Program-made: the position numbers and the translations under genes
Notes under the pieces: model-generated
What the model saw: only the letters and a program-made list of their open reading frames with translations
Told to the model about the DNA's origin: nothing
Database searches by the model: none
DNA from: a phage
NCBI GenBank assembly: GCA_024672275.1
Contig: GCA_024672275.1_4536.1
Strand: one strand, 5' to 3'
DNA length: 64,000 bases
In this document: positions 1 through 64,000 of the stretch, one piece after another
How positions within the stretch are numbered: position 1 is the stretch's first letter
How the letters are laid out: each line of letters opens with the position of its first letter

Positions 1-1
1 C

Positions 2-406
2 TTTGTAACAGATCAGGCTGGAATAACAAAGAAAACTTCTTTGAAAGTGCTGTTGAGTGGTGCAGGGGTAACTAGAAACCGTCTGAATGCACGGGGAACA
101 GTAACTAGCACCTTGGCATTAGATATTAGTTCAGCAGAATATTTTTCTGCAACTTTATCTTCTGCAACGTGCACAATTAGTTTTACTAATATTCCAGTAG
201 CAACAAATGCAGTTTTAAACTTTACTTTAGCTTTGCGTCAAGGAAGTGGTGCAAATAAAGTCGTATGGCCTTCTTCTGTAAAATGGAGTTTTGGTCGCCC
301 CCCAGTTTTGAGTTATCGTCAAGGTGCAACAGACACTTTTGAGTTTATCAGTTATGATAATGGAGCAACTTGGACAGGTAGCTTAGTTTTAGCAGGAGTT
401 ATTTAA
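2..406 (+). CDS. tail-associated structural protein, probably 5'-truncated at window edge
   Basis: Frame appears open from nt 2 to the stop at 404-406 (track ORF 41..406 begins at a non-ATG codon); T/S/A/N-rich composition; first gene of the rightward tail series. Confidence 0.35.
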   Translation, partial: FVTDQAGITKKTSLKVLLSGAGVTRNRLNARGTVTSTLALDISSAEYFSATLSSATCTISFTNIPVATNAVLNFTLALRQGSGANKVVWPSSVKWSFGRPPVLSYRQGATDTFEFISYDNGATWTGSLVLAGVI

Positions 407-3282
407 TGTCAAGAGTTAAGCACAATATTGACAACACGTTTCAGTTGATTGAAGGGTTGGTTCAGTTTTTGGAAAGAAATACTGGTCTTACCATAGATCC
501 TACGGTTCAGCACTACATTATCAACCCACAAAACGTATTGGCGAACAACAGACACTTTATTAACTGGACAGCGCAGGAAGGGCAACCAAACGGTGACGCT
601 ACTACCGAAGGTCAATCTGTGCTTATCACTGGTTTTGCTTATGCATATTTGGCTACAGGAGATAAAAAATATCTTGAATCTGCCGAGAAGTATTGGCAAG
701 CCTATATAGATCACTTCTTCGGGGGCCAACCTATTCCTGATCCTCCAGCTAAGTATCGTCCCAACTGGATCATCAATGGTAAAGAACCACGTTTAGCACA
801 CTACCCTCTCACAGATGATGGGTATCCTACGCACGGTGGGTTCAAAGGTAGCATGATGACTTGGATTAACGGAAGGACTGTTATTCCTAAAGGTGCGCCA
901 CATTGGGGAGAATACTTAGATAAAGCTTGGTTTGCTTTCAATGGTAATCTTGGTTGGAACTCTGTTAACGCAACAGTGTATGCAACTAACCCAGATGGTT
1001 CAACCAACTGGAAAGAATATGGAGATCAGTGGGACGTTGAATGGATTATAGATCGTCTAGGACGTAAAGTTGATTGGGATGGTAACATTTTATCTACAGG
1101 TCACAGGTTCGCAGAATATGGAACAGTGCAACTTAAAAATACTTCTGTGAACGGGGACTATAAATTCAACTACGCTACATGCAATCCTGTAGAACACGGT
1201 GGATATCTGCTTAAGCGTAATGAGATGTGGCATAACCGTCCTGTAAACGTTCCGGTAGAGTTAGGTTATCAAGACAATGCTTCCGATGCTGAAACGTGGT
1301 GGTGTGATGCAAACTACTTGATGTATCAGATCACAGGAGAGAGAAAATACTGGCTTTGCTGGCAATCTTCTTTATTGTTGTGTCAAGACTACTCAAACAT
1401 CGATATGTTTGATAAATTCTTCCGTAGATCTACGACAGCAATAATTCCTTTTACAGATGGTATCTCGTATGATTACTCATACCCATCTACAGCAATACCT
1501 AAATATTCTCGTGACGAGTTAGGATACACAGTAATTCGCCAAGATGTTGCAGCACAAACAACTCTAGAACAACAGGCAGTTTGGTTCAGAGTGGATCAGA
1601 ATTCAAAACTGCGTATTGAGTTTCAAGGCGTAGATGATGCAGGGGAAGGTGTTCTTTTCCGTCCAGAGTTAGAATTAAGCAAGACTAAGAGTGAAACAGA
1701 CACAGTGACATATCGTTGTGGCTTACCTCTTGGTGCAGCTAATATGACTAAGATGGATATACCTTTATCTAGTTTTATGCGCACCGAACCTCCTGGAGGT
1801 GGTGTATATATTATTGCTGAACCCAGAATTATTGTTGACTGGGGAAGCAATACTGTGATACAATATAAATATGCAACTGGTATTGCTGGGACAAATAGTG
1901 ATCAGATAGTTTCTGCTAATATGGATTCAGATGGTGGTTTTACTGTTGGGTTTTGGTTAACACCAACTAAAACAGCCAATTTAAAATCTATTACATATCG
2001 TTCATACGCAGATGATTTTAACATCACTATTACGGATTCCGCAGGTTGGAGATGGTGGGCCATGTTAGAAAAAACAAATTCTGCATGGGTTACTAAAGCT
2101 TTAAGTCCTGCTGATTTCAAATTAAGCACTTGGCAACCCAATCATAACGACACAGAGACAAAACCTTCGTCAATAAACCTGACTGCTGTTGATCAGATCA
2201 ACATTGCATTGGATTCTGAACCTGCAAATGGCTTGACAGGGGCAATCGATTTTTATTGTGTTAACGATATCCCATCTTTGTATTCTTCAGCCGCTGGTGA
2301 TGATTACACAATGTATTTCAGGGTTACAGTTTCATCTGAAAATCCTTATACAGCAAAACTTGGAGATTGTACAATACTGGACTATAAACTTGACAGTTTG
2401 AATTATACTCCAGGAATCATTCCATTTTCCAATATTAGTGATCCTAACACAGCATTATATGACGGTTGGCGTGGTATTCCTTACCCAGGTTATCAATACC
2501 CATCCTTATATTGTTTTAAAGGGAGAGATATTGACTGGGTTCGTATGAACAACAGTATAGACTTTTTATATGATTCACAAATGTGGTTTTATAATAAGTT
2601 TGCCCCTGTAATGCCTGGGCCAATGGCACAAGCTTATGTTTGGGATCGTTGGGATGCTCATAAATATGGAAACAAAAATGAGTTCACAATGTATCATTGG
2701 AACGATAAAGCTTGGGATGGTTATGAAGCACGAGCATTCTTCTGTGCGTGTCATACGGTATACGAACTAAAGCGACGAGGAGCCGAAGTTCCTGAAAAAC
2801 TTTTAACAGTTTGTAAAAACTGGATCAACTACCTGAAGTGGTTCCAAGATAACAACGAAGGAAGAACACCAACAATATTTTATCCCAACGGAGAAGTGGC
2901 TGCGCCTGTAGATGACTTTACAAGTCACATGTCTGCGCTCTTTATGGCGGGATGTGCTATAATGGGGATGGCTGGATATGATTCAGAAATTCCTAACATT
3001 AAAATAGTAGCAGACCGCTGTTTTGAACTTATTCAGGAAAACTATATTGTTCTTGGTCCTAATCACGTTATGAATGGTTGTTGGAGTGCTGCTCCTAGAC
3101 CAGACAGTGATAACGGAGTCTTCTTTGGCTTCCACGCTGGAGAGTTGTTACGTGGTTTTGGGTTGTATGCTTTATACAAAAAACTTAATCCCCAAAATGC
3201 ATTACCTGTTTTGGATTCGAGCAATATTCCTGCACTTACTGTTTTGACAATGGCAAACATTAGTGTGGACGTTACCGAGTAA
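406..3282 (+). CDS. large tail/baseplate structural protein (958 aa)
   Basis: Long ORF with ATGA overlap to the upstream ORF; W/Y/N/D-rich, no enzymatic motif recognised; position in tail module. Confidence 0.45.
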   Translation: MSRVKHNIDNTFQLIEGLVQFLERNTGLTIDPTVQHYIINPQNVLANNRHFINWTAQEGQPNGDATTEGQSVLITGFAYAYLATGDKKYLESAEKYWQAYIDHFFGGQPIPDPPAKYRPNWIINGKEPRLAHYPLTDDGYPTHGGFKGSMMTWINGRTVIPKGAPHWGEYLDKAWFAFNGNLGWNSVNATVYATNPDGSTNWKEYGDQWDVEWIIDRLGRKVDWDGNILSTGHRFAEYGTVQLKNTSVNGDYKFNYATCNPVEHGGYLLKRNEMWHNRPVNVPVELGYQDNASDAETWWCDANYLMYQITGERKYWLCWQSSLLLCQDYSNIDMFDKFFRRSTTAIIPFTDGISYDYSYPSTAIPKYSRDELGYTVIRQDVAAQTTLEQQAVWFRVDQNSKLRIEFQGVDDAGEGVLFRPELELSKTKSETDTVTYRCGLPLGAANMTKMDIPLSSFMRTEPPGGGVYIIAEPRIIVDWGSNTVIQYKYATGIAGTNSDQIVSANMDSDGGFTVGFWLTPTKTANLKSITYRSYADDFNITITDSAGWRWWAMLEKTNSAWVTKALSPADFKLSTWQPNHNDTETKPSSINLTAVDQINIALDSEPANGLTGAIDFYCVNDIPSLYSSAAGDDYTMYFRVTVSSENPYTAKLGDCTILDYKLDSLNYTPGIIPFSNISDPNTALYDGWRGIPYPGYQYPSLYCFKGRDIDWVRMNNSIDFLYDSQMWFYNKFAPVMPGPMAQAYVWDRWDAHKYGNKNEFTMYHWNDKAWDGYEARAFFCACHTVYELKRRGAEVPEKLLTVCKNWINYLKWFQDNNEGRTPTIFYPNGEVAAPVDDFTSHMSALFMAGCAIMGMAGYDSEIPNIKIVADRCFELIQENYIVLGPNHVMNGCWSAAPRPDSDNGVFFGFHAGELLRGFGLYALYKKLNPQNALPVLDSSNIPALTVLTMANISVDVTE

Positions 3283-3290
3283 GGGGTAAA

Positions 3291-5444
3291 ATGAAACAAG
3301 CTATATTTACTGTCACGCGAGACAAGAGAGTAAATGCGAGTTCATTTAACTACACGACTGTTGACGGAACAGCAGTCGCTGGTAGAGATTATATTGCAAA
3401 ATCGGGAACACTTGTGTTCCCTGATGATGCTGATTCTGCTACTATTGTGGTTGAAGTATTTGAACGACCAAAGAACTCAATAGATCTTAACTTCTCCCTC
3501 CAAGTTTCAGGGATTAGTCAAAATAACATGATGGTTGAAACAACCATCAATTGTATTATAACTACTATCCAAGAAAATACTACTCCAATAACTTGGACTA
3601 CAAAAGACGTTAAAATGTTCTCTCCTATGTATTGGACAATAGATTCTCAAGCAACGGAAAGTTGTTCTATTGTATCTCATGGAGACTCTTTTACTGCAAG
3701 ATTTGTAAACAGAACAACAGCAGGTTTGGCAGGGGTTATCTGGAGCACAGTTGACAAATATGACCATAAAGGTGTTGGGTATTTGCCTCACACAGATTTA
3801 AGTTCAGAGAAACTTTGGTTTAAAATGGAAATTAGTCAAAACATGCCAGGTTTTAAAGAAGAACCTTTGGTGCCGACTTTGACTGTAACTCTCCTGGATA
3901 AAAGTGTTCATTATGTCAGTTTAGGATTCTACGCTTCAGATATTTCAGAAGATGGTAAAACAGCCACAATAAAGTTAGATTTTAGTAATATCTTTTCTGG
4001 CCCTAATAATGATATTCCTTTGGATATGAGTGCTGTAGATAATATTTTCTTCTCTTTGATTACAGCAAGGTATGAAAAAATAGAAGAGGTTGTACCTATT
4101 GACAGTCAAGAGGCTTGGTTTACTTTCACTCTTCTTGAACCTACTTCTGGTTACAGTATGATGAAAGTCAGCAACCTTGTCCAGCCTGAACATGATATTC
4201 GCATGTGCACATCTTATGATGATATGTATAACCTGACTCCAGAGAGAGTTATTTATAATACATATGCACTAGGTTATCGTGGAATGATTAACCATTACAA
4301 CGGAATGTCTCACTATTATGAGTTCTCATGGAACGGAACATCTTGGGCTTTAAATAGATCTGTTTTCCTGAATCCGGCTACAGAAGCTTGGCTTAACAGT
4401 TTCCATTCTATAGCTAATGAAAATGGCTACACAATAATGAACTCTTTGAGTTTTGAGTTGATGAGCACAGTTTGTCCTGTTGAATGGGTCCAGCATGATT
4501 GGAACGATGCTCTTGCAGCAACAGGGTATAAGCCTCCTAGTTACGTGTTGTCTCCAACTATTGACGAAGGCATGGAATATTTGCAAAATGTTATTAACAA
4601 AATAGCATCTATTTCTCAAGCTAATAACATTCCAGTCGTCATTCAAATTGGTGAACCTTGGTGGTGGTATAATACAGCAAGTAAAATGCCTTGCATATAC
4701 GATTACACTACCAAACTGGCATTCAACACAGAAACTGGCTTATTTGCACAAGATGCAGGAACAATAGATAATTATAAAACAGGAACGCCGTTTGACGAAT
4801 ACTATGCATTTTTGTCTCGTAAACTGGGGTTAAGAGTTACAAAGTTTGCAACAGACACCAGAGCAACTTATCCTGGAGCTAAAGTAACATTGCTTCCGTT
4901 CTTACCGTCAATTATTGGCAACGGTTTGATGGAGAAAGTTAACTTTCCGTCTGATTACTACATTCCTGAAGCTTTTGATTTTTACTGTTCAGAGTGTTAT
5001 GACTGGCTTCTGGAAGGTAAGATGATGAAAGCATTTGATGCAATTACCATACCACATGAAAAATTAGGTTTTGAATATTCTGATATTCACTATCTTTCAG
5101 GTTTTGTTCCAGATGCTACTCTTGCGCCTTTGTATGGCTTCGATCCTGAATCAAACTACCGCACGTATCTTTGGAAAATGATTATAGGTAATATAGTGTT
5201 GAACGCCAACAAGTTTAACGGACTTACACAATATATATGGGCCTATCCTCAAATAATGCACGATTCCATTACGGTAGTTAACTCTCAATCCCAAGTTTTC
5301 TATATGGGTAATGTGCCTTTGAATTGCTATTTGCAAGATATCACTCTTAAACAAGCAAATGTTGAGATTGCTACCATAAGTGGAATTACATTAGCTACTA
5401 AATCTGGAGAAGATTTAGTAACAACACAAAAATTTTATATATAG
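3291..5444 (+). CDS. tail structural protein, putative fibre or baseplate component (717 aa)
   Basis: SD AAGGGG upstream of ATG; long ORF in tail-gene series; no catalytic motif recognised. Confidence 0.45.
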   Translation: MKQAIFTVTRDKRVNASSFNYTTVDGTAVAGRDYIAKSGTLVFPDDADSATIVVEVFERPKNSIDLNFSLQVSGISQNNMMVETTINCIITTIQENTTPITWTTKDVKMFSPMYWTIDSQATESCSIVSHGDSFTARFVNRTTAGLAGVIWSTVDKYDHKGVGYLPHTDLSSEKLWFKMEISQNMPGFKEEPLVPTLTVTLLDKSVHYVSLGFYASDISEDGKTATIKLDFSNIFSGPNNDIPLDMSAVDNIFFSLITARYEKIEEVVPIDSQEAWFTFTLLEPTSGYSMMKVSNLVQPEHDIRMCTSYDDMYNLTPERVIYNTYALGYRGMINHYNGMSHYYEFSWNGTSWALNRSVFLNPATEAWLNSFHSIANENGYTIMNSLSFELMSTVCPVEWVQHDWNDALAATGYKPPSYVLSPTIDEGMEYLQNVINKIASISQANNIPVVIQIGEPWWWYNTASKMPCIYDYTTKLAFNTETGLFAQDAGTIDNYKTGTPFDEYYAFLSRKLGLRVTKFATDTRATYPGAKVTLLPFLPSIIGNGLMEKVNFPSDYYIPEAFDFYCSECYDWLLEGKMMKAFDAITIPHEKLGFEYSDIHYLSGFVPDATLAPLYGFDPESNYRTYLWKMIIGNIVLNANKFNGLTQYIWAYPQIMHDSITVVNSQSQVFYMGNVPLNCYLQDITLKQANVEIATISGITLATKSGEDLVTTQKFYI

Positions 5445-5452
5445 GAGTAAAA

Positions 5453-6757
5453 ATGTCAACTACAATTACTAATTTACCAGAAACATCAAAAGTTAATGGT
5501 TCTGATTACCTGGTTTTAGACCAATCTGATAAGACTGTTAAAAGCACAGTTTCCAACTTTCTTACTGACACTGGGGTGGTTTTAGCCACCCAGTTGAAAG
5601 ATACAGATGGAGCAGATTTAATACAATCCTCAAATGGTAATACTGTTCAGGAAGAGTTGAATAACAATCTTCTTAATAATCGTGAACAGTGGCGTCGTAG
5701 TCTTGCTGAGGCAGGGTTAACCCTTGTCAACGGTAGCTTTGAAGAAGGGGCTACAGTAAACAATAAGACGGATGCTGTTTGGCATATTGCTGGTGGGCAG
5801 TGCTATACGTGGGATGGTGCTTTCCCTAAAGCTGTTCCCTCTGACTCAACCACTACATCAACCGGTGGTGTTGGAACAGGTGCATGGGTTAGTGTTGGTG
5901 ATGCATCTTTGCGTACTGATTTATCTTCATCTGATGGTGCTGGGCTTATTGGTGTTAGCTCTGGAGGGACAGTACAAGGCTCCCTCTCCGACATTAAGAA
6001 CTTAATTAAGCACGCGCAGCCGCTTTCTGACAGACGCATCGTAGCTATTGCTCACCGTGGATATTCAGAGACGTATTTAGAGCAAACACTGATGGCTTAC
6101 AGTCAATGTAATGCTGATGTATTAGAAGTCGATATGCAAACTACATCAGATGGGTATGCTGTGTGCTTCCATGACAATGACTTGTCCCCTGCTACCGTAG
6201 GAGGTTCTGGGGCGGTAAAAGATAACACATACTCCACCGTTTCCGCATTACGTTTTACAAGAGCCGTCGGTACAAGATACGCAGACATGGCGGGCATACC
6301 GACATTGGGGTCAGTCTGCCGGATTGCTATGCGACGCGGTAAAATGCTTCACGCAGAAATAAAAGGCTACAGAACGTTAGAAGATTGCGCTCTTTACTCG
6401 AGCATAGTCAACCAATACGGCTTGAGTCCATACACCACATTTTCATGCTTCGACTTCGCTCCGTTGGCATACACCCACAACATAAATCCGCGTATTACCT
6501 ACGCACTAGAGTTAAACTCTTACGATAGTAGCATGGACGCTAACATAGCAGAGCTTGCGTCCTGGGGCGGGTCTGTGTTGTCTATAAACAAAAACATATT
6601 GAGCACTATAGGCAATAAGAAGCTTCGCGAGTGGGAGGCTATGGGGCTTACTTTGGCCGCATGGACGATATACACGGCAGAACAAATGCAGACCGTTGCC
6701 AATTACGGCATACGTCTTGTATATCTGGATAAAGATTTTTACAACATTATAGGTTAA
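5453..6757 (+). CDS. tail fibre protein with C-terminal glycerophosphodiester phosphodiesterase (GDPD) domain
   Basis: SD AGGAG; N-terminal fibre-anchor-like segment; C-terminal half has GDPD signature IAHRGYSETYLEQTLMAY...CNADVLEVDMQTTSDGYAVCFHDND. Confidence 0.7.
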   Translation: MSTTITNLPETSKVNGSDYLVLDQSDKTVKSTVSNFLTDTGVVLATQLKDTDGADLIQSSNGNTVQEELNNNLLNNREQWRRSLAEAGLTLVNGSFEEGATVNNKTDAVWHIAGGQCYTWDGAFPKAVPSDSTTTSTGGVGTGAWVSVGDASLRTDLSSSDGAGLIGVSSGGTVQGSLSDIKNLIKHAQPLSDRRIVAIAHRGYSETYLEQTLMAYSQCNADVLEVDMQTTSDGYAVCFHDNDLSPATVGGSGAVKDNTYSTVSALRFTRAVGTRYADMAGIPTLGSVCRIAMRRGKMLHAEIKGYRTLEDCALYSSIVNQYGLSPYTTFSCFDFAPLAYTHNINPRITYALELNSYDSSMDANIAELASWGGSVLSINKNILSTIGNKKLREWEAMGLTLAAWTIYTAEQMQTVANYGIRLVYLDKDFYNIIG

Positions 6758-6762
6758 CTGAT

Positions 6763-7530
6763 ATGAAGCAAATTATTAACTCCCGCAATTTCTCACACTG
6801 GGACTTTTTAAACACTGGTTCTGGTACAACGATGGTTGTGCCGGATGGTAGGTTACGTATGCAAAACCCTGATGACTCAAGCAGAGCAATGGTGATTCGC
6901 GATATCATGCTAATGCCTGGGGATACTGTGACCATCTATGGTATTGGAAGGACAACGTCGTTATCATCAGGCGCATTTATAATGGGGGTGGAGTACCCTG
7001 TTGGCAAACGCCTCGCTCAAGCTAACTTTATCCATAACGAAGACAGCTTACTTCTTAAATGTTCATGGAAATGTCCGGTAGACGCCGAACCGTGCACTGT
7101 TAGGCTTGCTTGCGGTCTTCCGAAATCAACAACAGCCATTGCGTATATGACAGACTTATGGATCGAGATTGACTCTGAAAACTTGAGTAGTCGACGCATC
7201 TTAATGGACGGTGTTCTTGAGATAAACGCTGGTGTGGCATCTATATCAACGGCATATGACCGTTGTAACGTAGGATCAATTAACGCGTCCAGCGTCAACG
7301 TTGACATTAGCCCAGCCGTCTTCACCGCAGGAGACCGTAGGCCTTTGGCGTTTGTCCAGCCGATTTTTAACACTAAAGAAACGTACTCATCCGGAGTTTT
7401 AATTCCTGTCGCTGACTTCACTAAGGCTGGGGTTCTAAACATTAGACTTCAAAACCCAGCTACAGGGAATCTCGTAGGTGTTACTGGAGCCAGTATTTAC
7501 AAAACAATAGCTTTCACTGTATATATTTGA
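6763..7530 (+). CDS. hypothetical structural protein (255 aa)
   Basis: ORF contiguous with the tail-gene series; no motif recognised. Confidence 0.35.
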   Translation: MKQIINSRNFSHWDFLNTGSGTTMVVPDGRLRMQNPDDSSRAMVIRDIMLMPGDTVTIYGIGRTTSLSSGAFIMGVEYPVGKRLAQANFIHNEDSLLLKCSWKCPVDAEPCTVRLACGLPKSTTAIAYMTDLWIEIDSENLSSRRILMDGVLEINAGVASISTAYDRCNVGSINASSVNVDISPAVFTAGDRRPLAFVQPIFNTKETYSSGVLIPVADFTKAGVLNIRLQNPATGNLVGVTGASIYKTIAFTVYI

Positions 7531-7543
7531 TTGCAATACACTA

Positions 7544-7566
7544 AAACCCCGCCGAAGCTGGGTTAG
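7544..7566 (-). terminator. putative intrinsic terminator (imperfect GC hairpin with TTCG loop, then T-run on minus strand)
   Basis: Minus-strand reading AACCCAGCTTCGGCGGGGTTTTAG immediately 3' of the ssb relic; stem has one mismatch. Confidence 0.3.
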
Positions 7567-7574
7567 TTCTATCA

Positions 7575-7620
7575 TCAGAACGGAATATCGTCGTCGAAAT
7601 CCATCGGAGGCTCATTACCT
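7575..7620 (-). pseudogene. orphan 3' fragment of an ssb gene (encodes ...NEPPMDFDDDIPF-stop)
   Basis: About 45-60 nt with roughly 85-90% identity to the 3' end of the full ssb at 20782..; upstream frame closed by TAA, so no full ORF; lies in the spacer between tail genes. Confidence 0.5.
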
Positions 7621-7769
7621 CCTTGTGGGCTTTATTGTTTGGGTGGCAGTTGCTGTTTATCAACCAAACCAACGCTGCGGTAGGTAGGGGGTTTTTGTTG
7701 TACCCCCTAACAAATTATTAGGTAGACTGTTTTAGTCAATTACGACTTAACTAACCTGAGAAAGTCCCT

Positions 7770-8060
7770 ATGGGAAATGAACCAGATAACGTAACTCTAG
7801 CCAGACTCGAGGAGAGACTGAGAAACATTTTCGAAAACCAAACCCGTGAATCAAGGGAAAGGGAGAAAATGGAAGAGTCTATTAAAAAACTAAGTGAGTC
7901 TATGGGCGACCTTAGTAACCGACTTAAACGGGTAGAGGAGAGCATCACTAAGTCTGAGCCTACTATTGAAGAGTTCATCACCATTAAACATAAAGTTGCT
8001 GGTGCTGGAATTTTTGGCAAGTTGGCATGGGCTGTAGCAGGTGCAAATGGGCTTCATTAA
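7770..8060 (+). CDS. hypothetical protein, coiled-coil with C-terminal hydrophobic helix (96 aa)
   Basis: ORF; charged heptad-like N-terminal part, C-terminal VAGAGIFGKLAWAVAGANGL segment. Confidence 0.4.
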   Translation: MGNEPDNVTLARLEERLRNIFENQTRESREREKMEESIKKLSESMGDLSNRLKRVEESITKSEPTIEEFITIKHKVAGAGIFGKLAWAVAGANGLH

Positions 8061-8191
8061 GGTTCACACAAGCTATGTCCTGCAAGCGCATGTCATCGCC
8101 ATGTGATAAAATGATGAAAACATATCGTAGCAGGGTTAATCTTGTCTTTAGTTACTATCGTACTAACTCAAAGTGTTGTCACTACCACTGC

Positions 8192-8213
8192 AAGCCCCTC
8201 CAAAGAGGGGCTT
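8192..8213 (+). other. perfect 9-bp stem-loop AAGCCCCTC-CAAA-GAGGGGCTT in an untranslated spacer
   Basis: Palindrome read directly; sits in a ~177-nt non-coding gap inside the tail operon; no clear T-tract. Confidence 0.35.
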
Positions 8214-8237
8214 ACTTAGAAAAACAAAGAGGTTGTT

Positions 8238-8546
8238 ATGAACGAAATGTTCTCCCAAGGTGGTAAAGGTTCAACCGGAATCTTAACCAATAAACAAGCA
8301 GTAGCCCGTCACTTTGGAGTTAAACAATCTGAGGTTGTTTACTTCTCAATTGGTGTGGATTTGGGTGGGTATAAGGTTATCTATGACAAGGAGACGCAAA
8401 GGGCGTATTCCCTACCTGCTGATATTGCCCCAGGTACTACTGCCATTAGTCTTAGTGCTGCTGTACTTGTGCATTCAGCGGGTTCTGTAGACCTTGGGGA
8501 ATTAGCTATATCTTGTGATTTAAAAAGTAATGAGAACGCACTATGA
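8238..8546 (+). CDS. hypothetical protein (102 aa)
   Basis: ORF with SD GAGGT upstream; no motif recognised. Confidence 0.4.
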   Translation: MNEMFSQGGKGSTGILTNKQAVARHFGVKQSEVVYFSIGVDLGGYKVIYDKETQRAYSLPADIAPGTTAISLSAAVLVHSAGSVDLGELAISCDLKSNENAL

Positions 8547-8785
8547 GAAAATTTTTAATAGGTATGTTCTGTACATATCCCGATAATAAAGTCAGTTCTA
8601 CGAAAGTCTGGAACGCTGTAGGCATGTCGGTTATGACAGGCATGTTTATCTTTTTAGGAATAGAAAAAGAAATTCCTGAATGGATGGGTTGGGCTTTTGT
8701 TTTCATGATAACCCCTTCTCGCCTCATGAAAAATCTTATTGATTTACGTTGGGGCAGATCACAATCTACTAAAGAGGATGACTAA
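8543..8785 (+). CDS. small membrane protein (80 aa)
   Basis: ATGA overlap with upstream ORF; two or three hydrophobic segments (FLIGMFCTY, GMSVMTGMFIFLGI, WMGWAFVFMI). Confidence 0.4.
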   Translation: MRKFLIGMFCTYPDNKVSSTKVWNAVGMSVMTGMFIFLGIEKEIPEWMGWAFVFMITPSRLMKNLIDLRWGRSQSTKEDD

Positions 8786-10272
8786 TGGACGAATATGGTT
8801 TGACAGATGCGGGATTTGTAATCCCGACTTTTGACGATGTTCTAAACAATTATATGACAGCAGTAAAAAACACATTTGGTGCAGATGCAGCCACTTCGGA
8901 AGATACTGTGATCGGACAACTGTTTAGAATAATTGCATACACAGATTACACATTGTGGGAAGGTATGCAAGGTGTTTATAATACTCAAACACTGGATGGT
9001 GCAGAAGGTATTTATCTTGATGAAATCTTTTCTAAACGCGGTTTCTATCGAGCAGGTGCAGCAGCAAGTACAGGTTATGCATATGTTAAGAGTAATAACA
9101 AAGCAGCTTGGACTTATGAGCTAGGCACGGATATTTACTTCAACTCTGACAGTGATATGAACTACTATGTTAGCACACCAACTATGTTGAATGCTAAGAT
9201 TGCAGCTTATCAAATCACTCGTGCTAATGCAACTGCTACAGGTGTTCCAAATATTACTTTTTATGCACAAAGTGCGGTGGATGGAGGACTAAACAGTAAA
9301 ACACTTGCACCTGGTTCTTCTACATTTATAACCGATCTTGAAACTTTTATCAAGGCAAACTTAACAGAGGCTGATCGTAGTCTTGTATTTTCTGATTCTG
9401 GTAACTTGTCAATTGGTTTTACTTCTTTAACCAGTGATACTCCAGTGGGACTAGTAACTCCTATCAAATTTTATGCTAGTGTTCCAGTTGGAACAAAATG
9501 GAGTGAAATTCCGGTAGTTGCAGCAGAGAAAGGATACAATCCGGTGGGTGTGGAGTCTATTACAGGAATATCTTCTACCTTTACAGGTTATCTTGATAGT
9601 GGTAACTTCTATTCGTTTTCTCCTGGTCGAGATGTTGAGACAGATGCAGAATTCCGCTCTCGTTTCAATGACAACGTTGACGAAGCTAACGCAGGGACAC
9701 GAGCAGCTATTGTGAAAGCTCTGCTACTTACAGATGGTGTTACTAAGGTGAAGATTTATGATAACCCTACATTACATGATCAAGAACATGCTCCAGCTAT
9801 GACTTTCCAGACTATAGTTTATGGTGGCAGTGCAGAAGAAATTGCAAATGTTATCTATAAAACCAAACCAATCAACACTTTGACACACGGAACAACTAAC
9901 ATAACAGTTACAACAGAAGATGGAGGACAAGAAATTATTCGCTTCTCTCCTGGTGCTTCTGCTATGTATTCTGTAAAACTTGTTTATCAAACTGTCAACG
10001 GAACAACTTTAAGTGGAACAGAAAAACAAAACATCGTAGAAGCTTTACAAAACCTGCAAGCTTACTTTGAGTTAGGTTCTTCAGTAACGAACGATCAAAT
10101 CAAAGGTGTTATTTATGCAGCACTTGCTTTTGGACGCTTGACTTCTCTTCGTGTTTATGTTAAACTTAATACTGAGGATGACAGTAAATATACAGAGAAT
10201 AATATAGTTCCTGCTTATAATGTTGTCCCTTCTTTTGACCTTGATAACATTTCTTACGAGTATGGAGTGTAA
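8785..10272 (+). CDS. baseplate J-like protein (495 aa)
   Basis: N-terminus MDEYGLTDAGFVIPTFDDVLNNYMTAVKNTFGADA resembles the baseplate J / gp47 family N-terminal pattern; position in tail module. Confidence 0.55.
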   Translation: MDEYGLTDAGFVIPTFDDVLNNYMTAVKNTFGADAATSEDTVIGQLFRIIAYTDYTLWEGMQGVYNTQTLDGAEGIYLDEIFSKRGFYRAGAAASTGYAYVKSNNKAAWTYELGTDIYFNSDSDMNYYVSTPTMLNAKIAAYQITRANATATGVPNITFYAQSAVDGGLNSKTLAPGSSTFITDLETFIKANLTEADRSLVFSDSGNLSIGFTSLTSDTPVGLVTPIKFYASVPVGTKWSEIPVVAAEKGYNPVGVESITGISSTFTGYLDSGNFYSFSPGRDVETDAEFRSRFNDNVDEANAGTRAAIVKALLLTDGVTKVKIYDNPTLHDQEHAPAMTFQTIVYGGSAEEIANVIYKTKPINTLTHGTTNITVTTEDGGQEIIRFSPGASAMYSVKLVYQTVNGTTLSGTEKQNIVEALQNLQAYFELGSSVTNDQIKGVIYAALAFGRLTSLRVYVKLNTEDDSKYTENNIVPAYNVVPSFDLDNISYEYGV

Positions 10273-10274
10273 AA

Positions 10275-10904
10275 ATGGCAGTGAGTGTTGACCATGTAAC
10301 AACTTGGGCCAGTATCAATGAAGATGTTAAAAACCTTCTGATTGAAGATTTTAAATCTTCTCCTAACATTGTCAAGCTCCTCTACATCGTATCCAGTGAA
10401 AAGCAAAAGATAGATCAGGCAATGATCTATCTTGCTAAACACCGCTTGATCTCTACAGCCACAGGCAAATACCTAGATATTCTAGGGGAAGAAATGGGGA
10501 TCGAACGTAATGGCTCTGATGATGAAGAGTATAGAACAATATTAAAAATCAGGGCTTACCGCGTAGCCTCATCGGGGACTCGTGGTGACATAATTGATAT
10601 CTTCGCCCGTTTCACAGGAACAGAGCGTGAAACGCTTAATACTTACGTAGGTTTGAATAAAACCTTTGATGTGTTTTTCTACAACCTGTGTCTTCAATCT
10701 GATCAAGCTTTAGAGCAGTTGCTAAGTGTTTTCCCTATTATTAGTAGCTACCGTCTTGGAGCAAAAGCAGGATCAGCTTTTGGTTTTAGTTCTTATTATG
10801 CTACCAAACCGCCTCATGGTATTGGTGGTTTAGGTTCCCTGTACATGGAATCTACTGGGGATGAAACAGGACGCATGTGTACGCTTCTCAAGCAAATAGA
10901 TTAA
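10275..10904 (+). CDS. hypothetical baseplate/tail protein (209 aa)
   Basis: ORF tightly coupled downstream of the baseplate J-like gene. Confidence 0.4.
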   Translation: MAVSVDHVTTWASINEDVKNLLIEDFKSSPNIVKLLYIVSSEKQKIDQAMIYLAKHRLISTATGKYLDILGEEMGIERNGSDDEEYRTILKIRAYRVASSGTRGDIIDIFARFTGTERETLNTYVGLNKTFDVFFYNLCLQSDQALEQLLSVFPIISSYRLGAKAGSAFGFSSYYATKPPHGIGGLGSLYMESTGDETGRMCTLLKQID

Positions 10905-10913
10905 GGAGTTTAA

Positions 10914-11975
10914 ATGGCGAAGCCAATATATTATCCTGACTGGGCTACACAAACTGTAACGCTCCCAGGAACTTTAAACACAAACAAAATTAGACCTAAA
11001 GAAACCATCCGCACAGTTGGTATGGATTATGGTCAAATCATGACTTGCGAAGAAATGAACTGGATTCTTAATAATATCGGTTTATGGATTCGCTATTTGG
11101 TGGATGACTTTCTTCCAACTTTACCTAATACCTACTTGCCTTTAGTGGGAACTAAGATTACAATGGCAGGTGATGCTACTGGTGAGGCTACTTGGAACGG
11201 TAACAAAGAAGTTACTTTATCTATCCAAGTTCAAGATAACAGTCATAATCACTTGTCGGCAAACATTACAGATGCTACTAGTTCAACAGTAACACCAAAC
11301 GTGCTGGTAAAACGTGATGCGGGTGGTGCTATTTATGGTGGTGATGTTTATGTTAACGGTACTTCCACAACAGATCCTGCAACACTGTTCTTCAAAAACT
11401 TTGCAGGACAAACAAATGGTGAGATTTCTGCCGAATATCAAAGCGGAGGTCAGCTTTACATCTATCGCAGAAATCCTAGTACAGGTGGTGTATCGGCAGG
11501 TATTCGTTTATATGATGCGGGTTATGTTCTAATTGATAATCCAAGATCTAACAGTGGACAAGACACTTCAAACGGAAATGCTTTAGTTCGCTTAGATTAT
11601 CTGAACTCTCGTTTGACTTCCCTTCAGAACACATTGCAGACGAATATTAACACTGTTCAAAACAACTTGAATAATGTTAACAACAACCTCTCTTCTCGTA
11701 TAAACAATGTAGAAAGTAATCATCAAAGTCAGATTACAAATAACTACAACTATGCTAACGGAACCTTTGTAAGAGATATTCGTTATACTAGCCAAGGTGT
11801 GTATTATCCACCAGGGAACGAGGTTTCTTGGACTTATATCTGTTCTTCTGGTTATGTTCTTTCTGGTATTATCGTACAGGAAACAGGACGTAGCTCTGCG
11901 GATAACATCGGTGGGGTTTACTTCAAACGCCTCCAGCGCAACGTTAACGGAAACTGGTACGATATTGGAGGCTAA
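10914..11975 (+). CDS. tail fibre protein (353 aa)
   Basis: SD AAGGAG; T/N/S/G-rich with fibre-like segments (VKRDAGGAIYGGDVYVNG; N/Q-rich coiled segment LQNTLQTNINTVQNNLNNVNNNL). Confidence 0.5.
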   Translation: MAKPIYYPDWATQTVTLPGTLNTNKIRPKETIRTVGMDYGQIMTCEEMNWILNNIGLWIRYLVDDFLPTLPNTYLPLVGTKITMAGDATGEATWNGNKEVTLSIQVQDNSHNHLSANITDATSSTVTPNVLVKRDAGGAIYGGDVYVNGTSTTDPATLFFKNFAGQTNGEISAEYQSGGQLYIYRRNPSTGGVSAGIRLYDAGYVLIDNPRSNSGQDTSNGNALVRLDYLNSRLTSLQNTLQTNINTVQNNLNNVNNNLSSRINNVESNHQSQITNNYNYANGTFVRDIRYTSQGVYYPPGNEVSWTYICSSGYVLSGIIVQETGRSSADNIGGVYFKRLQRNVNGNWYDIGG

Positions 11976-12521
11976 ATGATATTTACAAACTTTAAAAAAT
12001 ATATTCCTGAAGACCCTGAACTAAAAGAATTGGTAGAAGCAGAGAACATTCTTTTTCTTCGTTGCGACCAAGGTTACGATTGGTATGATTTACGTAGCAC
12101 AGAATTCAATAACGATAAAATGAAAGTCGTTTTTGATGATCAAAATCGTATTGTGTTTTGGAATACTGATCCTACACTACTTTGCCCTGAAGATCTTTCT
12201 ATAGCACAAGTAGACTTTAATATAGATACTTTTGAGGATATTAGGAACAAGGTTCTGGATTTAGAAACCTTAACTCTTAAGGATAAAGAGTATTCCCGTG
12301 AAGAGTTGATGACACAAGCTAGTGCAAAAATTCGCTCTTTACAAGAAACAGCGGTAGCACTTATAACACCTTTACAGTATGCTAAAGATTTAGAAATGGC
12401 TACTGAAGACGAATTAGCTTATCTTAAAAATCTTCAAGTTTATGTAGTTAAACTAAATCGTGTTCCGCTTCAAAAAGACTATCCTTACGCTATAGATTGG
12501 CCTACATTACCGACAGAATAA
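11976..12521 (+). CDS. hypothetical acidic protein, possibly fibre assembly/chaperone by position (181 aa)
   Basis: ORF directly after the tail fibre gene with TAAATG-type coupling; no motif recognised. Confidence 0.3.
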   Translation: MIFTNFKKYIPEDPELKELVEAENILFLRCDQGYDWYDLRSTEFNNDKMKVVFDDQNRIVFWNTDPTLLCPEDLSIAQVDFNIDTFEDIRNKVLDLETLTLKDKEYSREELMTQASAKIRSLQETAVALITPLQYAKDLEMATEDELAYLKNLQVYVVKLNRVPLQKDYPYAIDWPTLPTE

Positions 12522-12530
12522 GGGATCACT

Positions 12531-12866
12531 ATGGAATTTCAAGAAGCATGGGGACTTGCAAAGGATGCAATAATCCCTTTAATCGGAGTCATCTGGTTCT
12601 TTTTCAAACAAAAAATGGATAAATTCGGCTCTGATCTTGAGGAAATGGAGGAGAAAAGTCGAGAGCTAGAGAAGAAGTTGGTCTTTGTTGAATCAACTTA
12701 TGCAACTAAAGCCGAACTTACCCAGATGCTAAATCAAATTAACTCTACATTAATGGCAAATAATAACACCCTTGAGCAAAAAATTGAAAAGATTATGGAC
12801 CTCAAGAATGCGACTATCCAAATGATGCTAGATGACATAGTTAAACGTACACAGAATAAGGGGTAA
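12531..12866 (+). CDS. hypothetical protein with N-terminal hydrophobic segment and coiled coil (111 aa)
   Basis: ORF; IIPLIGVIWFFF hydrophobic stretch followed by a charged helical region. Confidence 0.35.
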   Translation: MEFQEAWGLAKDAIIPLIGVIWFFFKQKMDKFGSDLEEMEEKSRELEKKLVFVESTYATKAELTQMLNQINSTLMANNNTLEQKIEKIMDLKNATIQMMLDDIVKRTQNKG

Positions 12867-12869
12867 TTA

Positions 12870-15800
12870 ATGGCAACATTCCCAACATATCCAGCAACGT
12901 CTCTCGAACAGGGCGTAGACCTGGTTATTTTCTCATCTAACCAACTCCATGATGTTATTAATGGAAGTGCTACAGAGAGTATTGAAACAGAATCAGGGTT
13001 GATACCAACCCTGAGAAAAGCCCTTGTTGACAACTTTTTCTTTAAAAGCCCATTAGATTGGGCGCAAGGCACAAACGAAACAGTTTTTAACCAACTTCGT
13101 TATTTCCAGAATGGAGTATTGAGCGGTTATTACTATGCCCCTAACGCTACATTGGTTAACCCAATCCCTATGCAAGGGACTCCAGTAGGAGATAACAACT
13201 GGGTATTGTGGGGACTGAAGACAGAACAATTGGCAACAGAAGTCACCCCTTGGGTATATTCTGGTGCAACTGGTTATGAAACAGTAATCAGTCCTCCTTA
13301 CATCTTTGATAGTGCTATTGTTACGATTAATGGTGTTATTCAGGTTCTGGGGGAAGCTTTCCGTATAGAAGATAGTAAGATCATCTTATCTGAACCTTTG
13401 GGACACGATCCTGCAACAGGACTGCCAAACAAACTTTTTGCTTATATTGGCAAAATCGTAGCTTCAGCAGATACAGATCCTAATCTAGAGAACCGTCTTG
13501 TTAGTTTAGAAACAAAAACGGAAGAACTAACAGAAAGCATGGATAAAGTCCCTCTGCAAACTATTGCTCGTAAGTATGGTTTGTTAGATGATGAGGTGGC
13601 TTACGCAACAGCAGGTCAATCGTTAACAGGGATTAAAGCTCTGTATGATCCGGTAGCGCAGTCTTCCTACACATTACCTCCTAACATCACAGGCACTTTA
13701 ACATCCTTGTCTGTTTCTGGAGTAATGACTTATTCTGGAGGATCTGTAGACCTTTCTGCACTGGCTGTTGAGCGTGGACAGTTTGTTCATTTGCCTACAA
13801 GCTTTGGTAATAATGTAACTCTGACAGCTAAAAATCAGACGATTGGACGTGGCGCTGGTCGTTATCGTTGGGCTGGAAGTTTACCAAAAAGTATTTTGGC
13901 CTCCGATACATTGGAGACAAGCGGTGGATTAGGTCCAAATGCATGGGTTCTGACCAATACAGAAGGACTGTTAACCCCTCGTGGTGGAACATACAACGAT
14001 TTATTCGATGTTGTCTACTTGTCCGAATTTGCTAACAATACAACTACCTATACCACACCAGAAGCAGCTTTCCAGGCGGCACTGTTAGCAGCAAAAGCTT
14101 CGAAAAGCAAGATTCTCGATGCTTACGGTTGCGATATGACTTTCACGACAAGCTCTTTTGATATTCAAGATATCACTTTGCGTGGTGGTGTGTTCCGTGG
14201 TCAACGCGACTATCGTGTGCAGAATGCTACAGTAGAAGGCACAACTTTCCGTAACTCTCGTGTTATGTATTGGGGTGGTGCTGTGCGCATGTTCGATTGT
14301 TTGTGGGACGGTGCTCCTCGCCCAGGTCAAGTTGGTAGCTTGGTATTCCAAGGCAACCCAATATCAGGTACTTTTGAAATTGATAACTGTACTTTTAAAA
14401 ACGGGTTGTATGGCATCCTTCAACAAGGAACAGGGGAACCAGTAACACGTGGTGTCTTCCGTAACCTTACCTTCATGGACATGCAAGGTGATGCAATAGA
14501 ACTGAACGTCATCAATAAACATTATGATGATGGTTGTGTGATTGAGAATATTTACCTGTCTAATATCGATGGGACTAACGCTCCTATTCCTCTGTCCAAC
14601 TGGGGTATCGGTATCGGTGTAGCTGGTAAAGGACCATATGGTTACGGAATCCCTGATGATCAATATTGCAAGAATATTACAATTCGTAACGTTTTTGCAA
14701 AACGTTGTCGTCAGATTGTCCACGTAGAAGTTGGTCGTAATATCTCTATCGAAAACATTCATGGCGATCCAGACCAGACCGTATCTGTTGGGACAGGTTT
14801 GGCAACTGGCGCAGTTGTAATGTATGGAAGTAAAGATTTTACGATTGACGGTGTTTACGGAGAGCCTAAAACAGACGGTAGCACACTTGCAAGTAATATC
14901 CGTATGATTTATTTGGAGTGGGGAACTAACGCAGTTCTGGACGAAGAGGGTAATCCGGTAGTTCCGGCACAGGGTAGACCTTCAAACCCATGCTTTAACT
15001 ATTCTGTTCGTAACATTCACACCAAAACTGGGCGTGTTTTTGCGGGAGTTTCCGCTGGGCCAGGTTATGAAAACAGAGTTAGCTTTGAAAATATTCGTTG
15101 CGCTGCATTGCAGTTGTTCGGTATAGCTTCTTGGCTTTCAATGTCTAACATCACCTGTAATATCTTCGATTGTGTTGGTCAACCTGAATCTGGGCCAGGA
15201 ACATTTTATGATGGATTCTTCCGTAGAGAAAAATCTGTTCTTGAAATGGTTAACGTAAACTGTTACCCAGATGGCAAGACGATGGTTACTGGTCGTCCAC
15301 AGTGGAGCCGTTGCCGTTACTCGGATATTCATCGTGTCAACTGTAATGTTGAAGCTAATATGTATACCAATATCGCAGGTGGTATTGGAGCTATTGTAGG
15401 GACAACGGGCAAAGTTTATTACTTAGAGCCTAACCCTAGTCGAAACATTGATGGAATGCATTTCCCAACAGGGAAAGAGTTTGACAAAGGTGATATGATA
15501 GTCAAGGCGGATAATACGTTCTTCCTTGTAACAACAAGTGGGGCATATATTCCAGATATCCCAGCTTTCGGTATTCGAGCTACACAGGCAGGAGATACAT
15601 TCCTGACACAGAACTTGACTCCTAACGGGACAGCAACAAATGCTTCTTGGTTGTATCATTACCCTCTGTCAGCAGGGACACGTATCCGTATTCCTGGTGC
15701 TGGTGTAGGTGGAGCAGATTTGGACACAGTTATTACTCGTGCACCTTATCAAGATAATGATACGTGGACTAACCCAGTTAAAATAGACATTGCAGATCCA

Positions 15801-15923
15801 ATTGTAACGCCTACAAGTGCTGGAGTTAGAATTAAAACCATACCTAATGATTCCAGTAATGTTTCTGTAGGTAATACTGCGGTTATTCGCCCAACGCCAG
15901 TAGTAGATGTGCCAACAACCTAA
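12870..15923 (+). CDS. tailspike protein with parallel beta-helix (pectate-lyase-like) repeats; putative depolymerase (1017 aa)
   Basis: SD AAGGGG; repeated beta-helix-like coils (GNPISGTFEIDNCTFKNGLYGILQ, NLTFMDMQGDAIELNV, IENIYLSNIDGTNAPI, ITIRNVFAKRCRQIVHVEVGRNISIENIHGD). Confidence 0.6.
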   Translation: MATFPTYPATSLEQGVDLVIFSSNQLHDVINGSATESIETESGLIPTLRKALVDNFFFKSPLDWAQGTNETVFNQLRYFQNGVLSGYYYAPNATLVNPIPMQGTPVGDNNWVLWGLKTEQLATEVTPWVYSGATGYETVISPPYIFDSAIVTINGVIQVLGEAFRIEDSKIILSEPLGHDPATGLPNKLFAYIGKIVASADTDPNLENRLVSLETKTEELTESMDKVPLQTIARKYGLLDDEVAYATAGQSLTGIKALYDPVAQSSYTLPPNITGTLTSLSVSGVMTYSGGSVDLSALAVERGQFVHLPTSFGNNVTLTAKNQTIGRGAGRYRWAGSLPKSILASDTLETSGGLGPNAWVLTNTEGLLTPRGGTYNDLFDVVYLSEFANNTTTYTTPEAAFQAALLAAKASKSKILDAYGCDMTFTTSSFDIQDITLRGGVFRGQRDYRVQNATVEGTTFRNSRVMYWGGAVRMFDCLWDGAPRPGQVGSLVFQGNPISGTFEIDNCTFKNGLYGILQQGTGEPVTRGVFRNLTFMDMQGDAIELNVINKHYDDGCVIENIYLSNIDGTNAPIPLSNWGIGIGVAGKGPYGYGIPDDQYCKNITIRNVFAKRCRQIVHVEVGRNISIENIHGDPDQTVSVGTGLATGAVVMYGSKDFTIDGVYGEPKTDGSTLASNIRMIYLEWGTNAVLDEEGNPVVPAQGRPSNPCFNYSVRNIHTKTGRVFAGVSAGPGYENRVSFENIRCAALQLFGIASWLSMSNITCNIFDCVGQPESGPGTFYDGFFRREKSVLEMVNVNCYPDGKTMVTGRPQWSRCRYSDIHRVNCNVEANMYTNIAGGIGAIVGTTGKVYYLEPNPSRNIDGMHFPTGKEFDKGDMIVKADNTFFLVTTSGAYIPDIPAFGIRATQAGDTFLTQNLTPNGTATNASWLYHYPLSAGTRIRIPGAGVGGADLDTVITRAPYQDNDTWTNPVKIDIADPIVTPTSAGVRIKTIPNDSSNVSVGNTAVIRPTPVVDVPTT

Positions 15924-15929
15924 TGGAAT

Positions 15930-15956
15930 AGAGGGGGGATTCCCCCCTCTTCTTCC
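15930..15956 (+). terminator. GC-rich hairpin AGAGGGGGG-ATT-CCCCCCTCT downstream of the tailspike gene
   Basis: Perfect 9-bp palindrome followed by TCTTCC; approximate coordinates. Confidence 0.45.
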
Positions 15957-15986
15957 AATAGAATGGTCTAATGATAGGAGAGATAA

Positions 15987-18011
15987 ATGAATTTAACAAG
16001 ACCTAATAGTGCGATAGCCGATCTGGTAGAAGCTACTTATCGAAAACGTCGCAGCTTTGAGGCAGGTTTTACATTACGTAATCCCCGTGAAGTTTTGCTG
16101 TTAGCAGCAGAAGGGAATTATTACCAATGGAAAGGAACTTTTCCTAAAGTAGTTCCAGCAAACTCTACGCCAGCCACCACAGGTGGTATTTCTTCCCTTG
16201 CATGGCAAAATGTTGGGACCGCTGATGATATAGCAATTATCAATGCCAAGTTTACGGCAGTGCAGCAACAGATCGATGATCTGTCGGAAACAATACCTGA
16301 AGCTGGTAAATCAGCTTATCAGATCGCACTTGATAATGGTTTTGTTGGAACAGAAGCACAATGGCTTGCTTCTTTGAAAGGAGATACTGGTGCTCAACTT
16401 AATATTAAAGGATCATTAGCAAGCACTAGTGAGCTACCATCTACAGGTAACGTTGCAGGGGACGGTTATATCGTAGGCGATGTAATCTATGCTTGGGATG
16501 GTTCTGTTTGGAAACTTATTTCTTCTCTTGGGCCAGAAGGGAAATCAGCTTATGAGGTATGGTTGGCAGATGGTAATACAGGATCTGTTTATGATTTTCT
16601 TACCTCTATAAAAGGTGATAAAGGTGATATTGGTCCTACAGGGCCACAGGGAGCACCTGGTGTTAACGCCAACGGTTTTGATTATCGTGGGGATTTGCCT
16701 TCTACAAGTAACTTACCACAACCTAACTCTGAAAACGTAAGCCAAGCTTATTCTATCAATGGTAATCTTTATGTCTCTAATGGGACAGCTTGGGTCAACA
16801 TGGGTAATATTGTTGGTCCTCAAGGTCCACAAGGTGAGGCAGGTAAAGACGGTCTTGATGGAACAGATGGAGATGAAGGGAAATCTGCATATCAAAGTTG
16901 GCTGGATGCTGGTAATGAAGGGACAGAAGTAGATTTTATTGCCTCACTTAAAGGTCCAAAAGGAGACAAGGGTGATCAAGGAGAGCGAGGTCCACAAGGT
17001 GAACTAGGTCCACAAGGACCAGTGGGTGCAACAGGATCAGGCTTAGAGATTATCGGGGTTCTGAACAGTGAAGCTGAACTTCCTCCTACTGGAGAAGTAG
17101 GTGATGCATATAAAATTAATAATGATTTGTATGTTTGGATTCAAGATGCTACGGAATGGATGAATGTTGGCAGTCTTGGAGGAACATCAATTACAGCTAA
17201 AGGTCATGTTCCGAACAGTGAAGCTCTCCCTGTTTATAATAACTATGGTGATGCCTATTTAACTGAAGACACTAGTAATCTTTATATCTATACCTACGAT
17301 CAAGACACCAATTCCGCATCTTTTGTTGACATGGGAAGTATTAAAGGCGACAAAGGTGAAAAAGGGGATAAAGGCGATAAGGGTGATCCTGGAACAAACG
17401 GAACTAACGGTACTGATGGGACCAACGGTAAAGACGGCGCACAGTGGTTTGTAGCAACAACTAATCCAGTCGCAGGTGATGGTGTTATCAATGATTACGC
17501 TTTCAACACTACCACTGGAGCAGTGTTTAAGAAAACAGATTCTTCTACATGGACACTTATAGGAACTCTTCCTAGTATACCAGAAGCCCCTCAAGATGGC
17601 TTGACGTATGGTCGTTCTGATGGTAACTGGATTGAAATATCAGGATCAGATCCTACGGAAGCTATAACACCAACTAAAGTTACAGCAGGTTTCATGGAAC
17701 TTGAAACAACTACTGCCAACTCTGGAGCATCTTGGACCCCTTCTGGAACTTCCAATATGTATGTTGTTACAGTAACCGATGCTTTAACAGTTGGAGCATG
17801 GCCTGGTGTCACTGGCTCTACAAAGCCTAAAGCGTTTTCAGCAATGATTTATTTGATTCAAGATACAACGGGACACACGGTTACACTAGATGCGTCTTAT
17901 GGAGCACTGAATGATACAGAAATAGCAACTACTGCTAACGCAGTAACAATTTTGCAATTAACGTATCCTGGTGTGGGTGATATCGTGGACATGGTTGTTG
18001 TAACACGATAA
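15987..18011 (+). CDS. collagen-like repeat tail fibre protein (674 aa)
   Basis: SD AGGAGA; four G-X-Y tracts (KGDKGDIGPTGPQGAPG; GPQGPQGEAGKDGLDGTDGDEGK; KGPKGDKGDQGERGPQGELGPQGPVGATG; KGDKGEKGDKGDKGDPGTNGTNGTDGTNGKDG). Confidence 0.7.
   Translation: MNLTRPNSAIADLVEATYRKRRSFEAGFTLRNPREVLLLAAEGNYYQWKGTFPKVVPANSTPATTGGISSLAWQNVGTADDIAIINAKFTAVQQQIDDLSETIPEAGKSAYQIALDNGFVGTEAQWLASLKGDTGAQLNIKGSLASTSELPSTGNVAGDGYIVGDVIYAWDGSVWKLISSLGPEGKSAYEVWLADGNTGSVYDFLTSIKGDKGDIGPTGPQGAPGVNANGFDYRGDLPSTSNLPQPNSENVSQAYSINGNLYVSNGTAWVNMGNIVGPQGPQGEAGKDGLDGTDGDEGKSAYQSWLDAGNEGTEVDFIASLKGPKGDKGDQGERGPQGELGPQGPVGATGSGLEIIGVLNSEAELPPTGEVGDAYKINNDLYVWIQDATEWMNVGSLGGTSITAKGHVPNSEALPVYNNYGDAYLTEDTSNLYIYTYDQDTNSASFVDMGSIKGDKGEKGDKGDKGDPGTNGTNGTDGTNGKDGAQWFVATTNPVAGDGVINDYAFNTTTGAVFKKTDSSTWTLIGTLPSIPEAPQDGLTYGRSDGNWIEISGSDPTEAITPTKVTAGFMELETTTANSGASWTPSGTSNMYVVTVTDALTVGAWPGVTGSTKPKAFSAMIYLIQDTTGHTVTLDASYGALNDTEIATTANAVTILQLTYPGVGDIVDMVVVTR
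16611..17439 (+). repeat. interrupted collagen-like G-X-Y triplet repeat tracts within the fibre gene
   Basis: Positions from residue arithmetic (residues ~209-227, 277-299, 322-352, 453-484 of the 674-aa ORF). Confidence 0.6.
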
Positions 18012-18013
18012 CA

Positions 18014-18039
18014 GAAGCCCCGAAAGGGGCTTTCTTTTT
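18014..18039 (+). terminator. intrinsic terminator GAAGCCCC-GAAA-GGGGCTTT + T-tract
   Basis: GC stem with GAAA loop followed by CTTTTT, directly after the fibre gene stop. Confidence 0.6.
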
Positions 18040-18052
18040 ATGGAGGGTTTAA

Positions 18053-20725
18053 ATGTTTCCAATTCCAATATTTACTATTATGACCAGCACTGGTGTCGTT
18101 CCTCTGCCAGCGGGTATTGTTAAAAAAGTAATCACTTTAGATTACCCAGATAATGCTGGTAATTCTAACAGCAGTTTAGCAATTTTGCTTAATGATGGTA
18201 GATTGTTTACTCAAGGCGCAAACCTCTTTGGTGAGATTGCAGATGGAACTCGTAGTGCACGATTCAATAATTTCCACTTAGCTTCTACTGTAGTAGCGGA
18301 TGTGTTTACCGCAGATCGTTGTTTTGTTATTAAAACTAATAGTGGGGGATGGCAATATTCAGGATTGACAGCAGGGTTGGTAGGATCTATAGCAGCAGGT
18401 GGTACGGATGCATGTGTAACTACTTGGACCAGCTTTCCATCTGTAATAACAGGGACTATCTCTTTAGCCAATCTTAAAGAGGTTAAGGGAGGATATAACA
18501 ACACTCTCTGGTTAATGAATAGTGGTGTTCTTTACGGATCTGGTCAAAACACAGTAGGCAGTTTAGGTGCAAGTACTACTAACGAAGTTTCTACTCCTCG
18601 TCAGATAACAAGTGCAGCAGTTGCTTTTGATGCAGGTTACAACCAATGCTCTTATGTCAACAATGTGGGAACCTTGCGTGTTTGTGGAGCTAGTAAAGGT
18701 TTAGCAGGTAATAATAACACAACAACAGCTTTTGTCAATGCCAAGATATCCGCTACTGAAACAGTGTATGTCAAAGATTACATCAATACAGTTTCCCAGA
18801 CAATAGTTGTAGGAGATACCTCCGGTGGCACGGGTACAGTAAACTACTTATATGTCAGGTCTAATACAGAAACAACCTACACTAAACTGGATACCTTTGC
18901 AGCAGGTTTCTCAACATGGAAATTTCCACCAAGCCGCCACTCTTTTTTCGTTGGGATCAACAATTCCTTGTGGGCTATTGGTAAGAACTACACTGCAAAC
19001 TTAGGTTTGGGGTATGATTCTGCGAGCGGAGATCCACTCCAAGTGGGAAAACCAGTTAAACCTGAAGGAGTGGGTTCTTGGGATATAAACAAGCTCACAA
19101 GCGTTCATACGCTGAATATGGATATTACTAACCAATTAGGTTATCAAGGAACCTTTTTCGTTTATAACGGGGATATGTATTATTCCGGTATTTGGAAAGA
19201 TGGGAAAGCCTCGTATCTGTTCAACAGTGGTCTAAATTATAATAAATTCACACCGATAGCAAGCTCTGTGATTACGGGTGATATTCTGGCAACTGGTTTA
19301 ACTACAGATTCTTTAGGAATTTGTATTGTAGGTGGAACTAAACAGTTGACACATTCTGTTAGCCCAGAAGGAGGTAAACTTTTCAATATTAAATACACTT
19401 CTTCTGCCCCTGCAAACATGACAATATCATCCACTGGTTTAATGACTTTCCATGCAGAAGGTGGTTTTGATGCAGGTATGACAGCCTTAAACGCTGAAGG
19501 AACAACTTTATCAGATACCTCTGGAGGATATGCTTCAACATTGAGTGTTTACACCCCTAGCTTATCTGCGATGGATGTAGGAACAACACAAACAATGGTA
19601 GCAGAAATAACGCCAACAGGAGCAGCAAGCTTACCTGGTATGGTTGTTGAGTATACAACTACAGATCCTAATGTTGCTACAGTAGATCCTACAACTGGTG
19701 TAATAACTGGTGTTGGTGATGGTGGTTGTAGAATTGGTTGCACAGCTACGTATCAAGGTGTTGTTACCGCTTCTGATAGTTCTTATTTAACGGTGAACGC
19801 TGTTGCGGGAAAGGAGTTAGCTCCATCTCCGAGTAGTAGTTTAACGGTTCTAAACGGATATTTCAACCACTCGGCAGATGGGGCAATTACGTTCCCAATT
19901 TTATCGGGTACTGTCACACCAGCTAACTTTGTAGTTAAGGTGGATGACGTTGTAATACCTTCAAATAAAGTAATATTTAGAAATAAAGCTTTCTCTACAG
20001 TGGATAGTTATCCAGCAGGAGAATATAGACTGGCTATTGAATTTGCAAGTGCTTCAGTAGTGAATAGTGTTGATGTGTCTATGGAAGCAAATCCAGATCT
20101 TTTAGAATTATGGGGCGGCAACAGAATTGGTTATTCTACAAGCCCAGCCTCACAATTCTTAAAAGGTTGTGCTAACTTAAGACGAATAACTTCTGATTGT
20201 TTTAGTAACACATCTTACACCGGAACATCTATAAGTGGTATCTTCTCTGGCTGTACAAGTTTGACAGCTATCCCTGAAGGATTATTCAGTGATGCTTTAT
20301 TTCCTTCAATGACAACAATGTCAAGCACGTTTGAAGGTTGTACATCTTTAACATCTATTCCTTCAGATTTATTTAAGAATCTATCAAAAGTTACAAGATA
20401 TTCTTACACCTTTAAAGATTGCACCTCTCTTGCAGAAGTTCCAGCAGGAATGTTTGATAATATTCCAACAAAAGTGACCTCTTTAACAGCTACATTCCAA
20501 GGTTGTTTAGCACTTACAGATTTTAATAAAATCTTTAATGACAACCCAGGGTTAACTGTTTGTGGTAAACGTGGAGCATTATCTTCTTTCTTTAGTGGAT
20601 GCACAAATCTTACAGGAACAGGAACAACATTAACAAATACATTAGGTGGAGTAGCTAATAGTTACCTATTCAGGTATTGCACAAAACTTTCTGATTATAA
20701 CAACATTCCTTCTGGTTATAAATAA
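18053..20725 (+). CDS. tail fibre/adhesin with Big_2 Ig-like domain and C-terminal BspA-type leucine-rich repeats (890 aa)
   Basis: SD GGAGGG; Big_2-like segment (TTDPNVATVDPTTGVITGVGDGGCRIGCTATYQGVVTASDSSYLTVNA); LRR units FSGCTSLTAIPEGLF / FEGCTSLTSIPSDLF / FKDCTSLAEVPAGMF / FQGCLALTDF. Confidence 0.6.
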   Translation: MFPIPIFTIMTSTGVVPLPAGIVKKVITLDYPDNAGNSNSSLAILLNDGRLFTQGANLFGEIADGTRSARFNNFHLASTVVADVFTADRCFVIKTNSGGWQYSGLTAGLVGSIAAGGTDACVTTWTSFPSVITGTISLANLKEVKGGYNNTLWLMNSGVLYGSGQNTVGSLGASTTNEVSTPRQITSAAVAFDAGYNQCSYVNNVGTLRVCGASKGLAGNNNTTTAFVNAKISATETVYVKDYINTVSQTIVVGDTSGGTGTVNYLYVRSNTETTYTKLDTFAAGFSTWKFPPSRHSFFVGINNSLWAIGKNYTANLGLGYDSASGDPLQVGKPVKPEGVGSWDINKLTSVHTLNMDITNQLGYQGTFFVYNGDMYYSGIWKDGKASYLFNSGLNYNKFTPIASSVITGDILATGLTTDSLGICIVGGTKQLTHSVSPEGGKLFNIKYTSSAPANMTISSTGLMTFHAEGGFDAGMTALNAEGTTLSDTSGGYASTLSVYTPSLSAMDVGTTQTMVAEITPTGAASLPGMVVEYTTTDPNVATVDPTTGVITGVGDGGCRIGCTATYQGVVTASDSSYLTVNAVAGKELAPSPSSSLTVLNGYFNHSADGAITFPILSGTVTPANFVVKVDDVVIPSNKVIFRNKAFSTVDSYPAGEYRLAIEFASASVVNSVDVSMEANPDLLELWGGNRIGYSTSPASQFLKGCANLRRITSDCFSNTSYTGTSISGIFSGCTSLTAIPEGLFSDALFPSMTTMSSTFEGCTSLTSIPSDLFKNLSKVTRYSYTFKDCTSLAEVPAGMFDNIPTKVTSLTATFQGCLALTDFNKIFNDNPGLTVCGKRGALSSFFSGCTNLTGTGTTLTNTLGGVANSYLFRYCTKLSDYNNIPSGYK

Positions 20726-20726
20726 G

Positions 20727-20756
20727 AAAAGGAGCCATTCGGCTCCTTTCTTTTAT
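20727..20756. terminator. bidirectional terminator hairpin AAAGGAGCC-ATTC-GGCTCCTTT between convergent fibre and ssb genes
   Basis: Perfect palindrome flanked by A-run upstream and T-run downstream. Confidence 0.5.
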
Positions 20757-20781
20757 AAAAACTCTTTATAAATCAATAAGA

Positions 20782-21669
20782 TCAGAACGGAATATCATCG
20801 TCGAAGTCCATTGGAGGTTCTTCTTGATTACTTGGAGTTGGTTCTGGTTGTGGTTCAGGCTTCTTAACTTCTTTCTTCTCTTCTTTCTTAGGTTGTTCTG
20901 CTGAACCACGAATGGCAGCAGCAACTTTATCAGACAGGGCCAGAACTTTACGAGCAGAATCAATCAGATCTTCTACAGATACAGTCTTAATGGTATGGTC
21001 TTTACAAGCATTGAGGATAGCGTGACCAACAGATGCCCCAAGATCATAATCATTAATATCAACGCCACGAGATTCAGCAATTTCCGATTTCAGTGTGACA
21101 GTTGCAGATTGAACAACCCCAGCGATATCGAAAGCATCGCCTTTAACACCATTACGAATCAGTTCCAGTGCACCATTTACTGCGTGACCAGTTTCCAGAC
21201 CTACAGTATCACGTTTTTTATAGGACTGCTTAGGAGCAGCATCGTTGGAACCTTTATTGCCAGAAGATTTGTTAGACTTCTGAACACCATCGGTAGACAA
21301 TACTGTAATACGAGATTTTTTAGTATTGTAGTAAGTTTTACCGCCTTTATTATCAACGCGATCAATATCAATACTTACTTCTACACCTTTTTCAATAGTG
21401 ATCCAATTATCACCTTCTTTGACTTGCAGGTTTTCATAACCTTCTTTCAGTTCAATATCACCAAGAGAAATCCAAACACCTTTCTCATCTGGTTTAGCAC
21501 CTTTCTCTTTCAGAACAAGAGAAGCTCGGTGAGTTGAAACAATCGTTTTTCCTTCCCAATGAAAAGTTTTAGGTTCGGCGAATTTATCCAGTTTAACGTA
21601 GTCTACGATACCAGTTGCATAAGTTACGGTTTTGCCTTTACGATCAGTTTCAGTATTAATTACGGACAT
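20782..21669 (-). CDS. ssb: single-stranded DNA-binding protein with acidic C-terminal tip DFDDDIPF (295 aa)
   Basis: SD GAGGAG; K/E/P-rich linker then C-terminal ...PPMDFDDDIPF-stop, the canonical SSB-Ct interaction motif; heads the replication block. Confidence 0.6.
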   Translation of the reverse strand: MSVINTETDRKGKTVTYATGIVDYVKLDKFAEPKTFHWEGKTIVSTHRASLVLKEKGAKPDEKGVWISLGDIELKEGYENLQVKEGDNWITIEKGVEVSIDIDRVDNKGGKTYYNTKKSRITVLSTDGVQKSNKSSGNKGSNDAAPKQSYKKRDTVGLETGHAVNGALELIRNGVKGDAFDIAGVVQSATVTLKSEIAESRGVDINDYDLGASVGHAILNACKDHTIKTVSVEDLIDSARKVLALSDKVAAAIRGSAEQPKKEEKKEVKKPEPQPEPTPSNQEEPPMDFDDDIPF

Positions 21670-21685
21670 TATTATCTCCTCTACA

Positions 21686-22078
21686 TTACATTAATTTTGC
21701 ACAGAAAGAGCGGAGTCTTTCCATATCATCTTGCTCTAACAGGTATTTACCTTTACCTATTCCAACTCCAATTTCACCATTAGGAAAATGAACTATTTGC
21801 ACTGGAAAACCTCCGAGTTTAATTGTGGCAGCTTTGCCTTCTTCGTCTATAACGTTTCGGATTGTATCTTGCAGTGAAATGAATTCTTTGTTTGTAATAG
21901 TGGTTTCAATTATTTCAGATGTTTCAACACGAGCAGTTAGCTTCTTGTTTCCACCTTGAATAACCAAAATTTGAAAATAAAAAGAGTTGTCAAGACCTAC
22001 AACATTTTTCTCAACTAGTGTCAAACTGGTATAGTTTCCATAAACAGTTTCAACAGCTATCTTAGAACGTTCAGTCAT
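21686..22078 (-). CDS. hypothetical protein (130 aa)
   Basis: ORF; possible TTGACA promoter element ~35 nt upstream; no motif recognised. Confidence 0.4.
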   Translation of the reverse strand: MTERSKIAVETVYGNYTSLTLVEKNVVGLDNSFYFQILVIQGGNKKLTARVETSEIIETTITNKEFISLQDTIRNVIDEEGKAATIKLGGFPVQIVHFPNGEIGVGIGKGKYLLEQDDMERLRSFCAKLM

Positions 22079-22123
22079 TGAATGCTATCCTATCATAAAA
22101 TGTTTAATATTGTCAAGCTTTAA

Positions 22124-22717
22124 TTACCAAGGAATATCATCTTCTTCCAATCTGGTATCTACTTGAGGTGGACGTGGAACCTTAACCTCTTTCACAAAAC
22201 GAAGATATGGGAAACGTGTAGCAATTTTAATAACATGTTTGGCATCTTCTCTAACATCTTTGTGCAAGAAGCAGATCCCTGTTTCCAAGGTTGTTTCAAA
22301 ATCTTTAGAATAATAACAGTCCTTCCCATCAAATGCAGCCTGGCAGATGGACAGATCGAACTCATTTAGAAAGGTTGTCATTACGCTTGGTTCCATAATC
22401 ATAAGGTTGCAAAGCTGACCATCACGTTCAAACTCAAAAACGTGTTTAAGACCAGTAACACCTTCATAATTGTCAGAAGCCTCTTTGTTTCCTAGTTTAC
22501 GAATATTGGTTCCCATTAAAGCAGATGCAATTAATCCTTGTATTTGTTCTTCAGTCCGATGTGCAGGAAGGGATGTATAGAAATCCAGATCACGTCCAGC
22601 AATATCAAGAATACGCCAATCACGAACAGCACCGCCAGCCAAGACAGAATTAGGATCAGCGATCTTTAATACGGTAAGAATTTCTTTGGCAATATTGATT
22701 TGTTTTGATTTAGTCAT
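22124..22717 (-). CDS. Pol-beta-superfamily nucleotidyltransferase (CCA-adding/poly(A) polymerase head-like) with SSB-like C-terminal tip EEDDIPW (197 aa)
   Basis: GGAVRD motif followed by D-L-D (LAGGAVRDWRILDIAGRDLDFY); protein ends ...RLEEDDIPW-stop; SD GGAG; 8-nt overlap with upstream gene. Confidence 0.5.
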   Translation of the reverse strand: MTKSKQINIAKEILTVLKIADPNSVLAGGAVRDWRILDIAGRDLDFYTSLPAHRTEEQIQGLIASALMGTNIRKLGNKEASDNYEGVTGLKHVFEFERDGQLCNLMIMEPSVMTTFLNEFDLSICQAAFDGKDCYYSKDFETTLETGICFLHKDVREDAKHVIKIATRFPYLRFVKEVKVPRPPQVDTRLEEDDIPW

Positions 22718-22928
22718 TGATACGCTCCACAGTTACTTTTACAACATCGTCCATATTAATCTCATCCCCCAAGACCTCAATAACACCTTCCTCATAAAGT
22801 CGAGCACATTCTTCCCACACTTCAGCTTCCGTCATTCCACCTGCAATCTTATTTGCAAGACCTTTAATAACATCTTCATTTTGTTCATCAACAAGAATTG
22901 AAACATTAAAGCTCACTAATTTACGCAT
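22710..22928 (-). CDS. hypothetical small acidic protein (72 aa)
   Basis: ORF with SD AAGGAG; coupled to flanking genes. Confidence 0.4.
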   Translation of the reverse strand: MRKLVSFNVSILVDEQNEDVIKGLANKIAGGMTEAEVWEECARLYEEGVIEVLGDEINMDDVVKVTVERIND

Positions 22929-22938
22929 TGTTTTCTCC

Positions 22939-23106
22939 TTATACTTCTAAACGGAAAGTTTCTTTAGATACAAAATCGTATCCACCTTTTTCAAGCCAGT
23001 CATTGTAAACCTCATCGGCTTGAGACTCTATCATAAAATACCGAGTGGTAATTTCGTCTCCGACAATACGCACAATTTTATAGCAAATCATGATACCATT
23101 TCCCAT
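22939..23106 (-). CDS. small hypothetical ORF (~55 aa), not in supplied track
   Basis: ATG overlaps the stop of the upstream Zn-ribbon gene (TAATG); its stop is followed by SD+ATG of the next gene; translation read by eye. Confidence 0.3.
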   Translation of the reverse strand: MGNGIMICYKIVRIVGDEITTRYFMIESQADEVYNDWLEKGGYDFVSKETFRLEV

Positions 23107-23297
23107 TAATCTTCCTCCAGATCAATTTCATTATAACAATGTATGCAGAAACCATCATTGTGCATATGTTGTTCATAAGACATATCTTTACCACAAGACC
23201 AACAACGGATATCCCCATCATCCCATTCACGTTCTTCTCCACCTTCAAATTCATCTGGTAGATAAGGCATACCAAAACAATCTAAATCGTAACTCAT
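23106..23297 (-). CDS. small zinc-ribbon protein (63 aa; start adjusted to internal Met36 of track ORF)
   Basis: CxxC...CxxC (CWSCG...CIHCY); SD AGGAGA precedes the internal ATG; the longer track ORF would overlap the polymerase 3' end. Confidence 0.4.
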   Translation of the reverse strand: MSYDLDCFGMPYLPDEFEGGEEREWDDGDIRCWSCGKDMSYEQHMHNDGFCIHCYNEIDLEED

Positions 23298-23310
23298 ATC
23301 TTCTCCTATA

Positions 23311-23328
23311 AAGGGGCAGAAGCCCCTT
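23311..23328 (-). other. stem-loop AAGGGGC-(4 nt)-GCCCCTT between polymerase gene and Zn-ribbon gene
   Basis: Perfect 7-bp GC stem; no T-tract, so it may be a processing/attenuation hairpin rather than a full terminator. Confidence 0.35.
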
Positions 23329-23346
23329 ATAAAACAATACGTTAGA

Positions 23347-26300
23347 TCAGTGACAACTGGCCCAGGAATTCCCCACGTCATATCCAGCAGTAAGCTGAAC
23401 ATTAAGATTGTAAAATTCTCCAGCCTTAGTAACAGCTAAAGCAGCAAGTTCACCTGCCCGACTATAAGCTGTAAACCATCCACCTTTGGGAGATTCATGA
23501 ATGTTAGCCCAAATTTGCCCTGTCTCTTTTTCCTTATTATGCTTCCATTCTTCAACTTTAGCAAGGCATTCTTTATCAATTTTCTTTTGTTCTTCAGGAT
23601 CGTCTACTTTCTTCCAACCTAATGATTCAGGTGAAAACCATTTGAATTCTACGAGGTTACGAGAAACTTCAAGCTGGGCTTCATCGTGATATGCAATCAT
23701 TTGTTGCACGAAGTCTTTATTCTTCCAGTCATCTTTAAAGAAGTCAACACTTAATCCTTCTTCTTCGATCATATCGTCATAAATAACCATTGCACGTTTA
23801 GCACAGATAACCCCACCGCTTTGGAACAGAGAGTTAAGAATCGCGTGAGCAGAACGAGTAGGAACCTTACGACCGTCAATACCCAAAACATATTGTTTAC
23901 CAGTCTTAACCCAGAAATCGTTTAAACGTTCTTTAAGACGCGCCAATGGGAATGCAGCTTCCCAGAAAGCATCGAACACCAATTGACCTGTAAACTTATC
24001 GCTACCAATTGTTTTAGCAACCTTGTCGGCTTGTGCACCATAGGTAATACCATACTTAACAGATTTAGCAGGACTACGTTCAAATTTACGTCCAATAGTT
24101 TCAGTGATACGTTTTGCCATCATTGTGTGAACATCATTAGGTTTCTCTAACAACAGAGCGTTACAATATTCGTGTGGCTCCGGCTCGTACCGCCAACAGT
24201 TTCCTGTGATGGTAATGCAGTCTTTCTGACGCATGACCCACGTACCAAGTTCTGTTTGTGGACACCAAACATCCTCTACACCCCACTCTTCAATAGTCAA
24301 ACTTTGAACAGGAATGTGAGAGCGGTTAGTCAATGTTGCCACTTTTACTTTCTGCTCTTTTGTATTGAAAGCTACAGAGATATTGCCTCCATGCACCAGG
24401 TACGAGGCAGTTAAAGCTGCTTCAAAAAGTTCACCTGGGTTCTGCGCCCAACGCCAAACAGGTTTTTGTTTATGTTCGTGCCAGTAACCATCTGCAATCA
24501 AGAAACCTTCCAAGAAAGCTACACGCTCGGCATGAGACATATTAACTACACGTTCTACCCACGGAACATCCCATTTACCTTGTTGAACATAAGTTAAACT
24601 ATTTACCTGATCTTGTTCCATGTTAAATGGAGCATTACAAATAATGTTATCTCCTGTGCAAAGCTCGGCAGTTGTTCTGACTTTAGGCACATAAGTATTC
24701 CCTTTACTACGGGTATTAACATACCAACGGTGATCTGCTGTTGCACGGTAAGTGTGTGATTTCCCTTTAATCTCAAACGTCTTACTATTTTTATAGAAGA
24801 CCTTACCTTTTACTTTAGTCCATTCTTTCAGACCTGTTTCAGCATTGTACCCTAAAATCTCATCCCCTTCCTTCAGGTCGTGATATCCTACCCAACCTTT
24901 ACGAGTCAAAGCTTGAGCATCCATCGGCACACAGTAGTGTGATTCAATTTTTGCTTCCAAAGAGTCGAAGTCGTAGCCAATCTGGAAGTATTTAGGAACC
25001 TCTACACCAAACAAGTTACGCATCTCCCATCCAAACAAAGATGTGACACGAGGAATATTAGCTACAGATCTGTGCTTCATACGAGAAGTTGCAGCATCAC
25101 ATGTAGCGGCTGGGGTAGGAATACGACCATCTGCCCTTACTGCGGCTAAGAAACCTTTATCGTATTCTTGATCTTCCTCATCTTCTTCCCAATCAGCACC
25201 ACCACCTAAAATAGAGTTCCTACGATGTTTATACGTTAAGTATTCTACAATCTGCGTAGCATAAGGGAATTTCTCACCCAAAGCTTGCAGGTTAGGACAA
25301 ATTTCTTTTTCCTGACCTTTGGTAAAACATGGGTTAGTCAATACTTTAAGACCGCGACCTTTACCTTTTGCTATACGCTCTTGAATCTTCCTTTCCAAAG
25401 TTTCCGGTGTGCACTCCAGATGATCACAACGATCCTGACAAAAATTAGAAGATAGAGTTTGCTCAACGTAAGCTCTAATACCTTTCTGAAGTTCTTCCTC
25501 GCTCTTTTTAATTTTGGTGCCAGATTTAAGCGTCAAGTCTTTATCTTTATATTCAGACGGTACCCAACCTAATCCTACAAGCCAGTTTTTAATATGGGTT
25601 GTATCGTTCAATGTTGCAGGAATGTTAGGATCACATAGAGGCTCATCTGCTGCAACTGGCAGTTTCCACTCTTTCCCCAACATAACTAACCACCAATCGC
25701 CATCCCTCTCTTCCAAATGACCATCATGTTTCTTAGCAAAATTGATCATATGGTTAGTTGGCTCTAAGTTCTTTTTAATTTGCAACTTAGGTGGAATAAA
25801 AGCCTTAAGATAACCTTTTGTTGCTGGTTTAGGTGGCAAAATAGGCTCAACGAGTAAACGAAGACGCTCCATTTCTGCATCCAAAAAAGCAAGGTTCTCT
25901 TCTGCTTGTTTCATGTTAAAAGCAAACCCACGGTGTTCCTGGCGTGTAATAATGTCTGCTACACGTTGTTCAAGTTCAAATGGACCTTCCCATTTATCAT
26001 AATCACCCCATTCTTCCATAAGGTAATTATATACGCTCGTATTGGCTTTGTTGTCATAGATACAGTAATAAAGCATATCCGCAGCAAAAGTCTTAAATCG
26101 ATCTTCTTCTGGAATCTCTTTACGGAAATCTATTTTTACATCACCACCTGCTTTTCGAGAAAGTGCTGCCAAGCTATGTCCTGATTTGCCCTCAATCTTT
26201 CGATCTGGGTTTAACACTTTACTCAAAATCAAGGAGTCAATAAGTTTTACCTTATTTTTGCCCCACGTATTATATTTAACACTGTAATCTAATCCATAAA

Positions 26301-26679
26301 ACAGTTTTGTAGCCAACCAGTCGTAGTTGATACCGTTGTGAGCCACAGCCATTTCAACTAGATATTCAGGCTTGTCTTTAAAATAACCTTCATGATTAAT
26401 AAAATCTGGGAAATCTTTTAGTTGAAAATGTGTGTAATCTTGCGCCACATACTCTTTAAGAACATATGTGTATTTACCATCTGACTCTTCGTAAGGACGC
26501 CCATCAAAGATGTATTTAGGGCCATCGTGGAAAGCTACTATTTCTCCTGTTTCATGGTTCTCTAAGACAATACAGTGCATTTGAAATGTGTCTTTGAGAC
26601 GATAAGGACTAGCTAAATAATCAATAGTGTCATTATTCAACAATCCGTTTGCTTCAATATCCCATGTAAACTTACTCAC
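23347..26679 (-). CDS. family A DNA polymerase with 3'-5' exonuclease domain, interrupted by an intein (1110 aa precursor)
   Basis: Exo I motif WDIEANGL; motif A-like GYDFDSLEAKIESHY; motif B RSPAKSVKYGITYG; motif C YHDE; ~245-aa insertion between motifs A and B. Confidence 0.85.
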   Translation of the reverse strand: MSKFTWDIEANGLLNNDTIDYLASPYRLKDTFQMHCIVLENHETGEIVAFHDGPKYIFDGRPYEESDGKYTYVLKEYVAQDYTHFQLKDFPDFINHEGYFKDKPEYLVEMAVAHNGINYDWLATKLFYGLDYSVKYNTWGKNKVKLIDSLILSKVLNPDRKIEGKSGHSLAALSRKAGGDVKIDFRKEIPEEDRFKTFAADMLYYCIYDNKANTSVYNYLMEEWGDYDKWEGPFELEQRVADIITRQEHRGFAFNMKQAEENLAFLDAEMERLRLLVEPILPPKPATKGYLKAFIPPKLQIKKNLEPTNHMINFAKKHDGHLEERDGDWWLVMLGKEWKLPVAADEPLCDPNIPATLNDTTHIKNWLVGLGWVPSEYKDKDLTLKSGTKIKKSEEELQKGIRAYVEQTLSSNFCQDRCDHLECTPETLERKIQERIAKGKGRGLKVLTNPCFTKGQEKEICPNLQALGEKFPYATQIVEYLTYKHRRNSILGGGADWEEDEEDQEYDKGFLAAVRADGRIPTPAATCDAATSRMKHRSVANIPRVTSLFGWEMRNLFGVEVPKYFQIGYDFDSLEAKIESHYCVPMDAQALTRKGWVGYHDLKEGDEILGYNAETGLKEWTKVKGKVFYKNSKTFEIKGKSHTYRATADHRWYVNTRSKGNTYVPKVRTTAELCTGDNIICNAPFNMEQDQVNSLTYVQQGKWDVPWVERVVNMSHAERVAFLEGFLIADGYWHEHKQKPVWRWAQNPGELFEAALTASYLVHGGNISVAFNTKEQKVKVATLTNRSHIPVQSLTIEEWGVEDVWCPQTELGTWVMRQKDCITITGNCWRYEPEPHEYCNALLLEKPNDVHTMMAKRITETIGRKFERSPAKSVKYGITYGAQADKVAKTIGSDKFTGQLVFDAFWEAAFPLARLKERLNDFWVKTGKQYVLGIDGRKVPTRSAHAILNSLFQSGGVICAKRAMVIYDDMIEEEGLSVDFFKDDWKNKDFVQQMIAYHDEAQLEVSRNLVEFKWFSPESLGWKKVDDPEEQKKIDKECLAKVEEWKHNKEKETGQIWANIHESPKGGWFTAYSRAGELAALAVTKAGEFYNLNVQLTAGYDVGNSWASCH
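24199..24933 (-). mobile_element. intein (Hint domain with degenerate LAGLIDADG block), residues 583-827 of the polymerase
   Basis: Begins with Cys right after motif A (ESHY|CVPMDAQAL), block B-like TADHRWYV, LAGLIDADG-like FLEGFLIADGYW, ends ...ITITGN|C with Cys +1 then WRYE; coordinates by residue arithmetic. Confidence 0.6.
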
Positions 26680-27473
26680 TATTCCTCCTTTCTAATGTTC
26701 TCCAGAACCCACTGAAGTTCTTTTAAACTTAAACTTCTTACTCCCGCAGTTTTACTAGCTTCAGCTTTAAGTAACGGGTAAGCCTCAATGATACGCGTTT
26801 TAAGATCAGAAGTCAAGGCTTTTAAAAAATAGGTAGATGCTTCAGATAAAGAATCTTCTTCTGATAACACTTTACCTGCACTTGCTCCCGCTCTCCTAAC
26901 GACTATATCGTAGTCTTTACTGTTACCTAATACGAATAGTCGATTCTCTCCTAAAACAACGGGAGAACGCTTCTCGTTGCGTTTAATCCATACCTGGAAT
27001 ACACAAGGAACATCCCAAGGTTCTCCATGAAGAATAAAAGATCCTTTTGGACATTCTTCTTCGTAAAGAAGATGCATATGGGGATTTAGCTTGTGTGCAA
27101 AAAAGATTTTTTGAAATGTGCGAGGCAAGATAAAACAAATACCACCTTCGTTATCCAGCATTTCAGCACAATGGTTAAAGAATTTAATGGCAAGACTAGC
27201 ATTTTTTCCAAATGGAGGATTACCGACAAAAGCAGTTACACTACCAACAGACTCAACAGATTGAGCTAAAAAATCTGCCTCAATACAATCTTCAAACTTA
27301 GGGTCAATATCAAAAGAAGTTATGTTTTTAAAACAAGAAGAGAAAGCTCCTTCTCCCGCAGATGGTTCTACGTAGTTAGCTTCCTCTCCAAAAATTTCTT
27401 TGATCTTATCACATAAGAACCCCGCATAAGCGGGGTTAGTGTAATATTGATCAAGTGTGTTCAACTTGCTCAA
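26679..27473 (-). CDS. DNA N6-adenine methyltransferase (264 aa)
   Basis: SAM-binding-like VEPSAGEGAF and catalytic NPPFG motif; 1-nt stop/start overlap with the polymerase gene. Confidence 0.6.
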   Translation of the reverse strand: MSKLNTLDQYYTNPAYAGFLCDKIKEIFGEEANYVEPSAGEGAFSSCFKNITSFDIDPKFEDCIEADFLAQSVESVGSVTAFVGNPPFGKNASLAIKFFNHCAEMLDNEGGICFILPRTFQKIFFAHKLNPHMHLLYEEECPKGSFILHGEPWDVPCVFQVWIKRNEKRSPVVLGENRLFVLGNSKDYDIVVRRAGASAGKVLSEEDSLSEASTYFLKALTSDLKTRIIEAYPLLKAEASKTAGVRSLSLKELQWVLENIRKEE

Positions 27474-27482
27474 TAGTCCTCC

Positions 27483-27914
27483 TTAGTTGTTAGCGAACTC
27501 AATAGTGAGGTCAACTTTACCATCATCAGAAATAACCATGTTTTTAGTATTTTTAAAGATGATATCTACTTTACCTTCACTTACACGACAGAATGCAACA
27601 CCATCTGCAACTTTATCGATATAATATTTGTAAGAAAGAATACCCACTTTACTACGACCAGCACCTTTTGTGAAAGAAGGGCTTACATCGAAACGGAAAC
27701 CTTTAGAAGAAACAACACGGTAAGAACGTCCAGTTGGGATATGTTCAATAACAGAAACATTGTTCTCAACAACTTTTACAGCAAACTCTTCAGGATGATC
27801 CTCAACAATCATATGTGGGATGGCAAATGCCAACGCTTGTTTGTGTTTAATAACACCAGCACCCAGAGCACCAGCAGCTTTAACTTTTGCATTCAGATCG
27901 ATTGTCATACGCAT
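27483..27914 (-). CDS. hypothetical protein (143 aa)
   Basis: ORF; no motif recognised. Confidence 0.4.
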   Translation of the reverse strand: MRMTIDLNAKVKAAGALGAGVIKHKQALAFAIPHMIVEDHPEEFAVKVVENNVSVIEHIPTGRSYRVVSSKGFRFDVSPSFTKGAGRSKVGILSYKYYIDKVADGVAFCRVSEGKVDIIFKNTKNMVISDDGKVDLTIEFANN

Positions 27915-27992
27915 TTTTACTTCTCCTCTTGTTTGGTTGATGAGACAAGTATAAGTCCCTTCCGCAAAGTTGTCAACAGGTATTTTTAATAA

Positions 27993-28008
27993 AAGGGCCG
28001 AAGCCCTT
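27993..28008 (-). terminator. hairpin AAGGGC-TTCG-GCCCTT after the primase-helicase gene
   Basis: Minus-strand GC stem with UUCG loop followed by a short T/A-rich tract; overlaps the stop codon. Confidence 0.35.
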
Positions 28009-29785
28009 AATAGTTGCTATCCGTAGGCAAATTAGCAGGATTGTTGAAATACTGCTCTTTGTCATGCAGAGTTGCAGTTCTAATATCATAGTAAAACTGC
28101 CCTGCTGGACCAGTTTCCGAGAACTCACGGTTTTTTAGGATAAAGCAATGAGTCGTATTGCGTTCTACAGGGTCTTCAGCGGCTTTATCTCGTTCCAAAG
28201 CCAAGGTAATACCAGCACCTTTAGCCAAGAAACTACTACCCATTGCATCGTCCTCTGTTAAGTGTTCATTGCCACCATTAGCCGACTTCTTAACGTGTGA
28301 GATGACGATAATGGTTATAGCATACTCTTTCATGATGCGCTTCAACCATGTTGCTAACTCTTCCTGGGCTTGAACATCCATACCAGAAAGCAAATCAGAA
28401 TAAGGGTCGATAACAAGAATTGTTACTCCAAAATAGATGATCATCTCCAAAACTTTTTCTTTGATAGACTCCACATCTGCTCCACGATCATCACACACAT
28501 AAAAACGTGGTGATCCATCTTCTCTTTCGTAAAAATCTAGGATTTTTTCTTTATTCTCTTCCAAGATTTGAAATTTCTCTTCCGGTGTTTTCCTGTGTAG
28601 AGGAATATGCAGGAACGAGGACAACAGGTTACGAGAATATTTCTTATAAGTTGCTTCCAAGGACAGAATGCCTAGGGTATGTTCTGGGTGCGCAACAATA
28701 ATATGTTTGGTGATCTCGTTCACCATCAAAGTTTTACCGATACTGGTCTTTGCCAGGATGACGGTAATCTCTTCCTCTACTAAACCACCACCCAGCATGT
28801 TTGCAGCTACACGCATAAAAGGAGGCAAGGTAATCATCTTGGATTCCAAGCATTCTAATGCAGCTTCATACAAGACATTAGAAGCATAAACACCTGCTGG
28901 GGTATATAGACGAGCACTCCAAAAAGCTTTTACGAAATCTTTTGCACGACCTTCTTCCAGATACTGATTGGCATCCTTAAGATCCATCTGCATACGGTAG
29001 ACTTTGTTACGAGGCAGCACCTTAACAATATTTTCAAATGCCTCATTACCTGCTTTGTCATTATCCATGCAAACAATAATCTTCTTAAATTTTTCAAAGA
29101 AAGGATATTGTGCCTGAACTTGTTTATACATACTGGTTTCACCAGTTGTGCCACTAACTACTGCTGGAAGTTCATATTTGTTGTCCAAGTTTTCAGACAG
29201 CATTTGATAAGCTGCCAGAGCATCGTGTTCACCACCTGTAATTACCACAGTATGAGAACGGTCTGCAAAACGAATTTGTCCAAAAAGATCTACATCTTTA
29301 CCTACTTGACCAATAGGTTTACTGAAATCTTTAGGATGGATACGACGCTTAAAACCAACCAATTCTTTACCGATGGTAGTTGGATATAAACAACTTTCTA
29401 CTACCATCTGATCCCCTTCCTGACGGTATTCATAACGAACACCATAGAAAGATGAAACTTTTTCTTTAATGCCTCGATAACCACGTGGGTTGGTTGATGT
29501 TTCTTGAACAATTTTACGATGAATCTGTTTATTAAATTCCGAACCCACAATCTCCTCCTCTTCTTCTAAAACTTCACCATTTTCTCGTAACCATTCTACG
29601 CTAGGAATAGTGTATTCACACGCAAAGCACTTAGCACCTTTATGCTCTCCATTAGAATCTAATCCATAAACCATCAGGTTATTACGAGAGCGATCCTTGC
29701 CATTTTTCATGCAGCGCGGACAACCTGTATGCCCTTCCTTGCTAAGATCAACATCAAATCCATATTTAGTTATAATGTGCGACAC
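28007..29785 (-). CDS. bifunctional DNA primase/helicase (T7 gp4-like) (592 aa)
   Basis: N-terminal zinc-binding CPRC...CFAC; TOPRIM (VVITGGEHDALAAYQ; CMDNDKAGNEAF); helicase Walker A ILAKTSIGKT and Walker B-like VIDPYSDL. Confidence 0.85.
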   Translation of the reverse strand: MSHIITKYGFDVDLSKEGHTGCPRCMKNGKDRSRNNLMVYGLDSNGEHKGAKCFACEYTIPSVEWLRENGEVLEEEEEIVGSEFNKQIHRKIVQETSTNPRGYRGIKEKVSSFYGVRYEYRQEGDQMVVESCLYPTTIGKELVGFKRRIHPKDFSKPIGQVGKDVDLFGQIRFADRSHTVVITGGEHDALAAYQMLSENLDNKYELPAVVSGTTGETSMYKQVQAQYPFFEKFKKIIVCMDNDKAGNEAFENIVKVLPRNKVYRMQMDLKDANQYLEEGRAKDFVKAFWSARLYTPAGVYASNVLYEAALECLESKMITLPPFMRVAANMLGGGLVEEEITVILAKTSIGKTLMVNEITKHIIVAHPEHTLGILSLEATYKKYSRNLLSSFLHIPLHRKTPEEKFQILEENKEKILDFYEREDGSPRFYVCDDRGADVESIKEKVLEMIIYFGVTILVIDPYSDLLSGMDVQAQEELATWLKRIMKEYAITIIVISHVKKSANGGNEHLTEDDAMGSSFLAKGAGITLALERDKAAEDPVERNTTHCFILKNREFSETGPAGQFYYDIRTATLHDKEQYFNNPANLPTDSNY

Positions 29786-29797
29786 TTTGTTCTCCTG

Positions 29798-30076
29798 TTA
29801 AAATGGTTCGTTAGTCTCCATCATATATTCTGCTTCTAGTTCTTCCATATGCTTTCTAAATTGGAAAGCAATTTCTGCTACAGTTACATTTAAATCTTTT
29901 TCAAAAACTTCTGTAGAGCCTTCATAAAAACGAATACCGTCAATTAAAAGCCCTCCGTGGTAATCCCAATCACTTTCACGAGAAAGCGGGTTAGGCTCTT
30001 CATAATAGTAATCCACCTCCACAACTAAGGCTTTCCCGTTACGAGTGGTGTATTCAAAATCAAAAGTGTTAATCAT
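29798..30076 (-). CDS. hypothetical protein (92 aa)
   Basis: ORF coupled to the downstream glycosyltransferase gene. Confidence 0.4.
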   Translation of the reverse strand: MINTFDFEYTTRNGKALVVEVDYYYEEPNPLSRESDWDYHGGLLIDGIRFYEGSTEVFEKDLNVTVAEIAFQFRKHMEELEAEYMMETNEPF

Positions 30077-31020
30077 TATAGCTCCTCAAATAAAAGTCTA
30101 CGACGCTCATTCAACACATCAATGTGATAATGAGTCCTGACATACTTAGCTAATGCTAATCCTTTCTCCATGCAAACATCGGGAGCACTTAATAAGTATT
30201 CCGTAATATCTTTCCACTCGGAAGGTGTTTCAGCAAAGAATAACAAATCTTTAAACTCTTGTGTATGATAATTCTCACGAGGAGAACAGATCAAAGGTAA
30301 ACCCTTAGCACCTGCCTCAAGAATTTTAAGATTGCTTTTTGCATTATTAAACACGTTATCAATCAATGGCGCAAGACTGATTTGATGACCATCGTAAGAT
30401 TCCATGTAGTTGGCATATGGTCTTACACCTTCATAAACACAAGTTGGTGCTACATTTTCTCTGATTACAGACCATTCACGACTACTTAAAACTTCAGAAT
30501 CCCTACGAAAACCACATATTGTAAGGTCTTTACCAAAATCGGGCAAGATAGCCAAATCTTGTTTATGTGTTTCACTTCCAGCCCAGACTAATGGAGTTTT
30601 GGAGTAGCGATCACGGGTCAACACAAATTGACCTTCATCGTAAGGAAGTCCATTAGGGATTATGTGCACATTATCATTGTATTGTGAAAGTTCAACTTGC
30701 AAAGCAGGTGTCGTAGTTGTAACAAGATCGCTGTGCTCTAAAAACCATTTTAAATGTTCACGAATACCTGATTCAAAAATACCTTCTAACATGTGTCCTT
30801 TTGGAATAACTAAAGAGTCATCCAAATCCATAACCATTTTAAAGCCTAGGTTTTTAAGGGCTAAAAAGCCCTCTTTACCTTTTGTTGGCACTCCGTTAAA
30901 AACGAAAACGTTGTATTTAGGTTGTGAAGAGAACTGCCTTGAGTAAGGCAGCACTACCCTATGGAAATCGCAGACACTATAATTGATTCCGTTACGATTG
31001 TCAAGAATTATTTGTCCCAT
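30076..31020 (-). CDS. GT-B fold glycosyltransferase, paralog 1 (314 aa)
   Basis: Motif KSNLKILEAGAKGLPLICS resembles the GT1/GT4 EX7E region; clear paralogy to 31028..31975 (shared VVDLDD, WAG..H..DL, ISLAPL(I/V)DN.FNN.KSNLKILEAGAKG). Confidence 0.5.
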   Translation of the reverse strand: MGQIILDNRNGINYSVCDFHRVVLPYSRQFSSQPKYNVFVFNGVPTKGKEGFLALKNLGFKMVMDLDDSLVIPKGHMLEGIFESGIREHLKWFLEHSDLVTTTTPALQVELSQYNDNVHIIPNGLPYDEGQFVLTRDRYSKTPLVWAGSETHKQDLAILPDFGKDLTICGFRRDSEVLSSREWSVIRENVAPTCVYEGVRPYANYMESYDGHQISLAPLIDNVFNNAKSNLKILEAGAKGLPLICSPRENYHTQEFKDLLFFAETPSEWKDITEYLLSAPDVCMEKGLALAKYVRTHYHIDVLNERRRLLFEEL

Positions 31021-31027
31021 ACTTCAC

Positions 31028-31975
31028 CTACAAACTTTCAATAACCTGGCGTCGCAACTCATTTGCATCTGCCAGATTATAATGTGTTCGAACATGTTCA
31101 GCCAAGAACAAGCCACGATCTTCCCGATAGTTTGGATTGCGAAGAAGCTTAACAATTTCGTAATGCCATTCTGCTTTGTTCTCTGCGTAAGCAACAGCAC
31201 GAGCATCTACAGGGTTAAAATAAGGTAATACCTTAGAACAAACAATCGGAATACCCTTTGCTCCAGCTTCTAGGATTTTGAGATTACTTTTACAATTATT
31301 AAAATCATTATCTACCAAAGGAGCTATAGCAATAGCATGACTTTCGTAAACACTCATGTAATTATCTAAATCTTTTACAGCAGCTTTATATTTAGCATTT
31401 GGTAAATTTCTGCGAATCTTAATCCACTCTTGTCCCGTGATGCTCTGCGATGCTTCATATCCCGCAATAGTAAGAAGTTCATCATCGAAAGTATTAGAGA
31501 CTAGTCGTAAATCGGGTTCGTGACTAGCACCGCCAGCCCATACAACAGGGGTACCGGATGAACGATCATTTGACAAAGTGAATTGTCCACTATCAAAAGG
31601 AAGTGCATTTCGGATCACAACAACATTCCTATTTAAGTGACGGATCTTATATGCCAAATATTCTGTAGTCACAATAACCACATCAGCAAGCTTAACCATA
31701 GCTACAATAGCATGAGTGTTTGACTCGTATAGACTTGCTAAATAATGTTCTGGATTAAGTTGGTAGAAATCATCTAAATCTACAACAATCTTAACACCTT
31801 GACGTTTCAAAGATAAAACGTATTCTGCACCTTTAGAGTGGATACGGTTAAACACAACAACATCTTTCTTAGGTTGAAGATTATGGTTGTTAAATGGCAT
31901 AACAATACGATGATAGTCACAACCGCTGTGAGGTTTTGCATCAATTTTTAGTTTAGACCATTTTTTATTTGACAT
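31028..31975 (-). CDS. GT-B fold glycosyltransferase, paralog 2 (315 aa)
   Basis: Same motifs as paralog 1 (KSNLKILEAGAKGIPIVCS); tandem arrangement. Confidence 0.5.
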   Translation of the reverse strand: MSNKKWSKLKIDAKPHSGCDYHRIVMPFNNHNLQPKKDVVVFNRIHSKGAEYVLSLKRQGVKIVVDLDDFYQLNPEHYLASLYESNTHAIVAMVKLADVVIVTTEYLAYKIRHLNRNVVVIRNALPFDSGQFTLSNDRSSGTPVVWAGGASHEPDLRLVSNTFDDELLTIAGYEASQSITGQEWIKIRRNLPNAKYKAAVKDLDNYMSVYESHAIAIAPLVDNDFNNCKSNLKILEAGAKGIPIVCSKVLPYFNPVDARAVAYAENKAEWHYEIVKLLRNPNYREDRGLFLAEHVRTHYNLADANELRRQVIESL

Positions 31976-32648
31976 GTGCTAGTGCCTCCTCATAGGAAAT
32001 TCGGATTTTCCCATTTTTAATATCCTCTAAAGATGCTTTATATTCTTCCCAGTTAATCCCGATAGCAGCTTCTTTCTCTTCTTTTGTCAGATTAGCAAAA
32101 GGCATAGGATTGTTTCCAAAAACATCGTCTGGGTGGATATAAGCCATGATACGAAGTGGACAAGGTGTTGCCTGAATACCATGATTCAAACCAGCAGCTT
32201 TCAAACGGTGTCCCCATTCGGCATCTTCAAAACCATAACCGTGAGTGTAAGGGCGGAAATAACCCATCTTCTCAACAACGGCACGAGAATACATTGCAAA
32301 TTGACACATTGCAAGTTCCCAGAGAATAACTTCTCCTTTGCTTCCAACAACTTTATCTTTGAAGTACTCCGGCATACCAAAGAAATCCCATCCTCCAGAA
32401 ACAGCTTGATCTACAAAGTATGTTTCCCATCCTTCCATGACTGGGTAGCAATCGTCGTCAAAAATAAACCAATAATCATAACCTTCTTCATAAAACTGGT
32501 GTATAAGTTCATTCCTGGCATAAGCTACACCTTTACGGTCTGGATCGTTGAATACTCGAAAATCTGCACGTGGATCTGTTACAAGGTAGTCTTTAAGTGG
32601 GCGGACACCTACAGTGATAACACCCACTCCGATTTTAATATTTTCCAT
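31965..32648 (-). CDS. GT-A fold (family 2-like) glycosyltransferase (227 aa)
   Basis: VAYARNELI, DxD-type FIFDDDCYP, and YGFEDAEW motifs. Confidence 0.55.
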   Translation of the reverse strand: MENIKIGVGVITVGVRPLKDYLVTDPRADFRVFNDPDRKGVAYARNELIHQFYEEGYDYWFIFDDDCYPVMEGWETYFVDQAVSGGWDFFGMPEYFKDKVVGSKGEVILWELAMCQFAMYSRAVVEKMGYFRPYTHGYGFEDAEWGHRLKAAGLNHGIQATPCPLRIMAYIHPDDVFGNNPMPFANLTKEEKEAAIGINWEEYKASLEDIKNGKIRISYEEALAHVK

Positions 32649-32656
32649 TTTCTCTC

Positions 32657-33220
32657 CTAAATAGTTTTACTGTGATCGTGACAGTGTAATAAATGATGTA
32701 TAGACCGTTGAGGATTTGTTTGACCTAATCTGTAAATGTGAAACAGATACATTCCCCGCATCAATCCTAACCTCTTTCCTTTTTCATGTAAAGTGCGAGA
32801 GAAAATTAAGTCGAATTGGATAGATTTTTCTTCAAAAGGAATTTCATTCCACAATGATTTTCTAAAAAGCAAAAAGAAACCTGCCAAAGGTGTTCCGAAA
32901 GGAACTTCTTCAACACTCACTTTATGATATTCTCTTGCAATCTTAGCATATTCTATATGGTTTAGAATATCTGGATCATCGTTAATTTGGTTAGAGAAAA
33001 GCTGATAACCACTGCCTAACCTGTTACAAGTTGCACCTATTACATCAAAAGGCGGGTTTGACATAACAAGCTCTTCAAGCATAGATGGTTGATCAGGTAG
33101 GAGGAACATTGTATCGGTATCTCTTAAACACACCCAACTATCATCTGGAAGAACGGCAATGGCTTCATTGATAGCCTTGCCGATATTTCCTGTCAGATAG
33201 GGAGTAATATAATAAATCAT
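32657..33220 (-). CDS. glycosyltransferase-like protein (187 aa)
   Basis: Possible DxD (CLRDTDTMF) in an N-terminal Rossmann-like context; weak. Confidence 0.35.
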   Translation of the reverse strand: MIYYITPYLTGNIGKAINEAIAVLPDDSWVCLRDTDTMFLLPDQPSMLEELVMSNPPFDVIGATCNRLGSGYQLFSNQINDDPDILNHIEYAKIAREYHKVSVEEVPFGTPLAGFFLLFRKSLWNEIPFEEKSIQFDLIFSRTLHEKGKRLGLMRGMYLFHIYRLGQTNPQRSIHHLLHCHDHSKTI

Positions 33221-33236
33221 TCTCCCCTCCGTTATA

Positions 33237-33428
33237 TTAACTGTCGGCTACAATCCCGCGTTTAATCATTTCCTGTTGGATTTGGATGACACGATCTCGT
33301 GCTTCCATGTATTCTTTAAAAGATTCTTGAAGATGGTCACGAGCTACGTCTCGTAGCTTAATCAGTTTGTCGTTTGTCACTTCTTGAAGAGAGATTTCGC
33401 CAGTTTCATTGGTCCCAAGCGTTTTCAT
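33237..33428 (-). CDS. small hypothetical protein (63 aa)
   Basis: ORF only. Confidence 0.3.
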   Translation of the reverse strand: MKTLGTNETGEISLQEVTNDKLIKLRDVARDHLQESFKEYMEARDRVIQIQQEMIKRGIVADS

Positions 33429-33636
33429 TTACAACCTCCTTAATAGCTACTGCACAGTTCTTACAAATACATTGACCTTTGTTCTTAGAAATTTCAATGT
33501 AAGGTTCATTTTCGTTTTCTCCGCGTCGTGAGTCGTATATTACTGTATTGAAGCAGACAACGCAAATGTTTTTAATAACGACATATTTTTGCACTTTCTG
33601 TTTAGTGCGAAAATTGACTTCAATGACTTCTCCCAT
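33406..33636 (-). CDS. small zinc-ribbon protein (start adjusted to Met17 of track ORF)
   Basis: CVVC...CICKNC pattern; adjusted ATG overlaps the upstream stop by 1 nt. Confidence 0.35.
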   Translation of the reverse strand: MGEVIEVNFRTKQKVQKYVVIKNICVVCFNTVIYDSRRGENENEPYIEISKNKGQCICKNCAVAIKEVVNENAWDQ

Positions 33637-33920
33637 CAATGAATCTCCCCTAAAATGTTGTTTTGAGACATTACTGCGGAGCATTCTACAGCATCATGAG
33701 TCCTTGCAAAACGCTCCCACAACACAGCATCTACTTTAAGAACCATACAAGGATAAATACTGTCGTTGATCATATCAATGCTATATTTATCTACATCGTT
33801 TTCATCTTCCATAAACAAAGTAGCGTATGCTTCTAAATGCTTACGGGTGTAGTATACATCCTCTTCGGTAAGACCGACAACCAGGTAACTTGCTACAACA
33901 ACAGTATTATCTTCTTGCAT
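33636..33920 (-). CDS. hypothetical protein (start adjusted to Met22 of track ORF)
   Basis: SD AGGGGAG precedes the internal ATG; removes the overlap with the hydrolase gene. Confidence 0.35.
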   Translation of the reverse strand: MQEDNTVVVASYLVVGLTEEDVYYTRKHLEAYATLFMEDENDVDKYSIDMINDSIYPCMVLKVDAVLWERFARTHDAVECSAVMSQNNILGEIH

Positions 33921-33921
33921 T

Positions 33922-34443
33922 TTAACTCCCCTTTGGTAGATAGAAACCATGCACTTTATCTCGATAAACAAGACGCATATCACGTTCCCAGTGTGTCTTT
34001 ATATTCCGTTTCTTGAAATATAGAGCACCTTTAGTAACATCTAAAACAGACCGCAATTCAGGAAAATGTTTCTCTAGATAAAGTAAACGCTCCGCTATTG
34101 CTTTTGCTTCCTGCCACTTATCTTTCTCTGTTACGTTAAAAGTTTTCGCATATGAGAATTGTCCTTTCTGGAACAAGACTCCTCTGACTGTGTTAGGGAA
34201 GTAGGTATCATTTCTTCTGTTGATTACCACATTCCCAACGGCATTCATTCCTTTTTTACCCAGACCGCGACCTTCTGCGTAAATTGCACAAGCTAATAGA
34301 ATTTTATCATTATATTGCTTTGTACATTTGTGAACTACTTTAGCGGTTTTTACGTTTGCAGCTTCGGCTTTCGCCACAACAGGTGTAAATGTAAAAGCAG
34401 TTAAGGATAGTAACGCAACTGTTACAAAGTTTTTTATCAGCAA
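33922..34443 (-). CDS. secreted cell wall hydrolase, SleB/CwlJ (Hydrolase_2)-like (173 aa)
   Basis: N-terminal signal peptide MLIKNFVTVALLSLTAFTFTPVVAKA; Hydrolase_2-like core LLACAIYAEGRGLGKKGMNAVGNVVINR...VLFQKGQFSY. Confidence 0.6.
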   Translation of the reverse strand: MLIKNFVTVALLSLTAFTFTPVVAKAEAANVKTAKVVHKCTKQYNDKILLACAIYAEGRGLGKKGMNAVGNVVINRRNDTYFPNTVRGVLFQKGQFSYAKTFNVTEKDKWQEAKAIAERLLYLEKHFPELRSVLDVTKGALYFKKRNIKTHWERDMRLVYRDKVHGFYLPKGS

Positions 34444-34504
34444 ATTTTGCCTCCTTTTTAAGTTAACGAATTTCTAGTATAACACGATAGAGGCTTTATT
34501 GCAA

Positions 34505-34524
34505 GAGGGGGATTTCTCCCCCTC
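34505..34524 (-). other. stem-loop GAGGGGGA-TTTC-TCCCCCTC between terD and the hydrolase gene
   Basis: Perfect GC palindrome, near-identical to the hairpin at ~15930; no T-tract. Confidence 0.3.
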
Positions 34525-34542
34525 AAAATCATTTGTTAATTA

Positions 34543-35145
34543 TTATGGACATTCATACCATTCTTTTTTACCACCGAAGGCCATCACCACATCACAAATA
34601 TCCAGACCAGCTTTACCTACACCATATGCTTTCAGCTTCCATTCCCCATCTTCACGAACCAAGGAAGCCACGTGGCAGATTGTGTTGCCAGCTACTTCAG
34701 GAGCCAGGAAGTCAAAATCCAGAATTTCCACATTGCGCTCGGAGTCAAAGATTTTAAGCATACCTTCAGAAGCATGACCAAAACGTTTCAGACCTGTATC
34801 ATCATCAATGGTCAGAACAAAGGCAATCTCTTGTGCATCAGGAGAGATTTTAGCCAGAGTAATATCAATCTGCTCCATGCTGCCAGTTCCATCACGAACA
34901 TCGTCACCAGCGAAGGTAGAACGTTCAGGATCAAACTTGTTAGCATAGCAAACCAGGTGACGTGCAGACAGCATTTCAGGATTGCCAGCGGCATTGTGAC
35001 GACAAACCAGTGCACTTACATCCAGATCCAGTTTAGAATCAGATTTCCAAGAGAATTCCAGGCGCAGTTCTTTCAGAGCCGGAGCAACTTTCTTCAGGGA
35101 AATTTTTTCGCTAGAGCCTTTTTTCAGGGAAATTTTATCAGTCAT
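34543..35145 (-). CDS. terD: TerD-domain stress-response protein (200 aa)
   Basis: Whole-length match to the TerD pattern: ISLKKG...ISLKK N-terminus, DLDVSALV, GDDVRDGTG, FVLTIDDD, GEWKLKAYGVGKAGL. Confidence 0.85.
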   Translation of the reverse strand: MTDKISLKKGSSEKISLKKVAPALKELRLEFSWKSDSKLDLDVSALVCRHNAAGNPEMLSARHLVCYANKFDPERSTFAGDDVRDGTGSMEQIDITLAKISPDAQEIAFVLTIDDDTGLKRFGHASEGMLKIFDSERNVEILDFDFLAPEVAGNTICHVASLVREDGEWKLKAYGVGKAGLDICDVVMAFGGKKEWYECP

Positions 35146-35160
35146 CTTTTGTCTCCTCTA

Positions 35161-35430
35161 TTATTTAAGTGTAATACCAGTTACAGTCAATTCTACTTCC
35201 AAAAGCTTAGATGTGTTTTGGATTGATACTAATTGTGCATGATGGTTTAGTTCTACAGCAGAACAATCATTTTCCCCATCATCTACTTTTAAATAAACAA
35301 TGATTTCACTAAGGTCTAAACCATTTTCGTCAAATGCATTTTCATAGACGAAAGTATCTCCTACATCCAAATCTTTAATGGTAAGGCATCGTTTATTTAC
35401 TTTTTGCTCATCAATTTCGAAGTTTAACAC
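35161..35430 (-). CDS. small hypothetical protein, paralog of 36452..36796 (89 aa)
   Basis: Shares F(N/E)I(Q/D)E(E/Q)K...DL..G.TF.Y..A.E..GLD and C-terminal V(E/D)L(T/E)VT(G/N)ITLK with its paralog. Confidence 0.4.
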   Translation of the reverse strand: MLNFEIDEQKVNKRCLTIKDLDVGDTFVYENAFDENGLDLSEIIVYLKVDDGENDCSAVELNHHAQLVSIQNTSKLLEVELTVTGITLK

Positions 35431-35659
35431 TTCTTCCTCCTAATGTTATCTCCGGTTTGTATATACGAAGAATTATAGCATTTTCATTTTCTTTGTCAAC
35501 CCATTCTTCATAATCGGGCCATACATGAATCTCTACTCTACTTACAATATCTTCCATTCGCACAGTCCCAATGAAATACTCTTTGAGACTGCGCATAATG
35601 AAAGCTTCTCTCTCGCGCCAATAATTTTCTATGACTTGAGAGGCAAGCTCGTCGATCAT
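35411..35659 (-). CDS. hypothetical protein (82 aa)
   Basis: ORF coupled between the vWA gene and the small paralog. Confidence 0.35.
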   Translation of the reverse strand: MIDELASQVIENYWREREAFIMRSLKEYFIGTVRMEDIVSRVEIHVWPDYEEWVDKENENAIILRIYKPEITLGGRSVKLRN

Positions 35660-36450
35660 TTTTTAGCACCTACTTTAACAACCCACTCTCCGAACTCTTC
35701 AGATAAGAGTTTGTCATAAAGCTCTGAATCTGTCAAGTCTAAATCTTTAATGCCAATAAAACCAACATTATCATAAGCATTTGCCAGTTCTTTCAGGAAG
35801 CCGAACTTCTCATTACCAACGCCAACCATGAACCAATAAATAGGTTTATTCTTATTCTCTTCGATAAGACGACGAACAGCACTAGGATCACCATTCTCAC
35901 CATCCGTCTGGAAGAATACAACACCAGGGGTAACGTCAGCACCTGGTTCAGATACAGCTACAACCTTTTCACGCTCTACAGATACTGTTTCAGTTTTACC
36001 AAGCAGACGATTAAAGAAGCCTTTCTTTGGAGCCTCTTCTTGTACCACTTGTTTAGTGGTAATATATTTGGTAACAGTGCCAAAATACTCATCGTAGATA
36101 TCTGCCATTACAGGGGCGTAATTTGTTCCACCTCCGATACGAACATTACGCATACATTTACCAACATAGTCATCGTAAACGTCTGCTGTTGCTGGAGTAA
36201 GCTCTTGAGAACTCGTATTGAAGGCCCACATGTCAATTTGTTCATTATCGTCGAACAGCATACCAAAAGGAAGCAGTTTACCTACAAAATCACTCACTAC
36301 CCCACGAGCATATAGACCATGCATACTACCAGAAATATCTAAAGCACATGCTACACGAAGAACAATCTTACCTTCATTCAGGTTCTTATTCTTTTTCAGA
36401 GAGAAAGCAAGGTTTTCTTGACGTTTTTTCAGGCTGATTTTCTCGGACAT
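35656..36450 (-). CDS. von Willebrand factor A (vWA) domain protein, TerY-like (264 aa)
   Basis: MIDAS motif DISGSM, plus GGGTNYAP and FFQTDGENGD elements. Confidence 0.7.
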   Translation of the reverse strand: MSEKISLKKRQENLAFSLKKNKNLNEGKIVLRVACALDISGSMHGLYARGVVSDFVGKLLPFGMLFDDNEQIDMWAFNTSSQELTPATADVYDDYVGKCMRNVRIGGGTNYAPVMADIYDEYFGTVTKYITTKQVVQEEAPKKGFFNRLLGKTETVSVEREKVVAVSEPGADVTPGVVFFQTDGENGDPSAVRRLIEENKNKPIYWFMVGVGNEKFGFLKELANAYDNVGFIGIKDLDLTDSELYDKLLSEEFGEWVVKVGAKK

Positions 36451-36451
36451 A

Positions 36452-36796
36452 TTATTTCTCCTTCTTAAGTGTAATGTTGGTAACTTCTAAATCTACTTCC
36501 ACCATATTTGTATCTGGCGGGATGCAATGAGTATATCCTCGTTGTGCTAGTGATCCATTAATACAGATCGCACTGTTTGTGGAATTTTTAATGAACACCA
36601 AGTTACGGTAGGTATCCAACCCTGCGTCTTCATAGGCATCATAATACATGAATGTGGCCCCTATGCCAAGATCTTCGAAAGCAATAGGTAAATCCTGACA
36701 CTTTTCTTCTTGAATATTGAATCTAAACACGCATACCTCCTCTACCAATTTTGAAGCCCAAATCGTAAGCTTCCTTAGTGATCTTTTGTAACTCAC
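36452..36796 (-). CDS. small hypothetical protein, paralog of 35161..35430 (true start probably downstream of track start)
   Basis: Conserved region aligns with the 89-aa paralog; the track ORF overlaps the upstream gene by ~74 nt. Confidence 0.35.
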   Translation of the reverse strand: MSYKRSLRKLTIWASKLVEEVCVFRFNIQEEKCQDLPIAFEDLGIGATFMYYDAYEDAGLDTYRNLVFIKNSTNSAICINGSLAQRGYTHCIPPDTNMVEVDLEVTNITLKKEK

Positions 36797-37286
36797 TTAT
36801 AGGAAGTGTTACAAGAGGATCATCTTCTTCAATTTCCATCTTGTCATCTTCTGTTTCAATGAGAGTATTATGCACTTTGTGATAAGGGTTGTCAACACGT
36901 TTAAACTTATTCTTTTCTGTGCTGAAAAAACAATCTGGATCTTCTTCACCATCACCCCAACCTTGGTTAGGATCTCCGTCAGATTGTTCTGTAGGGATTT
37001 CACCTGTAAAGTACTCTTCCAGCACCATAGCAATACCGTCCCTTGGATTTGAGGAATGCATTAAATCACAAACCTTACCCCAATCCATAGCCCATTCGAA
37101 CCGTTCACGAACGCCATTTTCATCCTCCTTTCCAGAGAAAACACAACCATAACTATCATAGTTGCCATACATCTCTTCAATAACAACACCGTCCTTCAAA
37201 AGAAAGAGATAACAAGGTGATCCGTCGAAAGAAGTAGAAAGGGCAGCTTTGCCCGATTCCTTACACAAAAAACTAAAACAACCCAT
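36723..37286 (-). CDS. hypothetical acidic protein (187 aa)
   Basis: ORF; D/E-rich; no motif recognised. Confidence 0.4.
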   Translation of the reverse strand: MGCFSFLCKESGKAALSTSFDGSPCYLFLLKDGVVIEEMYGNYDSYGCVFSGKEDENGVRERFEWAMDWGKVCDLMHSSNPRDGIAMVLEEYFTGEIPTEQSDGDPNQGWGDGEEDPDCFFSTEKNKFKRVDNPYHKVHNTLIETEDDKMEIEEDDPLVTLPISELQKITKEAYDLGFKIGRGGMRV

Positions 37287-37684
37287 TACAAACCCTCCTT
37301 CAGATTATCAAGAGCTACAGTGGTTTCACAAAAGTCTCCATACGTTTTATGATGTTCTAGAAAAGCTTCAGGTCCACCCCAATCATTATCTTGTGTATTC
37401 CAGCCATCAATAAAAGCATCTTCAATGATTGTGATCAGTTCCTGTCGAGTCAACGTAATGGTATCAGGTTTCTGCGTAGTTTCCACACGGAACCCTGGTT
37501 CTTCATAAAAACCTTTAGTTACAATGGACTCTAACTCTTCTGCATCACAGAGGAAGTAGCCACAAAGATAACACCAACCGTCATCATCTTTCATTACTTC
37601 ATAAACTTCACCACTTGCTAACTTGATGAAAAGAGTAGGGTCTGTTACTGTAAGTTTTAAAAGAATACCTGTTGGATTATACAT
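37286..37684 (-). CDS. hypothetical protein (132 aa)
   Basis: ORF with ATGA coupling to the downstream gene. Confidence 0.4.
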   Translation of the reverse strand: MYNPTGILLKLTVTDPTLFIKLASGEVYEVMKDDDGWCYLCGYFLCDAEELESIVTKGFYEEPGFRVETTQKPDTITLTRQELITIIEDAFIDGWNTQDNDWGGPEAFLEHHKTYGDFCETTVALDNLKEGL

Positions 37685-37849
37685 CTTCTTCCTCCTCTAA
37701 AATATGGAACCCGTAATTACAATAATCCTGAAAGGTTTCGTGTGCAAGATCTTCTATATCCTCTTGAGACATATCATCTTCAATTTCGATATCCACAACC
37801 TCATTGCATCCACACCAAGCAGTTTCAATATTCACTCGTAATATTTTCA

Positions 37850-38047
37850 TTACTCCTCCTCCTCATTGAAGTCAATATCTGCAAGGAGTTCGAATTTACG
37901 GAAGTTACGACAACCTTCATAAATATAACAATCACGACAAACTGCTAGAACACTTGGGGGATATATGCCTCCCATCGGCGCGAATCGTTTTTCGTCATCA
38001 TAACGGACACCAATGTCCTCATCAATTATATAGATACGGATTCTCAT
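37850..38047 (-). CDS. small hypothetical protein, Cys-containing, acidic C-terminus (65 aa)
   Basis: ORF overlapping the telA-like stop (ATGA). Confidence 0.3.
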   Translation of the reverse strand: MRIRIYIIDEDIGVRYDDEKRFAPMGGIYPPSVLAVCRDCYIYEGCRNFRKFELLADIDFNEEEE

Positions 38048-39156
38048 TTACCAAGCCCTCGTTTCACAGCAGCTACCATCCCGTCTTCCAGAGATTGAAC
38101 TTCGTTAATATAATCAACACGAGCAGCACGGGCTTCCGTATTGATGCGGTTAGTTTCTTCCAACATCTTAACCAAGTTTTCCTGATCGTGACGCAGAGTT
38201 TCAATATCCAACACTTGACGGTTAGCCAGTGCTGCTGCTTCGATCTGATTCTGTGTGGCAAGATCGCTACCCAGTTTAATTGCCAGGTTAAATTCATCAA
38301 GAACGTTATTCTGCGTCTCTGCTGCTTTCATTTGACGTAAGCTCTCGATATACATTGAGAAGTTAGCAGAGTAAGCAGGAATAACATTATTTACTATATT
38401 ACGCGCAGATCGCATTAAGCTTGCAGAAACTTTTTGCATACCTTGTACACGCGGTCCCATTTGGACACACAGTAGGCGCAATGCCTTTAAATCTGCAATA
38501 CGAATCTCCAGAAGATCCAAAGTATCTCGGATCACTTGTCGCTGTTCTACTGCATCTTCTGGAAGAGCAGCCAAAGCTTGTTCTTCTTTTTCATAGGTTG
38601 CTGTTAGAAGCTGCATATCTCGGTTCAAACTTGCAGCATATTGTCCAATAGCTTGATGTAGCTTTTCAAGATATACCAAGGAATCTTCTTCTTTGCGAAT
38701 ATCCATTTGAAGGTTCTTTACCAACTCTTCAATACGGTTATTAACATTATCAAACTCCCCAAACAGGTCTTCTTTCATACCCATAACTTTTTTAATGAGT
38801 TTAGTAATACCCTTGCTTTGTTTAATAGAGTTTGGATCAAGTTGTTTTGCCTGTTTAATCAAAGCTGTGAGTCGTTCACTCATCTGATCGCCTTGATTAC
38901 TACGTTGATGTTTTAACACCTCGGCATTCAAGGAACGCAAGGTTGTTCCTGCCTCTGCCCCAATCTCTTCAATCTCTTGTCGGGTCATAGAAGGCAAAAC
39001 TGGAACTTCTTGCGGTGCCGCTGGTGCATAAACAGGACTGGCATCTAACACGCTTGGAGCGAATACAGATTTACTTGCATCTGTTGTTGCAGCGAATACA
39101 CTCATTTCAGACTTCTTCTGACCACCAGTAGCTGCTTTTAAAAATGGACTTGTCAT
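38044..39156 (-). CDS. TelA-like (toxic anion resistance / KlaA family) protein (370 aa)
   Basis: Size and long helical, charged composition consistent with TelA; co-localised with TerD/TerC/vWA; no sharp motif, so the call leans on context. Confidence 0.5.
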   Translation of the reverse strand: MTSPFLKAATGGQKKSEMSVFAATTDASKSVFAPSVLDASPVYAPAAPQEVPVLPSMTRQEIEEIGAEAGTTLRSLNAEVLKHQRSNQGDQMSERLTALIKQAKQLDPNSIKQSKGITKLIKKVMGMKEDLFGEFDNVNNRIEELVKNLQMDIRKEEDSLVYLEKLHQAIGQYAASLNRDMQLLTATYEKEEQALAALPEDAVEQRQVIRDTLDLLEIRIADLKALRLLCVQMGPRVQGMQKVSASLMRSARNIVNNVIPAYSANFSMYIESLRQMKAAETQNNVLDEFNLAIKLGSDLATQNQIEAAALANRQVLDIETLRHDQENLVKMLEETNRINTEARAARVDYINEVQSLEDGMVAAVKRGLGK

Positions 39157-39743
39157 TCTTCATTCTCCTCTTCTGCATCTCTTATATATGGTGAAACACC
39201 GTACTCTTTAGCTACTTTAACCCAATCATCCCATTTATACAACCATAATTTTCCTTCAGTTCCTTCTTTATCTGATTTCAACCACATGTTAGGTTGCTTG
39301 CCTGGGTACATGCGATTAGGTTTACGATTATAACCTCTAACACATCTTGTCGCAAACCTATCTACCAGAACAAGAACATATTTATATTCGTGGTTCAACG
39401 GCTCTTTGGAAGTGGCTTTAGGATTAGCCCCTAACTCTGCTGCCAGTTTTTGCCAATGAGCACCGTGTCTACTAAACTTACCCATACAACCATCAATAGC
39501 ATGAGCAATTTCGTGCTTCATTGTATCCACGATCATGTCTCTTGTGGAGTTCTTATGCAAGTGCCAATTTACAACAACAATTTTATCTCGGTAGTTGCAC
39601 CAACCGAAAGAGTTATTCACTTTGTTTCTAACACAAGCTTTATATCCTGCTTCATGTAACATGTTGTAGTAAACAGGAAAATCTTCTTTTATTTCCTGCA
39701 TCACTTCCCACCACAAGAGTTGCAAGTCTCTCTCGGTATGCAT
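39153..39743 (-). CDS. SprT-like zinc metalloprotease domain protein (196 aa)
   Basis: HExxH in KHEIAHAIDGCMGKFSRHGAHW. Confidence 0.5.
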   Translation of the reverse strand: MHTERDLQLLWWEVMQEIKEDFPVYYNMLHEAGYKACVRNKVNNSFGWCNYRDKIVVVNWHLHKNSTRDMIVDTMKHEIAHAIDGCMGKFSRHGAHWQKLAAELGANPKATSKEPLNHEYKYVLVLVDRFATRCVRGYNRKPNRMYPGKQPNMWLKSDKEGTEGKLWLYKWDDWVKVAKEYGVSPYIRDAEEENEE

Positions 39744-39746
39744 AAC

Positions 39747-40340
39747 TTACACCTTAAAAGCGAAATGCGTGGTCGTGGCTTCAAAATCAGGGCCAGATAA
39801 ACTTGCACTGAAATCTGAAATATTTGTAATTAAAAAGCTTTTATGCATACCTAACACAGCCACGCTTTCAATATCTTCTACTAACATTTCAATCATGTTA
39901 GAAACATGGCTGAACGTATAGTTTTGTTTTTTGATGGTGTAGAAAGAAAGACTCCCACCTGCTGTATAAGATACCTCTTCAAAATCTTTAATCGTATATT
40001 GTGTGCCATCAGTAAAGAAAATGGTAGCTTTATTAGTAGCACGTTTCTTGTTTTTTGGTCCTTTTTTACGTTTACTGCGAGTAGGCAAACCGTTTGGGAA
40101 CACCGTAGCTACAAATTCTTCAGGGGAAACCTCCTTACCGAAATCATAACCGTAAGAAACAGCGTCTATAAACTCGTCGTCTTCATTTTTAAAATAATGA
40201 AAATAGGGCCAATTTGAGAGATTATCAAGCATCTTATGCTCATCCACAGCAGAGAACGTATCTCTCAAAGCACGTGTGATTTGTAAAGCATTAGGCAAAC
40301 TTTTAACACCTGTAATGGAAGTACGAATAGAAATTGTCAT
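39747..40340 (-). CDS. hypothetical protein (197 aa)
   Basis: ORF; no motif recognised. Confidence 0.4.
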   Translation of the reverse strand: MTISIRTSITGVKSLPNALQITRALRDTFSAVDEHKMLDNLSNWPYFHYFKNEDDEFIDAVSYGYDFGKEVSPEEFVATVFPNGLPTRSKRKKGPKNKKRATNKATIFFTDGTQYTIKDFEEVSYTAGGSLSFYTIKKQNYTFSHVSNMIEMLVEDIESVAVLGMHKSFLITNISDFSASLSGPDFEATTTHFAFKV

Positions 40341-40354
40341 TGTTTTTCTCCTTA

Positions 40355-40792
40355 TTAACGTCGCTTGCTACGAGATGAACTCTTTTTACTTAAAGGGCTA
40401 TTGTAAGATTTACGAGTTGTATAGCTACTATTTGTTTTAAAAGTCTGTCTCGGCTTTTCATAAGTTTTTATCTCTTGTTTAGGCTTACCATAAAAATTAG
40501 TTTTCGGTTTAGGTGTATTATAATGCTTATTAATAATCGTTCTGTTATCGTTATAATCCCCACTGCTACGATTACTACCGCCACTCATCATATGCCCTAA
40601 CAACATACCTGTAGCAAACTCACCAACACCGCTACTACTAGAACCGCCACCATTGTTGATAATAGTTGTATCTCCGTCAGATCCTTGTTGAGCGTATTGT
40701 TGAGGAGGTTGTTGGTATTGTGCAGGATTTGTTTCATCCTCGCAAGCTGTTAAAAAGATACAACCAATTAAAATCAGGGCTAGTTTTTTCAT
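40355..40792 (-). CDS. lipoprotein, G/S/N/K-rich (start adjusted to Met26 of track ORF)
   Basis: Signal peptide + lipobox MKKLALILIGCIFLTAC; low-complexity GGGSSSSG region. Confidence 0.5.
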   Translation of the reverse strand: MKKLALILIGCIFLTACEDETNPAQYQQPPQQYAQQGSDGDTTIINNGGGSSSSGVGEFATGMLLGHMMSGGSNRSSGDYNDNRTIINKHYNTPKPKTNFYGKPKQEIKTYEKPRQTFKTNSSYTTRKSYNSPLSKKSSSRSKRR

Positions 40793-40979
40793 ATTTGCTT
40801 TCCTCGTTTTGGCTATTAATACATCTGTGTTTGAAATCTCCAGAGAAGCAATAAAGTTGCTCTCCATCTCGGTATAAACTCACTTTACTGCCGTTGATTA
40901 CGCTTGTCAATACAAAAATTACAACAAACAACCCTATTGCAAAACAGATATTTTCAAACACAACCAACAAGTATTTCAT
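40734..40979 (-). CDS. possible small membrane protein (81 aa)
   Basis: Hydrophobic helix ICFAIGLFVVIFVLTSVI; overlaps the lipoprotein gene start region, so it is uncertain. Confidence 0.25.
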   Translation of the reverse strand: MKYLLVVFENICFAIGLFVVIFVLTSVINGSKVSLYRDGEQLYCFSGDFKHRCINSQNEESKYEKTSPDFNWLYLFNSLRG

Positions 40980-41326
40980 TTTAAAAATACCTCATCATCA
41001 GTTTCATTATCCCAGAAGAACAAATCCCAACCATTCGGATCATTCCATTTGGCTGCTGGAGAAGTCCATATTTGTTCGATATCAATATTCAAAACTTCAC
41101 CGTTTCGTTTTGAAACAGCTTTAGTTAATTCCCAACGAGACACAGGCTCCACTTCCCCTGAACCGCTCCCACAACAAGCTACCACATTAGGAGGCAAATT
41201 AATTGGATCTTTGGTCACAATCATAACGCTTACCCCAGGGTAAACTTTTGAAAGATAATCTAAAACGTAATCCACATCGCCAGATAAATCCCAAATAAGT
41301 TCTTGAATTTCATCAAAATTATTCAT
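40976..41326 (-). CDS. hypothetical protein (116 aa)
   Basis: ORF with SD AGGAGA. Confidence 0.4.
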   Translation of the reverse strand: MNNFDEIQELIWDLSGDVDYVLDYLSKVYPGVSVMIVTKDPINLPPNVVACCGSGSGEVEPVSRWELTKAVSKRNGEVLNIDIEQIWTSPAAKWNDPNGWDLFFWDNETDDEVFLK

Positions 41327-41337
41327 AAGTCTCTCCT

Positions 41338-41362
41338 ATAAAATAGCCTCCCGAAGGAGGCT
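41338..41362 (-). terminator. terminator hairpin AGCCTCC-TTCG-GGAGGCT + AUUUUAU after terC
   Basis: Minus-strand GC stem with 4-nt loop followed by a U-rich tract, immediately before the next RBS. Confidence 0.45.
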
Positions 41363-41368
41363 CATCTA

Positions 41369-42343
41369 TTAAACAGCAGCTTCTTCTTTTTCAGGGAAGA
41401 TAAAGCTTGCAATAACACCAAGAGCTAATGTGCCTAGAACAATCATCAGACTTACGTTAGGGGAAATATCATGCGGGAAGAATGACCACTTGGCATGAAG
41501 TGTTTCACCGAACGGGTGATACATAAGTTTAGCACCAACAAACACCAGAACCACAGCAACAGCTTTCTCTAAGTGAACCAGATATTTCACAGCTACACTT
41601 AACACAAAGAAAAGTGCACGTAAACCAAGAACAGCCATCAGCATTGCAGAATAAACTAGCAGAGGTTCTTGTGTCACACCGATCACAGCCGGAACTGAAT
41701 CAAAAGAGAAGACAATATCTGTAAGCTCAATAACAAACACACAAAGAAGAGCAGGAGTTGCATATTTAATACCATTCTTAATGGTAATGAACTTTTCACC
41801 ATCTAGTGCATTGTGCACAGGCAGAACTTTACCTACTAAACGAACAGCCCAATGCTTAGAGTAATCAATATCCTCTTCTTCGTCACCACCTTTGATGATA
41901 GCCACGGCAGACCAAGCTACAATCAAACCGAACAACACTTGGACCGACCAATGAAGGTTAAACAAAGCGGTCCCTGCTGCAACAAAAATACCTCGGAAGA
42001 CAATGGCTCCTGCAATCCCCCAAAGTAAAATCTTATGTTGGAGATGTGTGCTCTTAATTCCAAAGCTTGCAAAAATTGCCATGAATACCATCAGGTTATC
42101 TACAGAAAGACTCTTTTCCAACACATAGCCACTTAGGAAAAGCGCGGCAAACTCTTTACCATGTTCTACCCAAATGAATGCGTAATATCCTAAAGCTAAA
42201 GCAATCCAAAAAACAGACCAAAGCAAAGCAGATTTAATTCCAATTTCTTTATTCTCTTTATGACCAAAGAAATCGATACCAATAGACAATGCCAAAATAC
42301 TAACTAAAACAACTACATCAATAATTGGGAAACCGAGTTGCAT
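41369..42343 (-). CDS. terC: TerC-family integral membrane protein (324 aa)
   Basis: Multiple TM helices; TerC signature LEKSLSVDNLMVFMAIF and FSFDSVPAVIG. Confidence 0.8.
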   Translation of the reverse strand: MQLGFPIIDVVVLVSILALSIGIDFFGHKENKEIGIKSALLWSVFWIALALGYYAFIWVEHGKEFAALFLSGYVLEKSLSVDNLMVFMAIFASFGIKSTHLQHKILLWGIAGAIVFRGIFVAAGTALFNLHWSVQVLFGLIVAWSAVAIIKGGDEEEDIDYSKHWAVRLVGKVLPVHNALDGEKFITIKNGIKYATPALLCVFVIELTDIVFSFDSVPAVIGVTQEPLLVYSAMLMAVLGLRALFFVLSVAVKYLVHLEKAVAVVLVFVGAKLMYHPFGETLHAKWSFFPHDISPNVSLMIVLGTLALGVIASFIFPEKEEAAV

Positions 42344-42422
42344 TCTTTTCTCCTCTCTTTGCGGGGAATTATTCCCCGCTTTATGTGATATATCTTACTC
42401 TTTTTAAGAACTATGTCAACAC

Positions 42423-42644
42423 TTATTTTGTTGAATGAGAGGAAAAGATTCCTCGTAATACCGCCAGAATAAACGAAACACAAACCACGGTCCAGAAGGT
42501 TACTGGGACAGTGATATCTGCATGACCCATAACTTCAGCAACATAGTTGTAAGCCAGCAACAGTAACCAAGCTGGAATCAAACTAAGCATAAAAGCAATA
42601 ACAAAAAAGCTTACCACCGCAACAATACCTGCAAAAACACCCAT
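42423..42644 (-). CDS. small membrane protein, 2 TM (73 aa)
   Basis: Two hydrophobic helices. Confidence 0.4.
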   Translation of the reverse strand: MGVFAGIVAVVSFFVIAFMLSLIPAWLLLLAYNYVAEVMGHADITVPVTFWTVVCVSFILAVLRGIFSSHSTK

Positions 42645-42656
42645 ACTAATCTCCTC

Positions 42657-43130
42657 TTAAAGTTTATAAATAGTCACATCGTGACCTGTTTTTACTAAAG
42701 TTTCTTCAATCATCACTTGGATGATAGCCCAATTACCTCCAGCATATCCAGCGCCAATCATAGGTAAGCCGATCTTACATTTTTGGTCACGGAGAAGCAA
42801 ATCGTTAGCCATAGCTATTAGTGCATCGTAAAGTGCATCATAGTCCAACTGACGACCTTTAGCATTATATCCGTAACGGTATTGCCCGTATAGATTATAT
42901 ACCAAAGGGTCTGATTGTTCGTCTGGCACCCCTAAACTAAAAGAACCTAACTTACTTTGATCACCAGCCATTGTGTCTAAATCTGCCGCATATGCATAAG
43001 GGAATGCTCGTTTAATTTGCGGAGCAATTCCTGCTCCCATATTACACATACAATTGCAACAATGAGCAATAACAGTTACTTCACCTGCTTTAGCGGCATC
43101 AATAAGATTACCTGTTTTCATTTTAAGCAT
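42657..43130 (-). CDS. macro domain protein (start adjusted to Met23 of track ORF)
   Basis: VIAHCCNCMCNMGAGIA...IGLPMIGAGYAGG fits the macro fold; SD AAGGAG before the adjusted ATG. Confidence 0.6.
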   Translation of the reverse strand: MLKMKTGNLIDAAKAGEVTVIAHCCNCMCNMGAGIAPQIKRAFPYAYAADLDTMAGDQSKLGSFSLGVPDEQSDPLVYNLYGQYRYGYNAKGRQLDYDALYDALIAMANDLLLRDQKCKIGLPMIGAGYAGGNWAIIQVMIEETLVKTGHDVTIYKL

Positions 43131-43143
43131 TTTTAGCTCCTTA

Positions 43144-43971
43144 TTACAGAATGTGTTGTTTTGTGTAACGATCCAAGAATTCAAAGTTTTCAACATACTT
43201 TGAAATTCGGTTGTAACCTTCTCCCAAACATCCGAAGAAAAGTTGCTCTACATAGTAGTGTGGCAATTGGCTAAGAATGATTTTGAAGTCTTCATGATTT
43301 TGGCCCATAAGATACTTAATAGGACGAACAAGACACTGTGCATCACGTTCTTCATTAATCATTTTAACAAACGCTTCTGGTGTATTAATGTAGTTAAAAT
43401 TCAGTTTAGCTTCGGTATCTGCTTGATTACCTTCATATTTTGCAAAATACAAGAAGTAAACATCATTTTTAACTTGATTTTCATCAAGGATCTCAATCAG
43501 TTTGTCTTCATGAGTTCCAGTGATATTTACATCATCAATAAACACAAGCTTCTTATCACCCCAGAATTCTTTGTTGCAGTAGAATGTATCCCCATCAATA
43601 AGTTTCTTACGACTAGCTTTATCCAAGAAACCATAATCGTTGATATAGCTAACTTTACGATGAATAATATCTAGTTCTGCTGAACAACCTTGATCATATT
43701 GTGATTGCAACATATTAAAGTAATTAATAAAATGATCTGTCATCATTGTTGCAGCATTATGCACATGGTTGTAAGGAGAAGGAATGATAACAAATTGTTC
43801 CCCAATATGTTTCATTGCCACTTGAGCAAAAAACTGAAGTGCCAATTCTTTACCCATACGACGCGCAGCCTGGTTACTACCAAATTTCAATTTTGAATAG
43901 TCTTTGATATCAAAAGTAGCAGTTTCCAGGTCATCAAATTTATTTGCAAAAATTTGAGTTTGATTACGCAT
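43144..43971 (-). CDS. phosphoribosyltransferase (type I PRTase)-like protein (275 aa)
   Basis: PRPP-binding motif KKLVFIDDVNITGTHEDK. Confidence 0.5.
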   Translation of the reverse strand: MRNQTQIFANKFDDLETATFDIKDYSKLKFGSNQAARRMGKELALQFFAQVAMKHIGEQFVIIPSPYNHVHNAATMMTDHFINYFNMLQSQYDQGCSAELDIIHRKVSYINDYGFLDKASRKKLIDGDTFYCNKEFWGDKKLVFIDDVNITGTHEDKLIEILDENQVKNDVYFLYFAKYEGNQADTEAKLNFNYINTPEAFVKMINEERDAQCLVRPIKYLMGQNHEDFKIILSQLPHYYVEQLFFGCLGEGYNRISKYVENFEFLDRYTKQHIL

Positions 43972-44620
43972 TTACAATTTCTCCTCTTTTAAGTTTCTCT
44001 AGTAAGTCGTTAGGGTTCTTAATATGACAGAAGTTAAATCCTAAGTCAACACATTTTCCATCATATTCTTCACTATCGCCTACGTGCAACACTTCGTGCC
44101 CTAACAGAGGGATCGGAGAATACGTGAGCGTGCGAGCAAAGAATCGCGGATCTGGTTTACAAAGTAAAGCTTCATCCGAAAAATGGGTGAACTCAAAACA
44201 ATTCCAACTATCAAACTTACAAGCACGACGCAGGATATCCCCTGATATGAAGTTGGTGTTACTCTTAATACTCAAATCATAACGCCCCGAAAGATACAGC
44301 AAGTACATCGGCAGATCTACGGCTACGTGTGGTGGAAACTTAAGGAACCACTGTTCACACTCGAAACGAAGCTTTGCAGACTTCCAAGGCGTTATCCCAA
44401 GTTCAGAACCAAGTCTTTCCCAGGCGTATGCTGCACACTCGGCTCGGCCTTGAAGTGCTGCATTATCCAGTTCCTTTTTGATCTTTTTATAAGCTACTCT
44501 TGCTTCCACTTCCGTAATATCTCCATATTTTGCGATAGTCCAGGCTCGCATGTCTGCGTAATTGGAGTTTGCTGTGATCAGTGTGTTCCATACATCAAAA
44601 GAGATATGTTTAATAGTCAT
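43964..44620 (-). CDS. HAD-superfamily hydrolase-like protein (218 aa)
   Basis: Motif I-like ISFDVWNTL, motif IV-like LHVGDSEEYD. Confidence 0.5.
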   Translation of the reverse strand: MTIKHISFDVWNTLITANSNYADMRAWTIAKYGDITEVEARVAYKKIKKELDNAALQGRAECAAYAWERLGSELGITPWKSAKLRFECEQWFLKFPPHVAVDLPMYLLYLSGRYDLSIKSNTNFISGDILRRACKFDSWNCFEFTHFSDEALLCKPDPRFFARTLTYSPIPLLGHEVLHVGDSEEYDGKCVDLGFNFCHIKNPNDLLEKLKRGEIVNA

Positions 44621-44621
44621 A

Positions 44622-45227
44622 TTAAGCCCACCATGCGTCTAAGTTAAGATTACTGTCCACTACCACTTGTTCTATGTGGTAGCCTTTTATCTGTATCCCA
44701 CTGTTCAAGAGCATCTCATACGCTTCATTGAAACGCAACTTATCTTCTGCGGAATATAAGCGAGCATTATAAAATCGGTAATCAATTTCTTCAGCATTAG
44801 AAGAAATACGGAAGAAGTTTGTTTCTACTTCGGGGTCACTTGCTGAAGTCTTAATGTGAACTTCTCCATAATTTTCTTTACTTAGATCCATGAAAAGAAC
44901 ACAGGCAACATGTTTAAACATTCGTTCCAGTTTGTAACGAACAACATTGAAACCTGCATTCTCAAGTTTTTCTACACACTGCAACATTAAAGTAGTGTCG
45001 AGATCGCTTTGATACTTTGTTAACATACGATCACGTTGAGACTTTGTATCCCGATGTAAATCAATTGTTGTGCATTTGGCACCAATAATCTTAGCTGCTT
45101 TCATCAACTCTTCAGAACTAACGTTAGATAAAGTAAGATGAAAATGAGCTTTCCACACTTTTTTAGCAGGGACACCAAAAGATTTATCCCCACTATTCGG
45201 CATGTTGACTACTACACTATGTTGCAT
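44622..45227 (-). CDS. hypothetical protein (201 aa)
   Basis: ORF; no motif recognised; adjacent to the HAD/PRTase genes. Confidence 0.4.
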   Translation of the reverse strand: MQHSVVVNMPNSGDKSFGVPAKKVWKAHFHLTLSNVSSEELMKAAKIIGAKCTTIDLHRDTKSQRDRMLTKYQSDLDTTLMLQCVEKLENAGFNVVRYKLERMFKHVACVLFMDLSKENYGEVHIKTSASDPEVETNFFRISSNAEEIDYRFYNARLYSAEDKLRFNEAYEMLLNSGIQIKGYHIEQVVVDSNLNLDAWWA

Positions 45228-45242
45228 TACTTATCTCCTCAC

Positions 45243-45467
45243 TTAAAATGGAAGTCTTTGAAGTTCATCTCCTCCGATATCAAGTAATTTAGCAACATCT
45301 CGATCAGAAAGCAACTCTTTTCTTTGTAAAATATCCACAAGGGTTGCAAGAATGTCCTTAACGTCCCGATCACTGTTCTTCAAAAGTTCTCCTGCCGTCC
45401 CTACTCTATCTCCTATAGCAAAATATGTAACCATGAAACCTCCTAAGTTAATCTGATTGCCAACCAC
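45243..45467 (-). CDS. hypothetical protein (74 aa)
   Basis: ORF only. Confidence 0.35.
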   Translation of the reverse strand: MVGNQINLGGFMVTYFAIGDRVGTAGELLKNSDRDVKDILATLVDILQRKELLSDRDVAKLLDIGGDELQRLPF

Positions 45468-45918
45468 TTGCCGTTTTGGTCCATAATCTTTGATTATCTG
45501 ACCCTCTGAAAGGTTTTGTAGTTGGATTGTTTATTTCATACTTTCCGTCTACAATAATGTCAACAAGATTTTTAATATACAAAGGCACTTCCTCAAAAGT
45601 ATACCCTGTATATACCATTATATCTTTGCTTGACCCATAAACGTCTCTAACCTTTTCTATAAGGTTTTTAACATTGTAAATATTCTGTGGATCTAATGGC
45701 TCTCCTCCTAAAATTGTTAAACCTTTTACAAACGGTCTTGACAAATCTTTTAAAACTTGCTCTACATTTTCGTGAGTGAACGGTTTCCCATAAGAATAAG
45801 ACCAGGCTTTTTGGTTAAAACAGCCACGACAACCGTGGCTACAACCACTAACCCAGAGGGAGCACCTAACTCCCTCGCCATTAATAAGATCTACAGGTTC
45901 ATATCCTGCAAAATTCAA
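45448..45918 (-). CDS. nrdG: anaerobic ribonucleoside-triphosphate reductase activating protein (radical SAM) (156 aa)
   Basis: CxxxCxxC cluster CSHGCRGC near the N-terminus; overlaps nrdD. Confidence 0.8.
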   Translation of the reverse strand: MNFAGYEPVDLINGEGVRCSLWVSGCSHGCRGCFNQKAWSYSYGKPFTHENVEQVLKDLSRPFVKGLTILGGEPLDPQNIYNVKNLIEKVRDVYGSSKDIMVYTGYTFEEVPLYIKNLVDIIVDGKYEINNPTTKPFRGSDNQRLWTKTASGWQSD

Positions 45919-47729
45919 AGATGTTTCTCCCTTTGCAAAACTTCCTGCATTTTACCTTTGTTGTAAGGGCGTGAATTAGGGGCAGAAAGATACCCTGACA
46001 CACGTCTAACTACAGAAATAGTTTCTTCTTCATGGTTGCCACAATCAGGACACTCAAACCCTTTAGCCGTTGCCTTAAATTCTCCATGAAAACCACACTT
46101 AAAGCATTGATCCACGGGCTGATTAATACCAAAATAGTGAATATGTTCATAAGCGTAGTCTACTAAAGTCTCCAAAGCTTCTAAGTTATTCTTTAAGTTT
46201 GGTGTTTCGACATAACTTATGTTACCACCATTACTAATCTGTGCAAAACCTGCTTCATAATCCCATTTTTCAAAAGGATTTGTTACCAACCATACAGGTT
46301 GATGAAAAGAGTTAGTAAGATAGTCTCTTTCTACCAAACCTGGATATTTTTCATTTAAAGCTGTTGCAAACTTATAGCACAAGGATTCTGCTGGAGTTCC
46401 ATAGAGACTAAACGCCAGCTTAGATCGTTCTTTAAACACAGCACACACATCTTTCATATGTTGCAGAATGCTTTTACCAAGTTCCTTTTTATCTTTTTCT
46501 TCTGGATAAAGGATTTCCAAAGCTTCAGCAAGACCTACATAACCAATACTAATAGAAGCATAACCATCTTCAAACAAAACACCAATTTCATCGTTGGCAT
46601 TTAAACGCGCTAAAGCCCCTTCCATGAAAAGAATAGGGTTTTCAGATGCTTTGGTATGTTTAATACGGTTTACACGTAACATGTGAGCATCGTAGGCTAT
46701 CTCCATATGTTTATTAAGGAGGTCGGTGAAAGATTCTCCTTTACTTCTCGCTTCCGCAGCAATCAGAGGCAAGTTGATAGAAACTACTCCAAGGTTGAAG
46801 CGTCCATCATATTTTTCTCCTTGTTCGGTGGCATAGTACGACAAAAAGGAACGACAACCCATACTCGTAACAGTGCCATCTGCTGATCCCGTAACTTCTT
46901 TGTTCAAAGGAACAGAAATAAAATCTGGATAAATACGATCAGCACAACATGCCAAAGCTTGTTGCTTAAGGTCATAGTTAGGATCACTAGGTTTCATGTT
47001 AACACCTTCTTGTAAAAAGAAAATAACTTTAGGGAATACAGGCGTTACATGATCTTTGCCTAGACCATTACTATGCACTTTAAGATAATTAGCTGTGATC
47101 ATTCTGCCAAAAACAGAGGTATCCAGACCCATACTGATTGTAATAAAAGGAGATTGTCCATTAACACTCATTAAAGTATTAACCTGATACAAGAGAGTTT
47201 GCATAGCATCATATACATCTTGTTCGGTCATTTCCAGGGCTTCTTTCCTTGCATAACAACCGTAGCGACGTTTGGTTATCTCCATGTTTTTAAGGAAACT
47301 AGCTTCAACATAAGGACTAAGACCTTTATCAATGTGCGCACACGTCTGACCTCCATACTGACTGGAGGCAACAGCTTGGATAATTTGAGTTAGCACTGTG
47401 GTAGCTACTCCAATAGATTTTGGTTTTTCTATCTGTGCAGCACCGATCTTAAAACCATTTTCTAACATATCTTGATAATTAACAAGACAACAGTTTGTAA
47501 GAGGAGAGAGTAGATAATCCAAGTCGTGAATATGTCCAAAACCTTCTGTATGCCATTCTGACAAGTTTTTTGGCAGTATCTGTGTCATTGCCATATGTTT
47601 GCTTAAAATCCCCGCCAAGAGATCCCTGTGCGTGTTAACGAGGTGGGAAGGTTTGTTTGCATTCTCTCTAGTGTATGTTTCTGAAGTGCGATCTAAAAAA
47701 GAAAAAACATCTTGGTACAAATCTTTCAT
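45915..47729 (-). CDS. nrdD: anaerobic (class III) ribonucleoside-triphosphate reductase (604 aa)
   Basis: C-terminal glycine-radical motif RRVSGYL and zinc ribbon CFKCG...CPDCG. Confidence 0.9.
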   Translation of the reverse strand: MKDLYQDVFSFLDRTSETYTRENANKPSHLVNTHRDLLAGILSKHMAMTQILPKNLSEWHTEGFGHIHDLDYLLSPLTNCCLVNYQDMLENGFKIGAAQIEKPKSIGVATTVLTQIIQAVASSQYGGQTCAHIDKGLSPYVEASFLKNMEITKRRYGCYARKEALEMTEQDVYDAMQTLLYQVNTLMSVNGQSPFITISMGLDTSVFGRMITANYLKVHSNGLGKDHVTPVFPKVIFFLQEGVNMKPSDPNYDLKQQALACCADRIYPDFISVPLNKEVTGSADGTVTSMGCRSFLSYYATEQGEKYDGRFNLGVVSINLPLIAAEARSKGESFTDLLNKHMEIAYDAHMLRVNRIKHTKASENPILFMEGALARLNANDEIGVLFEDGYASISIGYVGLAEALEILYPEEKDKKELGKSILQHMKDVCAVFKERSKLAFSLYGTPAESLCYKFATALNEKYPGLVERDYLTNSFHQPVWLVTNPFEKWDYEAGFAQISNGGNISYVETPNLKNNLEALETLVDYAYEHIHYFGINQPVDQCFKCGFHGEFKATAKGFECPDCGNHEEETISVVRRVSGYLSAPNSRPYNKGKMQEVLQREKHL

Positions 47730-47794
47730 TATTAATCCTTATTTTGTGAGTAGAACTATTATTCTACCTCTTCCAACCGAAAAAAGCTTTGAGG

Positions 47795-47822
47795 AAAATC
47801 AAAAAAGGCGCAAAGTGCGCCT
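47795..47822 (-). terminator. intrinsic terminator AGGCGC-ACTTT-GCGCCT + UUUUUU (minus strand) upstream of nrdD
   Basis: GC stem followed on the minus strand by CTTTTTTG; separates the 448-aa gene from nrdD. Confidence 0.55.
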
Positions 47823-47829
47823 TTAAGTT

Positions 47830-49176
47830 TTATCGTTTGGAGAGGAATTGTCTTCCCATGATCTTACCGTTCTTTACAGCGGTCCCATCGTGTCCATTAT
47901 AATCCCAAGTTCCATCAATGTTGCGCAAGAAGCTATCACGAACAGTGTAGGCTTTACCGTTCTCTACTTTACTTTCTTCAACAATGATTGCCATAACAAG
48001 CTTATTTTCAATTTCGGTAGTAACCGATTCTTTAATACCCTCTGTAACTTCACGATCATATTGGATATAAACTCGCTCCTCGGTCACTTGCACGTCTACC
48101 ACATTTTTAAATGTGTATGTCTGCTGTGTAGTGTAAAGGACACGAACGACACTCTTCTTACCTACTGGAGGCTTCTGACGACGCTTGCGGTAACGGGGAG
48201 ACGGGTTAAGTTTAATATAACCTACAATATCTGATCCATCTCCAGAGTGGCTCCAATAAAACGTCTCTGCCAAACCTTTTCCTTGGTCCCCATTTCGAAA
48301 AAGAACATTAACAGGACCATCACAAGGGCGTCTACCTCCGATGTGGGCTTGGTATTTTGCTGTTCTTGGGAGAACAAAATATTCTTCAATCTGCCATTCA
48401 CTGTCGTATTTCTCCCATTCGAAGTGGTTGGCTTTACATACTTCTAAAACACCATTTTTGTAACGGACTTGAACAAAGTCCTCACAAGGTTGAATACCTG
48501 TATTAGGAATATAGGTAGGCTCTGTGTCTTCTGGTTCAAAAGTCTCTTTTTGTTGTTCCACATCTTCCACTTTTCTTACATGCTTAGTATAAAACATATC
48601 TTTAAACTCCTGTGCTTCAACCTCAACTGCAAATTCATGTTCTCTAACAGCCGGAGGCACAAGGCTTCCACACTCAAGATGTAGAGCATCCAGACCTGCC
48701 ATTTTATCGTAAAAGATAACTTTTCGATACTTCTTACCGTCTTCTGGAATAGCAGGGTCTACTCGTTTAAGACGGGAAGCATCGCTTTTAGTCCAAAAAC
48801 TCTTCCCTGTTGTATTATTGAAAGTAGTAATCATTTCTCCAATTTCTTCTTCAGAAAGGTTACTAGTGTCTGTGTAAACATCTTCAATTTTTAGCATTTT
48901 AGTTTTCTTAAAAATTAAATCTAGCATTGCATCTCCTGTAAAACGTAGTTCATTATCTCCTACTGTCGGCTCTCCAGAAAATTCATCGGTCCCGACTGTG
49001 TGACAGATGTATGGAAAATTTGTGCAACCGTGTAAAAGAGCATATTGTCCTGTAAGTTTAGGATCTGTCTCTTTAGTCCAACCATATGCAATCTCAATAG
49101 CTTTGCAAAGCCTATCGAACAAGCCCCGATTGTTTGCCGCTGTTACCAAATCTTGCTTATGTGCATATACATTCAT
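47830..49176 (-). CDS. hypothetical protein (448 aa)
   Basis: Long ORF; no motif recognised. Confidence 0.45.
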   Translation of the reverse strand: MNVYAHKQDLVTAANNRGLFDRLCKAIEIAYGWTKETDPKLTGQYALLHGCTNFPYICHTVGTDEFSGEPTVGDNELRFTGDAMLDLIFKKTKMLKIEDVYTDTSNLSEEEIGEMITTFNNTTGKSFWTKSDASRLKRVDPAIPEDGKKYRKVIFYDKMAGLDALHLECGSLVPPAVREHEFAVEVEAQEFKDMFYTKHVRKVEDVEQQKETFEPEDTEPTYIPNTGIQPCEDFVQVRYKNGVLEVCKANHFEWEKYDSEWQIEEYFVLPRTAKYQAHIGGRRPCDGPVNVLFRNGDQGKGLAETFYWSHSGDGSDIVGYIKLNPSPRYRKRRQKPPVGKKSVVRVLYTTQQTYTFKNVVDVQVTEERVYIQYDREVTEGIKESVTTEIENKLVMAIIVEESKVENGKAYTVRDSFLRNIDGTWDYNGHDGTAVKNGKIMGRQFLSKR

Positions 49177-49727
49177 AATAACCCTCCCCGTTTTATTGCA
49201 ATAGATGCCCTAGGCTCTGCGATACCAGTGGCGTATAAATATGGATGACCTTGTGGAGAAGTTCTCATCCCAAACGAACCTAATTCTAACCCATACATAT
49301 CTTCCACGTCAAGACCAATATCTGTCTCTATGATTTGAGTTTGAACTTTGTAATACGTCCAAAAGAAATAGCGCATAGTTTCGGCATATTCTTTGACGGA
49401 CGCTCCTGGATAAAACTCAATAATTTCCAACTTTAAGAAAATGTTAAAATGAGCATCATCCAACTCTTCTTCTGTTCGGTAGCAAGGTGTTAGAGCCATA
49501 TAAGGATGATCTGTTGAAAATTCAAACCCATCTTTCTCCATCTGGAGGAAAGACTGCTCTGCACTGGCTACGTAGAACTTACCATTAGGATGCCCCAAGG
49601 GGCGATCCTCTTTACCTTCTGGTAATGTATATGCAAGGATATCCGCATCTACAAGATAAGGGACTTCCAACATCTCCGCAAATCGCCCGTAGTAATCAAT
49701 AGCTTGAGCAATAACAGCTACGTTCAT
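49173..49727 (-). CDS. hypothetical protein (184 aa)
   Basis: ORF with ATGA coupling. Confidence 0.4.
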   Translation of the reverse strand: MNVAVIAQAIDYYGRFAEMLEVPYLVDADILAYTLPEGKEDRPLGHPNGKFYVASAEQSFLQMEKDGFEFSTDHPYMALTPCYRTEEELDDAHFNIFLKLEIIEFYPGASVKEYAETMRYFFWTYYKVQTQIIETDIGLDVEDMYGLELGSFGMRTSPQGHPYLYATGIAEPRASIAIKRGGLL

Positions 49728-49975
49728 GATCTTCCTCCTGTGCGGAAAGCGCGTTTAGTAATGTTGGACATAATGATTAAGTCTTGTAAAGTCATATCTG
49801 GGAACTGTTGTTCTAAAACTCCCTCAACAGCACCTATAATATCTGATAATTCAACAAGTTGCATTATTTTGCAATCCTGTTCAACAGCATCAAAAAGTTC
49901 TTCTACTTCCTCTTTAATCTTTTCTATGCTGCCATAAGGTTGTTTCTTAATGTCTGTTATGTGATACCCTGCCAT
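49724..49975 (-). CDS. small protein, possibly MazG-like pyrophosphatase (83 aa)
   Basis: EEVEELFDA...ELSDIIGA resembles the MazG ExxE...ELGD pattern; weak. Confidence 0.3.
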   Translation of the reverse strand: MAGYHITDIKKQPYGSIEKIKEEVEELFDAVEQDCKIMQLVELSDIIGAVEGVLEQQFPDMTLQDLIIMSNITKRAFRTGGRS

Positions 49976-51568
49976 TTAACGATCCTCTCTGATTTGATTA
50001 ATCTTACGAGCAAGGGCAGCTATAAGCTTATCTTCTTCAGATACAGGAGCCGTGCTCTTACCTAAACGATGCATGTCTAAAATCTCTTGAACAGTTCGGT
50101 TCCATTGTAGACATTTAATACAACGTGTATGTGCAACATACAGAAGATTTCGTTCTGATTCTTCAAGACCTACCCACTCACCCTTCTTATCATAATTGGA
50201 AGGGAAGTCATTTGCAACAATAACCTGATCCCACTCCAAACCTTTTGATTTGTGGGCTGTAGTTAAAGTAACTTTAGCCGTTGGAGAGTTACGGTGCATA
50301 CGTAAAGTGTATGCAATATTATTAGCTTTACCAGAAACAACGATGTTTAAAAGTCGTTTTGCATCAGGATCTGATTCTGCACACTCTACAAATTCTTCCC
50401 AAGAAGTGTAAGGTAGGACTGTCTCATGCTTAACTTTGTCCAAATCACCTCTACGTAAAGCATTAACACTATCAACCATAGAAATGAAATCTTTGGTATC
50501 TACGTTAATAATAATCTCTTCTCCGTTAGCGATTCGGTCCATAGCTTCGAGCAACAGAGTCAAATTCTTACGGAAAATAATGGTGTAAGGTTTACTATAA
50601 TCTACCACATCAGAATGAAAACTTCCAGTGACAGTATCATAACCTTTGCCTACCAGCGGATGCTTCAGAGGTGAGCGATCAGAAAGGATCGCATTAGCAA
50701 TGTCCGCAACTTTAGGACCAAAGCGAAAACAAGCTGTCAGAGGCAACTCAACCCCATATGTAGCCGTTTGCTTCATCATGTTCTGGCTTCCACGGAACTG
50801 ATAAATACTCTGAAATTCATCACCCACAACAACAATACGTTTAGCCGATTTAGCATTGCGAAGGATAGACAGGAATGCAGGGTTAACATCCTGGAATTCA
50901 TCTCCAAAAATAATATCATATCCTAAGTCTTCTTTGCTCAATTCAAAGAGTTTCACATAGGTGTCATGAGTCATAATGGTTTCTGATTTAGGATCAATAC
51001 GCTCACGCCAAAGTTGCTTCGCATATTTAACAACTTCGTTAATAAGTTTTTGTTCGTTGATGTTCTTACGTTTAAGATCTGACATATGCACTTTAGGAAA
51101 ATGTTTATGTCCAATATGTTCATCGTCAGAAAACTCGTATTTAGCTAAAGTTTGTTTTACCATTAACCCGATCATTGCACGAGTCAGTAGCACTTTACCA
51201 TTCTTATCGATCAAGTTCTGAATCTTGAATTTTTTAGCAATCTCACTACCAGTTCCAGCTACGTTAACATATTGACCTTCTGGACGAGACAATTTGTGTC
51301 GAAGGTTTTGTGGAAGACGCTGGTAACAGATTGAATGTAGCGTTCGGCACATAACATTAGGCGGCATTTTACGTCGAGCTTCCTCTGCCATACTTTTGTT
51401 AAACGCCAAGTATAGAATACTATCATTTGTGCCATTAGCCAACATATACAGTGTTGACGTTTTACCTGATCCAGATTTAGCTTGAATTGTAACGAAACGA
51501 TTTTCTTTATACCCGCTTTCAATAGCGTATTGTTCCTCTGTAGGTGTAAAACTCAATTGTGTAGACAC
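49976..51568 (-). CDS. UvrD/Rep-type superfamily 1 DNA helicase (530 aa)
   Basis: Walker A AKSGSGKTSTL; motif II FGDEFQDVNP; other SF1 blocks present. Confidence 0.8.
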   Translation of the reverse strand: MSTQLSFTPTEEQYAIESGYKENRFVTIQAKSGSGKTSTLYMLANGTNDSILYLAFNKSMAEEARRKMPPNVMCRTLHSICYQRLPQNLRHKLSRPEGQYVNVAGTGSEIAKKFKIQNLIDKNGKVLLTRAMIGLMVKQTLAKYEFSDDEHIGHKHFPKVHMSDLKRKNINEQKLINEVVKYAKQLWRERIDPKSETIMTHDTYVKLFELSKEDLGYDIIFGDEFQDVNPAFLSILRNAKSAKRIVVVGDEFQSIYQFRGSQNMMKQTATYGVELPLTACFRFGPKVADIANAILSDRSPLKHPLVGKGYDTVTGSFHSDVVDYSKPYTIIFRKNLTLLLEAMDRIANGEEIIINVDTKDFISMVDSVNALRRGDLDKVKHETVLPYTSWEEFVECAESDPDAKRLLNIVVSGKANNIAYTLRMHRNSPTAKVTLTTAHKSKGLEWDQVIVANDFPSNYDKKGEWVGLEESERNLLYVAHTRCIKCLQWNRTVQEILDMHRLGKSTAPVSEEDKLIAALARKINQIREDR

Positions 51569-51582
51569 GTATTTCTCCTCTC

Positions 51583-52098
51583 TTAATAAAAACTCTTGAC
51601 AATCCTCATCATTTCCTTAGCTCTGCTGGCATAAGGTTCTTTTAGATTAGGTGGCAAATGTGCATTAATGTACCCCATTTGTTTTTCCCATGTCCACTTA
51701 TCTTTAAATCTTGGCATGGTGTCTCCTGCTAAACTGTTTTCTTTTCGTGTTTGAATAATCCAATTACATGGAAAATGCACACCACCTTTACGGAAGGGAA
51801 TATAATGTCCCAATGTGAATGCCTTATTGTTCTTTAAACGTCCAGCTAAATTAAGATTAACAATAAGACTACGAAACACGTAGTATTGATAAAGATTGTC
51901 AACAGTATATACAGAGTAGTATGCTCTAAGTGCATTATCTCTACTAAGATTACCAACATCCAAACTGCACCAGTTTAAATTACTTGGATCGTAGTTGTGA
52001 TTATCAATCCATTCTTCTCTTTCCTCAAATTCTGCATTAACAGCAGACTGCCCTGCTGTAGATACAAAAAGAGAATTTGCATCAAAGAACATACTCAC
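51583..52098 (-). CDS. hypothetical protein (171 aa)
   Basis: ORF only. Confidence 0.4.
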   Translation of the reverse strand: MSMFFDANSLFVSTAGQSAVNAEFEEREEWIDNHNYDPSNLNWCSLDVGNLSRDNALRAYYSVYTVDNLYQYYVFRSLIVNLNLAGRLKNNKAFTLGHYIPFRKGGVHFPCNWIIQTRKENSLAGDTMPRFKDKWTWEKQMGYINAHLPPNLKEPYASRAKEMMRIVKSFY

Positions 52099-52105
52099 TC
52101 CCCCT

Positions 52106-52459
52106 TTAGTTTACATCGTTTAGAGCATTACCAATCTTTAAGATAATAACATCATTAAGAGCGTCTTCTCCATTAAGGCCAGAGAAAGCAGGAGTAACGA
52201 AAGTTACCATATAATAATGGTCTTCTTGTAGGATTGCGATAACGCCGTCTAGTTTAACATCTCCTGTGAAACGAAAAACTTTCAACTTTTGTTCTAAAGG
52301 AAGATCTCCTTCAACATTTAAAACCATATCTCCGACACCAAACTTTTCTGCCCCGATGTAGATGTAAGCTTGGTCATCTTTTTTATGGTAATACAATGTT
52401 GCTTGTTTGTCTTGTAGTGTTGTGATACCAAACACATCTACATCAATAATATTTTTCAA
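52106..52459 (-). CDS. hypothetical protein (117 aa)
   Basis: ORF only. Confidence 0.4.
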   Translation of the reverse strand: MKNIIDVDVFGITTLQDKQATLYYHKKDDQAYIYIGAEKFGVGDMVLNVEGDLPLEQKLKVFRFTGDVKLDGVIAILQEDHYYMVTFVTPAFSGLNGEDALNDVIILKIGNALNDVN

Positions 52460-52471
52460 AAAATTCTCCTC

Positions 52472-53014
52472 TTATTTTGTGTTGACCTTATTTCGCATTA
52501 ACCTGTGGGATACAGAGTTGCGAGATCTGTTTAGAACCTTACCAATCCCTGCATGACTATACCCTTCACTATTTAACTTTTCAAGAATCTGGTCTTCTTC
52601 CTCTGTCCAGTAGCGGCGTTTAGCTTGTCTATCATCCACACCATACATGATAGGTTGCTTTACATCCATCACTTTTAGCAATCTGACAGCCTCTTCCGCT
52701 TTCTCTTTTTTGAAACGGAGATAAGGGATTAAATTCTCAAGCAATCTTATCACACTTTCTCTGCTGCTAACATTGATATTATACATCAAATTATCATATT
52801 TTTCAGCCCAAGCTACGCGCGATGTGAAAGAGACAGTATATCCATAACTTTCCAACTCTTTAGCCAAATCGGTCATTTCTTCTGCCGATCTCTCGTGTTG
52901 TGTAAGGTTTACTGTGTAGGAGTCTGAAGTCTCCCTGTTTCTGCTTATAATAGACCCATCACAATCTATACAACCTGCGTAGTAAGCATAAAACAGTTGT
53001 TCTTTTATGTCCAC
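52472..53014 (-). CDS. LAGLIDADG-like homing endonuclease candidate with C-terminal HTH-like region (180 aa)
   Basis: Single LAGLIDADG-like block YYAGCIDCDGSI and NLIPYLRFKKEKAEEAVRLL; C-terminal YWTEEEDQILEKLNSEGYSHAGIGKVL. Confidence 0.4.
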   Translation of the reverse strand: MDIKEQLFYAYYAGCIDCDGSIISRNRETSDSYTVNLTQHERSAEEMTDLAKELESYGYTVSFTSRVAWAEKYDNLMYNINVSSRESVIRLLENLIPYLRFKKEKAEEAVRLLKVMDVKQPIMYGVDDRQAKRRYWTEEEDQILEKLNSEGYSHAGIGKVLNRSRNSVSHRLMRNKVNTK

Positions 53015-53018
53015 AATA

Positions 53019-53381
53019 TTAACCTAAACACATACGTGCGATCAGACCCTGGATGAGTTTATCTGCTTCTTCCCGATCATAGTCGGTATCTTCTATACCA
53101 CCATCTTCGTCACGATAAACTTTACCTTCCAGGTACCCAGCATCGATCAAACCAATAATCAAATCGAACTGCCAGCAAGAGTTACCGAAAGGGCGTTTTC
53201 CACTGAAACTATCTTCTTCTTCCCAAAGTGTAGAGAGCAGTCGTCTGAAATATTCACGCACAGTAACAGTGCCAAGATCATCGTCTTCAAAAACAACATC
53301 TAAAGCATCTGGTTCAGCTTTCTCTACAACAGGCACATAACGTTGACCATTAATAACAACATCTACGATTGTTTCTCTCAT
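53019..53381 (-). CDS. hypothetical acidic protein (120 aa)
   Basis: ORF only. Confidence 0.4.
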   Translation of the reverse strand: MRETIVDVVINGQRYVPVVEKAEPDALDVVFEDDDLGTVTVREYFRRLLSTLWEEEDSFSGKRPFGNSCWQFDLIIGLIDAGYLEGKVYRDEDGGIEDTDYDREEADKLIQGLIARMCLG

Positions 53382-53740
53382 TTTTCCTCCTTTTTGTATT
53401 CAATGAACATATCTGCATAGTAAGCTTTACGTTCTTCAAATTTAGCAGGGTTTACCACAATGAACAACACCTTTCTATTGTCTTGTGGTTCTTTGACTGT
53501 AATATATAAATCTTTTGTGCAATAGAAACCTGTGGCTTTGTAAGCGTCACCCCAATTATCCACTCCACGATCTATACGATCAAACTTGCAGTTATACTTT
53601 TTATCATCCACCTGGTAGACAGCTTCACCACCATACCAAGTGAAGAATTGGCTACCTTCCACCCCAATCTTGAAACCATCACGGGCGGCTGTAGCATTGG
53701 TGGCAATCATCAACATCAGGACACAAAGTAGCCTTTTCAT
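53378..53740 (-). CDS. secreted hypothetical protein with signal peptide (120 aa)
   Basis: N-terminal MKRLLCVLMLMIATNATAARDG. Confidence 0.4.
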   Translation of the reverse strand: MKRLLCVLMLMIATNATAARDGFKIGVEGSQFFTWYGGEAVYQVDDKKYNCKFDRIDRGVDNWGDAYKATGFYCTKDLYITVKEPQDNRKVLFIVVNPAKFEERKAYYADMFIEYKKEEK

Positions 53741-54046
53741 TTAGAATTCCTCTTCAGTCTTCTGTCGGTTTTTGAAGAATACTACATCATATACATCTCC
53801 GTAACCATCATTTACACAGAACATAATAAAACGATCATCTTCTGCTGTTGGTGCACGATGTTCAAGTTCAAAACTTTCAATAAAACCGCGTGAATTTACG
53901 TAGTAGATTTCATCCTCACCAGAGAACATCCAATCCCTGTCTATCAGATAGAAAGCTAAACTCACAGGCGACAACTCATCCTTCACAGAATCATTGTACA
54001 GCATGTGGGCTGCAACTGCCAAGCTTAAAGTCGGATTATACAACAT
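53741..54046 (-). CDS. hypothetical protein, tandem paralog A (101 aa)
   Basis: Shares FIM(F/Y).VN(D/N)G.G(D/E)..(D/N)VVF.K and acidic C-terminus with 54046..54354. Confidence 0.4.
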   Translation of the reverse strand: MLYNPTLSLAVAAHMLYNDSVKDELSPVSLAFYLIDRDWMFSGEDEIYYVNSRGFIESFELEHRAPTAEDDRFIMFCVNDGYGDVYDVVFFKNRQKTEEEF

Positions 54047-54354
54047 TACACCTCCTCGTCAGACTCATCTGCTTTAGAGAATACAACATTAAACGTTTCA
54101 CCGCAACCATTATTTACGAAATACATGATAAAGTTTTCATCTTCGTCTACAGGGCCACGGTATTCCAGTTCGTAGCTATACAGAGAACTATCGCTTGTGG
54201 CTCCCTGCGGATACCAGAAATAGATCTCATCGAAAGATTTAACCCACTTCAAACCTGTACGATCCTCAAACACTAATGAGGAAGGATTGTCAGCATCTTT
54301 GACAGCTTCTTCATAATCCTGGTGGAACTTGACTGCTGTTGATAATGTGCTCAT
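54046..54354 (-). CDS. hypothetical protein, tandem paralog B (start adjusted to Met14 of track ORF)
   Basis: Paralog of 53741..54046; adjusted length 102 aa matches the paralog; track start is a non-ATG codon. Confidence 0.4.
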   Translation of the reverse strand: MSTLSTAVKFHQDYEEAVKDADNPSSLVFEDRTGLKWVKSFDEIYFWYPQGATSDSSLYSYELEYRGPVDEDENFIMYFVNNGCGETFNVVFSKADESDEEV

Positions 54355-54527
54355 TATGCCTCCTCGTAATGTTTGCAAACAACGTGTCTCCACGTCTTCT
54401 TATAATGTTCTCGCTTCATCATAGCTTCTTGATAAGAGGGAATACGCTGTAACAGAAGTCTCCATTCGCAGTCTACGCCCATACGTCCGTACAAAGCATA
54501 ACGAACATTGTTTTTCTTGTCTTGCAT
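54354..54527 (-). CDS. small hypothetical ORF (~57 aa), not in supplied track
   Basis: Strong SD GGAGGGAG before the ATG; stop overlaps the downstream start (TAATG); read by eye, coordinates approximate. Confidence 0.3.
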   Translation of the reverse strand: MQDKKNNVRYALYGRMGVDCEWRLLLQRIPSYQEAMMKREHYKKTWRHVVCKHYEEA

Positions 54528-54546
54528 ACTCCCTCCGATCAGTTAA

Positions 54547-54744
54547 TTAAACTTTTTCCCAAGTACCAAAAGCACAGGAAGGGTAGATTCCAACTTGAGG
54601 GTTTCCGTTATCATCTTTGAAAGTAAAACTGTTGTTGTCTTTATCAAGAACTGTAGAATAAATCTTACCAACAGTAACGCAGTTGGAAGCTTGACCCAGT
54701 TCAGTGAGAGTAAGACATTTCATTTTCTGTTTCTTTGTAGCCAT
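54547..54744 (-). CDS. small hypothetical protein (65 aa)
   Basis: SD AAGGAG; preceded by a strong promoter-like element. Confidence 0.4.
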   Translation of the reverse strand: MATKKQKMKCLTLTELGQASNCVTVGKIYSTVLDKDNNSFTFKDDNGNPQVGIYPSCAFGTWEKV

Positions 54745-54774
54745 TTATAAAATCTCCTTAGTAAGTGAATCTTT

Positions 54775-54816
54775 ATTCTACACAAAGAGTTTTGCACATG
54801 TCAAGTAACTCTTTGT
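54775..54816 (-). promoter_or_regulatory. sigma70-like promoter TTGACA-18-TAGAAT embedded in a 10-bp inverted repeat (ACAAAGAGTT...AACTCTTTGT)
   Basis: Hexamers and palindrome read directly on the minus strand upstream of 54547..54744; approximate coordinates. Confidence 0.4.
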
Positions 54817-54826
54817 CAGATTAGTC

Positions 54827-55096
54827 TTAATGATTAGTGATGTTGATGACAATCTTAGTTTCAACCTTAGCCCAACAGTAATCTGCTTCATTAAAACGAC
54901 TAGTCACAATGTATTCTCCTGCACGAGAACCTGTTAAGCACACTGCACCTGTATCTGTAGCTAAGTAGTAGTCCCGTTCTTGTTCACTTACTTCTGAATC
55001 GTAGTAGTAGAAAACAGACATAGGTTCAATTTCAGATAAACGGTATAACTTTGGAACAGGGGATTTCTCGATAAACTCAACAGAAGTTTTACTCAT
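54827..55096 (-). CDS. hypothetical protein (89 aa)
   Basis: ORF only. Confidence 0.35.
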   Translation of the reverse strand: MSKTSVEFIEKSPVPKLYRLSEIEPMSVFYYYDSEVSEQERDYYLATDTGAVCLTGSRAGEYIVTSRFNEADYCWAKVETKIVINITNH

Positions 55097-55329
55097 TTGT
55101 TTTCTCCTAGATCTAAACTAATTAAGAAGTCACGAAGGATGATCATTTGTTCTGTAGACAATGATAATACACCTTCTCCATAAATATCACCAGACCATTC
55201 AGCAGTTAGATCTAATGTACCAGTACCAGGAAACCAATCAACAGTGATCTGATTACCATTAGAGTCAGGTAGTATTCCACTGACTAACATAACACACTCT
55301 CCTATTATTGTTCTTGATCTTACGATCAT
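55093..55329 (-). CDS. hypothetical protein (78 aa)
   Basis: ORF with ATGA coupling. Confidence 0.35.
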   Translation of the reverse strand: MIVRSRTIIGECVMLVSGILPDSNGNQITVDWFPGTGTLDLTAEWSGDIYGEGVLSLSTEQMIILRDFLISLDLGENK

Positions 55330-55466
55330 CTACCGATAAGAACAAGTACTTAAATCTCTGTTCTTCGAACATCTAACGATAGAGATTAATCTATTACATA
55401 ATCTATACTCGCTATCGCTCGACCCTTCGGGGTTAGGGTAGCATATTTTTTGAAAAAAGTCAACAC

Positions 55467-55784
55467 TTATTTTTTGGTAAGTAGATAAATCAATTGTTCA
55501 CCTGCTTCTGGTGCATATAGTGCTTTAGTATCGAAGTCAAAGAAATGAGTGACTCCTGTTACTTTGGATGCATGAATAGATAATCGTGCAAGCTTAAGCA
55601 GATTATCCATTTCCGCAATCTTTGCACGAAATACTGCACGTGTAGCGTCAAAAGCTGCATGTGGCATGTATTTACGATTTAGACTACTACGTTTAAATTT
55701 ACGATAATCTGCAATGATCTTGTTACGTTCTTTGTTCAAGTGTTTTACCAGTGCAGTATATACATGTGGTTCTTTGTTAGCCAT
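55467..55784 (-). CDS. hypothetical basic protein (start adjusted to Met12 of track ORF)
   Basis: SD GAGGAG precedes the internal ATG. Confidence 0.35.
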   Translation of the reverse strand: MANKEPHVYTALVKHLNKERNKIIADYRKFKRSSLNRKYMPHAAFDATRAVFRAKIAEMDNLLKLARLSIHASKVTGVTHFFDFDTKALYAPEAGEQLIYLLTKK

Positions 55785-55989
55785 TGTTAATCTCCTCTTC
55801 ATATGTTGGTAGTGCATGGTATGCGATCACAGGTGCCAAGTCAAAATAAAAATGACCATTGATAACAGCTATCGTGCCATTGCGTGTTTTGTTAACTTCA
55901 CAGAATCCCTTCTTGCCGTTTGCCATGATTACAAGCCACTCTCCGATAGGAACATCCTCGGTACCAGATACTTTAATCCATCCACTCAC
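55777..55989 (-). CDS. hypothetical protein (70 aa)
   Basis: ORF only. Confidence 0.35.
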   Translation of the reverse strand: MSGWIKVSGTEDVPIGEWLVIMANGKKGFCEVNKTRNGTIAVINGHFYFDLAPVIAYHALPTYEEEINNG

Positions 55990-56246
55990 TTTACTTCCCC
56001 TTTGTAATCGGACACTATACCAGGTCTTACTTTTGCCTTAAGATGTTTCAACTCTGCCATAGGAGTTGCCACTTGTATAAGGTTAATAATTTCAACCTCG
56101 TAGATAGTATACTCATAACCCGCATACTTCCCGATGGAATGCAGGTATTTGATAGCATGTTCAGGTGAATCTGCTTCAACATACCCCAAATCTTTTGTAG
56201 TGCGGCCTTCACAGTCGCCTTCTGTAGTTACGTGATAAAGTGTCAT
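55986..56246 (-). CDS. hypothetical protein (86 aa)
   Basis: ORF only. Confidence 0.35.
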   Translation of the reverse strand: MTLYHVTTEGDCEGRTTKDLGYVEADSPEHAIKYLHSIGKYAGYEYTIYEVEIINLIQVATPMAELKHLKAKVRPGIVSDYKGEVK

Positions 56247-56388
56247 AAAACCTCCTCATAGTAAGGTAAAGCCTTGATCAGTTGTTCTGAAGTGCCATTT
56301 TGCACCCACGTAACACCCTTGTCAAGAGAAACAAACCCTTTCTTATCGATAAATTTACGGAGACAACCAGTGAACTTGTTTTTGTAGA

Positions 56389-56832
56389 TCATTTCTTCTT
56401 TCCTTTCTTTAATTTGTTGTGACCTTTACCCTTATAAAGCTTGTGATTACGAGCAGACGGGTTATTTTGGTTCTCCAGTCGGCTAACAGGTGTATTCCAA
56501 AGGTTTCCTGCTACAAAAGATGCTGCCACAAGTTCTTCCAGGTATACAAAATCCAAAGCAGGTATCTTTGTTTCCCTCGTCTCGCGTTCTACATTAGACA
56601 ACACACCTTCTTCCTTACTGTCTTCTTTTTCAATTACAGACCAACCCTCTTCCTGCCAAGCTTCCCCTCTGAACCAAGTTTCCATGTTATAACCTTGTTC
56701 GTCGAGAATAACACCATCTCGCATCTCAAACCATTCACCACCACAAAAATGGCGGTGCTCAACACGTCTACCTTCCTTCATTGCTTCTTTAGCTTCGGGC
56801 CAAGTCAGTTTGATGTTTTGGATGTTTTGCAT
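56389..56832 (-). CDS. hypothetical protein with basic C-terminal tail (147 aa)
   Basis: First gene of the leftward block after the divergent promoter region; K-rich C-terminus. Confidence 0.4.
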   Translation of the reverse strand: MQNIQNIKLTWPEAKEAMKEGRRVEHRHFCGGEWFEMRDGVILDEQGYNMETWFRGEAWQEEGWSVIEKEDSKEEGVLSNVERETRETKIPALDFVYLEELVAASFVAGNLWNTPVSRLENQNNPSARNHKLYKGKGHNKLKKGKKK

Positions 56833-56862
56833 TTGTTTTCTCCTTTTGTTTGGTAGGAGTTG

Positions 56863-56890
56863 ATCTTAACAAGATTAAAAAGTATGTCAA
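56863..56890 (-). promoter_or_regulatory. candidate sigma70 promoter TTGACA-16-TAAGAT for the leftward genes
   Basis: Perfect -35 hexamer on the minus strand, 16-nt spacer, 4/6 -10; approximate coordinates. Confidence 0.3.
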
Positions 56891-56893
56891 TAC

Positions 56894-56921
56894 TTGATCT
56901 GAAATTATTTTCAGGTATCAT
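56894..56921 (+). promoter_or_regulatory. candidate sigma70 promoter TTGATC-16-TATCAT for the rightward early genes
   Basis: Read on the plus strand ~25 nt upstream of the 56947 ORF; approximate coordinates. Confidence 0.3.
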
Positions 56922-56946
56922 GTATGAACATTAACAAGAGAGGTAG

Positions 56947-57240
56947 ATGATGAACATTACTTTAGCAACTAAGAATATTTCTGAAACAATTAACGGTTTT
57001 GGTGTGATTGTAGCCTTGCACGGTAACAATGAGAAATGGTTGGCTTCTTTTGAAGAGGATCGTCAACACAACATTATTTTAGATGCCCCTATAAAAGTTA
57101 TGCATATCGTTGGTGAAAGCAAAGTGCTCACTTCCTCCCGTTCAAAAGAACAAATTACAAATGAATTAGTAAAACTGCTTGACAATGTTCTTAACATGTT
57201 TGATAATGCACCCATCGATACAAAACGTGTCTTAATGTGA
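56947..57240 (+). CDS. hypothetical early protein (97 aa)
   Basis: ORF with SD GAGAGG. Confidence 0.4.
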   Translation: MMNITLATKNISETINGFGVIVALHGNNEKWLASFEEDRQHNIILDAPIKVMHIVGESKVLTSSRSKEQITNELVKLLDNVLNMFDNAPIDTKRVLM

Positions 57241-57252
57241 GAGGAGAACAAA

Positions 57253-57540
57253 ATGTACTATTCACAAGACGAAGTAGCAAACATTAAACTGGCAGTGGGC
57301 GATCTTATTGTGTCACCTAACTACTATTGGGATAACACAGATTTGGTTGAAGTAGTAACCTATGTTGGAGTTGAAGGTATTGTGCTCTACACACTAGGTG
57401 GAGGTGTTGTTGGGGAAATGGAACGTTATACGACAACGAAGAAACTGGTAAGCTCTTATCACATGTTTTTACACCAAGGTTCGGAAGAGTATACAGCTTT
57501 CTTGTTGAAATTAGATGCAGATCGGGAGAAGGCACGATGA
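57253..57540 (+). CDS. hypothetical protein (95 aa)
   Basis: ORF with SD GAGGAG. Confidence 0.4.
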   Translation: MYYSQDEVANIKLAVGDLIVSPNYYWDNTDLVEVVTYVGVEGIVLYTLGGGVVGEMERYTTTKKLVSSYHMFLHQGSEEYTAFLLKLDADREKAR

Positions 57541-57893
57541 AAATTGTACACGATGAAATTCAAATAGAAGAAAGTGACCTGATGGATTTGGATGCAGCTT
57601 TGGGGAAGGTAATCTATGCAGGAATTAAAGCCTTCCGTGAGAAGGCAAACAATAGCACGTTTGTCATGATCCCCACTAAACTGATGCGTGTTTTGTATCC
57701 AAATAGAAGTGCGCCGTATACAGATGAAGAAGAGGAGACAGGTAGAAGAGAGTGGTTAAATATTTTAGAAAAGATGGAGAATGCTTTTATTGATAGCGGT
57801 AATCCAGAAATCGTGTATGCTGAAGATCAAAGGAAGGCACGGTTAGAGGGCCGTCTTTTATTCGCTAGTTATTTTGACAATCTTTGGAGCTAA
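57537..57893 (+). CDS. hypothetical protein (118 aa)
   Basis: ATGA-coupled ORF. Confidence 0.4.
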   Translation: MKIVHDEIQIEESDLMDLDAALGKVIYAGIKAFREKANNSTFVMIPTKLMRVLYPNRSAPYTDEEEETGRREWLNILEKMENAFIDSGNPEIVYAEDQRKARLEGRLLFASYFDNLWS

Positions 57894-58072
57894 ATATGTC
57901 TGAATTCTTCACAATGGCTTTCTTAGGGATCTATCTGATTATTAGTGCTGTTGGCTTAATCATGTCTCTAATAGAGGAAATGGGAATTAAGTGGAATTGT
58001 GCATTCGGTATAGCTCTTATGCTCACTCCAGTTTGGATCTACATTTGCAAATCGGTTGAACTAATTGGTTAA
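57884..58072 (+). CDS. small membrane protein (62 aa)
   Basis: Two hydrophobic helices (FFTMAFLGIYLIISAVGLIMSLI; CAFGIALMLTPVWIYI). Confidence 0.4.
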   Translation: MELNMSEFFTMAFLGIYLIISAVGLIMSLIEEMGIKWNCAFGIALMLTPVWIYICKSVELIG

Positions 58073-58082
58073 TGGAGGTAAT

Positions 58083-58421
58083 ATGTTTAGTAAAGAAATG
58101 AGAGAGGTGATCGCTACTCTGGTAGTTGATCATGGTGTTGAAGTTGAGCGTCACGTTTGGAAAGACGAGCCTCCTTTCTTTGATTTGGCATCACGGGCTA
58201 AAAGTCACATGTATCTCCTTGAAGATGATAAGGATTTTATTCTGCGTATGCGTTATGATCGAGAGTTTAAAATTCCTCTTGACACAGATCCTGATGATGT
58301 AGTATTGTGGTTGGCAGAGCATTTCGCATTTAACGCTCTACATGGAAGAAGTTTTGGTAATGAACGTTGGGATACCATTTGTCGTAAACATAATATTGAA
58401 CCAGAATACGGGAGTATGTAA
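58083..58421 (+). CDS. hypothetical protein (start adjusted to Met7 of track ORF)
   Basis: SD GGAGGT precedes the internal ATG. Confidence 0.4.
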   Translation: MFSKEMREVIATLVVDHGVEVERHVWKDEPPFFDLASRAKSHMYLLEDDKDFILRMRYDREFKIPLDTDPDDVVLWLAEHFAFNALHGRSFGNERWDTICRKHNIEPEYGSM

Positions 58422-58672
58422 TGTTAAGCGTTAAGCCTAAGATGATCAGTGAAGACCAGAAAGATTTCATTTACAAGTGTGGACGAATCTGGAGAGAGTA
58501 TACCAAGGGTAACGAGGTCGTGGTGGTTACTGAACACCAGATTGAAATCTCTGATCTTTTCGGTGATTATTTGCAAGTGATCAAATTAGGCATTGACAGA
58601 GGTTTGGTGCAGGTGTTAACATTATCCCAAGTTGAAGCAGAACACTTAGACAAAATCATTGTCGAGTTCTAA
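58421..58672 (+). CDS. hypothetical protein (83 aa)
   Basis: ATGA-type coupled ORF. Confidence 0.4.
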   Translation: MLSVKPKMISEDQKDFIYKCGRIWREYTKGNEVVVVTEHQIEISDLFGDYLQVIKLGIDRGLVQVLTLSQVEAEHLDKIIVEF

Positions 58673-58685
58673 GAGGAGAAAGAAT

Positions 58686-58850
58686 ATGATCTCTTTAGAA
58701 TCAATAGCTTTTAAGAAAGGGTATACCGCAGGGTTCAAGTTTGGTATGTTTAATAAAGTAAATCCATATTGTCCAAAGACACACAAAAAGGAATTCGAAG
58801 AATGGGAAGATGGATTTTCTAAAGGCTACCAGGCAAAGGGTTGGTTGTAA
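58686..58850 (+). CDS. small hypothetical protein (start adjusted to Met10 of track ORF)
   Basis: SD AGGAGA precedes the internal ATG. Confidence 0.35.
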   Translation: MISLESIAFKKGYTAGFKFGMFNKVNPYCPKTHKKEFEEWEDGFSKGYQAKGWL

Positions 58851-58859
58851 GGAGATAAT

Positions 58860-59024
58860 ATGATTTTAAACTTCATCATCAATTTGTGTTTGACATTGGG
58901 ACTACTTTGTGCGATAGTATCCCCTCTGGTTGGTGAATATTGTTCAGAACTGGCGATGTTTATAGTTCTTGGTGCAGCTATTGCTAATATGTTTGTCGCT
59001 GCGATTTGTATGTTGTGGGAATAG
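58860..59024 (+). CDS. small membrane protein (~54 aa), not in supplied track
   Basis: SD AAGGAG + ATG; two hydrophobic helices (MILNFIINLCLTLGLLCAIV...MFIVLGAAIANMFVAAICMLW); read by eye. Confidence 0.4.
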   Translation: MILNFIINLCLTLGLLCAIVSPLVGEYCSELAMFIVLGAAIANMFVAAICMLWE

Positions 59025-59035
59025 GAGGGAAGTTT

Positions 59036-59392
59036 ATGAAAAAATTAATCTTAGCCACATTGCTGGCTACCGTAAGCTTCACCACTTACGCTCAAAAATT
59101 TGTAGCAGTTAAAACGGATATTGGTAAAGATGTTGTGATCACAGGCAACAAGTTTTACTATACATCTGGAAATGGTATTCTAGAAGAGTGCAAAGATGTT
59201 GAGGCATATACAGGAAAAGAAGATAACACGGAACGTCCTTTTTATTCGATTATAGCTACTTGCAAAAATGAAATAGTAGCTATTAAACAATACAAAGATG
59301 CACCTGGAGGAGAGTACTTATTAATCAAGAATATTAAGAGTGAAAAAACTGCAAAGTTTACAGTAATTATTTTAAAAGGAGAAACGTTCTAA
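59036..59392 (+). CDS. secreted hypothetical protein (start adjusted to Met11 of track ORF)
   Basis: SD AGGAGGG; signal peptide MKKLILATLLATVSFTTYAQ. Confidence 0.45.
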   Translation: MKKLILATLLATVSFTTYAQKFVAVKTDIGKDVVITGNKFYYTSGNGILEECKDVEAYTGKEDNTERPFYSIIATCKNEIVAIKQYKDAPGGEYLLIKNIKSEKTAKFTVIILKGETF

Positions 59393-60531
59393 TGAAATAC
59401 ACTATTTTTGGAGATGTGGCTGTTGTAAATAAGGAATATGGTGTTGAAGCTAATAAACTTCCTGCTGGAGTTTGGGTTGTCAACTGCGATCCGCACGGTA
59501 ACTACTCTTTAGTGCGTGGCGAAAGTTTCTCTCTTCCGAACACTCTTTATGGGGAAACTAAAGACCGCGCCGCACATGTTATTAAAACATTTGCTCGTCG
59601 TAGTAAAGAAGGTAAAAATACTGGGGTGTTACTGACAGGGACAAAGGGCAGTGGTAAGACGATGTTAGCTAAACTGATTAGCATGTCCCTAATGTCCACA
59701 GAAGGTTTAGGTATTCCAACCATTTTGGTGACACAGCCTTACACAGATGCTGGATTCTTAGAATTTATGAGTAAAATTACAGATCGTGCTGTTGTTTTAT
59801 TTGACGAGTTTGATAAAGTGTACGCTAAGAAAGAAGATCAGGAAGCACTGTTGACCTTGTTGGATGGAACAGGAAGTGGAAATAAACTTTACATCCTCAC
59901 TAAAAATAGTGGCTATATCTCAGAATATTTTGTAAACCGTCCTAGTCGTATCTACTACAGTTTCAATTACGATAAACTGTCTAGTGAAACTATGTTAGAT
60001 TACTTGGATAAGAACTTGGTAAATAAAAAGCACGTAGATAACTTCCAACGTTTATGGGATGTTAGCACAGAGTTGTCTTTCGATGTTATTCAAGGCATTG
60101 TAGAAGAATTGAATTTCTATCCAAAAATGACTTTTAAAGAATGTCTTGAAATGATGGGTATTTCTTTAGGGAACGATGCTAAATGGAATGTGGCTTCTAT
60201 CGTAGCTAATGGCAAAACCTTGAAGGTGAATTGGATCAATAACTGGCACGACTTCACCCCTACTAAGTTTTTGTCGGGTGCTTGTTCCCTGAACATCTAT
60301 CTACAAAGTTTGAAAGATGATGAAGTGGAAGCAATGGAAACCAACAGTTATGTTATCCTGGATGAAGATGGTGATCCACATATTGATCTATGTGCAACGG
60401 CTGATGGTCTAACTTGTGATCTGATTGAAGGTGGTAAGATTCTGGTTATGAGCACTACACCAGGAAACACTCTGCGAGTGGTTCTGGAGCCTGTAACACA
60501 ACGTTCCACTACCCTGGGTAGCGTATTCTGA
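59392..60531 (+). CDS. AAA-type ATPase (379 aa)
   Basis: Walker A LLTGTKGSGKT and Walker B VVLFDEFDK. Confidence 0.6.
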   Translation: MKYTIFGDVAVVNKEYGVEANKLPAGVWVVNCDPHGNYSLVRGESFSLPNTLYGETKDRAAHVIKTFARRSKEGKNTGVLLTGTKGSGKTMLAKLISMSLMSTEGLGIPTILVTQPYTDAGFLEFMSKITDRAVVLFDEFDKVYAKKEDQEALLTLLDGTGSGNKLYILTKNSGYISEYFVNRPSRIYYSFNYDKLSSETMLDYLDKNLVNKKHVDNFQRLWDVSTELSFDVIQGIVEELNFYPKMTFKECLEMMGISLGNDAKWNVASIVANGKTLKVNWINNWHDFTPTKFLSGACSLNIYLQSLKDDEVEAMETNSYVILDEDGDPHIDLCATADGLTCDLIEGGKILVMSTTPGNTLRVVLEPVTQRSTTLGSVF

Positions 60532-60547
60532 TACAGCACAAATAGCT

Positions 60548-60572
60548 AAACCCGCTTCGGCGGGTTTTGTTA
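60548..60572 (+). terminator. intrinsic terminator AAACCCGC-TTCG-GCGGGTTT + TTTTGTT
   Basis: Perfect GC stem with TTCG loop followed by a T-tract, after the ATPase gene. Confidence 0.6.
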
Positions 60573-60609
60573 TATTGATTTCAGTTTAATAGGGAGATAA
60601 TTGTTAGAT

Positions 60610-61599
60610 ATGCCAGTAAAGAAGAGTATTGAACAATATATTGAAGAGTGTCAACCTATTGCTGCTGCTAAAGGGATTGAGATTATTGGAATTGTTGAGC
60701 CGTTTACAGGACAACACACGAAAATGATCAATCGTTGTCAGTATGCTCATGAATGGAACACTACAACATTTAAAAACTTTAAAACTGGTCGTGCTGGTTG
60801 TCCTGTCTGTGCAATTGGGAAAGGATTTGGGAAAGGAGGTAAGACAGACGATCAGCACATAAAAGATTTCATTAACACAGGAAAGTTTAAACCTGGCACC
60901 ATTTTCACCAATACAGGCAAACGTAAAGGGAGTCATATTCTCTGGATGGTTGAATGTCCTGTTTGTTCTCATGATGAATACGTACAAGCAGGAGTGTGTG
61001 ATGGTAAATTTTACATTGCAGGGAACGATCTTAAAAAAGGGATTATCCCTTGTCGTTGTACTAGAGTTTACCGTTATACAAAAGATCAGATCACTTACAA
61101 GGTGAGAAAAGGTTTAGAAAGTAAAGGATATATCTGGATGGAGTGGATTAGTAAACCTTCCTCAACAGGAGAGTTTAAATATGGATGTAAGGATCACGGG
61201 GAGCAAATAGGGAATGCTGACCACTTATTACATAAGGGGCGTGGTTGTCCGCAGTGTAAAGGGCATACACAACAACAGGCATACATCAACTATATCTACG
61301 ATGAACAAAATCTTCTCTGTGCTTTGAAGTTTGGTATTGCCAATAGTAGTGATCGCCGTATCAAAGAACAAAATAGTCATAATGTGTTTACTATGAAACA
61401 GAGCCAAGTGTGGCACTTCCCTACTGTGAAGCAATGCAAAGATGCAGAAAAGCGTTGTAAGCGTGTCCTTCACACGGAAGCAGTGAGCAAATATTCTATG
61501 CCAGATGGCTACACAGAAACAGTAGAGTTATCTTGCATGGCCTCAATACAAAACATTTATAAACTTTATGGTGGAACATTACAGGAGGAAACATGTTAG
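60610..61599 (+). CDS. multi-zinc-ribbon protein with HNH-like CxxH...CPxC repeats (start uncertain)
   Basis: Repeated units CQYAHEW...GCPVC, ECPVCSHDEY, CKDHGEQIGNADHLLHKGRGCPQC; track start is a non-ATG codon, first ATG at Met4. Confidence 0.4.
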   Translation: MPVKKSIEQYIEECQPIAAAKGIEIIGIVEPFTGQHTKMINRCQYAHEWNTTTFKNFKTGRAGCPVCAIGKGFGKGGKTDDQHIKDFINTGKFKPGTIFTNTGKRKGSHILWMVECPVCSHDEYVQAGVCDGKFYIAGNDLKKGIIPCRCTRVYRYTKDQITYKVRKGLESKGYIWMEWISKPSSTGEFKYGCKDHGEQIGNADHLLHKGRGCPQCKGHTQQQAYINYIYDEQNLLCALKFGIANSSDRRIKEQNSHNVFTMKQSQVWHFPTVKQCKDAEKRCKRVLHTEAVSKYSMPDGYTETVELSCMASIQNIYKLYGGTLQEETC

Positions 61600-61958
61600 T
61601 TGACGTTCAAATTATGCGCAACGAAAGAATGGACTTCTTTGAAGCAGTAGAGAAACATCTGATTCGATGGGACTATGAATTTGTTCCTGCTGGATGTGGA
61701 CCAGTAGAGCATTTAGCGGAAGACGACGATGTATACATGATCATTCGTCAAGTGTACCAGACAGACCAGTGTGAAGAAACTCCCGAACTGATTTTGTTTG
61801 AGTGTAAAGATCTTGCAAAATATTTTGACTATGGCGGAAAAGAGGGTCATAATCTCTCCAGATACAATAAACGTCTACTTATCTTAGACTACATGCGGAA
61901 CAACAAACACAAACTCATCGACGCAGACGCAGTTTATGGCTACTGGTGGATGGATTAA
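61593..61958 (+). CDS. hypothetical protein (121 aa)
   Basis: ORF overlapping the upstream stop. Confidence 0.4.
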   Translation: MLVDVQIMRNERMDFFEAVEKHLIRWDYEFVPAGCGPVEHLAEDDDVYMIIRQVYQTDQCEETPELILFECKDLAKYFDYGGKEGHNLSRYNKRLLILDYMRNNKHKLIDADAVYGYWWMD

Positions 61959-61971
61959 CAAAGGAGAAACT

Positions 61972-62160
61972 ATGGCACGTTTAGCAGATAACCCTGTATT
62001 CTACCCCGTTCTTGATCTTTATGATGAATTGACATATGTTGTGGAGCGGTATAACTACAATGAAGATCTTTTGGAGACAAACCTTAAAGTGGTCCTGATG
62101 AAAGCCTATCAGAAAGGGCAACGTGAAATTTTGGAGAGTATGAAAAATGCGAATAACTGA
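61972..62160 (+). CDS. small hypothetical protein (start adjusted to Met13 of track ORF)
   Basis: SD AAGGAGA precedes the internal ATG. Confidence 0.35.
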   Translation: MARLADNPVFYPVLDLYDELTYVVERYNYNEDLLETNLKVVLMKAYQKGQREILESMKNANN

Positions 62161-62689
62161 TGATTATGTATTCTTCTTTTCACATAAAGATGTGTTTAGT
62201 AATTGGTATATTGCACCCTTTACAGAAACCGAACCAGGTTACAATCAAACATTTAATTGTGTCGAACAATATATGATGTGGCGTAAAGCTTTGCTTTTTA
62301 ATGACCACAACACTGCACAGGCTATTCTGACTCATAGTTTGATACGGAAAGATGAGAAGATCCAAGCTTATTACAAACGTATGGGTAGGGCAGTGTCGGA
62401 TTTTGATAACAACGTATGGGAAGAGAACCGTGAGCGTATTGTTATGCGAGGTTTATGCTTGAAATATGTACAGAATCCAGATTTGTATGCAGACTTACAC
62501 CTTTACCAATACAAAACGTTTGTTGAAGCAAGCCCCTACGATAAGGTTTACGGAATTGGAATGGGGATGTATGAACCAGGGGTGCTAAACCCTGCCACCT
62601 GGAAAGGGCAGAATCTTTTAGGCAAATATCATAATAAACTGATCGAAATACTTTTCCCAGACAAAATACCGCAAAGACGATATTTGTGA
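62147..62689 (+). CDS. NADAR (YbiA-like, DUF1768) family protein (180 aa)
   Basis: FFFSHKDVFSNWYIAPF, FNCVEQYMMWRKALLF and IVMRGLCLKYVQNPDL match the NADAR pattern. Confidence 0.65.
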   Translation: MRITDDYVFFFSHKDVFSNWYIAPFTETEPGYNQTFNCVEQYMMWRKALLFNDHNTAQAILTHSLIRKDEKIQAYYKRMGRAVSDFDNNVWEENRERIVMRGLCLKYVQNPDLYADLHLYQYKTFVEASPYDKVYGIGMGMYEPGVLNPATWKGQNLLGKYHNKLIEILFPDKIPQRRYL

Positions 62690-62745
62690 TATTTTAACTT
62701 TTTTCATTTTTAGAACAAAGGTGTCACTTTGTAGCACAGAAATAA

Positions 62746-62779
62746 GGCTCCTACAGCACCGTAGAGAGCCTATTATTTT
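62746..62779 (+). terminator. putative terminator GGCTCCTAC-(6 nt)-GTAGAGAGCC + TATTATTTT
   Basis: 9-bp stem with one bulge, then a T-rich tract, after the NADAR gene; approximate. Confidence 0.4.
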
Positions 62780-62930
62780 GTCCTATACAAACACTTGTCT
62801 TTTTCAGTTTGCATCACTGGGATTCGATCTGAGTGGGTTCCTGAAGGTCTGCCAATAAGATTAAAGGTTATCTCAAATTCCCATTACCTATTATCTCAAA
62901 AATCCCTCAAATTATTTAAACTTTTTAAGA

Positions 62931-63120
62931 ATTTACAAAAGTGAAAGTTGAAAACCAAAATTTAAAGTTTAGGAAAATTATCTTAAAATGTCAGATACAA
63001 AACAAAACTCAAAAGTCAAGGAAAATTTTAAAAATTTTGCGCGCCCACAGTATTTAAAGTTTTTTTGCTTTTACAAAAATGAAAGTACAAAAGCAAAATT
63101 TAAAGTTTACAAAAATTTAT
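62931..63120. repeat. AT-rich imperfect direct repeats (~46 bp, ~80% identical; core AAAATTTAAAGTTTA), iteron-like
   Basis: TACAAAAGTGAAAGTTGAAAACCAAAATTTAAAGTTTAGGAAAATT vs TACAAAAATGAAAGTACAAAAGCAAAATTTAAAGTTTACAAAAATT, with related words between; approximate coordinates. Confidence 0.5.
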
Positions 63121-63129
63121 GCAGATGGG

Positions 63130-63235
63130 AATGAGAAGAGTTCTCATATGGAAATGCAAATGATAATGATTCGCATTTAAGTTTATAAATGAGATTGATT
63201 CTTATTTAATAAGGTAAATGATAATCATTCTCATC
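63130..63235. promoter_or_regulatory. array of palindromic / Fur-box-like operator sites
   Basis: ATGAGAAGAGTTCTCAT palindrome; AAATGATAATGATTCGCATTT and AAATGATAATCATTCTCATC resemble the Fur box GATAATGATAATCATTATC; approximate coordinates. Confidence 0.4.
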
Positions 63236-63493
63236 TAGAGAATGACGCGCAGGGGCGGTGTTTGTCTCGCGCTCCCGTGTCCCCTCGCCATGTAATAAGA
63301 ATAACAGATCCAGCCAGGAAAGCAAGCGATTATTTTATCTTTACATTTCTTTACAAATATATAGCGCCCAGCCTACCGGCGATCAACCTTCCAACCAGTG
63401 CCCTGGTATGTTAGCCCCGCCTTTACGCCGTGGGGTGGCGCTTCCTCTTCTGTATGTAAAACAGTATAAGCCCGATCCCTGGGCTTGTCAAGA

Positions 63494-63760
63494 TTATTTT
63501 TTGTTTTCTTGCCAGGAAAGGACACCTAACCAAAAATGCATATCGCCCCGCGCCCCTGGTGGGATCTTGCTTTCCCCGCCGCCACTGCAAGCCCATAAAT
63601 AACCATCAGCGAACGGATCAAAGTTTTCTATTTCTTCCACCTTATGATCGCCCAGGTTGAGAACTGTTTCAACCTTTAAGCCCGTTGCGCTTGCTACCTG
63701 GTGCACCGTGCCGCCTTGCCAGCCCAATGAGTGCATAAGGTGTAATGTAGTATTTGTCAT
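63494..63760 (-). CDS. hypothetical protein in the GC-richer terminal segment (88 aa); coding status uncertain
   Basis: ORF with weak SD; N-terminal half looks protein-like, C-terminal half is G/P-rich. Confidence 0.25.
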   Translation of the reverse strand: MTNTTLHLMHSLGWQGGTVHQVASATGLKVETVLNLGDHKVEEIENFDPFADGYLWACSGGGESKIPPGARGDMHFWLGVLSWQENKK

Positions 63761-64000
63761 GGTGTCGCCCTTTCTTTGTTGTGCGCCCTAGTTGGCGCGG
63801 TAGAAAGATGATAGCCTTTTCCTTTATATATAGCAAGCAAAAAGAAAATAAAAAAGATTGAAAAAGTGGTTGACGTTCCTCACCTGGTAGCGTAGTATTC
63901 ATCTTGTCGAGGGGGGCGCGGCACAACGACAATAAACAACAGGCGGGCGCAATGCAGGACGGGCAAAGGTGAGGATCTCCATAATCCACCGTCAACCAAC

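What the first reader, a model, noticed from the sequence alone, without database searches (positions are those of the whole stretch)
22124..22717. GGAVRD-type nucleotidyltransferase carrying an SSB-like C-terminal tip (EEDDIPW-COOH)
The 197-aa protein has the GGAVRD...DLD head-domain motif of CCA-adding/poly(A) polymerase-type nucleotidyltransferases and ends ...RLEEDDIPW-stop. The phage SSB two genes away ends ...DFDDDIPF-stop, the canonical SSB-Ct tip that docks onto partner proteins. An enzyme bearing the same acidic tip with a terminal aromatic residue could be recruited to, or compete for, SSB-Ct binding sites on the host or phage replisome, analogous to the acidic tails of T7 gp2.5 and gp4. 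I do not know of a described nucleotidyltransferase with such a tail.
Basis: partly seen in the sequence, partly recalled or inferred. Interest (0 to 1): 0.65.

Follow-up and report, generated by a model that had tools for sequence, protein, structure and literature searches.

The report
Phage nucleotidyltransferase with SSB-type tail
A small phage enzyme related to the tRNA CCA-adding enzymes ends in a conserved flexible tail that copies the docking peptide of single-stranded-DNA-binding protein, which suggests that this widespread enzyme of unknown role is plugged into the DNA replication machinery.

Summary
ORF 22124-22717 (-) encodes a 197-aa protein with GGAVRD...DLD that ends ...EEDDIPW. 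Two genes downstream, an SSB-like protein ends with 12 residues identical to E. coli SSB (EPPMDFDDDIPF). The window is a Phapecoctavirus (phAPEC8-like coliphage), and the gene is already annotated "nucleotidyltransferase".

Residues 181-197 are predicted disordered. The DDIPW tip is more conserved (0.96) than the catalytic domain (0.80) or the linker (0.55, with indels). Real bacterial SSBs ending DDDIPW exist. SSB-like tips recur in at least seven separate lineages of this family.

Best reading: the tail is a docking peptide of the SSB C-terminal type that tethers a template-independent nucleotidyltransferase to readers of the SSB tail. Binding, partner and substrate are untested. The enzyme is known but uncharacterised; the tail appears undescribed. 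Interest is moderate to high.

The parts
22124..22717 (-). Complete ORF of the 197-aa nucleotidyltransferase, including the stop codon at 22124-22126.
   Evidence: ORF list and sequence. It matches PHROG 10174 and 1614, both 'nucleotidyltransferase'. It is 96-100% identical in about 65 Phapecoctavirus genomes.
22190..22717 (-). Folded catalytic domain, residues 1-176. It has the head plus a short neck of the class II CCA-adding / poly(A) polymerase type.
22577..22642 (-). Motif A of the Pol-beta superfamily, residues 26-47: LAGGAVRDW...GRDLDFY, with catalytic D43 and D45.
   Evidence: G28, G29, D43 and D45 are invariant in 129 sequences. R32, D33 and W34 are at least 90% conserved. This stretch aligns to motif A of CCA-adding enzymes in PDB (6ibp, E=0.002).
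22142..22189 (-). Flexible linker rich in proline and charged residues, residues 177-192 (EVKVPRPPQVDTRLEE).
   Evidence: Low pLDDT and no secondary structure. Mean conservation is 0.55, and length varies by up to 7 residues among close homologues.
22127..22141 (-). C-terminal tip DDIPW (residues 193-197), of the SSB-Ct type.
   Evidence: Conservation is 0.96, against 0.80 for the catalytic domain. All 10 homologues of 59-98% identity keep it. Bona fide bacterial SSBs end in DDDIPW.
21686..22078 (-). Conserved 130-aa gene of unknown function between the nucleotidyltransferase and the SSB-like gene.
   Evidence: It matches PHROG 16560, function unknown. The order NTase - 130 aa - SSB-like is kept in Phapecoctavirus, Justusliebigvirus and metagenomic relatives.
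20782..21669 (-). SSB-like protein of 295 aa. Its last 12 residues (encoded at 20785-20820) equal the E. coli SSB C-terminus.
   Evidence: Only the tail matches SSB models. The body has no detectable similarity to T7 gp2.5 or to SSBs in PDB.
20727..20750 (.). Bidirectional terminator-like hairpin that closes the leftward replication operon after the SSB-like gene.
   Evidence: Terminator-like hits on both strands. Genes from the methyltransferase to the SSB-like gene overlap or are at most 45 nt apart.
23347..26679 (-). Family A DNA polymerase of 1110 aa, upstream in the same operon. It is a candidate reader of the acidic tails.
   Evidence: Annotated DNA polymerase I in relatives. DNA_pol_A is among the commonest neighbours of the family.
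28007..29785 (-). T7 gp4-type primase-helicase of 592 aa in the same operon.
   Evidence: Pfam DnaB_C plus Toprim_2.

Best explanation
The gene encodes a catalytically intact, minimal nucleotidyltransferase of the class II CCA-adding / poly(A) polymerase type. It has the head domain and a short neck, and lacks the body and tail domains that full-length enzymes use to hold tRNA. It is the third-last gene of the phage's T7-type replication operon.

Its last ~20 residues form a flexible linker ending in DDIPW, a genuine variant of the SSB C-terminal docking peptide. I propose that this tip works in trans. Its terminal aromatic residue and free carboxylate insert into the pockets that read the SSB tail. 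Candidate readers are the phage polymerase or primase-helicase, as for the T7 gp2.5 and gp4 tails, or E. coli proteins of the SSB interactome. This would tether the enzyme to replication or recombination intermediates, where it adds nucleotides to a 3' end without a template.

Shown: the fold, the intact active-site residues, the disordered linker, selective conservation of the tip, recurrence of such tips in the family, and the replication-module context.

Inferred: trans docking, the identity of the receptor, the substrate (DNA 3' end, RNA primer or tRNA), and the benefit to the phage.
For: Fold and active site:
- Model pLDDT 89.8.
- G28, G29, D43 and D45 are invariant in 129 sequences.

Tail:
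- Residues 181-197 have low confidence and no secondary structure.
- Tip conservation is 0.96, against 0.55 for the linker (with indels) and 0.80 for the domain.
- DDIP[FW] occurs only on this protein and the SSB-like protein in the whole phage.
- Seven bona fide bacterial SSBs end in DDDIPW, including an Orbaceae SSB ending EPDFDDDIPW.

Recurrence:
- 7 of 147 family representatives end in acid..xP[FWY], against 0.15% expected from composition.
- They fall in at least 7 lineages whose nearest relatives mostly lack a tip.

Context:
- The operon is tightly packed from polymerase to SSB-like gene.
- In 27 non-redundant loci, the commonest large neighbours are a gp4-type primase-helicase (13 hits) and a family A polymerase (13 hits).
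- Seven of these primase-helicases end in gp4-like acidic tails with a terminal Phe or Leu.
- In T5-like contexts, a 5'-3' exonuclease-like protein carries a similar tail next to a tip-bearing NTase.

Established knowledge:
- The T7 gp2.5 and gp4 tails dock on gp5. This is cited in bioRxiv 10.64898/2026.02.22.705581.
- The E. coli SSB-Ct is read by many partner proteins (PMC5872125, PMC7913777).
Against: - No binding data or complex model could be produced.
- The sister genus Justusliebigvirus keeps the same gene order, and its SSB-like protein also carries DFDDDIPF, but its enzyme ends ...EEFKI or ...DDDKI. The receptor may therefore not be the one that reads SSB.
- Most family members in replication modules with a canonical SSB tip have no such tail, so the tip is not required for the family's core function.
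- The folded domain is mildly acidic (pI 5.8), which is unusual for a nucleic-acid enzyme.
- Tolerance of E. coli SSB-Ct pockets for Trp instead of Phe is not documented in the papers I could search.
- Some tip-bearing relatives sit near RtcB and a ligase-like gene, which points to RNA repair rather than replication.
Confidence: 0.45

Rival explanations
1. It is a tRNA 3'-end (CCA) repair enzyme, as the GenBank annotation implies. The tail plays no part in substrate choice, or delivers the enzyme to some RNA-related partner.
For: The closest structures are tRNA CCA-, CC- and A-adding enzymes. The distant tip-bearing relative P0131 lies beside a ligase-like gene and two genes from RtcB. One RNA ligase appears among the neighbours. 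Phages of this group carry 11 tRNA genes.
Against: - The body and tail domains that bind the tRNA elbow are absent: 197 aa against about 400, with target-normalised TM of 0.28.
- Motif B (RRD) is absent and motif D (EDxxR) is not conserved in the family.
- All 11 phAPEC8 tRNA genes already encode CCA, and the host has its own Cca (established knowledge).
- The family is common in T7-like phages, most of which carry no tRNA genes (my own knowledge). It typically lies between primase-helicase and polymerase (PMC7693777).
- An SSB-type tail has no obvious role in tRNA repair.
Confidence: 0.2
2. The acidic tail acts in cis as a nucleic-acid mimic. It occupies the enzyme's own substrate cleft and keeps a potentially toxic nucleotidyltransferase off until a substrate or partner displaces it. 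The tails of E. coli SSB, T4 gp32 and T7 gp2.5 fold back on their own DNA-binding surfaces in this way.
For: A small CCA-like phage NTase, fHe-Kpn01 Gp22, is toxic in E. coli (PMC7291057). Related genera have acidic tails with a hydrophobic last residue that are not SSB-like in sequence (...EEFKI...DDDKI...MDEI...TDEI...WDEEF). That fits a generic acidic-plus-hydrophobic requirement.
Against: The model does not dock the tail onto the domain; the tail has low pLDDT and is unstructured. The exact D-D-I-P-aromatic match to the SSB tip, kept across 59-98% identity and reappearing as DDIPW, NDIPW and DGIPF in distant lineages, is more specific than charge mimicry needs. The domain is not basic (pI 5.8).
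Confidence: 0.15
3. The tail is a competitor or decoy. By copying the SSB tip, the protein occupies SSB-Ct pockets on host repair, recombination or defence proteins. It thereby displaces them from SSB-coated DNA, or modifies them by nucleotidylylation, as a takeover or anti-defence measure.
For: The neighbouring SSB-like protein copies the host tail 12 of 12 residues, so this phage clearly addresses host SSB-Ct readers. Several defence systems sense phage SSB (bioRxiv 10.64898/2026.02.22.705581 and 10.1101/2025.11.11.687766). Precomputed tables give weak Gad2 (anti-Gabija NTase) hits for some family members. A Gad1 homologue is a neighbour in one locus.
Against: The Gad2 match is not reproduced by direct hmmscan even at E<=10, and PADLOC gives nothing. 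A monomeric enzyme with one tail would compete poorly with tetrameric SSB (inference). There is no evidence of protein nucleotidylylation.
Confidence: 0.12
4. The resemblance is fortuitous, and the tail is a neutral disordered appendage.
For: Acidic C-termini ending in an aromatic residue are a general docking device and not specific to SSB. For example, the phage NrdB ends ...DDEELDF. Most family members lack the tip.
Against: Tip conservation (0.96) exceeds that of the catalytic domain, while the linker drifts and changes length. Only the SSB-like protein shares the motif in about 145 kb. There is about 30-fold enrichment over the composition expectation in the family.
Confidence: 0.05

Closest known systems
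[quoted passage not shown]
   Same: It has the same head-domain fold and the same GGxxRD...DxD motif A. Template-independent addition of nucleotides to a 3' end is the expected chemistry.
   Different: It is half the size, with no body or tail domains. Motif B (RRD) is absent and motif D is not conserved in the family. It scores below the Pfam gathering threshold (13.9 against 23 bits). It carries an SSB-type C-terminal tail that these enzymes lack.
Small 'tRNA nucleotidyltransferase / nucleotidyltransferase' genes of Autographiviridae and other phages (e.g. Pectobacterium phage PP47 gp28, Pseudomonas phage LKD16). Klebsiella phage fHe-Kpn01 Gp22 is probably one too, but I did not test it.
   Same: They share the fold family (BFVD hits at E 1e-6 to 1e-17), a size of about 170-220 aa, and a position between primase-helicase and DNA polymerase (PMC7693777). 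Their function is unknown, and Gp22 is toxic in E. coli (PMC7291057).
   Different: None is reported to have an SSB-like tail. Most representatives end soon after the conserved 'RFPDY' motif.
E. coli SSB C-terminal tip (SSB-Ct, ...MDFDDDIPF)
   Same: Both are an acidic run followed by I-P-aromatic at the very C-terminus of a disordered linker. The Trp variant is used by real SSBs.
   Different: Here the tip is attached to an enzyme, not to an OB-fold ssDNA binder. It is a single copy rather than four per tetramer, and ends in Trp instead of Phe.
Acidic C-terminal tails of T7 gp2.5 (SSB) and gp4 (primase-helicase), which dock on T7 DNA polymerase
   Same: It lies in a T7-type replication module (family A polymerase plus gp4-type primase-helicase). 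It has an acidic tail with an essential-looking terminal aromatic residue. Related loci have gp4-like helicase tails.
   Different: The bearer is a nucleotidyltransferase, a third kind of client. The primase-helicase of this phage ends ...PTDSNY, which is not strongly acidic. Binding to the polymerase is untested.
Stand-alone CCA-head-domain protein NP_344798.1 of Streptococcus pneumoniae (PDB 2la3, 191 aa)
   Different: It is bacterial, with 13% identity, and no SSB-like tail is reported.
Gad2, the anti-Gabija nucleotidyltransferase-domain protein (PF26128)
   Same: It is a phage-encoded protein with an NTase domain and unknown mechanism, and is toxic in some hosts (bioRxiv 10.1101/2023.05.01.538930). 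Precomputed tables list weak or faint PF26128 hits for some family members.
   Different: Gad2 is about 400 aa. Direct hmmscan of the query and 129 family members gives no PF26128 match.

Membership tests
Class II CCA-adding / poly(A) polymerase nucleotidyltransferases (PF01743) | Motif A: GGxxRD followed by the catalytic DxD. | tested here: met
   The protein has LAGGAVRDW...GRDLDFY. G28, G29, D43 and D45 are invariant in 129 sequences. This stretch aligns to motif A of CCA-adding enzymes in PDB.
Class II CCA-adding / poly(A) polymerase nucleotidyltransferases (PF01743) | Head-domain fold. | tested here: met
Class II CCA-adding / poly(A) polymerase nucleotidyltransferases (PF01743) | Passes the curated Pfam or NCBIfam score thresholds. 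| tested here: not met
   PolyA_pol scores 13.9 bits against a cutoff of 23. Only 18 of 129 family members match at E<=0.01. NCBIfam CCA models score 12.6 bits against a cutoff of 438.
Class II CCA-adding / poly(A) polymerase nucleotidyltransferases (PF01743) | Motif B (RRD, ribose recognition) and motif D (EDxxR, the protein template for CTP and ATP). | tested here: not met
   The positions before F120..SIC are variable, with no RRD. The query has E157-D158-x-x-H161, but ED is not conserved in the family; only H/Y161 and K164 are. The motif definitions come from my own knowledge of the family.
Class II CCA-adding / poly(A) polymerase nucleotidyltransferases (PF01743) | Body and tail domains that bind the tRNA. 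| tested here: not met
   The protein is 197 aa in all. The model covers the head plus a short neck, and the target-normalised TM is only 0.25-0.30.
Class II CCA-adding / poly(A) polymerase nucleotidyltransferases (PF01743) | CCA or poly(A) addition to an RNA 3' end. | not testable with these tools
   This needs an enzyme assay.
SSB C-terminal docking motif (SSB-Ct) | Acidic run plus [IL]-P-aromatic at the extreme C-terminus with a free carboxylate. | tested here: met
   The protein ends ...EEDDIPW-stop. Seven OB-fold SSBs from bacterial genomes end DDDIPW, so Trp is a natural variant.
SSB C-terminal docking motif (SSB-Ct) | The tip is carried on an intrinsically disordered linker. | tested here: met
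   Residues 181-197 have pLDDT of about 52-71 with no secondary structure. The linker varies in sequence and length.
SSB C-terminal docking motif (SSB-Ct) | The tip is conserved while the linker diverges. | tested here: met
   Tip 0.96, linker 0.55, domain 0.80. All 10 homologues keep it.
SSB C-terminal docking motif (SSB-Ct) | Binds the hydrophobic pocket and basic ridge of SSB-interacting proteins. | not testable with these tools
   No complex prediction or binding assay was available.
SSB proteins | An OB-fold ssDNA-binding domain. | tested here: not met
   The domain is a nucleotidyltransferase, so this protein is not an SSB. The neighbouring 'SSB' also shows no detectable OB-fold similarity by sequence; its fold was not modelled.
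Gad2 (PF26128, anti-Gabija) | A significant match to the Gad2 profile. | tested here: not met
   There is no hit for the query (E<=1), for 129 family members (E<=0.01), or for P0009, P0016, P0118, P0159 and P0131 (E<=10). Only precomputed weak or faint hits exist.
Gad2 (PF26128, anti-Gabija) | Inhibition of Gabija defence. | not testable with these tools
   This needs infection assays.
T7-type replisome client tails (gp2.5 / gp4 paradigm) | Encoded in a module with a family A polymerase and a gp4-type primase-helicase. | tested here: met
   The window operon contains both. Across 27 loci, DnaB_C/Toprim_2 gave 13 hits and DNA_pol_A gave 13 hits.
T7-type replisome client tails (gp2.5 / gp4 paradigm) | The tail binds the polymerase. 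| not testable with these tools
   This needs pull-down, SPR or a complex prediction.

The most novel reading that the evidence does not exclude
The SSB C-terminal tip may be a portable address label, not a feature of SSBs alone. In that case this phage nucleotidyltransferase is one of a set of non-SSB enzymes that carry it to plug into the same hub. The others found here are phage and cyanobacterial helicases, Shedu nucleases and a GIY-YIG-like protein. For the widespread small phage NTase family, this would mean the enzyme is a previously unrecognised replisome accessory. It would act on DNA or primer 3' ends at the fork rather than on tRNA. One low-probability version: it makes or extends short primers of the ACC(A/C) type that T7-type primases produce.
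Probability: 0.25. Interest if true: 0.8.

Novelty: new variant of a known kind. Interest (0 to 1): 0.55.

Why it matters
Small CCA-like nucleotidyltransferases are among the commonest unexplained genes in the replication modules of T7-like and many other phages. There are over 1,000 clusters at 50% identity, and at least one member is toxic to E. coli. A conserved SSB-type docking tail gives the first concrete and cheaply testable clue to where such an enzyme works and with whom.

If the tail binds SSB-Ct readers, the list of proteins that use this motif would extend from SSBs to enzymes. It would give a handle (tail peptide, tail deletion) for finding the partner and substrate. It would also raise the question of whether phages and defence nucleases, such as the Shedu proteins with the same tip, compete for the same hub.

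Tried and rejected
1. Gad2 membership. Precomputed tables list PF26128 for some homologues, but direct scans gave no match and PADLOC gave none. Rejected as a membership claim and kept only as a faint lead.
2. CCA synthesis for phage tRNAs. The window has no tRNA gene, and all 11 tRNA genes of phAPEC8 encode CCA. Rejected as the rationale.
3. Homology of the neighbouring 'SSB' to T7 gp2.5 or bacterial SSB. hhalign and PDB profile searches found only the tail. The SSB function remains an inference.
4. The first structure model, from 13 sequences, was poor (pLDDT 61.9). It was replaced by a model from 129 sequences.
5. Sequence-only PDB search with the small alignment gave spurious Cas12f hits. 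These were ignored.
6. DARNA, a defence that senses SSB and cleaves tRNA. It cuts anticodon loops and is activated by ssDNA presented by phage SSB, without binding SSB directly. I found no link to a CCA-type enzyme.
7. Literature searches for an SSB-like tail on a nucleotidyltransferase or other enzyme found nothing relevant.
8. Promoter-like sites in the operon are no more frequent than in shuffled sequence.
9. Copying of the tip from the SSB gene at the DNA level. Only the trivial GATGATATTCC is shared, so there is no evidence of duplication.

Full report
**1. The observation**

The minus-strand ORF 22124-22717 encodes 197 residues. It contains LAGGAVRDW (26-34) and GRDLDFY (41-47) and ends RLEEDDIPW-stop. 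Two genes downstream on the same strand, a 295-aa protein (20782-21669) ends EPPMDFDDDIPF-stop. These 12 residues are identical to the C-terminus of E. coli SSB, PDB 1eqq.

Among 256 ORFs of at least 50 aa in the window, only these two end in DDIP[FW]. The same is true of the other ~81 kb of the near-identical phage phAPEC8. A C-terminal x-P-[FWY] is expected in about 0.15% of proteins from composition.

**2. Where the window comes from**

The region is 98-99% identical to Phapecoctavirus genomes (phAPEC8-like E. coli myoviruses of about 150 kb). The gene is already annotated there as 'nucleotidyltransferase' or 'putative tRNA nucleotidyl transferase / poly(A) polymerase'.

The gene is the third-last of a tightly packed leftward operon. 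The order is methyltransferase, family A DNA polymerase, three small ORFs, NTase, a 130-aa ORF, then the SSB-like gene. Genes overlap or are at most 45 nt apart. The operon ends at a bidirectional terminator-like hairpin at 20727-20750. A gp4-type primase-helicase lies upstream at 28007-29785.

**3. The enzyme**

Sequence methods alone are weak. Pfam PolyA_pol scores 13.9 bits against a cutoff of 23, and NCBIfam CCA models score about 13 bits. PHROGs place the protein in two 'nucleotidyltransferase' families.

A profile search of 1.84 billion representatives found 1,034 related clusters, nearly all 175-240 aa. With 129 of them as the alignment, AlphaFold gave a model of pLDDT 89.8.

- The top 25 Foldseek hits in PDB are all class II CCA-, CC- or A-adding enzymes.
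- BFVD shows the same fold in the small 'nucleotidyltransferase' genes of many T7-like, phiKMV-like and other phages.

G28, G29, D43 and D45 are invariant in 129 sequences. R32, D33, W34, Y84 and K164 are nearly so. The enzyme should therefore be active.

It has no body or tail domains. Motif B (RRD) is absent, and motif D (EDxxR) is not conserved in the family. So it works like a template-independent 3'-nucleotide-adding enzyme, but it fails several defining tests for a bona fide tRNA CCA-adding enzyme.

The idea that it matures phage tRNAs is not supported, because all 11 tRNA genes of phAPEC8 encode their own CCA. No member of the family appears to be functionally characterised. One paper explicitly calls the role an open question (PMC7693777). 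Another reports that a small CCA-like phage NTase, Gp22 of Klebsiella phage fHe-Kpn01, is toxic in E. coli (PMC7291057). I did not test whether Gp22 belongs to this family.

**4. The tail**

Residues 181-197 have low confidence and no secondary structure in the model. Among the ten homologues of 59-98% identity, nine end DDIPW and one ends DDSFPW. Mean column conservation is 0.80 for the domain and 0.55 for the linker, which also changes length by up to seven residues. It is 0.96 for the last five residues. This is the signature of a short linear motif on a flexible tether.

Is a terminal Trp a legitimate SSB tip? A scan of bacterial genomes for [DE]DDIPW-stop found seven proteins with a clear SSB OB fold (E 1e-6 to 1e-68 against E. 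coli SSB) that end DDDIPW. One is an Orbaceae SSB ending EPDFDDDIPW. In viral contigs, 13 OB-fold SSBs and further phage SSB families end the same way. So DDIPW is a natural SSB-Ct variant.

**5. Recurrence within the family**

Of 147 representatives (no more than 50% identical to each other), seven end in acid..xP[FWY]: DDIPW twice, NDIPW, DGIPF, KPIPF, ETPF and SIPY. Others end in acidic runs plus an aromatic residue: SDDDF, WDEEF and FSDEW. This is about 30 times the composition expectation.

The tip-bearing proteins fall into at least seven lineages whose nearest relatives mostly lack a tip. That means repeated gain or frequent loss.

The closest outgroups keep the gene order polymerase - NTase - 130 aa - SSB-like and have long extensions rich in proline and acidic residues. 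These end ...SFNNEEFKI...AWDDDKI...EFMDEI...HWTDEI and ...PWDEEF. They share the general format of an aromatic residue, an acidic cluster and a hydrophobic C-terminus, but not the I-P-aromatic ending.

**6. Genomic company**

In 27 non-redundant viral loci, the commonest large neighbours within 5 kb are gp4-type primase-helicases (13) and family A polymerases (13). DNA ligase, thymidylate synthases, methylases and 5'-3' exonucleases follow. RNA ligase appears once.

In about 25 of 76 loci, a 200-350-aa protein ending in a canonical SSB tip lies 0.5-8 kb away, usually downstream on the same strand. Seven neighbouring primase-helicases end in acidic tails with a terminal Phe or Leu, like T7 gp4. 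In two T5-like contexts, a 5'-3' exonuclease-like protein ends DDFDDF or DDDYDF, while the NTase ends NDIPW or SDDDF.

Acidic C-terminal tails with a terminal aromatic residue are thus common currency in these replication modules, and the NTase repeatedly acquires one. A caveat is that RtcB and a ligase-like gene flank one of those NTases, so an RNA-repair role for some subclades cannot be excluded.

**7. Interpretation**

The best-supported reading is that the tail is an SSB-Ct-type docking peptide that tethers a minimal template-independent nucleotidyltransferase to whatever reads the SSB tail. That could be the phage polymerase or helicase, following the T7 paradigm. Because the neighbouring protein copies the host tail exactly, it could also be an E. 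coli SSB-interactome protein. I give this about 0.45.

The rivals are:
- a tRNA-repair enzyme whose tail is incidental (0.2);
- a cis-acting autoinhibitory, nucleic-acid-mimicking tail (0.15);
- a competitor or decoy for host SSB clients or defence systems (0.12);
- chance (0.05).

Binding, partner and substrate are all inferred, and I could not run complex predictions.

**8. What is new**

The gene and its fold class are known and annotated. The family is known but uncharacterised. I found no description of an SSB-type tail on this or any other nucleotidyltransferase.

The genome scans also showed that the same tip sits on other non-SSB proteins. These are a cyanobacterial XPB-like helicase family, Xanthomonadales Shedu nucleases, a T5orf172 protein and a phage helicase. 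The 'portable SSB tip' may therefore be a wider phenomenon that is apparently not described.

I rate the finding as a new variant of a known kind, with interest 0.55.

Noticed in passing
window 20782-21669 (-): The protein annotated as SSB in some records shares only its last ~12-25 residues with any SSB. Those 12 are identical to E. coli SSB. Its body (PHROG 4477, function unknown) has no detectable similarity to bacterial SSB, T7 gp2.5 or any PDB chain. Its fold and ssDNA binding remain to be shown.
   Followed up: partly
L093-L172 (bacterial genome loci), e.g. L135, L124, L097: Non-SSB bacterial proteins end in DDDIPW or EEDDIPW. They include a ~512-aa XPB-like helicase family in filamentous cyanobacteria (XPB_DRD + ResIII + Helicase_C), Shedu SduA_C nucleases in Stenotrophomonas, Luteimonas and Marilutibacter, and a T5orf172/MUG113 protein in Chromatium. 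Several unknown proteins do too.
   Followed up: partly
Thirteen are OB-fold SSBs. The rest include a phage DNA helicase (PHROG 16), non-canonical SSB PHROGs and several families of unknown function, the largest with 20 members of about 200-220 aa.
   Followed up: partly
window 29798-30076 (-): A 92-aa ORF immediately upstream of the primase-helicase ends ...METNEPF. This is another x-P-F C-terminus, with only two acidic residues nearby.
   Followed up: no
L085 5026-5973 (Escherichia phage PD06): In this Justusliebigvirus, the SSB-like protein is annotated with 16 extra residues after DFDDDIPF (...DDDIPFAPIGLQYGRNFLHCF). That would bury the tip. It could be a lost stop codon, a sequencing error or a real change.
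   Followed up: no
window 23347-26679 (-): The family A DNA polymerase is 1110 aa here and about 1105 aa in PD06, but about 860-866 aa in phiWec181 and FKP3. The extra ~245 residues begin at a Cys (CVPMDAQ...) and end ...TGN before a Cys, which looks like an intein. Not tested.
   Followed up: no
L047, L015, L060, L045, L069, L064, L052: gp4-type primase-helicases next to family members end in acidic tails with a terminal Phe or Leu (ESDF, DEIDF, QEVDF, DVAEF, EVHEF, IEDEF, INDIL). They resemble the polymerase-binding tail of T7 gp4.
   Followed up: yes
L089 413-1486; L091 1300-2397 and 9480-10625: In T5-like contexts, a 5'-3' exonuclease-like protein ends DDFDDF or DDDYDF. A ligase-like gene directly precedes the tip-bearing NTase, and in L091 an RtcB gene lies two genes after it.
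   Followed up: partly
L088 9143-11148 (phAPEC8 59143-61148): The cluster contains 11 tRNA genes, and all of them encode their own 3'-CCA.
   Followed up: yes
L087 41244-42329 (phAPEC8 NrdB): The ribonucleotide reductase small subunit ends ...SDDEELDF. This is the classic acidic/aromatic tail that binds the large subunit, and a reminder that such tails are a general docking device.
   Followed up: no
GenBank records MG065650.1, MG065639.1, MG065689.1: Records named 'Campylobacter phage' B15, A150 and A110a carry this region. B15 is 98-99% identical to the E. coli Phapecoctavirus sequence, and the other two match Justusliebigvirus. The host labels look doubtful.
   Followed up: no
window 30076-32648 (-); L087 37131-40409: Three glycosyltransferase genes lie just upstream of the primase-helicase. 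phAPEC8 also carries a dTDP-sugar biosynthesis block. This suggests a sugar modification pathway whose target is unknown.
   Followed up: no
L107 (MAG 'Proteobacteria bacterium OH_PFB_59', JAEZZU010000064.1): An ORF of the same length (197 aa) ending in the same 18 residues (...VPRPPQVDTRLEEDDIPW) as the window's nucleotidyltransferase occurs on a 43.5-kb contig binned into a bacterial MAG. It is probably a phage contig mis-binned, or a phage infecting that cell.
   Followed up: no
one of the 27 loci in alignment A3: One neighbour of a family member is a Gad1 (Gabija anti-defence 1) homologue (E=1.7e-60). I did not identify which locus.
   Followed up: no

Follow-up and report, generated by a model that had tools for sequence, protein, structure and literature searches.

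Does a 245-residue segment that interrupts a phage DNA polymerase directly after its catalytic motif A represent an intein, and if so, is it likely to splice and to spread? The window analysed here is a 64,000-nucleotide stretch of phage DNA (GenBank assembly GCA_024672275.1, contig GCA_024672275.1_4536.1). Our analysis indicates, with high confidence, that the segment is a functional intein that moves horizontally and interrupts the essential DNA polymerase of a phAPEC8-like E. coli myovirus (genus Phapecoctavirus).

An insertion at motif A of a family A DNA polymerase

The open reading frame at positions 23347-26679 (minus strand) of this E. coli phage window encodes a 1110-aa family A DNA polymerase precursor that matches the Pfam model DNA_pol_A (E = 2e-11) and the PHROG 17 DNA polymerase profile (E = 4e-106), and that is 99.8% identical in amino acid sequence to Phapecoctavirus polymerases. 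The gene is organized as follows.

23347-26679, minus strand: intein-containing family A DNA polymerase gene, 1110 aa, with a GTG start and the stop codon counted in (open reading frame list, Pfam DNA_pol_A, PHROG 17)
24934-26679, minus strand: N-extein, aa 1-582, with motif A at its end; colinear with the 865-aa phAPEC8 polymerase
24934-24978, minus strand: polymerase motif A GYDFDSLEAKIESHY, aa 568-582, ending directly at the insert
24199-24933, minus strand: intein, 245 aa, Cys1 to Asn245 (polymerase aa 583-827); exact gap in phAPEC8 and many other Phapecoctavirus records, HINT fold, PaulScherrer annotation
23347-24198, minus strand: C-extein, aa 828-1110 plus stop, with motif B inside; colinear with the phAPEC8 polymerase
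24037-24078, minus strand: polymerase motif B RSPAKSVKYGITYG, from aa 868, in the C-extein

The insert (CVPMDAQ...CITITGN) is followed by Cys at polymerase residue 828. When it is taken out, motifs A and B lie 40 residues apart, as a first-pass annotation of this locus had estimated (about 40 aa).

Near-identical polymerases lack exactly the inserted segment

The polymerase of phAPEC8 has 865 aa, and its gene carries a precise 735-bp gap at this position, where the flanks (...CACTAC followed by TGTTGGCGG...) are identical to those of the window. Presence and absence were counted with a 1735-nt query, which intein-less records match as two pieces spanning exactly 1000 nt. The insert is found in 34 of the 122 records that match this query, and the intein is present at 90% amino acid identity or more in 35 records. 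Polymerases that are 99.9% identical over the exteins lack precisely this segment. The comparison with intein-free polymerases, which had been put forward as a check, thus uncovers near-identical polymerases without exactly 735 bp, and the insert is therefore not a chance pattern. These presence and absence data also rule out a conserved polymerase domain.

The predicted fold leads to the same identification. An AlphaFold2 model of the intein (pLDDT 82, pTM 0.81) was compared with the PDB by Foldseek, and every one of the 44 matches with E ≤ 1e-3 is an intein or a Hint/BIL domain, with the TliVMA intein (1.7e-7), the class 3 AceL NrdHF intein (7e-7) and PI-SceI at the top. A profile built from the intein family matches solved inteins with E values from 6e-6 to 1e-2, including the Spl DnaX mini-intein (6e-6), AceL NrdHF (1.4e-5) and PI-MtuI, and the Pfam models Hint, Intein_splicing and LAGLIDADG_3 are each matched by 4 of 29 family members. 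Scanned on its own, the intein matched no Pfam, NCBIfam or PHROG intein model at threshold (best LAGLIDADG_3, E = 0.14), and phmmer against PDB sequences gave intein matches below threshold only. The intein call rests on structure prediction, the family profile and comparative genomics. Foreign base composition was rejected as a mark of the element, since its GC content (42.2%) is close to that of the exteins (39-41%).

In GenBank record MZ501100 of phage PaulScherrer, the product is named 'intein-containing DNA polymerase precursor', and a mat_peptide labelled 'intein' marks this insertion site; the BASEL paper (PMC8594841) gives comparative genomics as the basis of its intein annotations. 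A literature search for an intein in phi92 or Phapecoctavirus returned the sentence in the BASEL methods only. The element is thus of a known kind and already annotated in a sister phage, and the first-pass annotation identified it correctly: its 245-aa intein right after motif A, at 24199-24933, has exact coordinates, and intein-less alleles, fold and GenBank annotation all support an intein.

It is very improbable that the segment instead stays in the protein, either as a tolerated or functional accessory polymerase domain or as a Hint-type domain that only cuts the protein in two. Such a reading draws on the failure of curated intein HMMs to detect the sequence and on a literature search that found no experimental splicing data or junction peptide for this or any Stephanstirmvirinae polymerase. 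However, the existence of extein-identical (99.9%) polymerases without the segment is at odds with a conserved structural domain, and the insert adjoins catalytic motif A, at most five residues downstream. Moreover, its terminal Asn and the Cys, Ser or Thr at position +1, which are required for ligation and not for cleavage alone, are invariant in the family, and the same module is found in unrelated host proteins. Carriers of the insert, among them phi92, ESCO5 and PaulScherrer, are propagated isolates. Since these phages are viable, their essential polymerase must presumably be produced, from which we infer excision of the intein with extein ligation.

Splicing residues and a penultimate glycine

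The sequence elements that would support splicing are located as follows.

24892-24933, minus strand: splicing block A CVPMDAQALTRKGW; Cys1 invariant in 120 of 120 family members
24718-24753, minus strand: splicing block B TYRATADHRWYV, with Thr65 (B:7), His68 (B:10) and Trp70 (B:12, the 'W' of WCT), conserved at 100, 100 and 99%
24226-24276, minus strand: splicing block F EDVWCPQTELGTWVMRQ, with Cys224 at F:4 and F:13 without His
24196-24219, minus strand: splicing block G and Cys828 (+1), CITITGN/C, with Thr243 (G:5), Gly244 (G:6, replacing His) and Asn245 (G:7); in the family, a TGN end in 118 of 119 copies and Ser, Cys or Thr at +1 in 119 of 119

The register of block B was set against H68 and M70 of AceL NrdHF by HMM alignment and the residue numbers in PMC7891396. 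An N-terminal Cys (C1), the Thr-x-x-His of block B (T65, H68), a C-terminal Asn (N245) and a +1 Cys (C828) are all present. The Cys start, TADHRWYV, FLEGFLIADGYW, the penultimate Gly and ITITGN followed by Cys, all reported in the first-pass annotation, were found as described. Residues C1, T65, H68, C224, T243 and N245 are conserved at 100% in 119-120 diverse copies.

We propose that the gene is expressed as the 1110-aa precursor, in which the HINT domain (intein aa 1 to about 100 and about 206 to 245) would juxtapose both junctions. Cys583 (intein Cys1), together with Thr647 and His650 of block B, would convert the Tyr582-Cys583 bond to a thioester, after which the N-extein would be transferred to Cys828 at position +1. 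Cyclization of Asn827 would then release the intein, and an S-to-N shift would yield the 865-aa polymerase with the junction SHY-CWRY, as in the naturally intein-free phAPEC8 enzyme.

In this scheme, Asn cyclization would proceed without the usual penultimate His. The residues that ordinarily help this step are His at G:6 and His at F:13, and the intein has neither; G:6 is Gly244, and Gly occupies this position in 99% of the family. The fixation of Gly in 118 of the 119 full-length metagenomic relatives, all with a TGN terminus, marks it as a family trait. The mycobacteriophage Bethlehem RDF intein, which also has a penultimate Gly, splices completely and better than its G-to-H mutant (PMC5050341), and the class 3 AceL NrdHF intein likewise lacks both His residues (PMC7891396). 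As these and other known inteins show, splicing can proceed with Gly, or without His, at the penultimate position. The first-pass annotation had thus read the residue itself correctly, but its suggestion that the element may be decaying does not hold given the 118 relatives and the splicing of a penultimate-Gly intein.

The pattern of substitution is also that of a maintained element. The intein differs from the PaulScherrer copy by 52 synonymous and 7 non-synonymous changes. Relative to this copy from the sister genus, dN/dS is 0.028 across the intein as a whole and 0.061 for its central domain. Judged from these low ratios and the family-fixed Gly, the intein is not decaying.

Class 1 or class 3 chemistry

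Next to the invariant Cys1, the intein contains the complete WCT triplet of class 3 inteins (defined in PMC2807308 and PMC5222942): W70 (B:12), C224 (F:4) and T243 (G:5), conserved at 99, 100 and 100% in 120 family members. Its register was checked against the residue numbers of AceL NrdHF, Mch and Mle. The triplet had been overlooked in the first-pass annotation.

An alternative for the same intein is a class 3 route, wherein Cys224 (polymerase Cys806) would attack the N-terminal junction to give a block-F branched thioester that then passes to Cys828, leaving Cys1 dispensable or regulatory. We consider this route unlikely, although the exact register and near-universal retention of WCT speak for it, as do the 21 residues from Cys F:4 to the terminal Asn, the same as in Mle DnaB (C124/N145), and the presence of Cys124 and Thr143 in MchDnaB1. 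By 2010, the known WCT inteins numbered 37, of which 3 begin with Ser or Cys, and Tori and Perler reportedly widened class 3 in 2011 to WCT inteins starting with either residue. AceL NrdHF, which shares the missing G:6 and F:13 His residues (PMC7891396), is the second-best match both by structure and by profile; class 1 inteins score equally.

Against this, Cys1 is invariant in 119 full-length and all 43 variant-length copies (162 in total), and Thr B:7 is invariant too. Such invariance would be predicted for a Cys1 that acts as the nucleophile, whereas class 3 inteins place no constraint on residue 1. In a later survey (PMC7891396), the operational definition of class 3 is the lack of Cys at position 1. 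Class 1 also contains inteins with Cys at F:4, which are polyphyletic (PMC3196547), and only one residue is more common than Cys at that position. The +1 residue is Cys here, which is rare in class 3, where Ser or Thr is typical; across the family, +1 is Ser in 53, Cys in 36 and Thr in 30 copies. Finally, the family profile does not single out DnaB-type class 3 inteins, none of which appeared in the family profile search. We favour the route through Cys1 as the more probable of the two.

A single LAGLIDADG half-domain and spread of the intein

Whether the intein can also promote its own spread depends on its central domain and on the insertion site.

24319-24534, minus strand: single LAGLIDADG half-domain, intein aa 134-205, alpha-beta-beta-alpha-beta-beta
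24481-24519, minus strand: LAGLIDADG motif AFLEGFLIADGYW with Asp148 and Gly149; the invariant Gln164 also lies in the half-domain
24183-24198, minus strand: presumed homing site, 3' half TGTTGGCGGTACGAGC, a putative cleavage target
24934-24944, minus strand: presumed homing site, other half AATCACACTAC; joined, the two halves give 27 bp without a mismatch between Phapecoctavirus and Justusliebigvirus alleles

The domain has the alpha-beta-beta-alpha-beta-beta core fold of LAGLIDADG domains, and its motif, LEGFLIADG, keeps the catalytic Asp (D148) and the Gly (G149), positions that hold Asp or Glu in 98% and Gly in 99% of the family. Gln164, at the end of beta-2, is conserved at 100% in 120 copies of about 30-50% identity, and presumably corresponds by position to Gln47 of I-CreI. 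The block had been called degenerate, yet the motif is intact; the intein instead lacks the entire first half-domain of the 310-360-aa relatives, which leaves one half-domain per chain. The insertion site shows no palindromic symmetry: the best arrangement pairs 5 of 11 positions, no more than the background (mean 5.8). A single half-domain and a site without symmetry argue against a classical homodimeric endonuclease. A literature search on single-LAGLIDADG inteins gave nothing relevant.

Comparison between genera reveals a signature of mobility. Intein DNA is 92% identical between the two genera, in contrast to 72-80% for the exteins, and dS is 0.44 for the intein versus 1.3-5 for the exteins. 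This greater likeness of the intein DNA indicates recent horizontal transfer. There is no clear co-conversion tract: between the window and phAPEC8, 42 of 2598 extein nt differ, and these differences do not concentrate around the junction. Close to the insertion site, SNPs specific to the window side with PaulScherrer in 12 cases versus 3, at a density far too low for a tract from a Justusliebigvirus donor, and this agreement was discounted as tract evidence for that reason.

We suggest that the intein is a selfish insertion at the DNA level, sporadic in close relatives and passed between two phage genera, and that its conserved central half-domain most likely still aids homing, possibly as a dimer. 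The indirect signs of homing are the sporadic distribution, the intergeneric transfer and the purifying selection. A serious alternative, to which we give somewhat less than even weight, is that the intein splices but its LAGLIDADG half-domain has lost activity and is retained only for precursor folding, while spread is passive through homologous recombination during co-infection. Only one of the two half-domains of the longer relatives is left, the site lacks the symmetry that a homodimer favours, and mini-intein relatives without an endonuclease domain persist as well. Phages of this group recombine readily, and with the 27 bp of flank identical across genera, passive transfer is feasible. 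However, the catalytic acidic residue, the Gly and the Gln are conserved over 120 copies despite the low overall identity, and the dN/dS of the half-domain is only 0.061. The architecture of about 250 aa also occurs at no fewer than eight insertion sites, which implies that new sites were still invaded after the first half was lost. If the half-domain does work, either two inteins or two precursors would have to pair, or the enzyme would be a nickase; no description of such a homing endonuclease in an intein was found.

A family of compact inteins

The family to which this intein belongs is visible only by exhaustive representative search, as a word-indexed homologue search gave 9 proteins. 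At E ≤ 1e-3, that search recovers 2206 phage and metagenome sequences, each representing a 50%-identity cluster, and members of the compact architecture measure 228-263 aa (median 251). These compact members sit in family A polymerases, primase-helicases, portal proteins and DUF6321 proteins, among other hosts. A bolder and rather improbable reading is that these sequences make up a sizeable and mostly undescribed family of inteins of about 250 aa in phages and metagenomes, with an invariant Cys1, WCT and fixed Thr-Gly-Asn and one catalytically intact LAGLIDADG half-domain, that still invades new sites and genes; a hybrid class 1/class 3 chemistry would then be conceivable.

Intein annotation of the polymerase is currently confined to PaulScherrer and SD2; in ZCKP1, anhysbys, ESCO5, phi92 and about 30 further deposited phages, the polymerase gene needs annotation as an intein-containing precursor. 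The near-identical intein-plus and intein-minus phages offer a clean natural system for intein homing on laboratory E. coli, and ECO340P1 and ECO340P2 form such a pair from the same isolation strain. For the intein field, the element provides a compact intein of 245 aa that combines WCT with Cys1 and lacks both cyclization-assisting His residues, as well as a test case for whether a single LAGLIDADG half-domain within an intein can drive mobility.

Comparison with known systems

The closest known counterpart is the intein of PaulScherrer (Bas60, MZ501100, bas60_0044; Justusliebigvirus), which shares the site ESHY/C...GN/CWRY, the length of 245 aa and 97% amino acid and 92% nucleotide identity. 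Its host polymerase belongs to another genus and is 83% identical, and the GenBank mat_peptide is shifted downstream by one codon relative to the Cys...Asn boundaries that make sense chemically. Phage SD2 bears the same intein annotation as PaulScherrer, whereas records from the genus of the window, such as ZCKP1, anhysbys and ESCO5, have none. A more distant member of the same family is the 324-aa polymerase intein of Phapecoctavirus nieznany, ukendt and AV126 (32% identity), which has CVP...TGN, Trp B:12, Cys F:4 and Thr G:5 in the same gene. In contrast, it lies inside motif B (KSVKYG/.../CTYGAQ) and has two LAGLIDADG motifs.

Class 3 inteins (Bethlehem DnaB, Mch/Msm DnaB-1, AceL NrdHF) resemble the window intein in WCT positions and spacing and in their phage association, and AceL NrdHF also in lacking the G:6 and F:13 His residues. 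The window intein and all its relatives differ from them in starting with Cys and keeping Thr B:7, and the window intein, at most a tentative class 3 candidate, in its +1 Cys. The Bethlehem gp51 (RDF) intein is likewise a phage intein that splices efficiently with a penultimate Gly (PMC5050341), but it resides in an unrelated host protein and has a full-size endonuclease domain. Ceu ClpP and the archaeal inteins of Chen et al. 2000 also lack the penultimate His.

PI-SceI, TliVMA and PI-PfuI, the best structural matches, carry LAGLIDADG between blocks B and F of the HINT domain, as does the window intein. They have two LAGLIDADG motifs per chain and 360-540 aa, in contrast to the second half-domain only in 245 aa here. 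Like the window intein, I-CreI, I-CeuI and I-MsoI have a single motif in each chain, an alpha-beta-beta-alpha-beta-beta core, and conserved Gln and acidic residues. These enzymes, however, are free-standing or intron-encoded, measure about 160-210 aa, read DNA through long hairpins and cut pseudo-palindromic sites, whereas the half-domain of the window intein has about 75-100 aa, lies inside an intein and faces a target without symmetry.

A polymerase gene interrupted after motif A

The minus-strand open reading frame (ORF) at 23347..26679 encodes a 1110-aa protein that matches Pfam DNA_pol_A and PHROG 17 "DNA polymerase" (E = 4e-106). All sequence features on which the first-pass annotation based its intein are found in this ORF, and they map exactly as follows.

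24199..24933, minus strand: intein, polymerase residues 583–827, CVPMDAQ...CITITGN, then Cys828
Motif A: GYDFDSLEAKIESHY, last residue 582, adjoining the intein
Motif B: RSPAKSVKYGITYG, first residue 868

Once the 245-aa insert is taken out, 40 residues separate motifs A and B, as originally estimated. The GTG start of the polymerase (window 26679) shares 1 nt with the end of an upstream N6-adenine methyltransferase ORF (26679..27473, minus strand), an overlap also present in the phAPEC8 annotation that probably reflects translational coupling. An 80-aa plus-strand antisense ORF in the ORF list (window 24172-24414) lies within the junction region of the intein and C-extein; its status as a gene is unsupported.

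The intein sequence itself gave only a sub-threshold best hit to LAGLIDADG_3 (E = 0.14) among curated Pfam HMMs, and none in NCBIfam or PHROGs. An AlphaFold2 model (pLDDT 82, pTM 0.81) was used for a Foldseek search of the PDB, in which all 44 matches at E ≤ 1e-3 are inteins or Hint/BIL domains, led by the TliVMA intein, the class 3 AceL NrdHF intein, PI-SceI and the Ssp DnaB mini-intein. Searching with a profile built from 29 relatives gave matches to the Spl DnaX mini-intein (6e-6), AceL NrdHF (1.4e-5), NrdJ-1, PI-MtuI and gp41-1, and Pfam Hint, Intein_splicing and LAGLIDADG_3 are each matched singly by 4 of these relatives. The ortholog in the Justusliebigvirus PaulScherrer (GenBank MZ501100) is annotated as "intein-containing DNA polymerase precursor" with a mat_peptide "intein"; inteins in its source, the BASEL collection, were identified via comparative genomics (PMC8594841). 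Together with its precise absence from phAPEC8 (below), these data establish the segment as an intein, as first proposed, of a known kind already annotated in a sister phage. The PaulScherrer mat_peptide (locus 3004-3738) lies one codon too far downstream (Val...Cys instead of Cys...Asn), and its boundaries are chemically wrong; because Cys flanks both ends, the mature polymerase sequence is unaffected.

Presence and absence among related phages

The window polymerase is 99.4–99.8% identical to those of Phapecoctaviruses such as ZCKP1, anhysbys and ESCO5. In the type phage phAPEC8, whose polymerase has 865 aa, the DNA ...GAATCACACTAC/TGTTGGCGGTAC... equals the two flanks exactly, minus precisely 735 bp. 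With the intein and 500 nt of each flank as a 1735-nt query, 122 phage records match; the insert is present in 34, and many others give a two-piece match covering exactly 1000 nt. Thirty-five records encode the intein protein at ≥90% identity. One host strain yielded both a phage with the intein, ECO340P2, and one that lacks it, ECO340P1. The alternative that homologues keep the segment as a conserved polymerase domain is thus ruled out, as near-identical polymerases lack it.

In OQ031492.1 (Escherichia phage MRostami-2023b), alignment is confined to the flanks (58% coverage) of an intein-sized, 1733-nt match at 101009-102741; between them may lie masked or poor-quality sequence, or another insert of equal length. 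Three phages labelled as infecting Campylobacter jejuni (B15, MG065650; A145, MG065645; C3, MG065656) carry this E. coli-phage polymerase, with exteins 99.9% identical to the window's in B15 and flanks of ~81% DNA identity in A145 and C3, and their host labels look doubtful. In the Justusliebigviruses outra, ESCO8 and alia, the polymerase is annotated "putative DNA polymerase, part I", which suggests a gene split or interrupted elsewhere.

Transfer and purifying selection

Between the window and PaulScherrer, extein DNA is 72% and 80% identical and intein DNA 92%, with dS values of 1.3–5 for the exteins versus 0.44 for the intein. The intein therefore crossed between the lineages when their polymerases had long since separated. 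A 27-bp core, AATCACACTAC/TGTTGGCGGTACGAGC, is identical in Phapecoctavirus and Justusliebigvirus and is a natural candidate homing site. The suggestion that the element is decaying is contradicted by 52 synonymous versus 7 non-synonymous intein changes, giving an overall dN/dS of 0.028; by region, the ratio is 0.023 for the N-terminal HINT segment, 0.061 for the central domain and 0 for the C-terminal segment.

Among SNPs relative to phAPEC8 within ~470 nt upstream and ~500 nt downstream of the intein (window 23699-25433), agreement with PaulScherrer is 12 versus 3, and it turns round further upstream (1 versus 6). This pattern, too sparse to interpret, could be intein-linked haplotype structure or faint, old co-conversion.

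A large family with a fixed C terminus

An exhaustive HMMER search over 1.84 billion cluster representatives yields 2206 matches at E ≤ 1e-3, of which 79 reach E ≤ 1e-30. The best 158 proteins include 119 end-to-end copies (228–263 aa, median 251), all beginning with Cys and all except one ending in Thr-Gly-Asn; at +1, 53 copies have Ser, 36 have Cys and 30 have Thr. A 120-sequence alignment shows no variation at C1, G13, T65, H68, Q164, C224, T243 and N245 and 99% conservation at W70, G149 and G244; position 148 is Asp (89%) or Glu (9%). The penultimate Gly, correctly noted at first but read as a possible mark of decay, is therefore a fixed family character. Indeed, penultimate His is often absent from phage inteins, and a mycobacteriophage intein with penultimate Gly splices completely, better than its own Gly-to-His mutant (PMC5050341).

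The inteins sit in proteins typical of phages, namely family A polymerases at no fewer than four sites, including the window's (metagenomic proteins P0011, P0019 and P0022), primase-helicases, DUF6321 proteins, one SU10-type portal protein and others. Seven metagenomic polypeptides hold two family copies (P0025, P0039, P0051, P0058, P0072, P0076 and P0129); those in P0025 follow YTSQKLAE and a GHYHKFDY motif, the latter in what looks, at a guess, like a metallophosphoesterase.

A single LAGLIDADG half-domain

The LAGLIDADG block was first described as degenerate, but LEGFLIADG is a good match with its catalytic Asp kept; the domain is reduced, the motif is not. Relatives of 310–360 aa carry two motifs, spaced ~100 residues from each other, and in mini forms of 138–163 aa the motif is missing altogether. 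Gln164, at the end of β2, presumably corresponds by position to Gln47 of I-CreI. Family-wide conservation of the Asp/Glu-Gly pair and Gln164, with the spread of the ~250-aa form to many sites, argues that the half-domain may still be functional. Palindromic symmetry was looked for at the insertion site and is absent, which counts against a classical homodimeric enzyme. Putative roles are DNA cutting, nicking or folding support alone.

The Phapecoctaviruses nieznany (MN850598, CDS 1105-4674), ukendt, nepoznato and AV126 carry another member of the family, 324 aa long and 32% identical, inserted in motif B of the polymerase (KSVKYG/C...LTGN/CTYGAQ). Its two motifs in nieznany are FLGWLLSDG and LEAFWMADG, and the window intein aligns to the second only. 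At the window's site these phages have Thr for Cys (SHY-TWRY) and diverged DNA. Related inteins have thus invaded one gene at two sites.

Proposed splicing route

We infer that, in the translated precursor, HINT folding would bring Tyr582-Cys583 and Asn827-Cys828 together, whereupon Cys583, or less likely Cys806, would form a thioester that is transferred to Cys828. Succinimide formation at Asn827, with no penultimate His, and an S-to-N shift would then release a 28-kDa intein and leave a polymerase of 865 aa joined, as in phAPEC8, at SHY-CWRY.

The choice of cysteine arises from a signature absent from the first-pass annotation. Block assignment (His68, B:10; Trp70, B:12; Cys224, F:4; Thr243, G:5; Gly244, G:6; Asn245, G:7) reveals a complete Trp-Cys-Thr (WCT) triplet. 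WCT inteins beginning with Ser or Cys reportedly use the class 3 route (Tori and Perler, 2011). The triplet at B:12, F:4 and G:5 is a hallmark of class 3 inteins, in which the nucleophile at the N-terminal junction is the block F cysteine and not residue 1 (PMC2807308; PMC5222942), and 3 of 37 WCT inteins start with Ser or Cys (Tori et al.). However, Cys1 is invariant in 119 full-length and 43 variant-length copies, as is Thr at B:7, and the +1 residue here is Cys. Moreover, Cys at F:4 is also known, polyphyletically, in class 1 inteins (PMC3196547; PMC4031507), and a recent survey's definition of class 3 requires the absence of Cys1. We therefore regard a class 3 route as rather unlikely, and canonical splicing initiated by Cys1 as more likely.

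Follow-up might be repaid by this combination of WCT and Cys1, and by the single half-domain conserved across a family that is very large and mostly metagenomic. The block residues are spaced as in solved and characterized class 3 members, namely Mle DnaB (H65, W67, C124 and N145), MchDnaB1 (H65, W67, C124 and T143) and AceL NrdHF (H68, M70, C124, T144 and N146), which like the window intein has neither a G:6 nor an F:13 His.

Follow-up and report, generated by a model that had tools for sequence, protein, structure and literature searches.

A reduced Ter-like gene cluster in a virulent Phapecoctavirus of Escherichia coli

The window (the whole stretch of DNA analysed, 64,000 nucleotides) belongs to a Phapecoctavirus and shares 97-99% identity with phAPEC8 and anhysbys; its source is a virulent E. 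coli myovirus of the phAPEC8 group, a coliphage of ~150 kb. Positions 34543-45227 hold genes for TerD, a TerF-type vWA protein, TelA, TerC, a macro domain, PRTase_3, an HAD hydrolase and an SprT-like protein, interleaved with small ORFs and on the minus strand throughout, so that every gene of the ~11-kb single-strand Ter-like cluster described in the first-pass annotation was found. The block occupies an accessory slot, with nrdDG on one side and an endolysin on the other. Its features are as follows.

34505..34524, minus strand: GC-rich hairpin GAGGGGGA-GAAA-TCCCCCTC just 3' of TerD, terminator-like with a weak U tract
34543..35145, minus strand: TerD-domain protein, 200 aa (Pfam TerD)
35161..35430, minus strand: 89-aa protein (p89), paralogue a of phrog_11278, directly upstream of TerD (PHROG 11278, 3e-45)
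35411..35659, minus strand: 82-aa protein (p82), phrog_22387 (PHROG)
35472..35499, minus strand: predicted sigma-70 promoter, TTGACA-16-TATAAT with TG, perfect consensus, upstream of p89-TerD
35656..36450, minus strand: TerF-type vWA protein, 264 aa (Pfam vWA-TerF-like)
36452..36730, minus strand: 92-aa protein, paralogue b of phrog_11278, directly upstream of vWA (PHROG 11278, 6e-48)
36723..37286, minus strand: 187-aa protein, phrog_14928, conserved across Stephanstirmvirinae
37286..38047, minus strand: three small proteins of 132, 57 and 65 aa, the 57-aa one a borderline DUF7167
38044..39156, minus strand: TelA family protein, 370 aa (Pfam TelA)
39153..39743, minus strand: SprT-like zinc metalloprotease, 196 aa (Pfam SprT-like; HEIAH present)
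39747..40340, minus strand: 197-aa protein, phrog_27550 (PHROG)
40355..40792, minus strand: lipoprotein, 145 aa, signal peptide and lipobox LTAC read from the sequence
40734..40979, minus strand: 81-aa protein, one N-terminal transmembrane helix read from the sequence, overlapping the lipoprotein gene
40976..41326, minus strand: 116-aa protein (p116), phrog_27498 (PHROG)
41345..41362, minus strand: predicted intrinsic terminator AGCCTCC-TTCG-GGAGGCT plus U tract, 3' of TerC
41369..42343, minus strand: TerC/Alx-subfamily integral membrane protein, 324 aa (Pfam TerC, TIGR03718)
42379-42361, minus strand: hairpin GCGGGGAATAATTCCCCGC in the terC 5'-UTR, read from the sequence
42419-42392, minus strand: predicted terC promoter TTGACA-16-TAAGAT (consensus match)
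42423..42644, minus strand: 73-aa protein, two predicted transmembrane helices read from the sequence
42657..43130, minus strand: macro-domain protein, 157 aa, SCO6735/TARG1/DarG class (Pfam, PHROG, PDB)
43144..43971, minus strand: PRTase_3, a ComF-like type I phosphoribosyltransferase, 275 aa (Pfam PRTase_3)
43964..44620, minus strand: HAD-superfamily hydrolase, 218 aa, directly upstream of PRTase
44622..45227, minus strand: 201-aa protein (p201), uncharacterised virus-enriched domain family, a passenger
45448-47729: nrdG and nrdD, adjoining the Ter block as first noted

Profile-HMM searches upheld the earlier TerD, TerC, TelA, VWA, Macro, Pribosyltran and HAD assignments, the last through NCBIfam rather than Pfam. 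TerD is as strongly recognisable as had been claimed (Pfam, 98.9 bits versus a cut-off of 25.3, 3e-28) and matches Klebsiella TerD (PDB 2kxt) at 1.5e-15. Its Ca2+ motif, canonically GDNxTGxGDGDDE, is degenerate (AGDDVRDGTGSMEQ) in all Stephanstirmvirinae and canonical in loci L018, L022 and L006; the loss of three canonical Asp residues makes metal sensing by TerD doubtful in this lineage. The vWA protein does have an intact MIDAS motif (DxSGS, GGT and TDG, invariant in all 15 loci having the gene), but it is TerF-type rather than TerY-like (130.4 bits versus 29.4, 1e-37). Classical TerF carries a TerD domain at its N terminus; Pfam found no TerD-domain match in the phage vWA protein. TelA, previously called only TelA-like, is a true family member (115.7 bits versus 30, 3e-33), 79% identical to its phi92 counterpart and present in 223 phage records; a PDB search gave no sequence relative. 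Among the small proteins nearby, the 89-aa and 92-aa paralogues are 31-35% identical to each other, the former missing from phi92-type loci and the latter 63% identical to its phi92 counterpart. The 187-aa protein, with no match in Pfam and NCBIfam searches, is 76% identical to that of phi92, the 132-, 57- and 65-aa proteins vary in presence among relatives, and the 82-aa protein is limited to the Phapecoctavirus-like loci L001, L005 and L012.

The predicted membrane protein is a TerC (Pfam, 138.3 bits versus 27.8, 3e-40) that passes the Alx-subfamily model TIGR03718 (NCBIfam, 319.6 bits versus 246.4) and is 34% identical over 275 residues to E. coli Alx, annotated as a Mn2+ exporter. The gene has no DNA-level match in E. 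coli, and phage terC is not a recent host capture. Its 5'-UTR contains no Rfam riboswitch; unlike Alx, phage terC lacks the yybP-ykoY element and has a simple hairpin instead. Around it lie small membrane proteins that, on good evidence, surround the core and are kept within the subfamily: the 73-aa protein (60% identical in phi92), the 81-aa protein (49%) and the lipoprotein, correctly recognised at the outset, which has a low-complexity tail rich in Lys and Ser and phi92-type counterparts only 34-36% identical. We considered whether the lipoprotein is the o-spanin and rejected this, the phAPEC8 o-spanin lying at 62296-62641. The 197-aa protein partially matches phi92 gp179 (40%), and the 116-aa protein occurs in L001, L005 and L012 only.

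Promoters were called as consensus matches only, in a region whose 49 promoter-like sites come close to the 40.3 expected from shuffling. The site upstream of p89-TerD is identical in L012, and L002 and L010 have TTGACT-16-TAAAAT / TAGAAT equivalents immediately before TerD. The position of the terC promoter is kept in all five Stephanstirmvirinae loci, and the phAPEC8 annotation lists it as host dependent. The annotation of phage ASO2A agrees with the terminator at 41345..41362, leaving terC flanked by its own promoter and terminator, and gives the equivalent of the hairpin at 34505..34524 as a rho-independent terminator. Divided by these predicted promoters and hairpins, the block appears to comprise several transcription units.

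The phosphoribosyltransferase is of type I, as proposed (PRTase_3, 142.5 bits versus 28.7), with a PRPP loop invariant among the loci compared; it is equally near to purine, pyrimidine and ComF-type enzymes, so no substrate can be inferred. The HAD assignment falls below the Pfam cut-off (20.7 versus 26.4) and is sustained by NCBIfam REG-2/YjjG-type matches and by PDB 2om6, which has the same FDVWNTL motif. Motif I reads S[FL]D[VF]W[NG]T, with the nucleophile Asp kept and Trp or Tyr at Asp+2, and motifs III and IV are retained; since the Asp+2 general acid is missing in every locus, the enzyme need not carry out a standard phosphatase step. All 23 of the 23 loci have HAD as the immediate upstream neighbour of PRTase_3. 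The pair is also found where Ter genes are missing, on plasmids of Rhizobium and in other phages (about half of the distant phage loci); it can thus work independently of Ter and is, by its distribution, an autonomous cassette.

We compared the block with 23 loci. Its entire gene order is kept in Justusliebigvirus phi92 and IMG/VR relatives, at protein identities of 49-81%. At 7 of 13 distinct non-Stephanstirmvirinae loci, with PRTases 41-50% identical to that of the block, two to five Ter proteins lie less than 10 kb from the pair and are mostly contiguous, ordered TerC-vWA-TerD-TerD-TelA-HAD-PRTase in L021 and TerC-TerD-vWA-HAD-PRTase in L022 and L006; in jumbo Brevundimonas phages the components are tens of kb apart. 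The proposed linkage thus holds in related genomes, and distant phage contigs carry the core as well. TerD-like genes are found in just 146 of 50,697 phage records (~0.3%), yet five Ter-associated families lie here inside 11 kb and their linkage is seen again in further genomes, putting the clustering far beyond chance. Pfam searches found neither TerB nor ATP-grasp among the block ORFs and no TerZ/A/E paralogues in the block, in keeping with the reduced variant first suggested, and for EF1-1, an almost identical phage, the annotation over 1-100 kb and 110.8-133.3 kb lists neither TerB nor ATP-grasp. The block is very probably the Stephanstirmvirinae version of a phage-borne, reduced Ter system. 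The comparison gives good support to a core of five or six parts (TerC, as an Alx/TerC-type transporter of divalent cations in the inner membrane; TerD, a beta-sandwich protein; vWA; usually the helical TelA; and the inseparable HAD-PRTase_3 pair), and equally to the macro-domain ADP-ribosyl hydrolase, the SprT-like and 201-aa proteins and several small ORFs being lineage-specific passengers in a shared accessory slot. The block is consequently not the single seven-function unit originally envisaged: macro, SprT and p201 stand outside the recurrent core, HAD-PRTase is autonomous and transcription appears divided. Nor is proximity to nrdDG the functional hint it had seemed, as the related Vequintavirus EmilHeitz has nrdDG and no Ter block.

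An unlikely but better-surviving alternative is that the slot is merely permissive and its genes act separately, with no integrated Ter complex; TerC, for example, would be a lone Mn2+/cation transporter adjusting metal supply to phage enzymes, TerD, TelA and vWA would each respond to stress on their own, and HAD-PRTase would serve nucleotide salvage. The separate predicted transcription units of terC and terD fit this, as do the solitary HAD-PRTase pairs, the occurrence of TelA alone in many jumbo phages (PMC7824862) and the variable presence of p201, SprT, p89, p82 and p116 between genera. L021, whose TerC is 72% identical to that of the block and whose PRTase is just 47% identical, likewise suggests piecemeal exchange. 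Against it, the same five or six families adjoin in varied orders in unrelated phage contigs and gene order is kept across genera, a pattern difficult to account for unless selection favours their being inherited together.

The passengers bear on a second alternative. The macro domain is marginal in Pfam (23.0 bits versus 22) and backed by PHROG 335 (1e-55) and PDB macrodomains (5e3b, 5e-13; TARG1; DarG), vindicating the initial call; its closest relatives are the SCO6735/TARG1/DarG de-ADP-ribosylases. The SprT-like call is likewise sound (36.4 bits versus 25.6, 5e-9), and the gene is absent from phi92-type loci and every distant locus. The p201 protein, absent from phi92, is present in Barbavirus without Ter genes, and its domain is elsewhere fused to NUDIX or SpoT-like HD domains. 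All three are missing from distant core clusters. Among the ten main block proteins, PADLOC gave no meaningful defence-model match besides macro (DarG) and p201 (AbiEi, 5e-13). Since p201, HAD, PRTase and macro are four consecutive genes, they might together rebuild, destroy or mimic a nucleotide-derived immune molecule (ADP-ribose-type signals, depleted nucleotides or ADP-ribosylated DNA), with Ter secondary. The macro relationships, the p201 fusions and AbiEi match, and some neighbourhoods favour this: Ter-free HAD-PRTase pairs lie near RNA ligase, tRNA nucleotidyltransferase, Nudix and macro genes in XaC1 and near Rnl1 in L008, and PnuC and AAA_28 adjoin the cluster in L006. We nevertheless consider it less likely still, because p201 is missing in phi92; macro adjoins PRTase in Stephanstirmvirinae only, lying 7-8 kb off in L003 and L018 and being absent from other distant loci; and macro and p201 are unlinked to HAD-PRTase outside the subfamily. 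PRTase, HAD, TerD, TerC, TelA and vWA, moreover, lack meaningful PADLOC matches, and sequence closeness points to no PRTase substrate.

Bacterial Ter neighbourhoods reportedly unite a PRTase and an HAD, whose predicted product is a nucleoside-like metabolite, with TerD, TerC, TelA and vWA (Anantharaman, Iyer and Aravind, 2012). It was from such neighbourhoods that the Pfam families PRTase_3 and vWA-TerF-like were defined. The block shares all six families with them but lacks the ATP-grasp, second or third PRTase, C-C bond lyase, TerB and kinase/phosphatase pair. With the terZABCDEF operon (IncHI2 plasmid R478; E. coli O157 SpLE1) it has TerC, TerD and TerF-type vWA domains in common, but it has one TerD-domain gene, with a degenerate Ca2+ motif, no TerB, and a PRTase for which no relative was found on enterobacterial ter plasmids. 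Closest are the phage Ter systems, metabolite module included, of Iyer, Anantharaman, Krishnan, Burroughs and Aravind (2021), who put forward a role in superinfection exclusion and cited Acinetobacter phage vB_AbaM_ME3, Caulobacter jumbo phages and "certain smaller tailed phages" (PMC7824862). Their systems resemble the block in TerD, TerC, TerF-type vWA, TelA, the PRTase and HAD "signal biosynthesis" pair, lytic carriers and an inferred anti-superinfection role; the differences are that the present carrier is a 150-kb coliphage rather than a jumbo phage, and that the block lacks TerB and encodes just one PRTase, PRTase_3. ME3 is not among the PRTase_3 tblastn matches listed, so its PRTases probably belong to another family. 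Ter clusters were also noted in Klebsiella phage phiKp34 and the Pseudomonas syringae phiPsa374 group, virulent phages with clustered terC, terF-type vWA, terD and telA as here (PMC8386662). TelA homologues are present in the Psa phages; no HAD-PRTase pair is reported in either, in contrast to the block, neither is among the PRTase matches listed, and phiKp34 has two TerD genes to the block's one. The first-pass view of the cluster's role as essentially uncharacterised thus stands for experiments but not for the literature, where a role has been proposed (PMC7824862, PMC8386662); we found no published analysis of the Stephanstirmvirinae block.

Tellurite, metal or xenobiotic tolerance for the infected or pseudolysogenic cell, after the manner of classical ter operons, is a most improbable purpose, as was first suspected: family names and database labels say "tellurite resistance", Iyer et al. 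raise xenobiotic tolerance in pseudolysogeny as a side possibility (PMC7824862) and Klebsiella TerC is reported to contribute to tellurite and zinc resistance (PMC12054061), but the phage is a virulent myovirus with no lysogeny functions seen in the annotated EF1-1 regions (1-100 kb and 110.8-133.3 kb), the block lacks TerB and the TerZ/A/E paralogues of the resistance operon, and its PRTase has no relative on enterobacterial ter plasmids.

We favour instead a reduced Ter system acting as a unit on the envelope. Early in infection, host RNA polymerase would use the separate sigma-70 promoters of terC and terD to transcribe the two genes. TerC may then change divalent-cation (Mn2+ type) flux over the inner membrane, while TelA, vWA and TerD would assemble beneath it through metal-dependent (MIDAS) contacts. 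The PRTase would couple some base to PRPP and the HAD would process the product, giving a nucleoside-like ligand that could tune the TelA-vWA-TerD complex. Together these steps would leave the infected cell with an envelope that remains energised and refractory to further insult from superinfecting phages, pore-forming toxins or membrane-targeting abortive-infection effectors. This mechanism draws on homology and on hypotheses for the bacterial Ter system, and we offer it tentatively, with the odds somewhat against it; for the explanation as a whole, identity and mechanism together, a probability of about 0.5 is our compromise. Such envelope protection would mirror the inhibition of phages and resistance to colicins conferred by ter operons on plasmids (PMC8386662; PMC8193136). 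Iyer et al. had already described Ter systems of phages that include PRTase and HAD, and the Phapecoctavirus block therefore adds another instance to a known class. It does so in a virulent E. coli phage, a convenient setting for functional work on phage Ter clusters.

The 10.7-kb block between 34543 and 45227 is 97 to 99% identical to Escherichia phages anhysbys, phAPEC8, and ESCO5 and to about 60 other members of Phapecoctavirus, and by this sequence match the window phage belongs to that genus, in the subfamily Stephanstirmvirinae. Some records that are 90 to 99% identical to this coliphage are filed as phages of Campylobacter, Acinetobacter, Klebsiella, or Pseudomonas; these host assignments seem doubtful, or else isolates were carried over. 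All genes of the block lie on the minus strand, in the direction that leads from nrdD/nrdG (47729-45448) to a SleB-type endolysin (34443-33922) and four glycosyltransferases. The features discussed here are as follows.

34543-35145, minus strand: TerD
35161-35430, minus strand: 89-residue ORF directly upstream of TerD
35656-36450, minus strand: von Willebrand factor A (vWA) protein
36452-36730, minus strand: small gene immediately upstream of vWA
38044-39156, minus strand: TelA
39153-39743, minus strand: SprT-like protein
40355-40792, minus strand: lipoprotein
40734-40979, minus strand: 81-residue transmembrane (TM) protein
41369-42343, minus strand: TerC
42657-43130, minus strand: macro domain protein
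43144-43971, minus strand: PRTase_3 phosphoribosyltransferase
43964-44620, minus strand: HAD protein
44622-45227, minus strand: 201-residue protein
31965-34443, minus strand, directly 3' of the block: SleB-type cell wall hydrolase and two glycosyltransferase genes from a run of four, whose remaining two lie further downstream, below 31965
45915-47729, minus strand: nrdD, intact

In phage phi92 and in Vequintavirus EmilHeitz, nrdD is interrupted by an intervening sequence (comparison loci L002, 6218-8296, and L033, 6117-8824), which in EmilHeitz carries a homing endonuclease annotation. EmilHeitz, a related phage, has unrelated genes after nrdD-nrdG and no Ter block.

Profile searches bore out every domain that the first-pass annotation had named by eye (TerD, vWA, TelA, SprT-like, TerC, macro, PRTase, and HAD). 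Pfam scores were far over the cut-offs for TerD (98.9 bits against 25.3, with PDB entry 2kxt matched at 1.5e-15), TerC (138.3 against 27.8), TelA (115.7 against 30), the TerF-like vWA protein (130.4 against 29.4), and PRTase_3 (142.5 against 28.7), and the SprT-like protein was also well over its own. The vWA protein had been called TerY-like, a label that has to be changed, since it is of the TerF type. The residues of its metal ion-dependent adhesion site (MIDAS; DxSGS, GGT, and TDG) do not vary among the 15 loci with this gene. The window TerD can be aligned to Klebsiella TerD, and where the canonical calcium motif would read GDNxTGxGDGDDE, the window and all Stephanstirmvirinae have AGDDVRDGTGSMEQ; the motif is canonical in three comparison loci (L018, L022, and L006). 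TerC scores 319.6 bits against a cut-off of 246.4 for the Alx subfamily (NCBIfam TIGR03718) and is 34% identical, as protein, to the E. coli Mn2+ exporter Alx; recent capture of the host alx gene can be ruled out, given this degree of identity and the lack of any match at the DNA level. TerD and vWA are each immediately preceded by one of two paralogous small genes (35161-35430 and 36452-36730, minus strand; phrog_11278; about 32% identity), the products of which may be partner or adaptor proteins. The 81-residue TM protein and the lipoprotein were considered as a spanin pair and rejected, because the spanins of phAPEC8 lie elsewhere and those of EF1-1, a well-annotated relative, are gp141/142; a true spanin pair and a T4-lysozyme-like gene are located elsewhere in the genomes of relatives.

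In the broad sense of Anantharaman and Aravind, the window shares with Ter systems TerD, TerC, TelA, a vWA protein with a MIDAS, and a linked PRTase and HAD protein, but it differs from them in having no ATP-grasp protein, further PRTases, TerB, or canonical TerD calcium motif. The classical terZABCDEF operon unites the TerD paralogues (TerZ, TerA, TerD, TerE, and TerF) with TerB and TerC, whereas the window has a single TerD-domain ORF and no TerB, and its terC and terD genes form separate predicted transcription units. Pfam returned no match to TerB, ATP-grasp, or a second PRTase among the 20 block ORFs scanned (a set without the 81-residue ORF), and none of the three is listed in 123 kb of the EF1-1 annotation; the reported lack of TerB, of TerZ and TerA paralogues, and of an ATP-grasp gene was thus upheld for the scanned ORFs. 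The TerY-P defence triad consists of a vWA protein fitting the TerY model, a PP2C phosphatase, and a kinase; here the vWA protein has no PADLOC match, and neither a kinase nor a PP2C domain turned up when block ORFs were scanned against Pfam.

We set 25 proteins from the window against 23 loci, taken from annotated phages and from IMG/VR and metagenome contigs. The complete block order is conserved in Justusliebigvirus phi92 and its relatives, where it runs HAD, PRTase, macro, 73-residue TM protein, TerC, 81-residue TM protein, lipoprotein, p197-like, TelA, p132, p187, p91, vWA, TerD, and endolysin. Protein identity to the phi92 type is 79% for TelA, 81% for TerD, 70% for TerC, 67% for vWA, 65% for PRTase, and 49% for HAD; the 201-residue protein and SprT are absent from the phi92 type, and several small ORFs are variably present. 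Thirteen distinct distant loci encode a PRTase 41 to 50% identical to that of the window. In seven of them, two to five Ter proteins lie within 10 kb, usually contiguously and in varying order, for example TerC-vWA-TerD-TerD-TelA-HAD-PRTase in L021 (an IMG/VR contig) and TerC-TerD-vWA-HAD-PRTase in L006 and L022. As only some 0.3% of phage records have a TerD-like gene, seven of 13 greatly exceeds what chance would give (a crude binomial estimate, for loci that may not be fully independent, is roughly 1e-14, and the value stays below 1e-7 even if TerD were 10 times commoner). The other six have no Ter protein within 10 kb; loci so recorded are Xanthomonas phage XaC1, Rhizobium phage TM30, L008, L014, L016/L017, L020, and L023. 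Helical proteins of 402 and 389 residues in L006 and L007 were considered as possible TelA proteins; neither had a Pfam match, and hhalign gave a probability of 0.2% from shallow alignments.

From these comparisons we conclude that the block is made up of a recurrent core (TerC, TerD, vWA, often TelA, and HAD-PRTase_3) joined by lineage-specific passengers. The linkage of the genes in related genomes therefore stands, with the full order in phi92 and the core in distant loci; the observation of a Ter-like cluster holds in both profiles and linkage, and its interpretation is partly supported, the macro, SprT, and 201-residue proteins lying outside the recurrent core. A rival explanation is that the block is a mosaic of genes each acting independently. 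The TerC of L021 (3043-4017) is 72% identical to window TerC (41369-42343), and its PRTase is only 47% identical, which suggests that terC has been exchanged separately between phage lineages.

HAD lies directly upstream of PRTase_3 in all 23 loci. The PRTase has a type I phosphoribosyltransferase fold and a PRPP-binding loop; several relatives are labeled orotate phosphoribosyltransferase in databases, an identity we rejected because the protein is no more similar to that enzyme than to other PRTases. The HAD protein falls below the Pfam cut-off and matches REG-2/YjjG-type HAD models and PDB entry 2om6, which has the same FDVWNTL motif. Its motif I is SFDVWNT in the window and S[FL]D[VF]W[NG]T in all loci from L001 to L023. 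Where the DxDxT signature has its general acid at Asp+2, the protein has Trp or Tyr in every one of the 23 loci; the nucleophile Asp is kept, as are the Lys of motif III and the GDxxxD of motif IV. An ordinary phosphatase mechanism is therefore not to be assumed, and motif I argues for nonstandard chemistry in the partner of PRTase_3. Together, HAD and PRTase_3 form an autonomous cassette of two genes in which the HAD active site is unusual. The pair occurs alone on Rhizobium megaplasmids, such as pRL10 of Rhizobium johnstonii (L034, 107669-109142), and without Ter genes in phages (entries L003, L004, and L008); genes for RNA ligase, tRNA nucleotidyltransferase, Nudix, and macro proteins are found near the pair in XaC1 and L008. 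A search for relatives of the PRTase on classical enterobacterial ter plasmids found none, the plasmid matches being of the Rhizobium type only. On the metagenomic phage contig L006 (12337-14612), the genes that come after the Ter/HAD-PRTase cluster encode an AAA_28 (NadR-like) protein and an NMN transporter of the PnuC type, neighbors that hint at a link to pyridine-nucleotide uptake.

Upstream of HAD, the 201-residue protein has no relative in Pfam, NCBIfam, or PDB. An exhaustive profile search found 260 representative clusters of its family, some with an N-terminal NUDIX domain and one with a SpoT-like HD domain. Seventeen positions, including HxHxT, RxKxE, ExHxK, and SxN, are invariant among 27 diverse members, and in the predicted structure (pLDDT 81) these motifs occupy every other position along strands. 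The predicted fold is a double ferredoxin-like one to which no solved structure is closely related; related predicted structures come from giant viruses and from phages of Rheinheimera, Aeromonas, Acinetobacter (ME3), and Sinorhizobium. A genome scan with a narrower alignment found only four metagenome-assembled genome (MAG) loci, and these bacterial relatives are NUDIX fusions. Assignment to the 2H phosphoesterases was rejected, as that fold with its two HxT/S motifs was not found. The PADLOC "AbiEi" profile matches the protein at 5e-13 over its full length; an AbiE link is nevertheless doubtful, because none of the scanned proteins matched AbiEii, the protein matches no AbiEi family in Pfam and has no relative in the PDB, and the MAG relatives are fused to NUDIX. 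We conclude that this is an uncharacterized, virus-enriched domain family, the member in the window plausibly being a hydrolase or binder of nucleotide derivatives. Since the protein is present in Barbavirus without Ter genes, it is a passenger in the window; the family, which gene fusions in other proteins link to NUDIX and HD nucleotide hydrolases, is a candidate for study.

The macro protein is marginal in Pfam (23.0 against a cut-off of 22) and is supported by PHROG 335 and by the PDB macrodomains SCO6735, BT1257, TARG1, and DarG (5e-13 for 5e3b and 2e-6 each for TARG1 and DarG), by a PADLOC match to DarG at 2e-10, and by the NCBIfam DarG model. In alignments to SCO6735 and BT1257 it shares their GxGxAGG motif, and by sequence it is assigned to the macro fold family, in the TARG1/DarG/SCO6735 class. 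Another rival explanation joins the macro protein, the PRTase, HAD, and the 201-residue protein in a nucleotide-centered anti-defense pathway.

In each of the five Stephanstirmvirinae loci, terC is preceded at a distance of 76 to 84 nt by a sigma-70-type promoter, which is annotated as host dependent in phAPEC8. Between this promoter and the ribosome-binding site is a perfect 19-nt hairpin, GCGGGGAATAATTCCCCGC (42361-42379, minus strand), a position that makes it a 5' untranslated region element and not a terminator of the upstream genes; a clean intrinsic terminator follows terC. Bacterial alx is under riboswitch control, and the window TerC differs from that arrangement in lacking a yybP-ykoY (Mn2+) leader, no Rfam match having been found at an E value of 1 or less in 33000-49000. 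A perfect consensus promoter, TTGACA-16-TATAAT (35499-35472, minus strand), precedes the 89-residue ORF and terD, an equivalent promoter lies directly upstream of terD in genomes without that ORF, and there is a hairpin 3' of terD. These promoters are consensus matches in a region where promoter-like sites are about as frequent as in shuffled sequence, and the calls carry weight because their positions are conserved. They suggest that terC and terD may be expressed early by the host polymerase, apart from the flanking genes.

The identities of the domains, the preservation of the MIDAS and of the PRPP site, and the linkage of the genes are established directly. From family knowledge and a cited hypothesis, TerC would alter divalent-cation flux, TelA, vWA, and TerD would form a submembrane assembly, and HAD-PRTase would make a nucleoside-like ligand; the result, by analogy with ter plasmids, would be an envelope resistant to superinfection and pore-forming insults. 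This mechanism is weakened by the degenerate metal motif of TerD, the atypical active site of HAD, and the frequent independence of HAD-PRTase from Ter genes. In a bolder reading, to which we give a probability of 0.15, the Trp-containing HAD and PRTase_3 would be a self-contained cassette producing a nucleoside-type ligand; in phages that also have TerD, vWA, TelA, and TerC, the ligand would gate a complex beneath the membrane, with which the phage would keep the host inner membrane energized and closed against membrane-targeting abortive-infection effectors and superinfection. The last rival explanation is metal resistance benefiting the host.

Ter systems in phages have been described, and their use against superinfecting phages has been proposed (Iyer et al. 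2021, PMC7824862). A terC, terF-vWA, terD, and telA cluster was noted in Klebsiella phage phiKp34 (PMC8386662), which cites an earlier report of the same subset in other virulent phages, and terD operons of gut jumbo phages are reported to be highly transcribed (PMC12880540). No published analysis of the Stephanstirmvirinae block came up in literature searches on phAPEC8 or Phapecoctavirus combined with TerD or tellurite, or on PF15610, and TerC is the sole Ter gene named in the phAPEC8 record. As phage Ter systems were already known, the novelty here is modest and lies in the Stephanstirmvirinae block with its sharper parts list, which separates core from passenger genes and sets HAD-PRTase_3 apart as an autonomous cassette.

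Ter systems have been known for decades and are common among bacteria, plasmids, and pathogens, and their function is still unsettled. In the lytic phages studied here the system is compact, its parts being six core genes, a module of two enzymes that is obligatory, and predicted promoters and terminators, and several phages with the block were isolated on E. coli K-12 MG1655. If the ligand-gated complex were real, it would represent a small-molecule signaling circuit of phage origin that controls host membrane physiology. The chief value of the block is as a tractable model, in an E. coli host, for the old question of Ter function.
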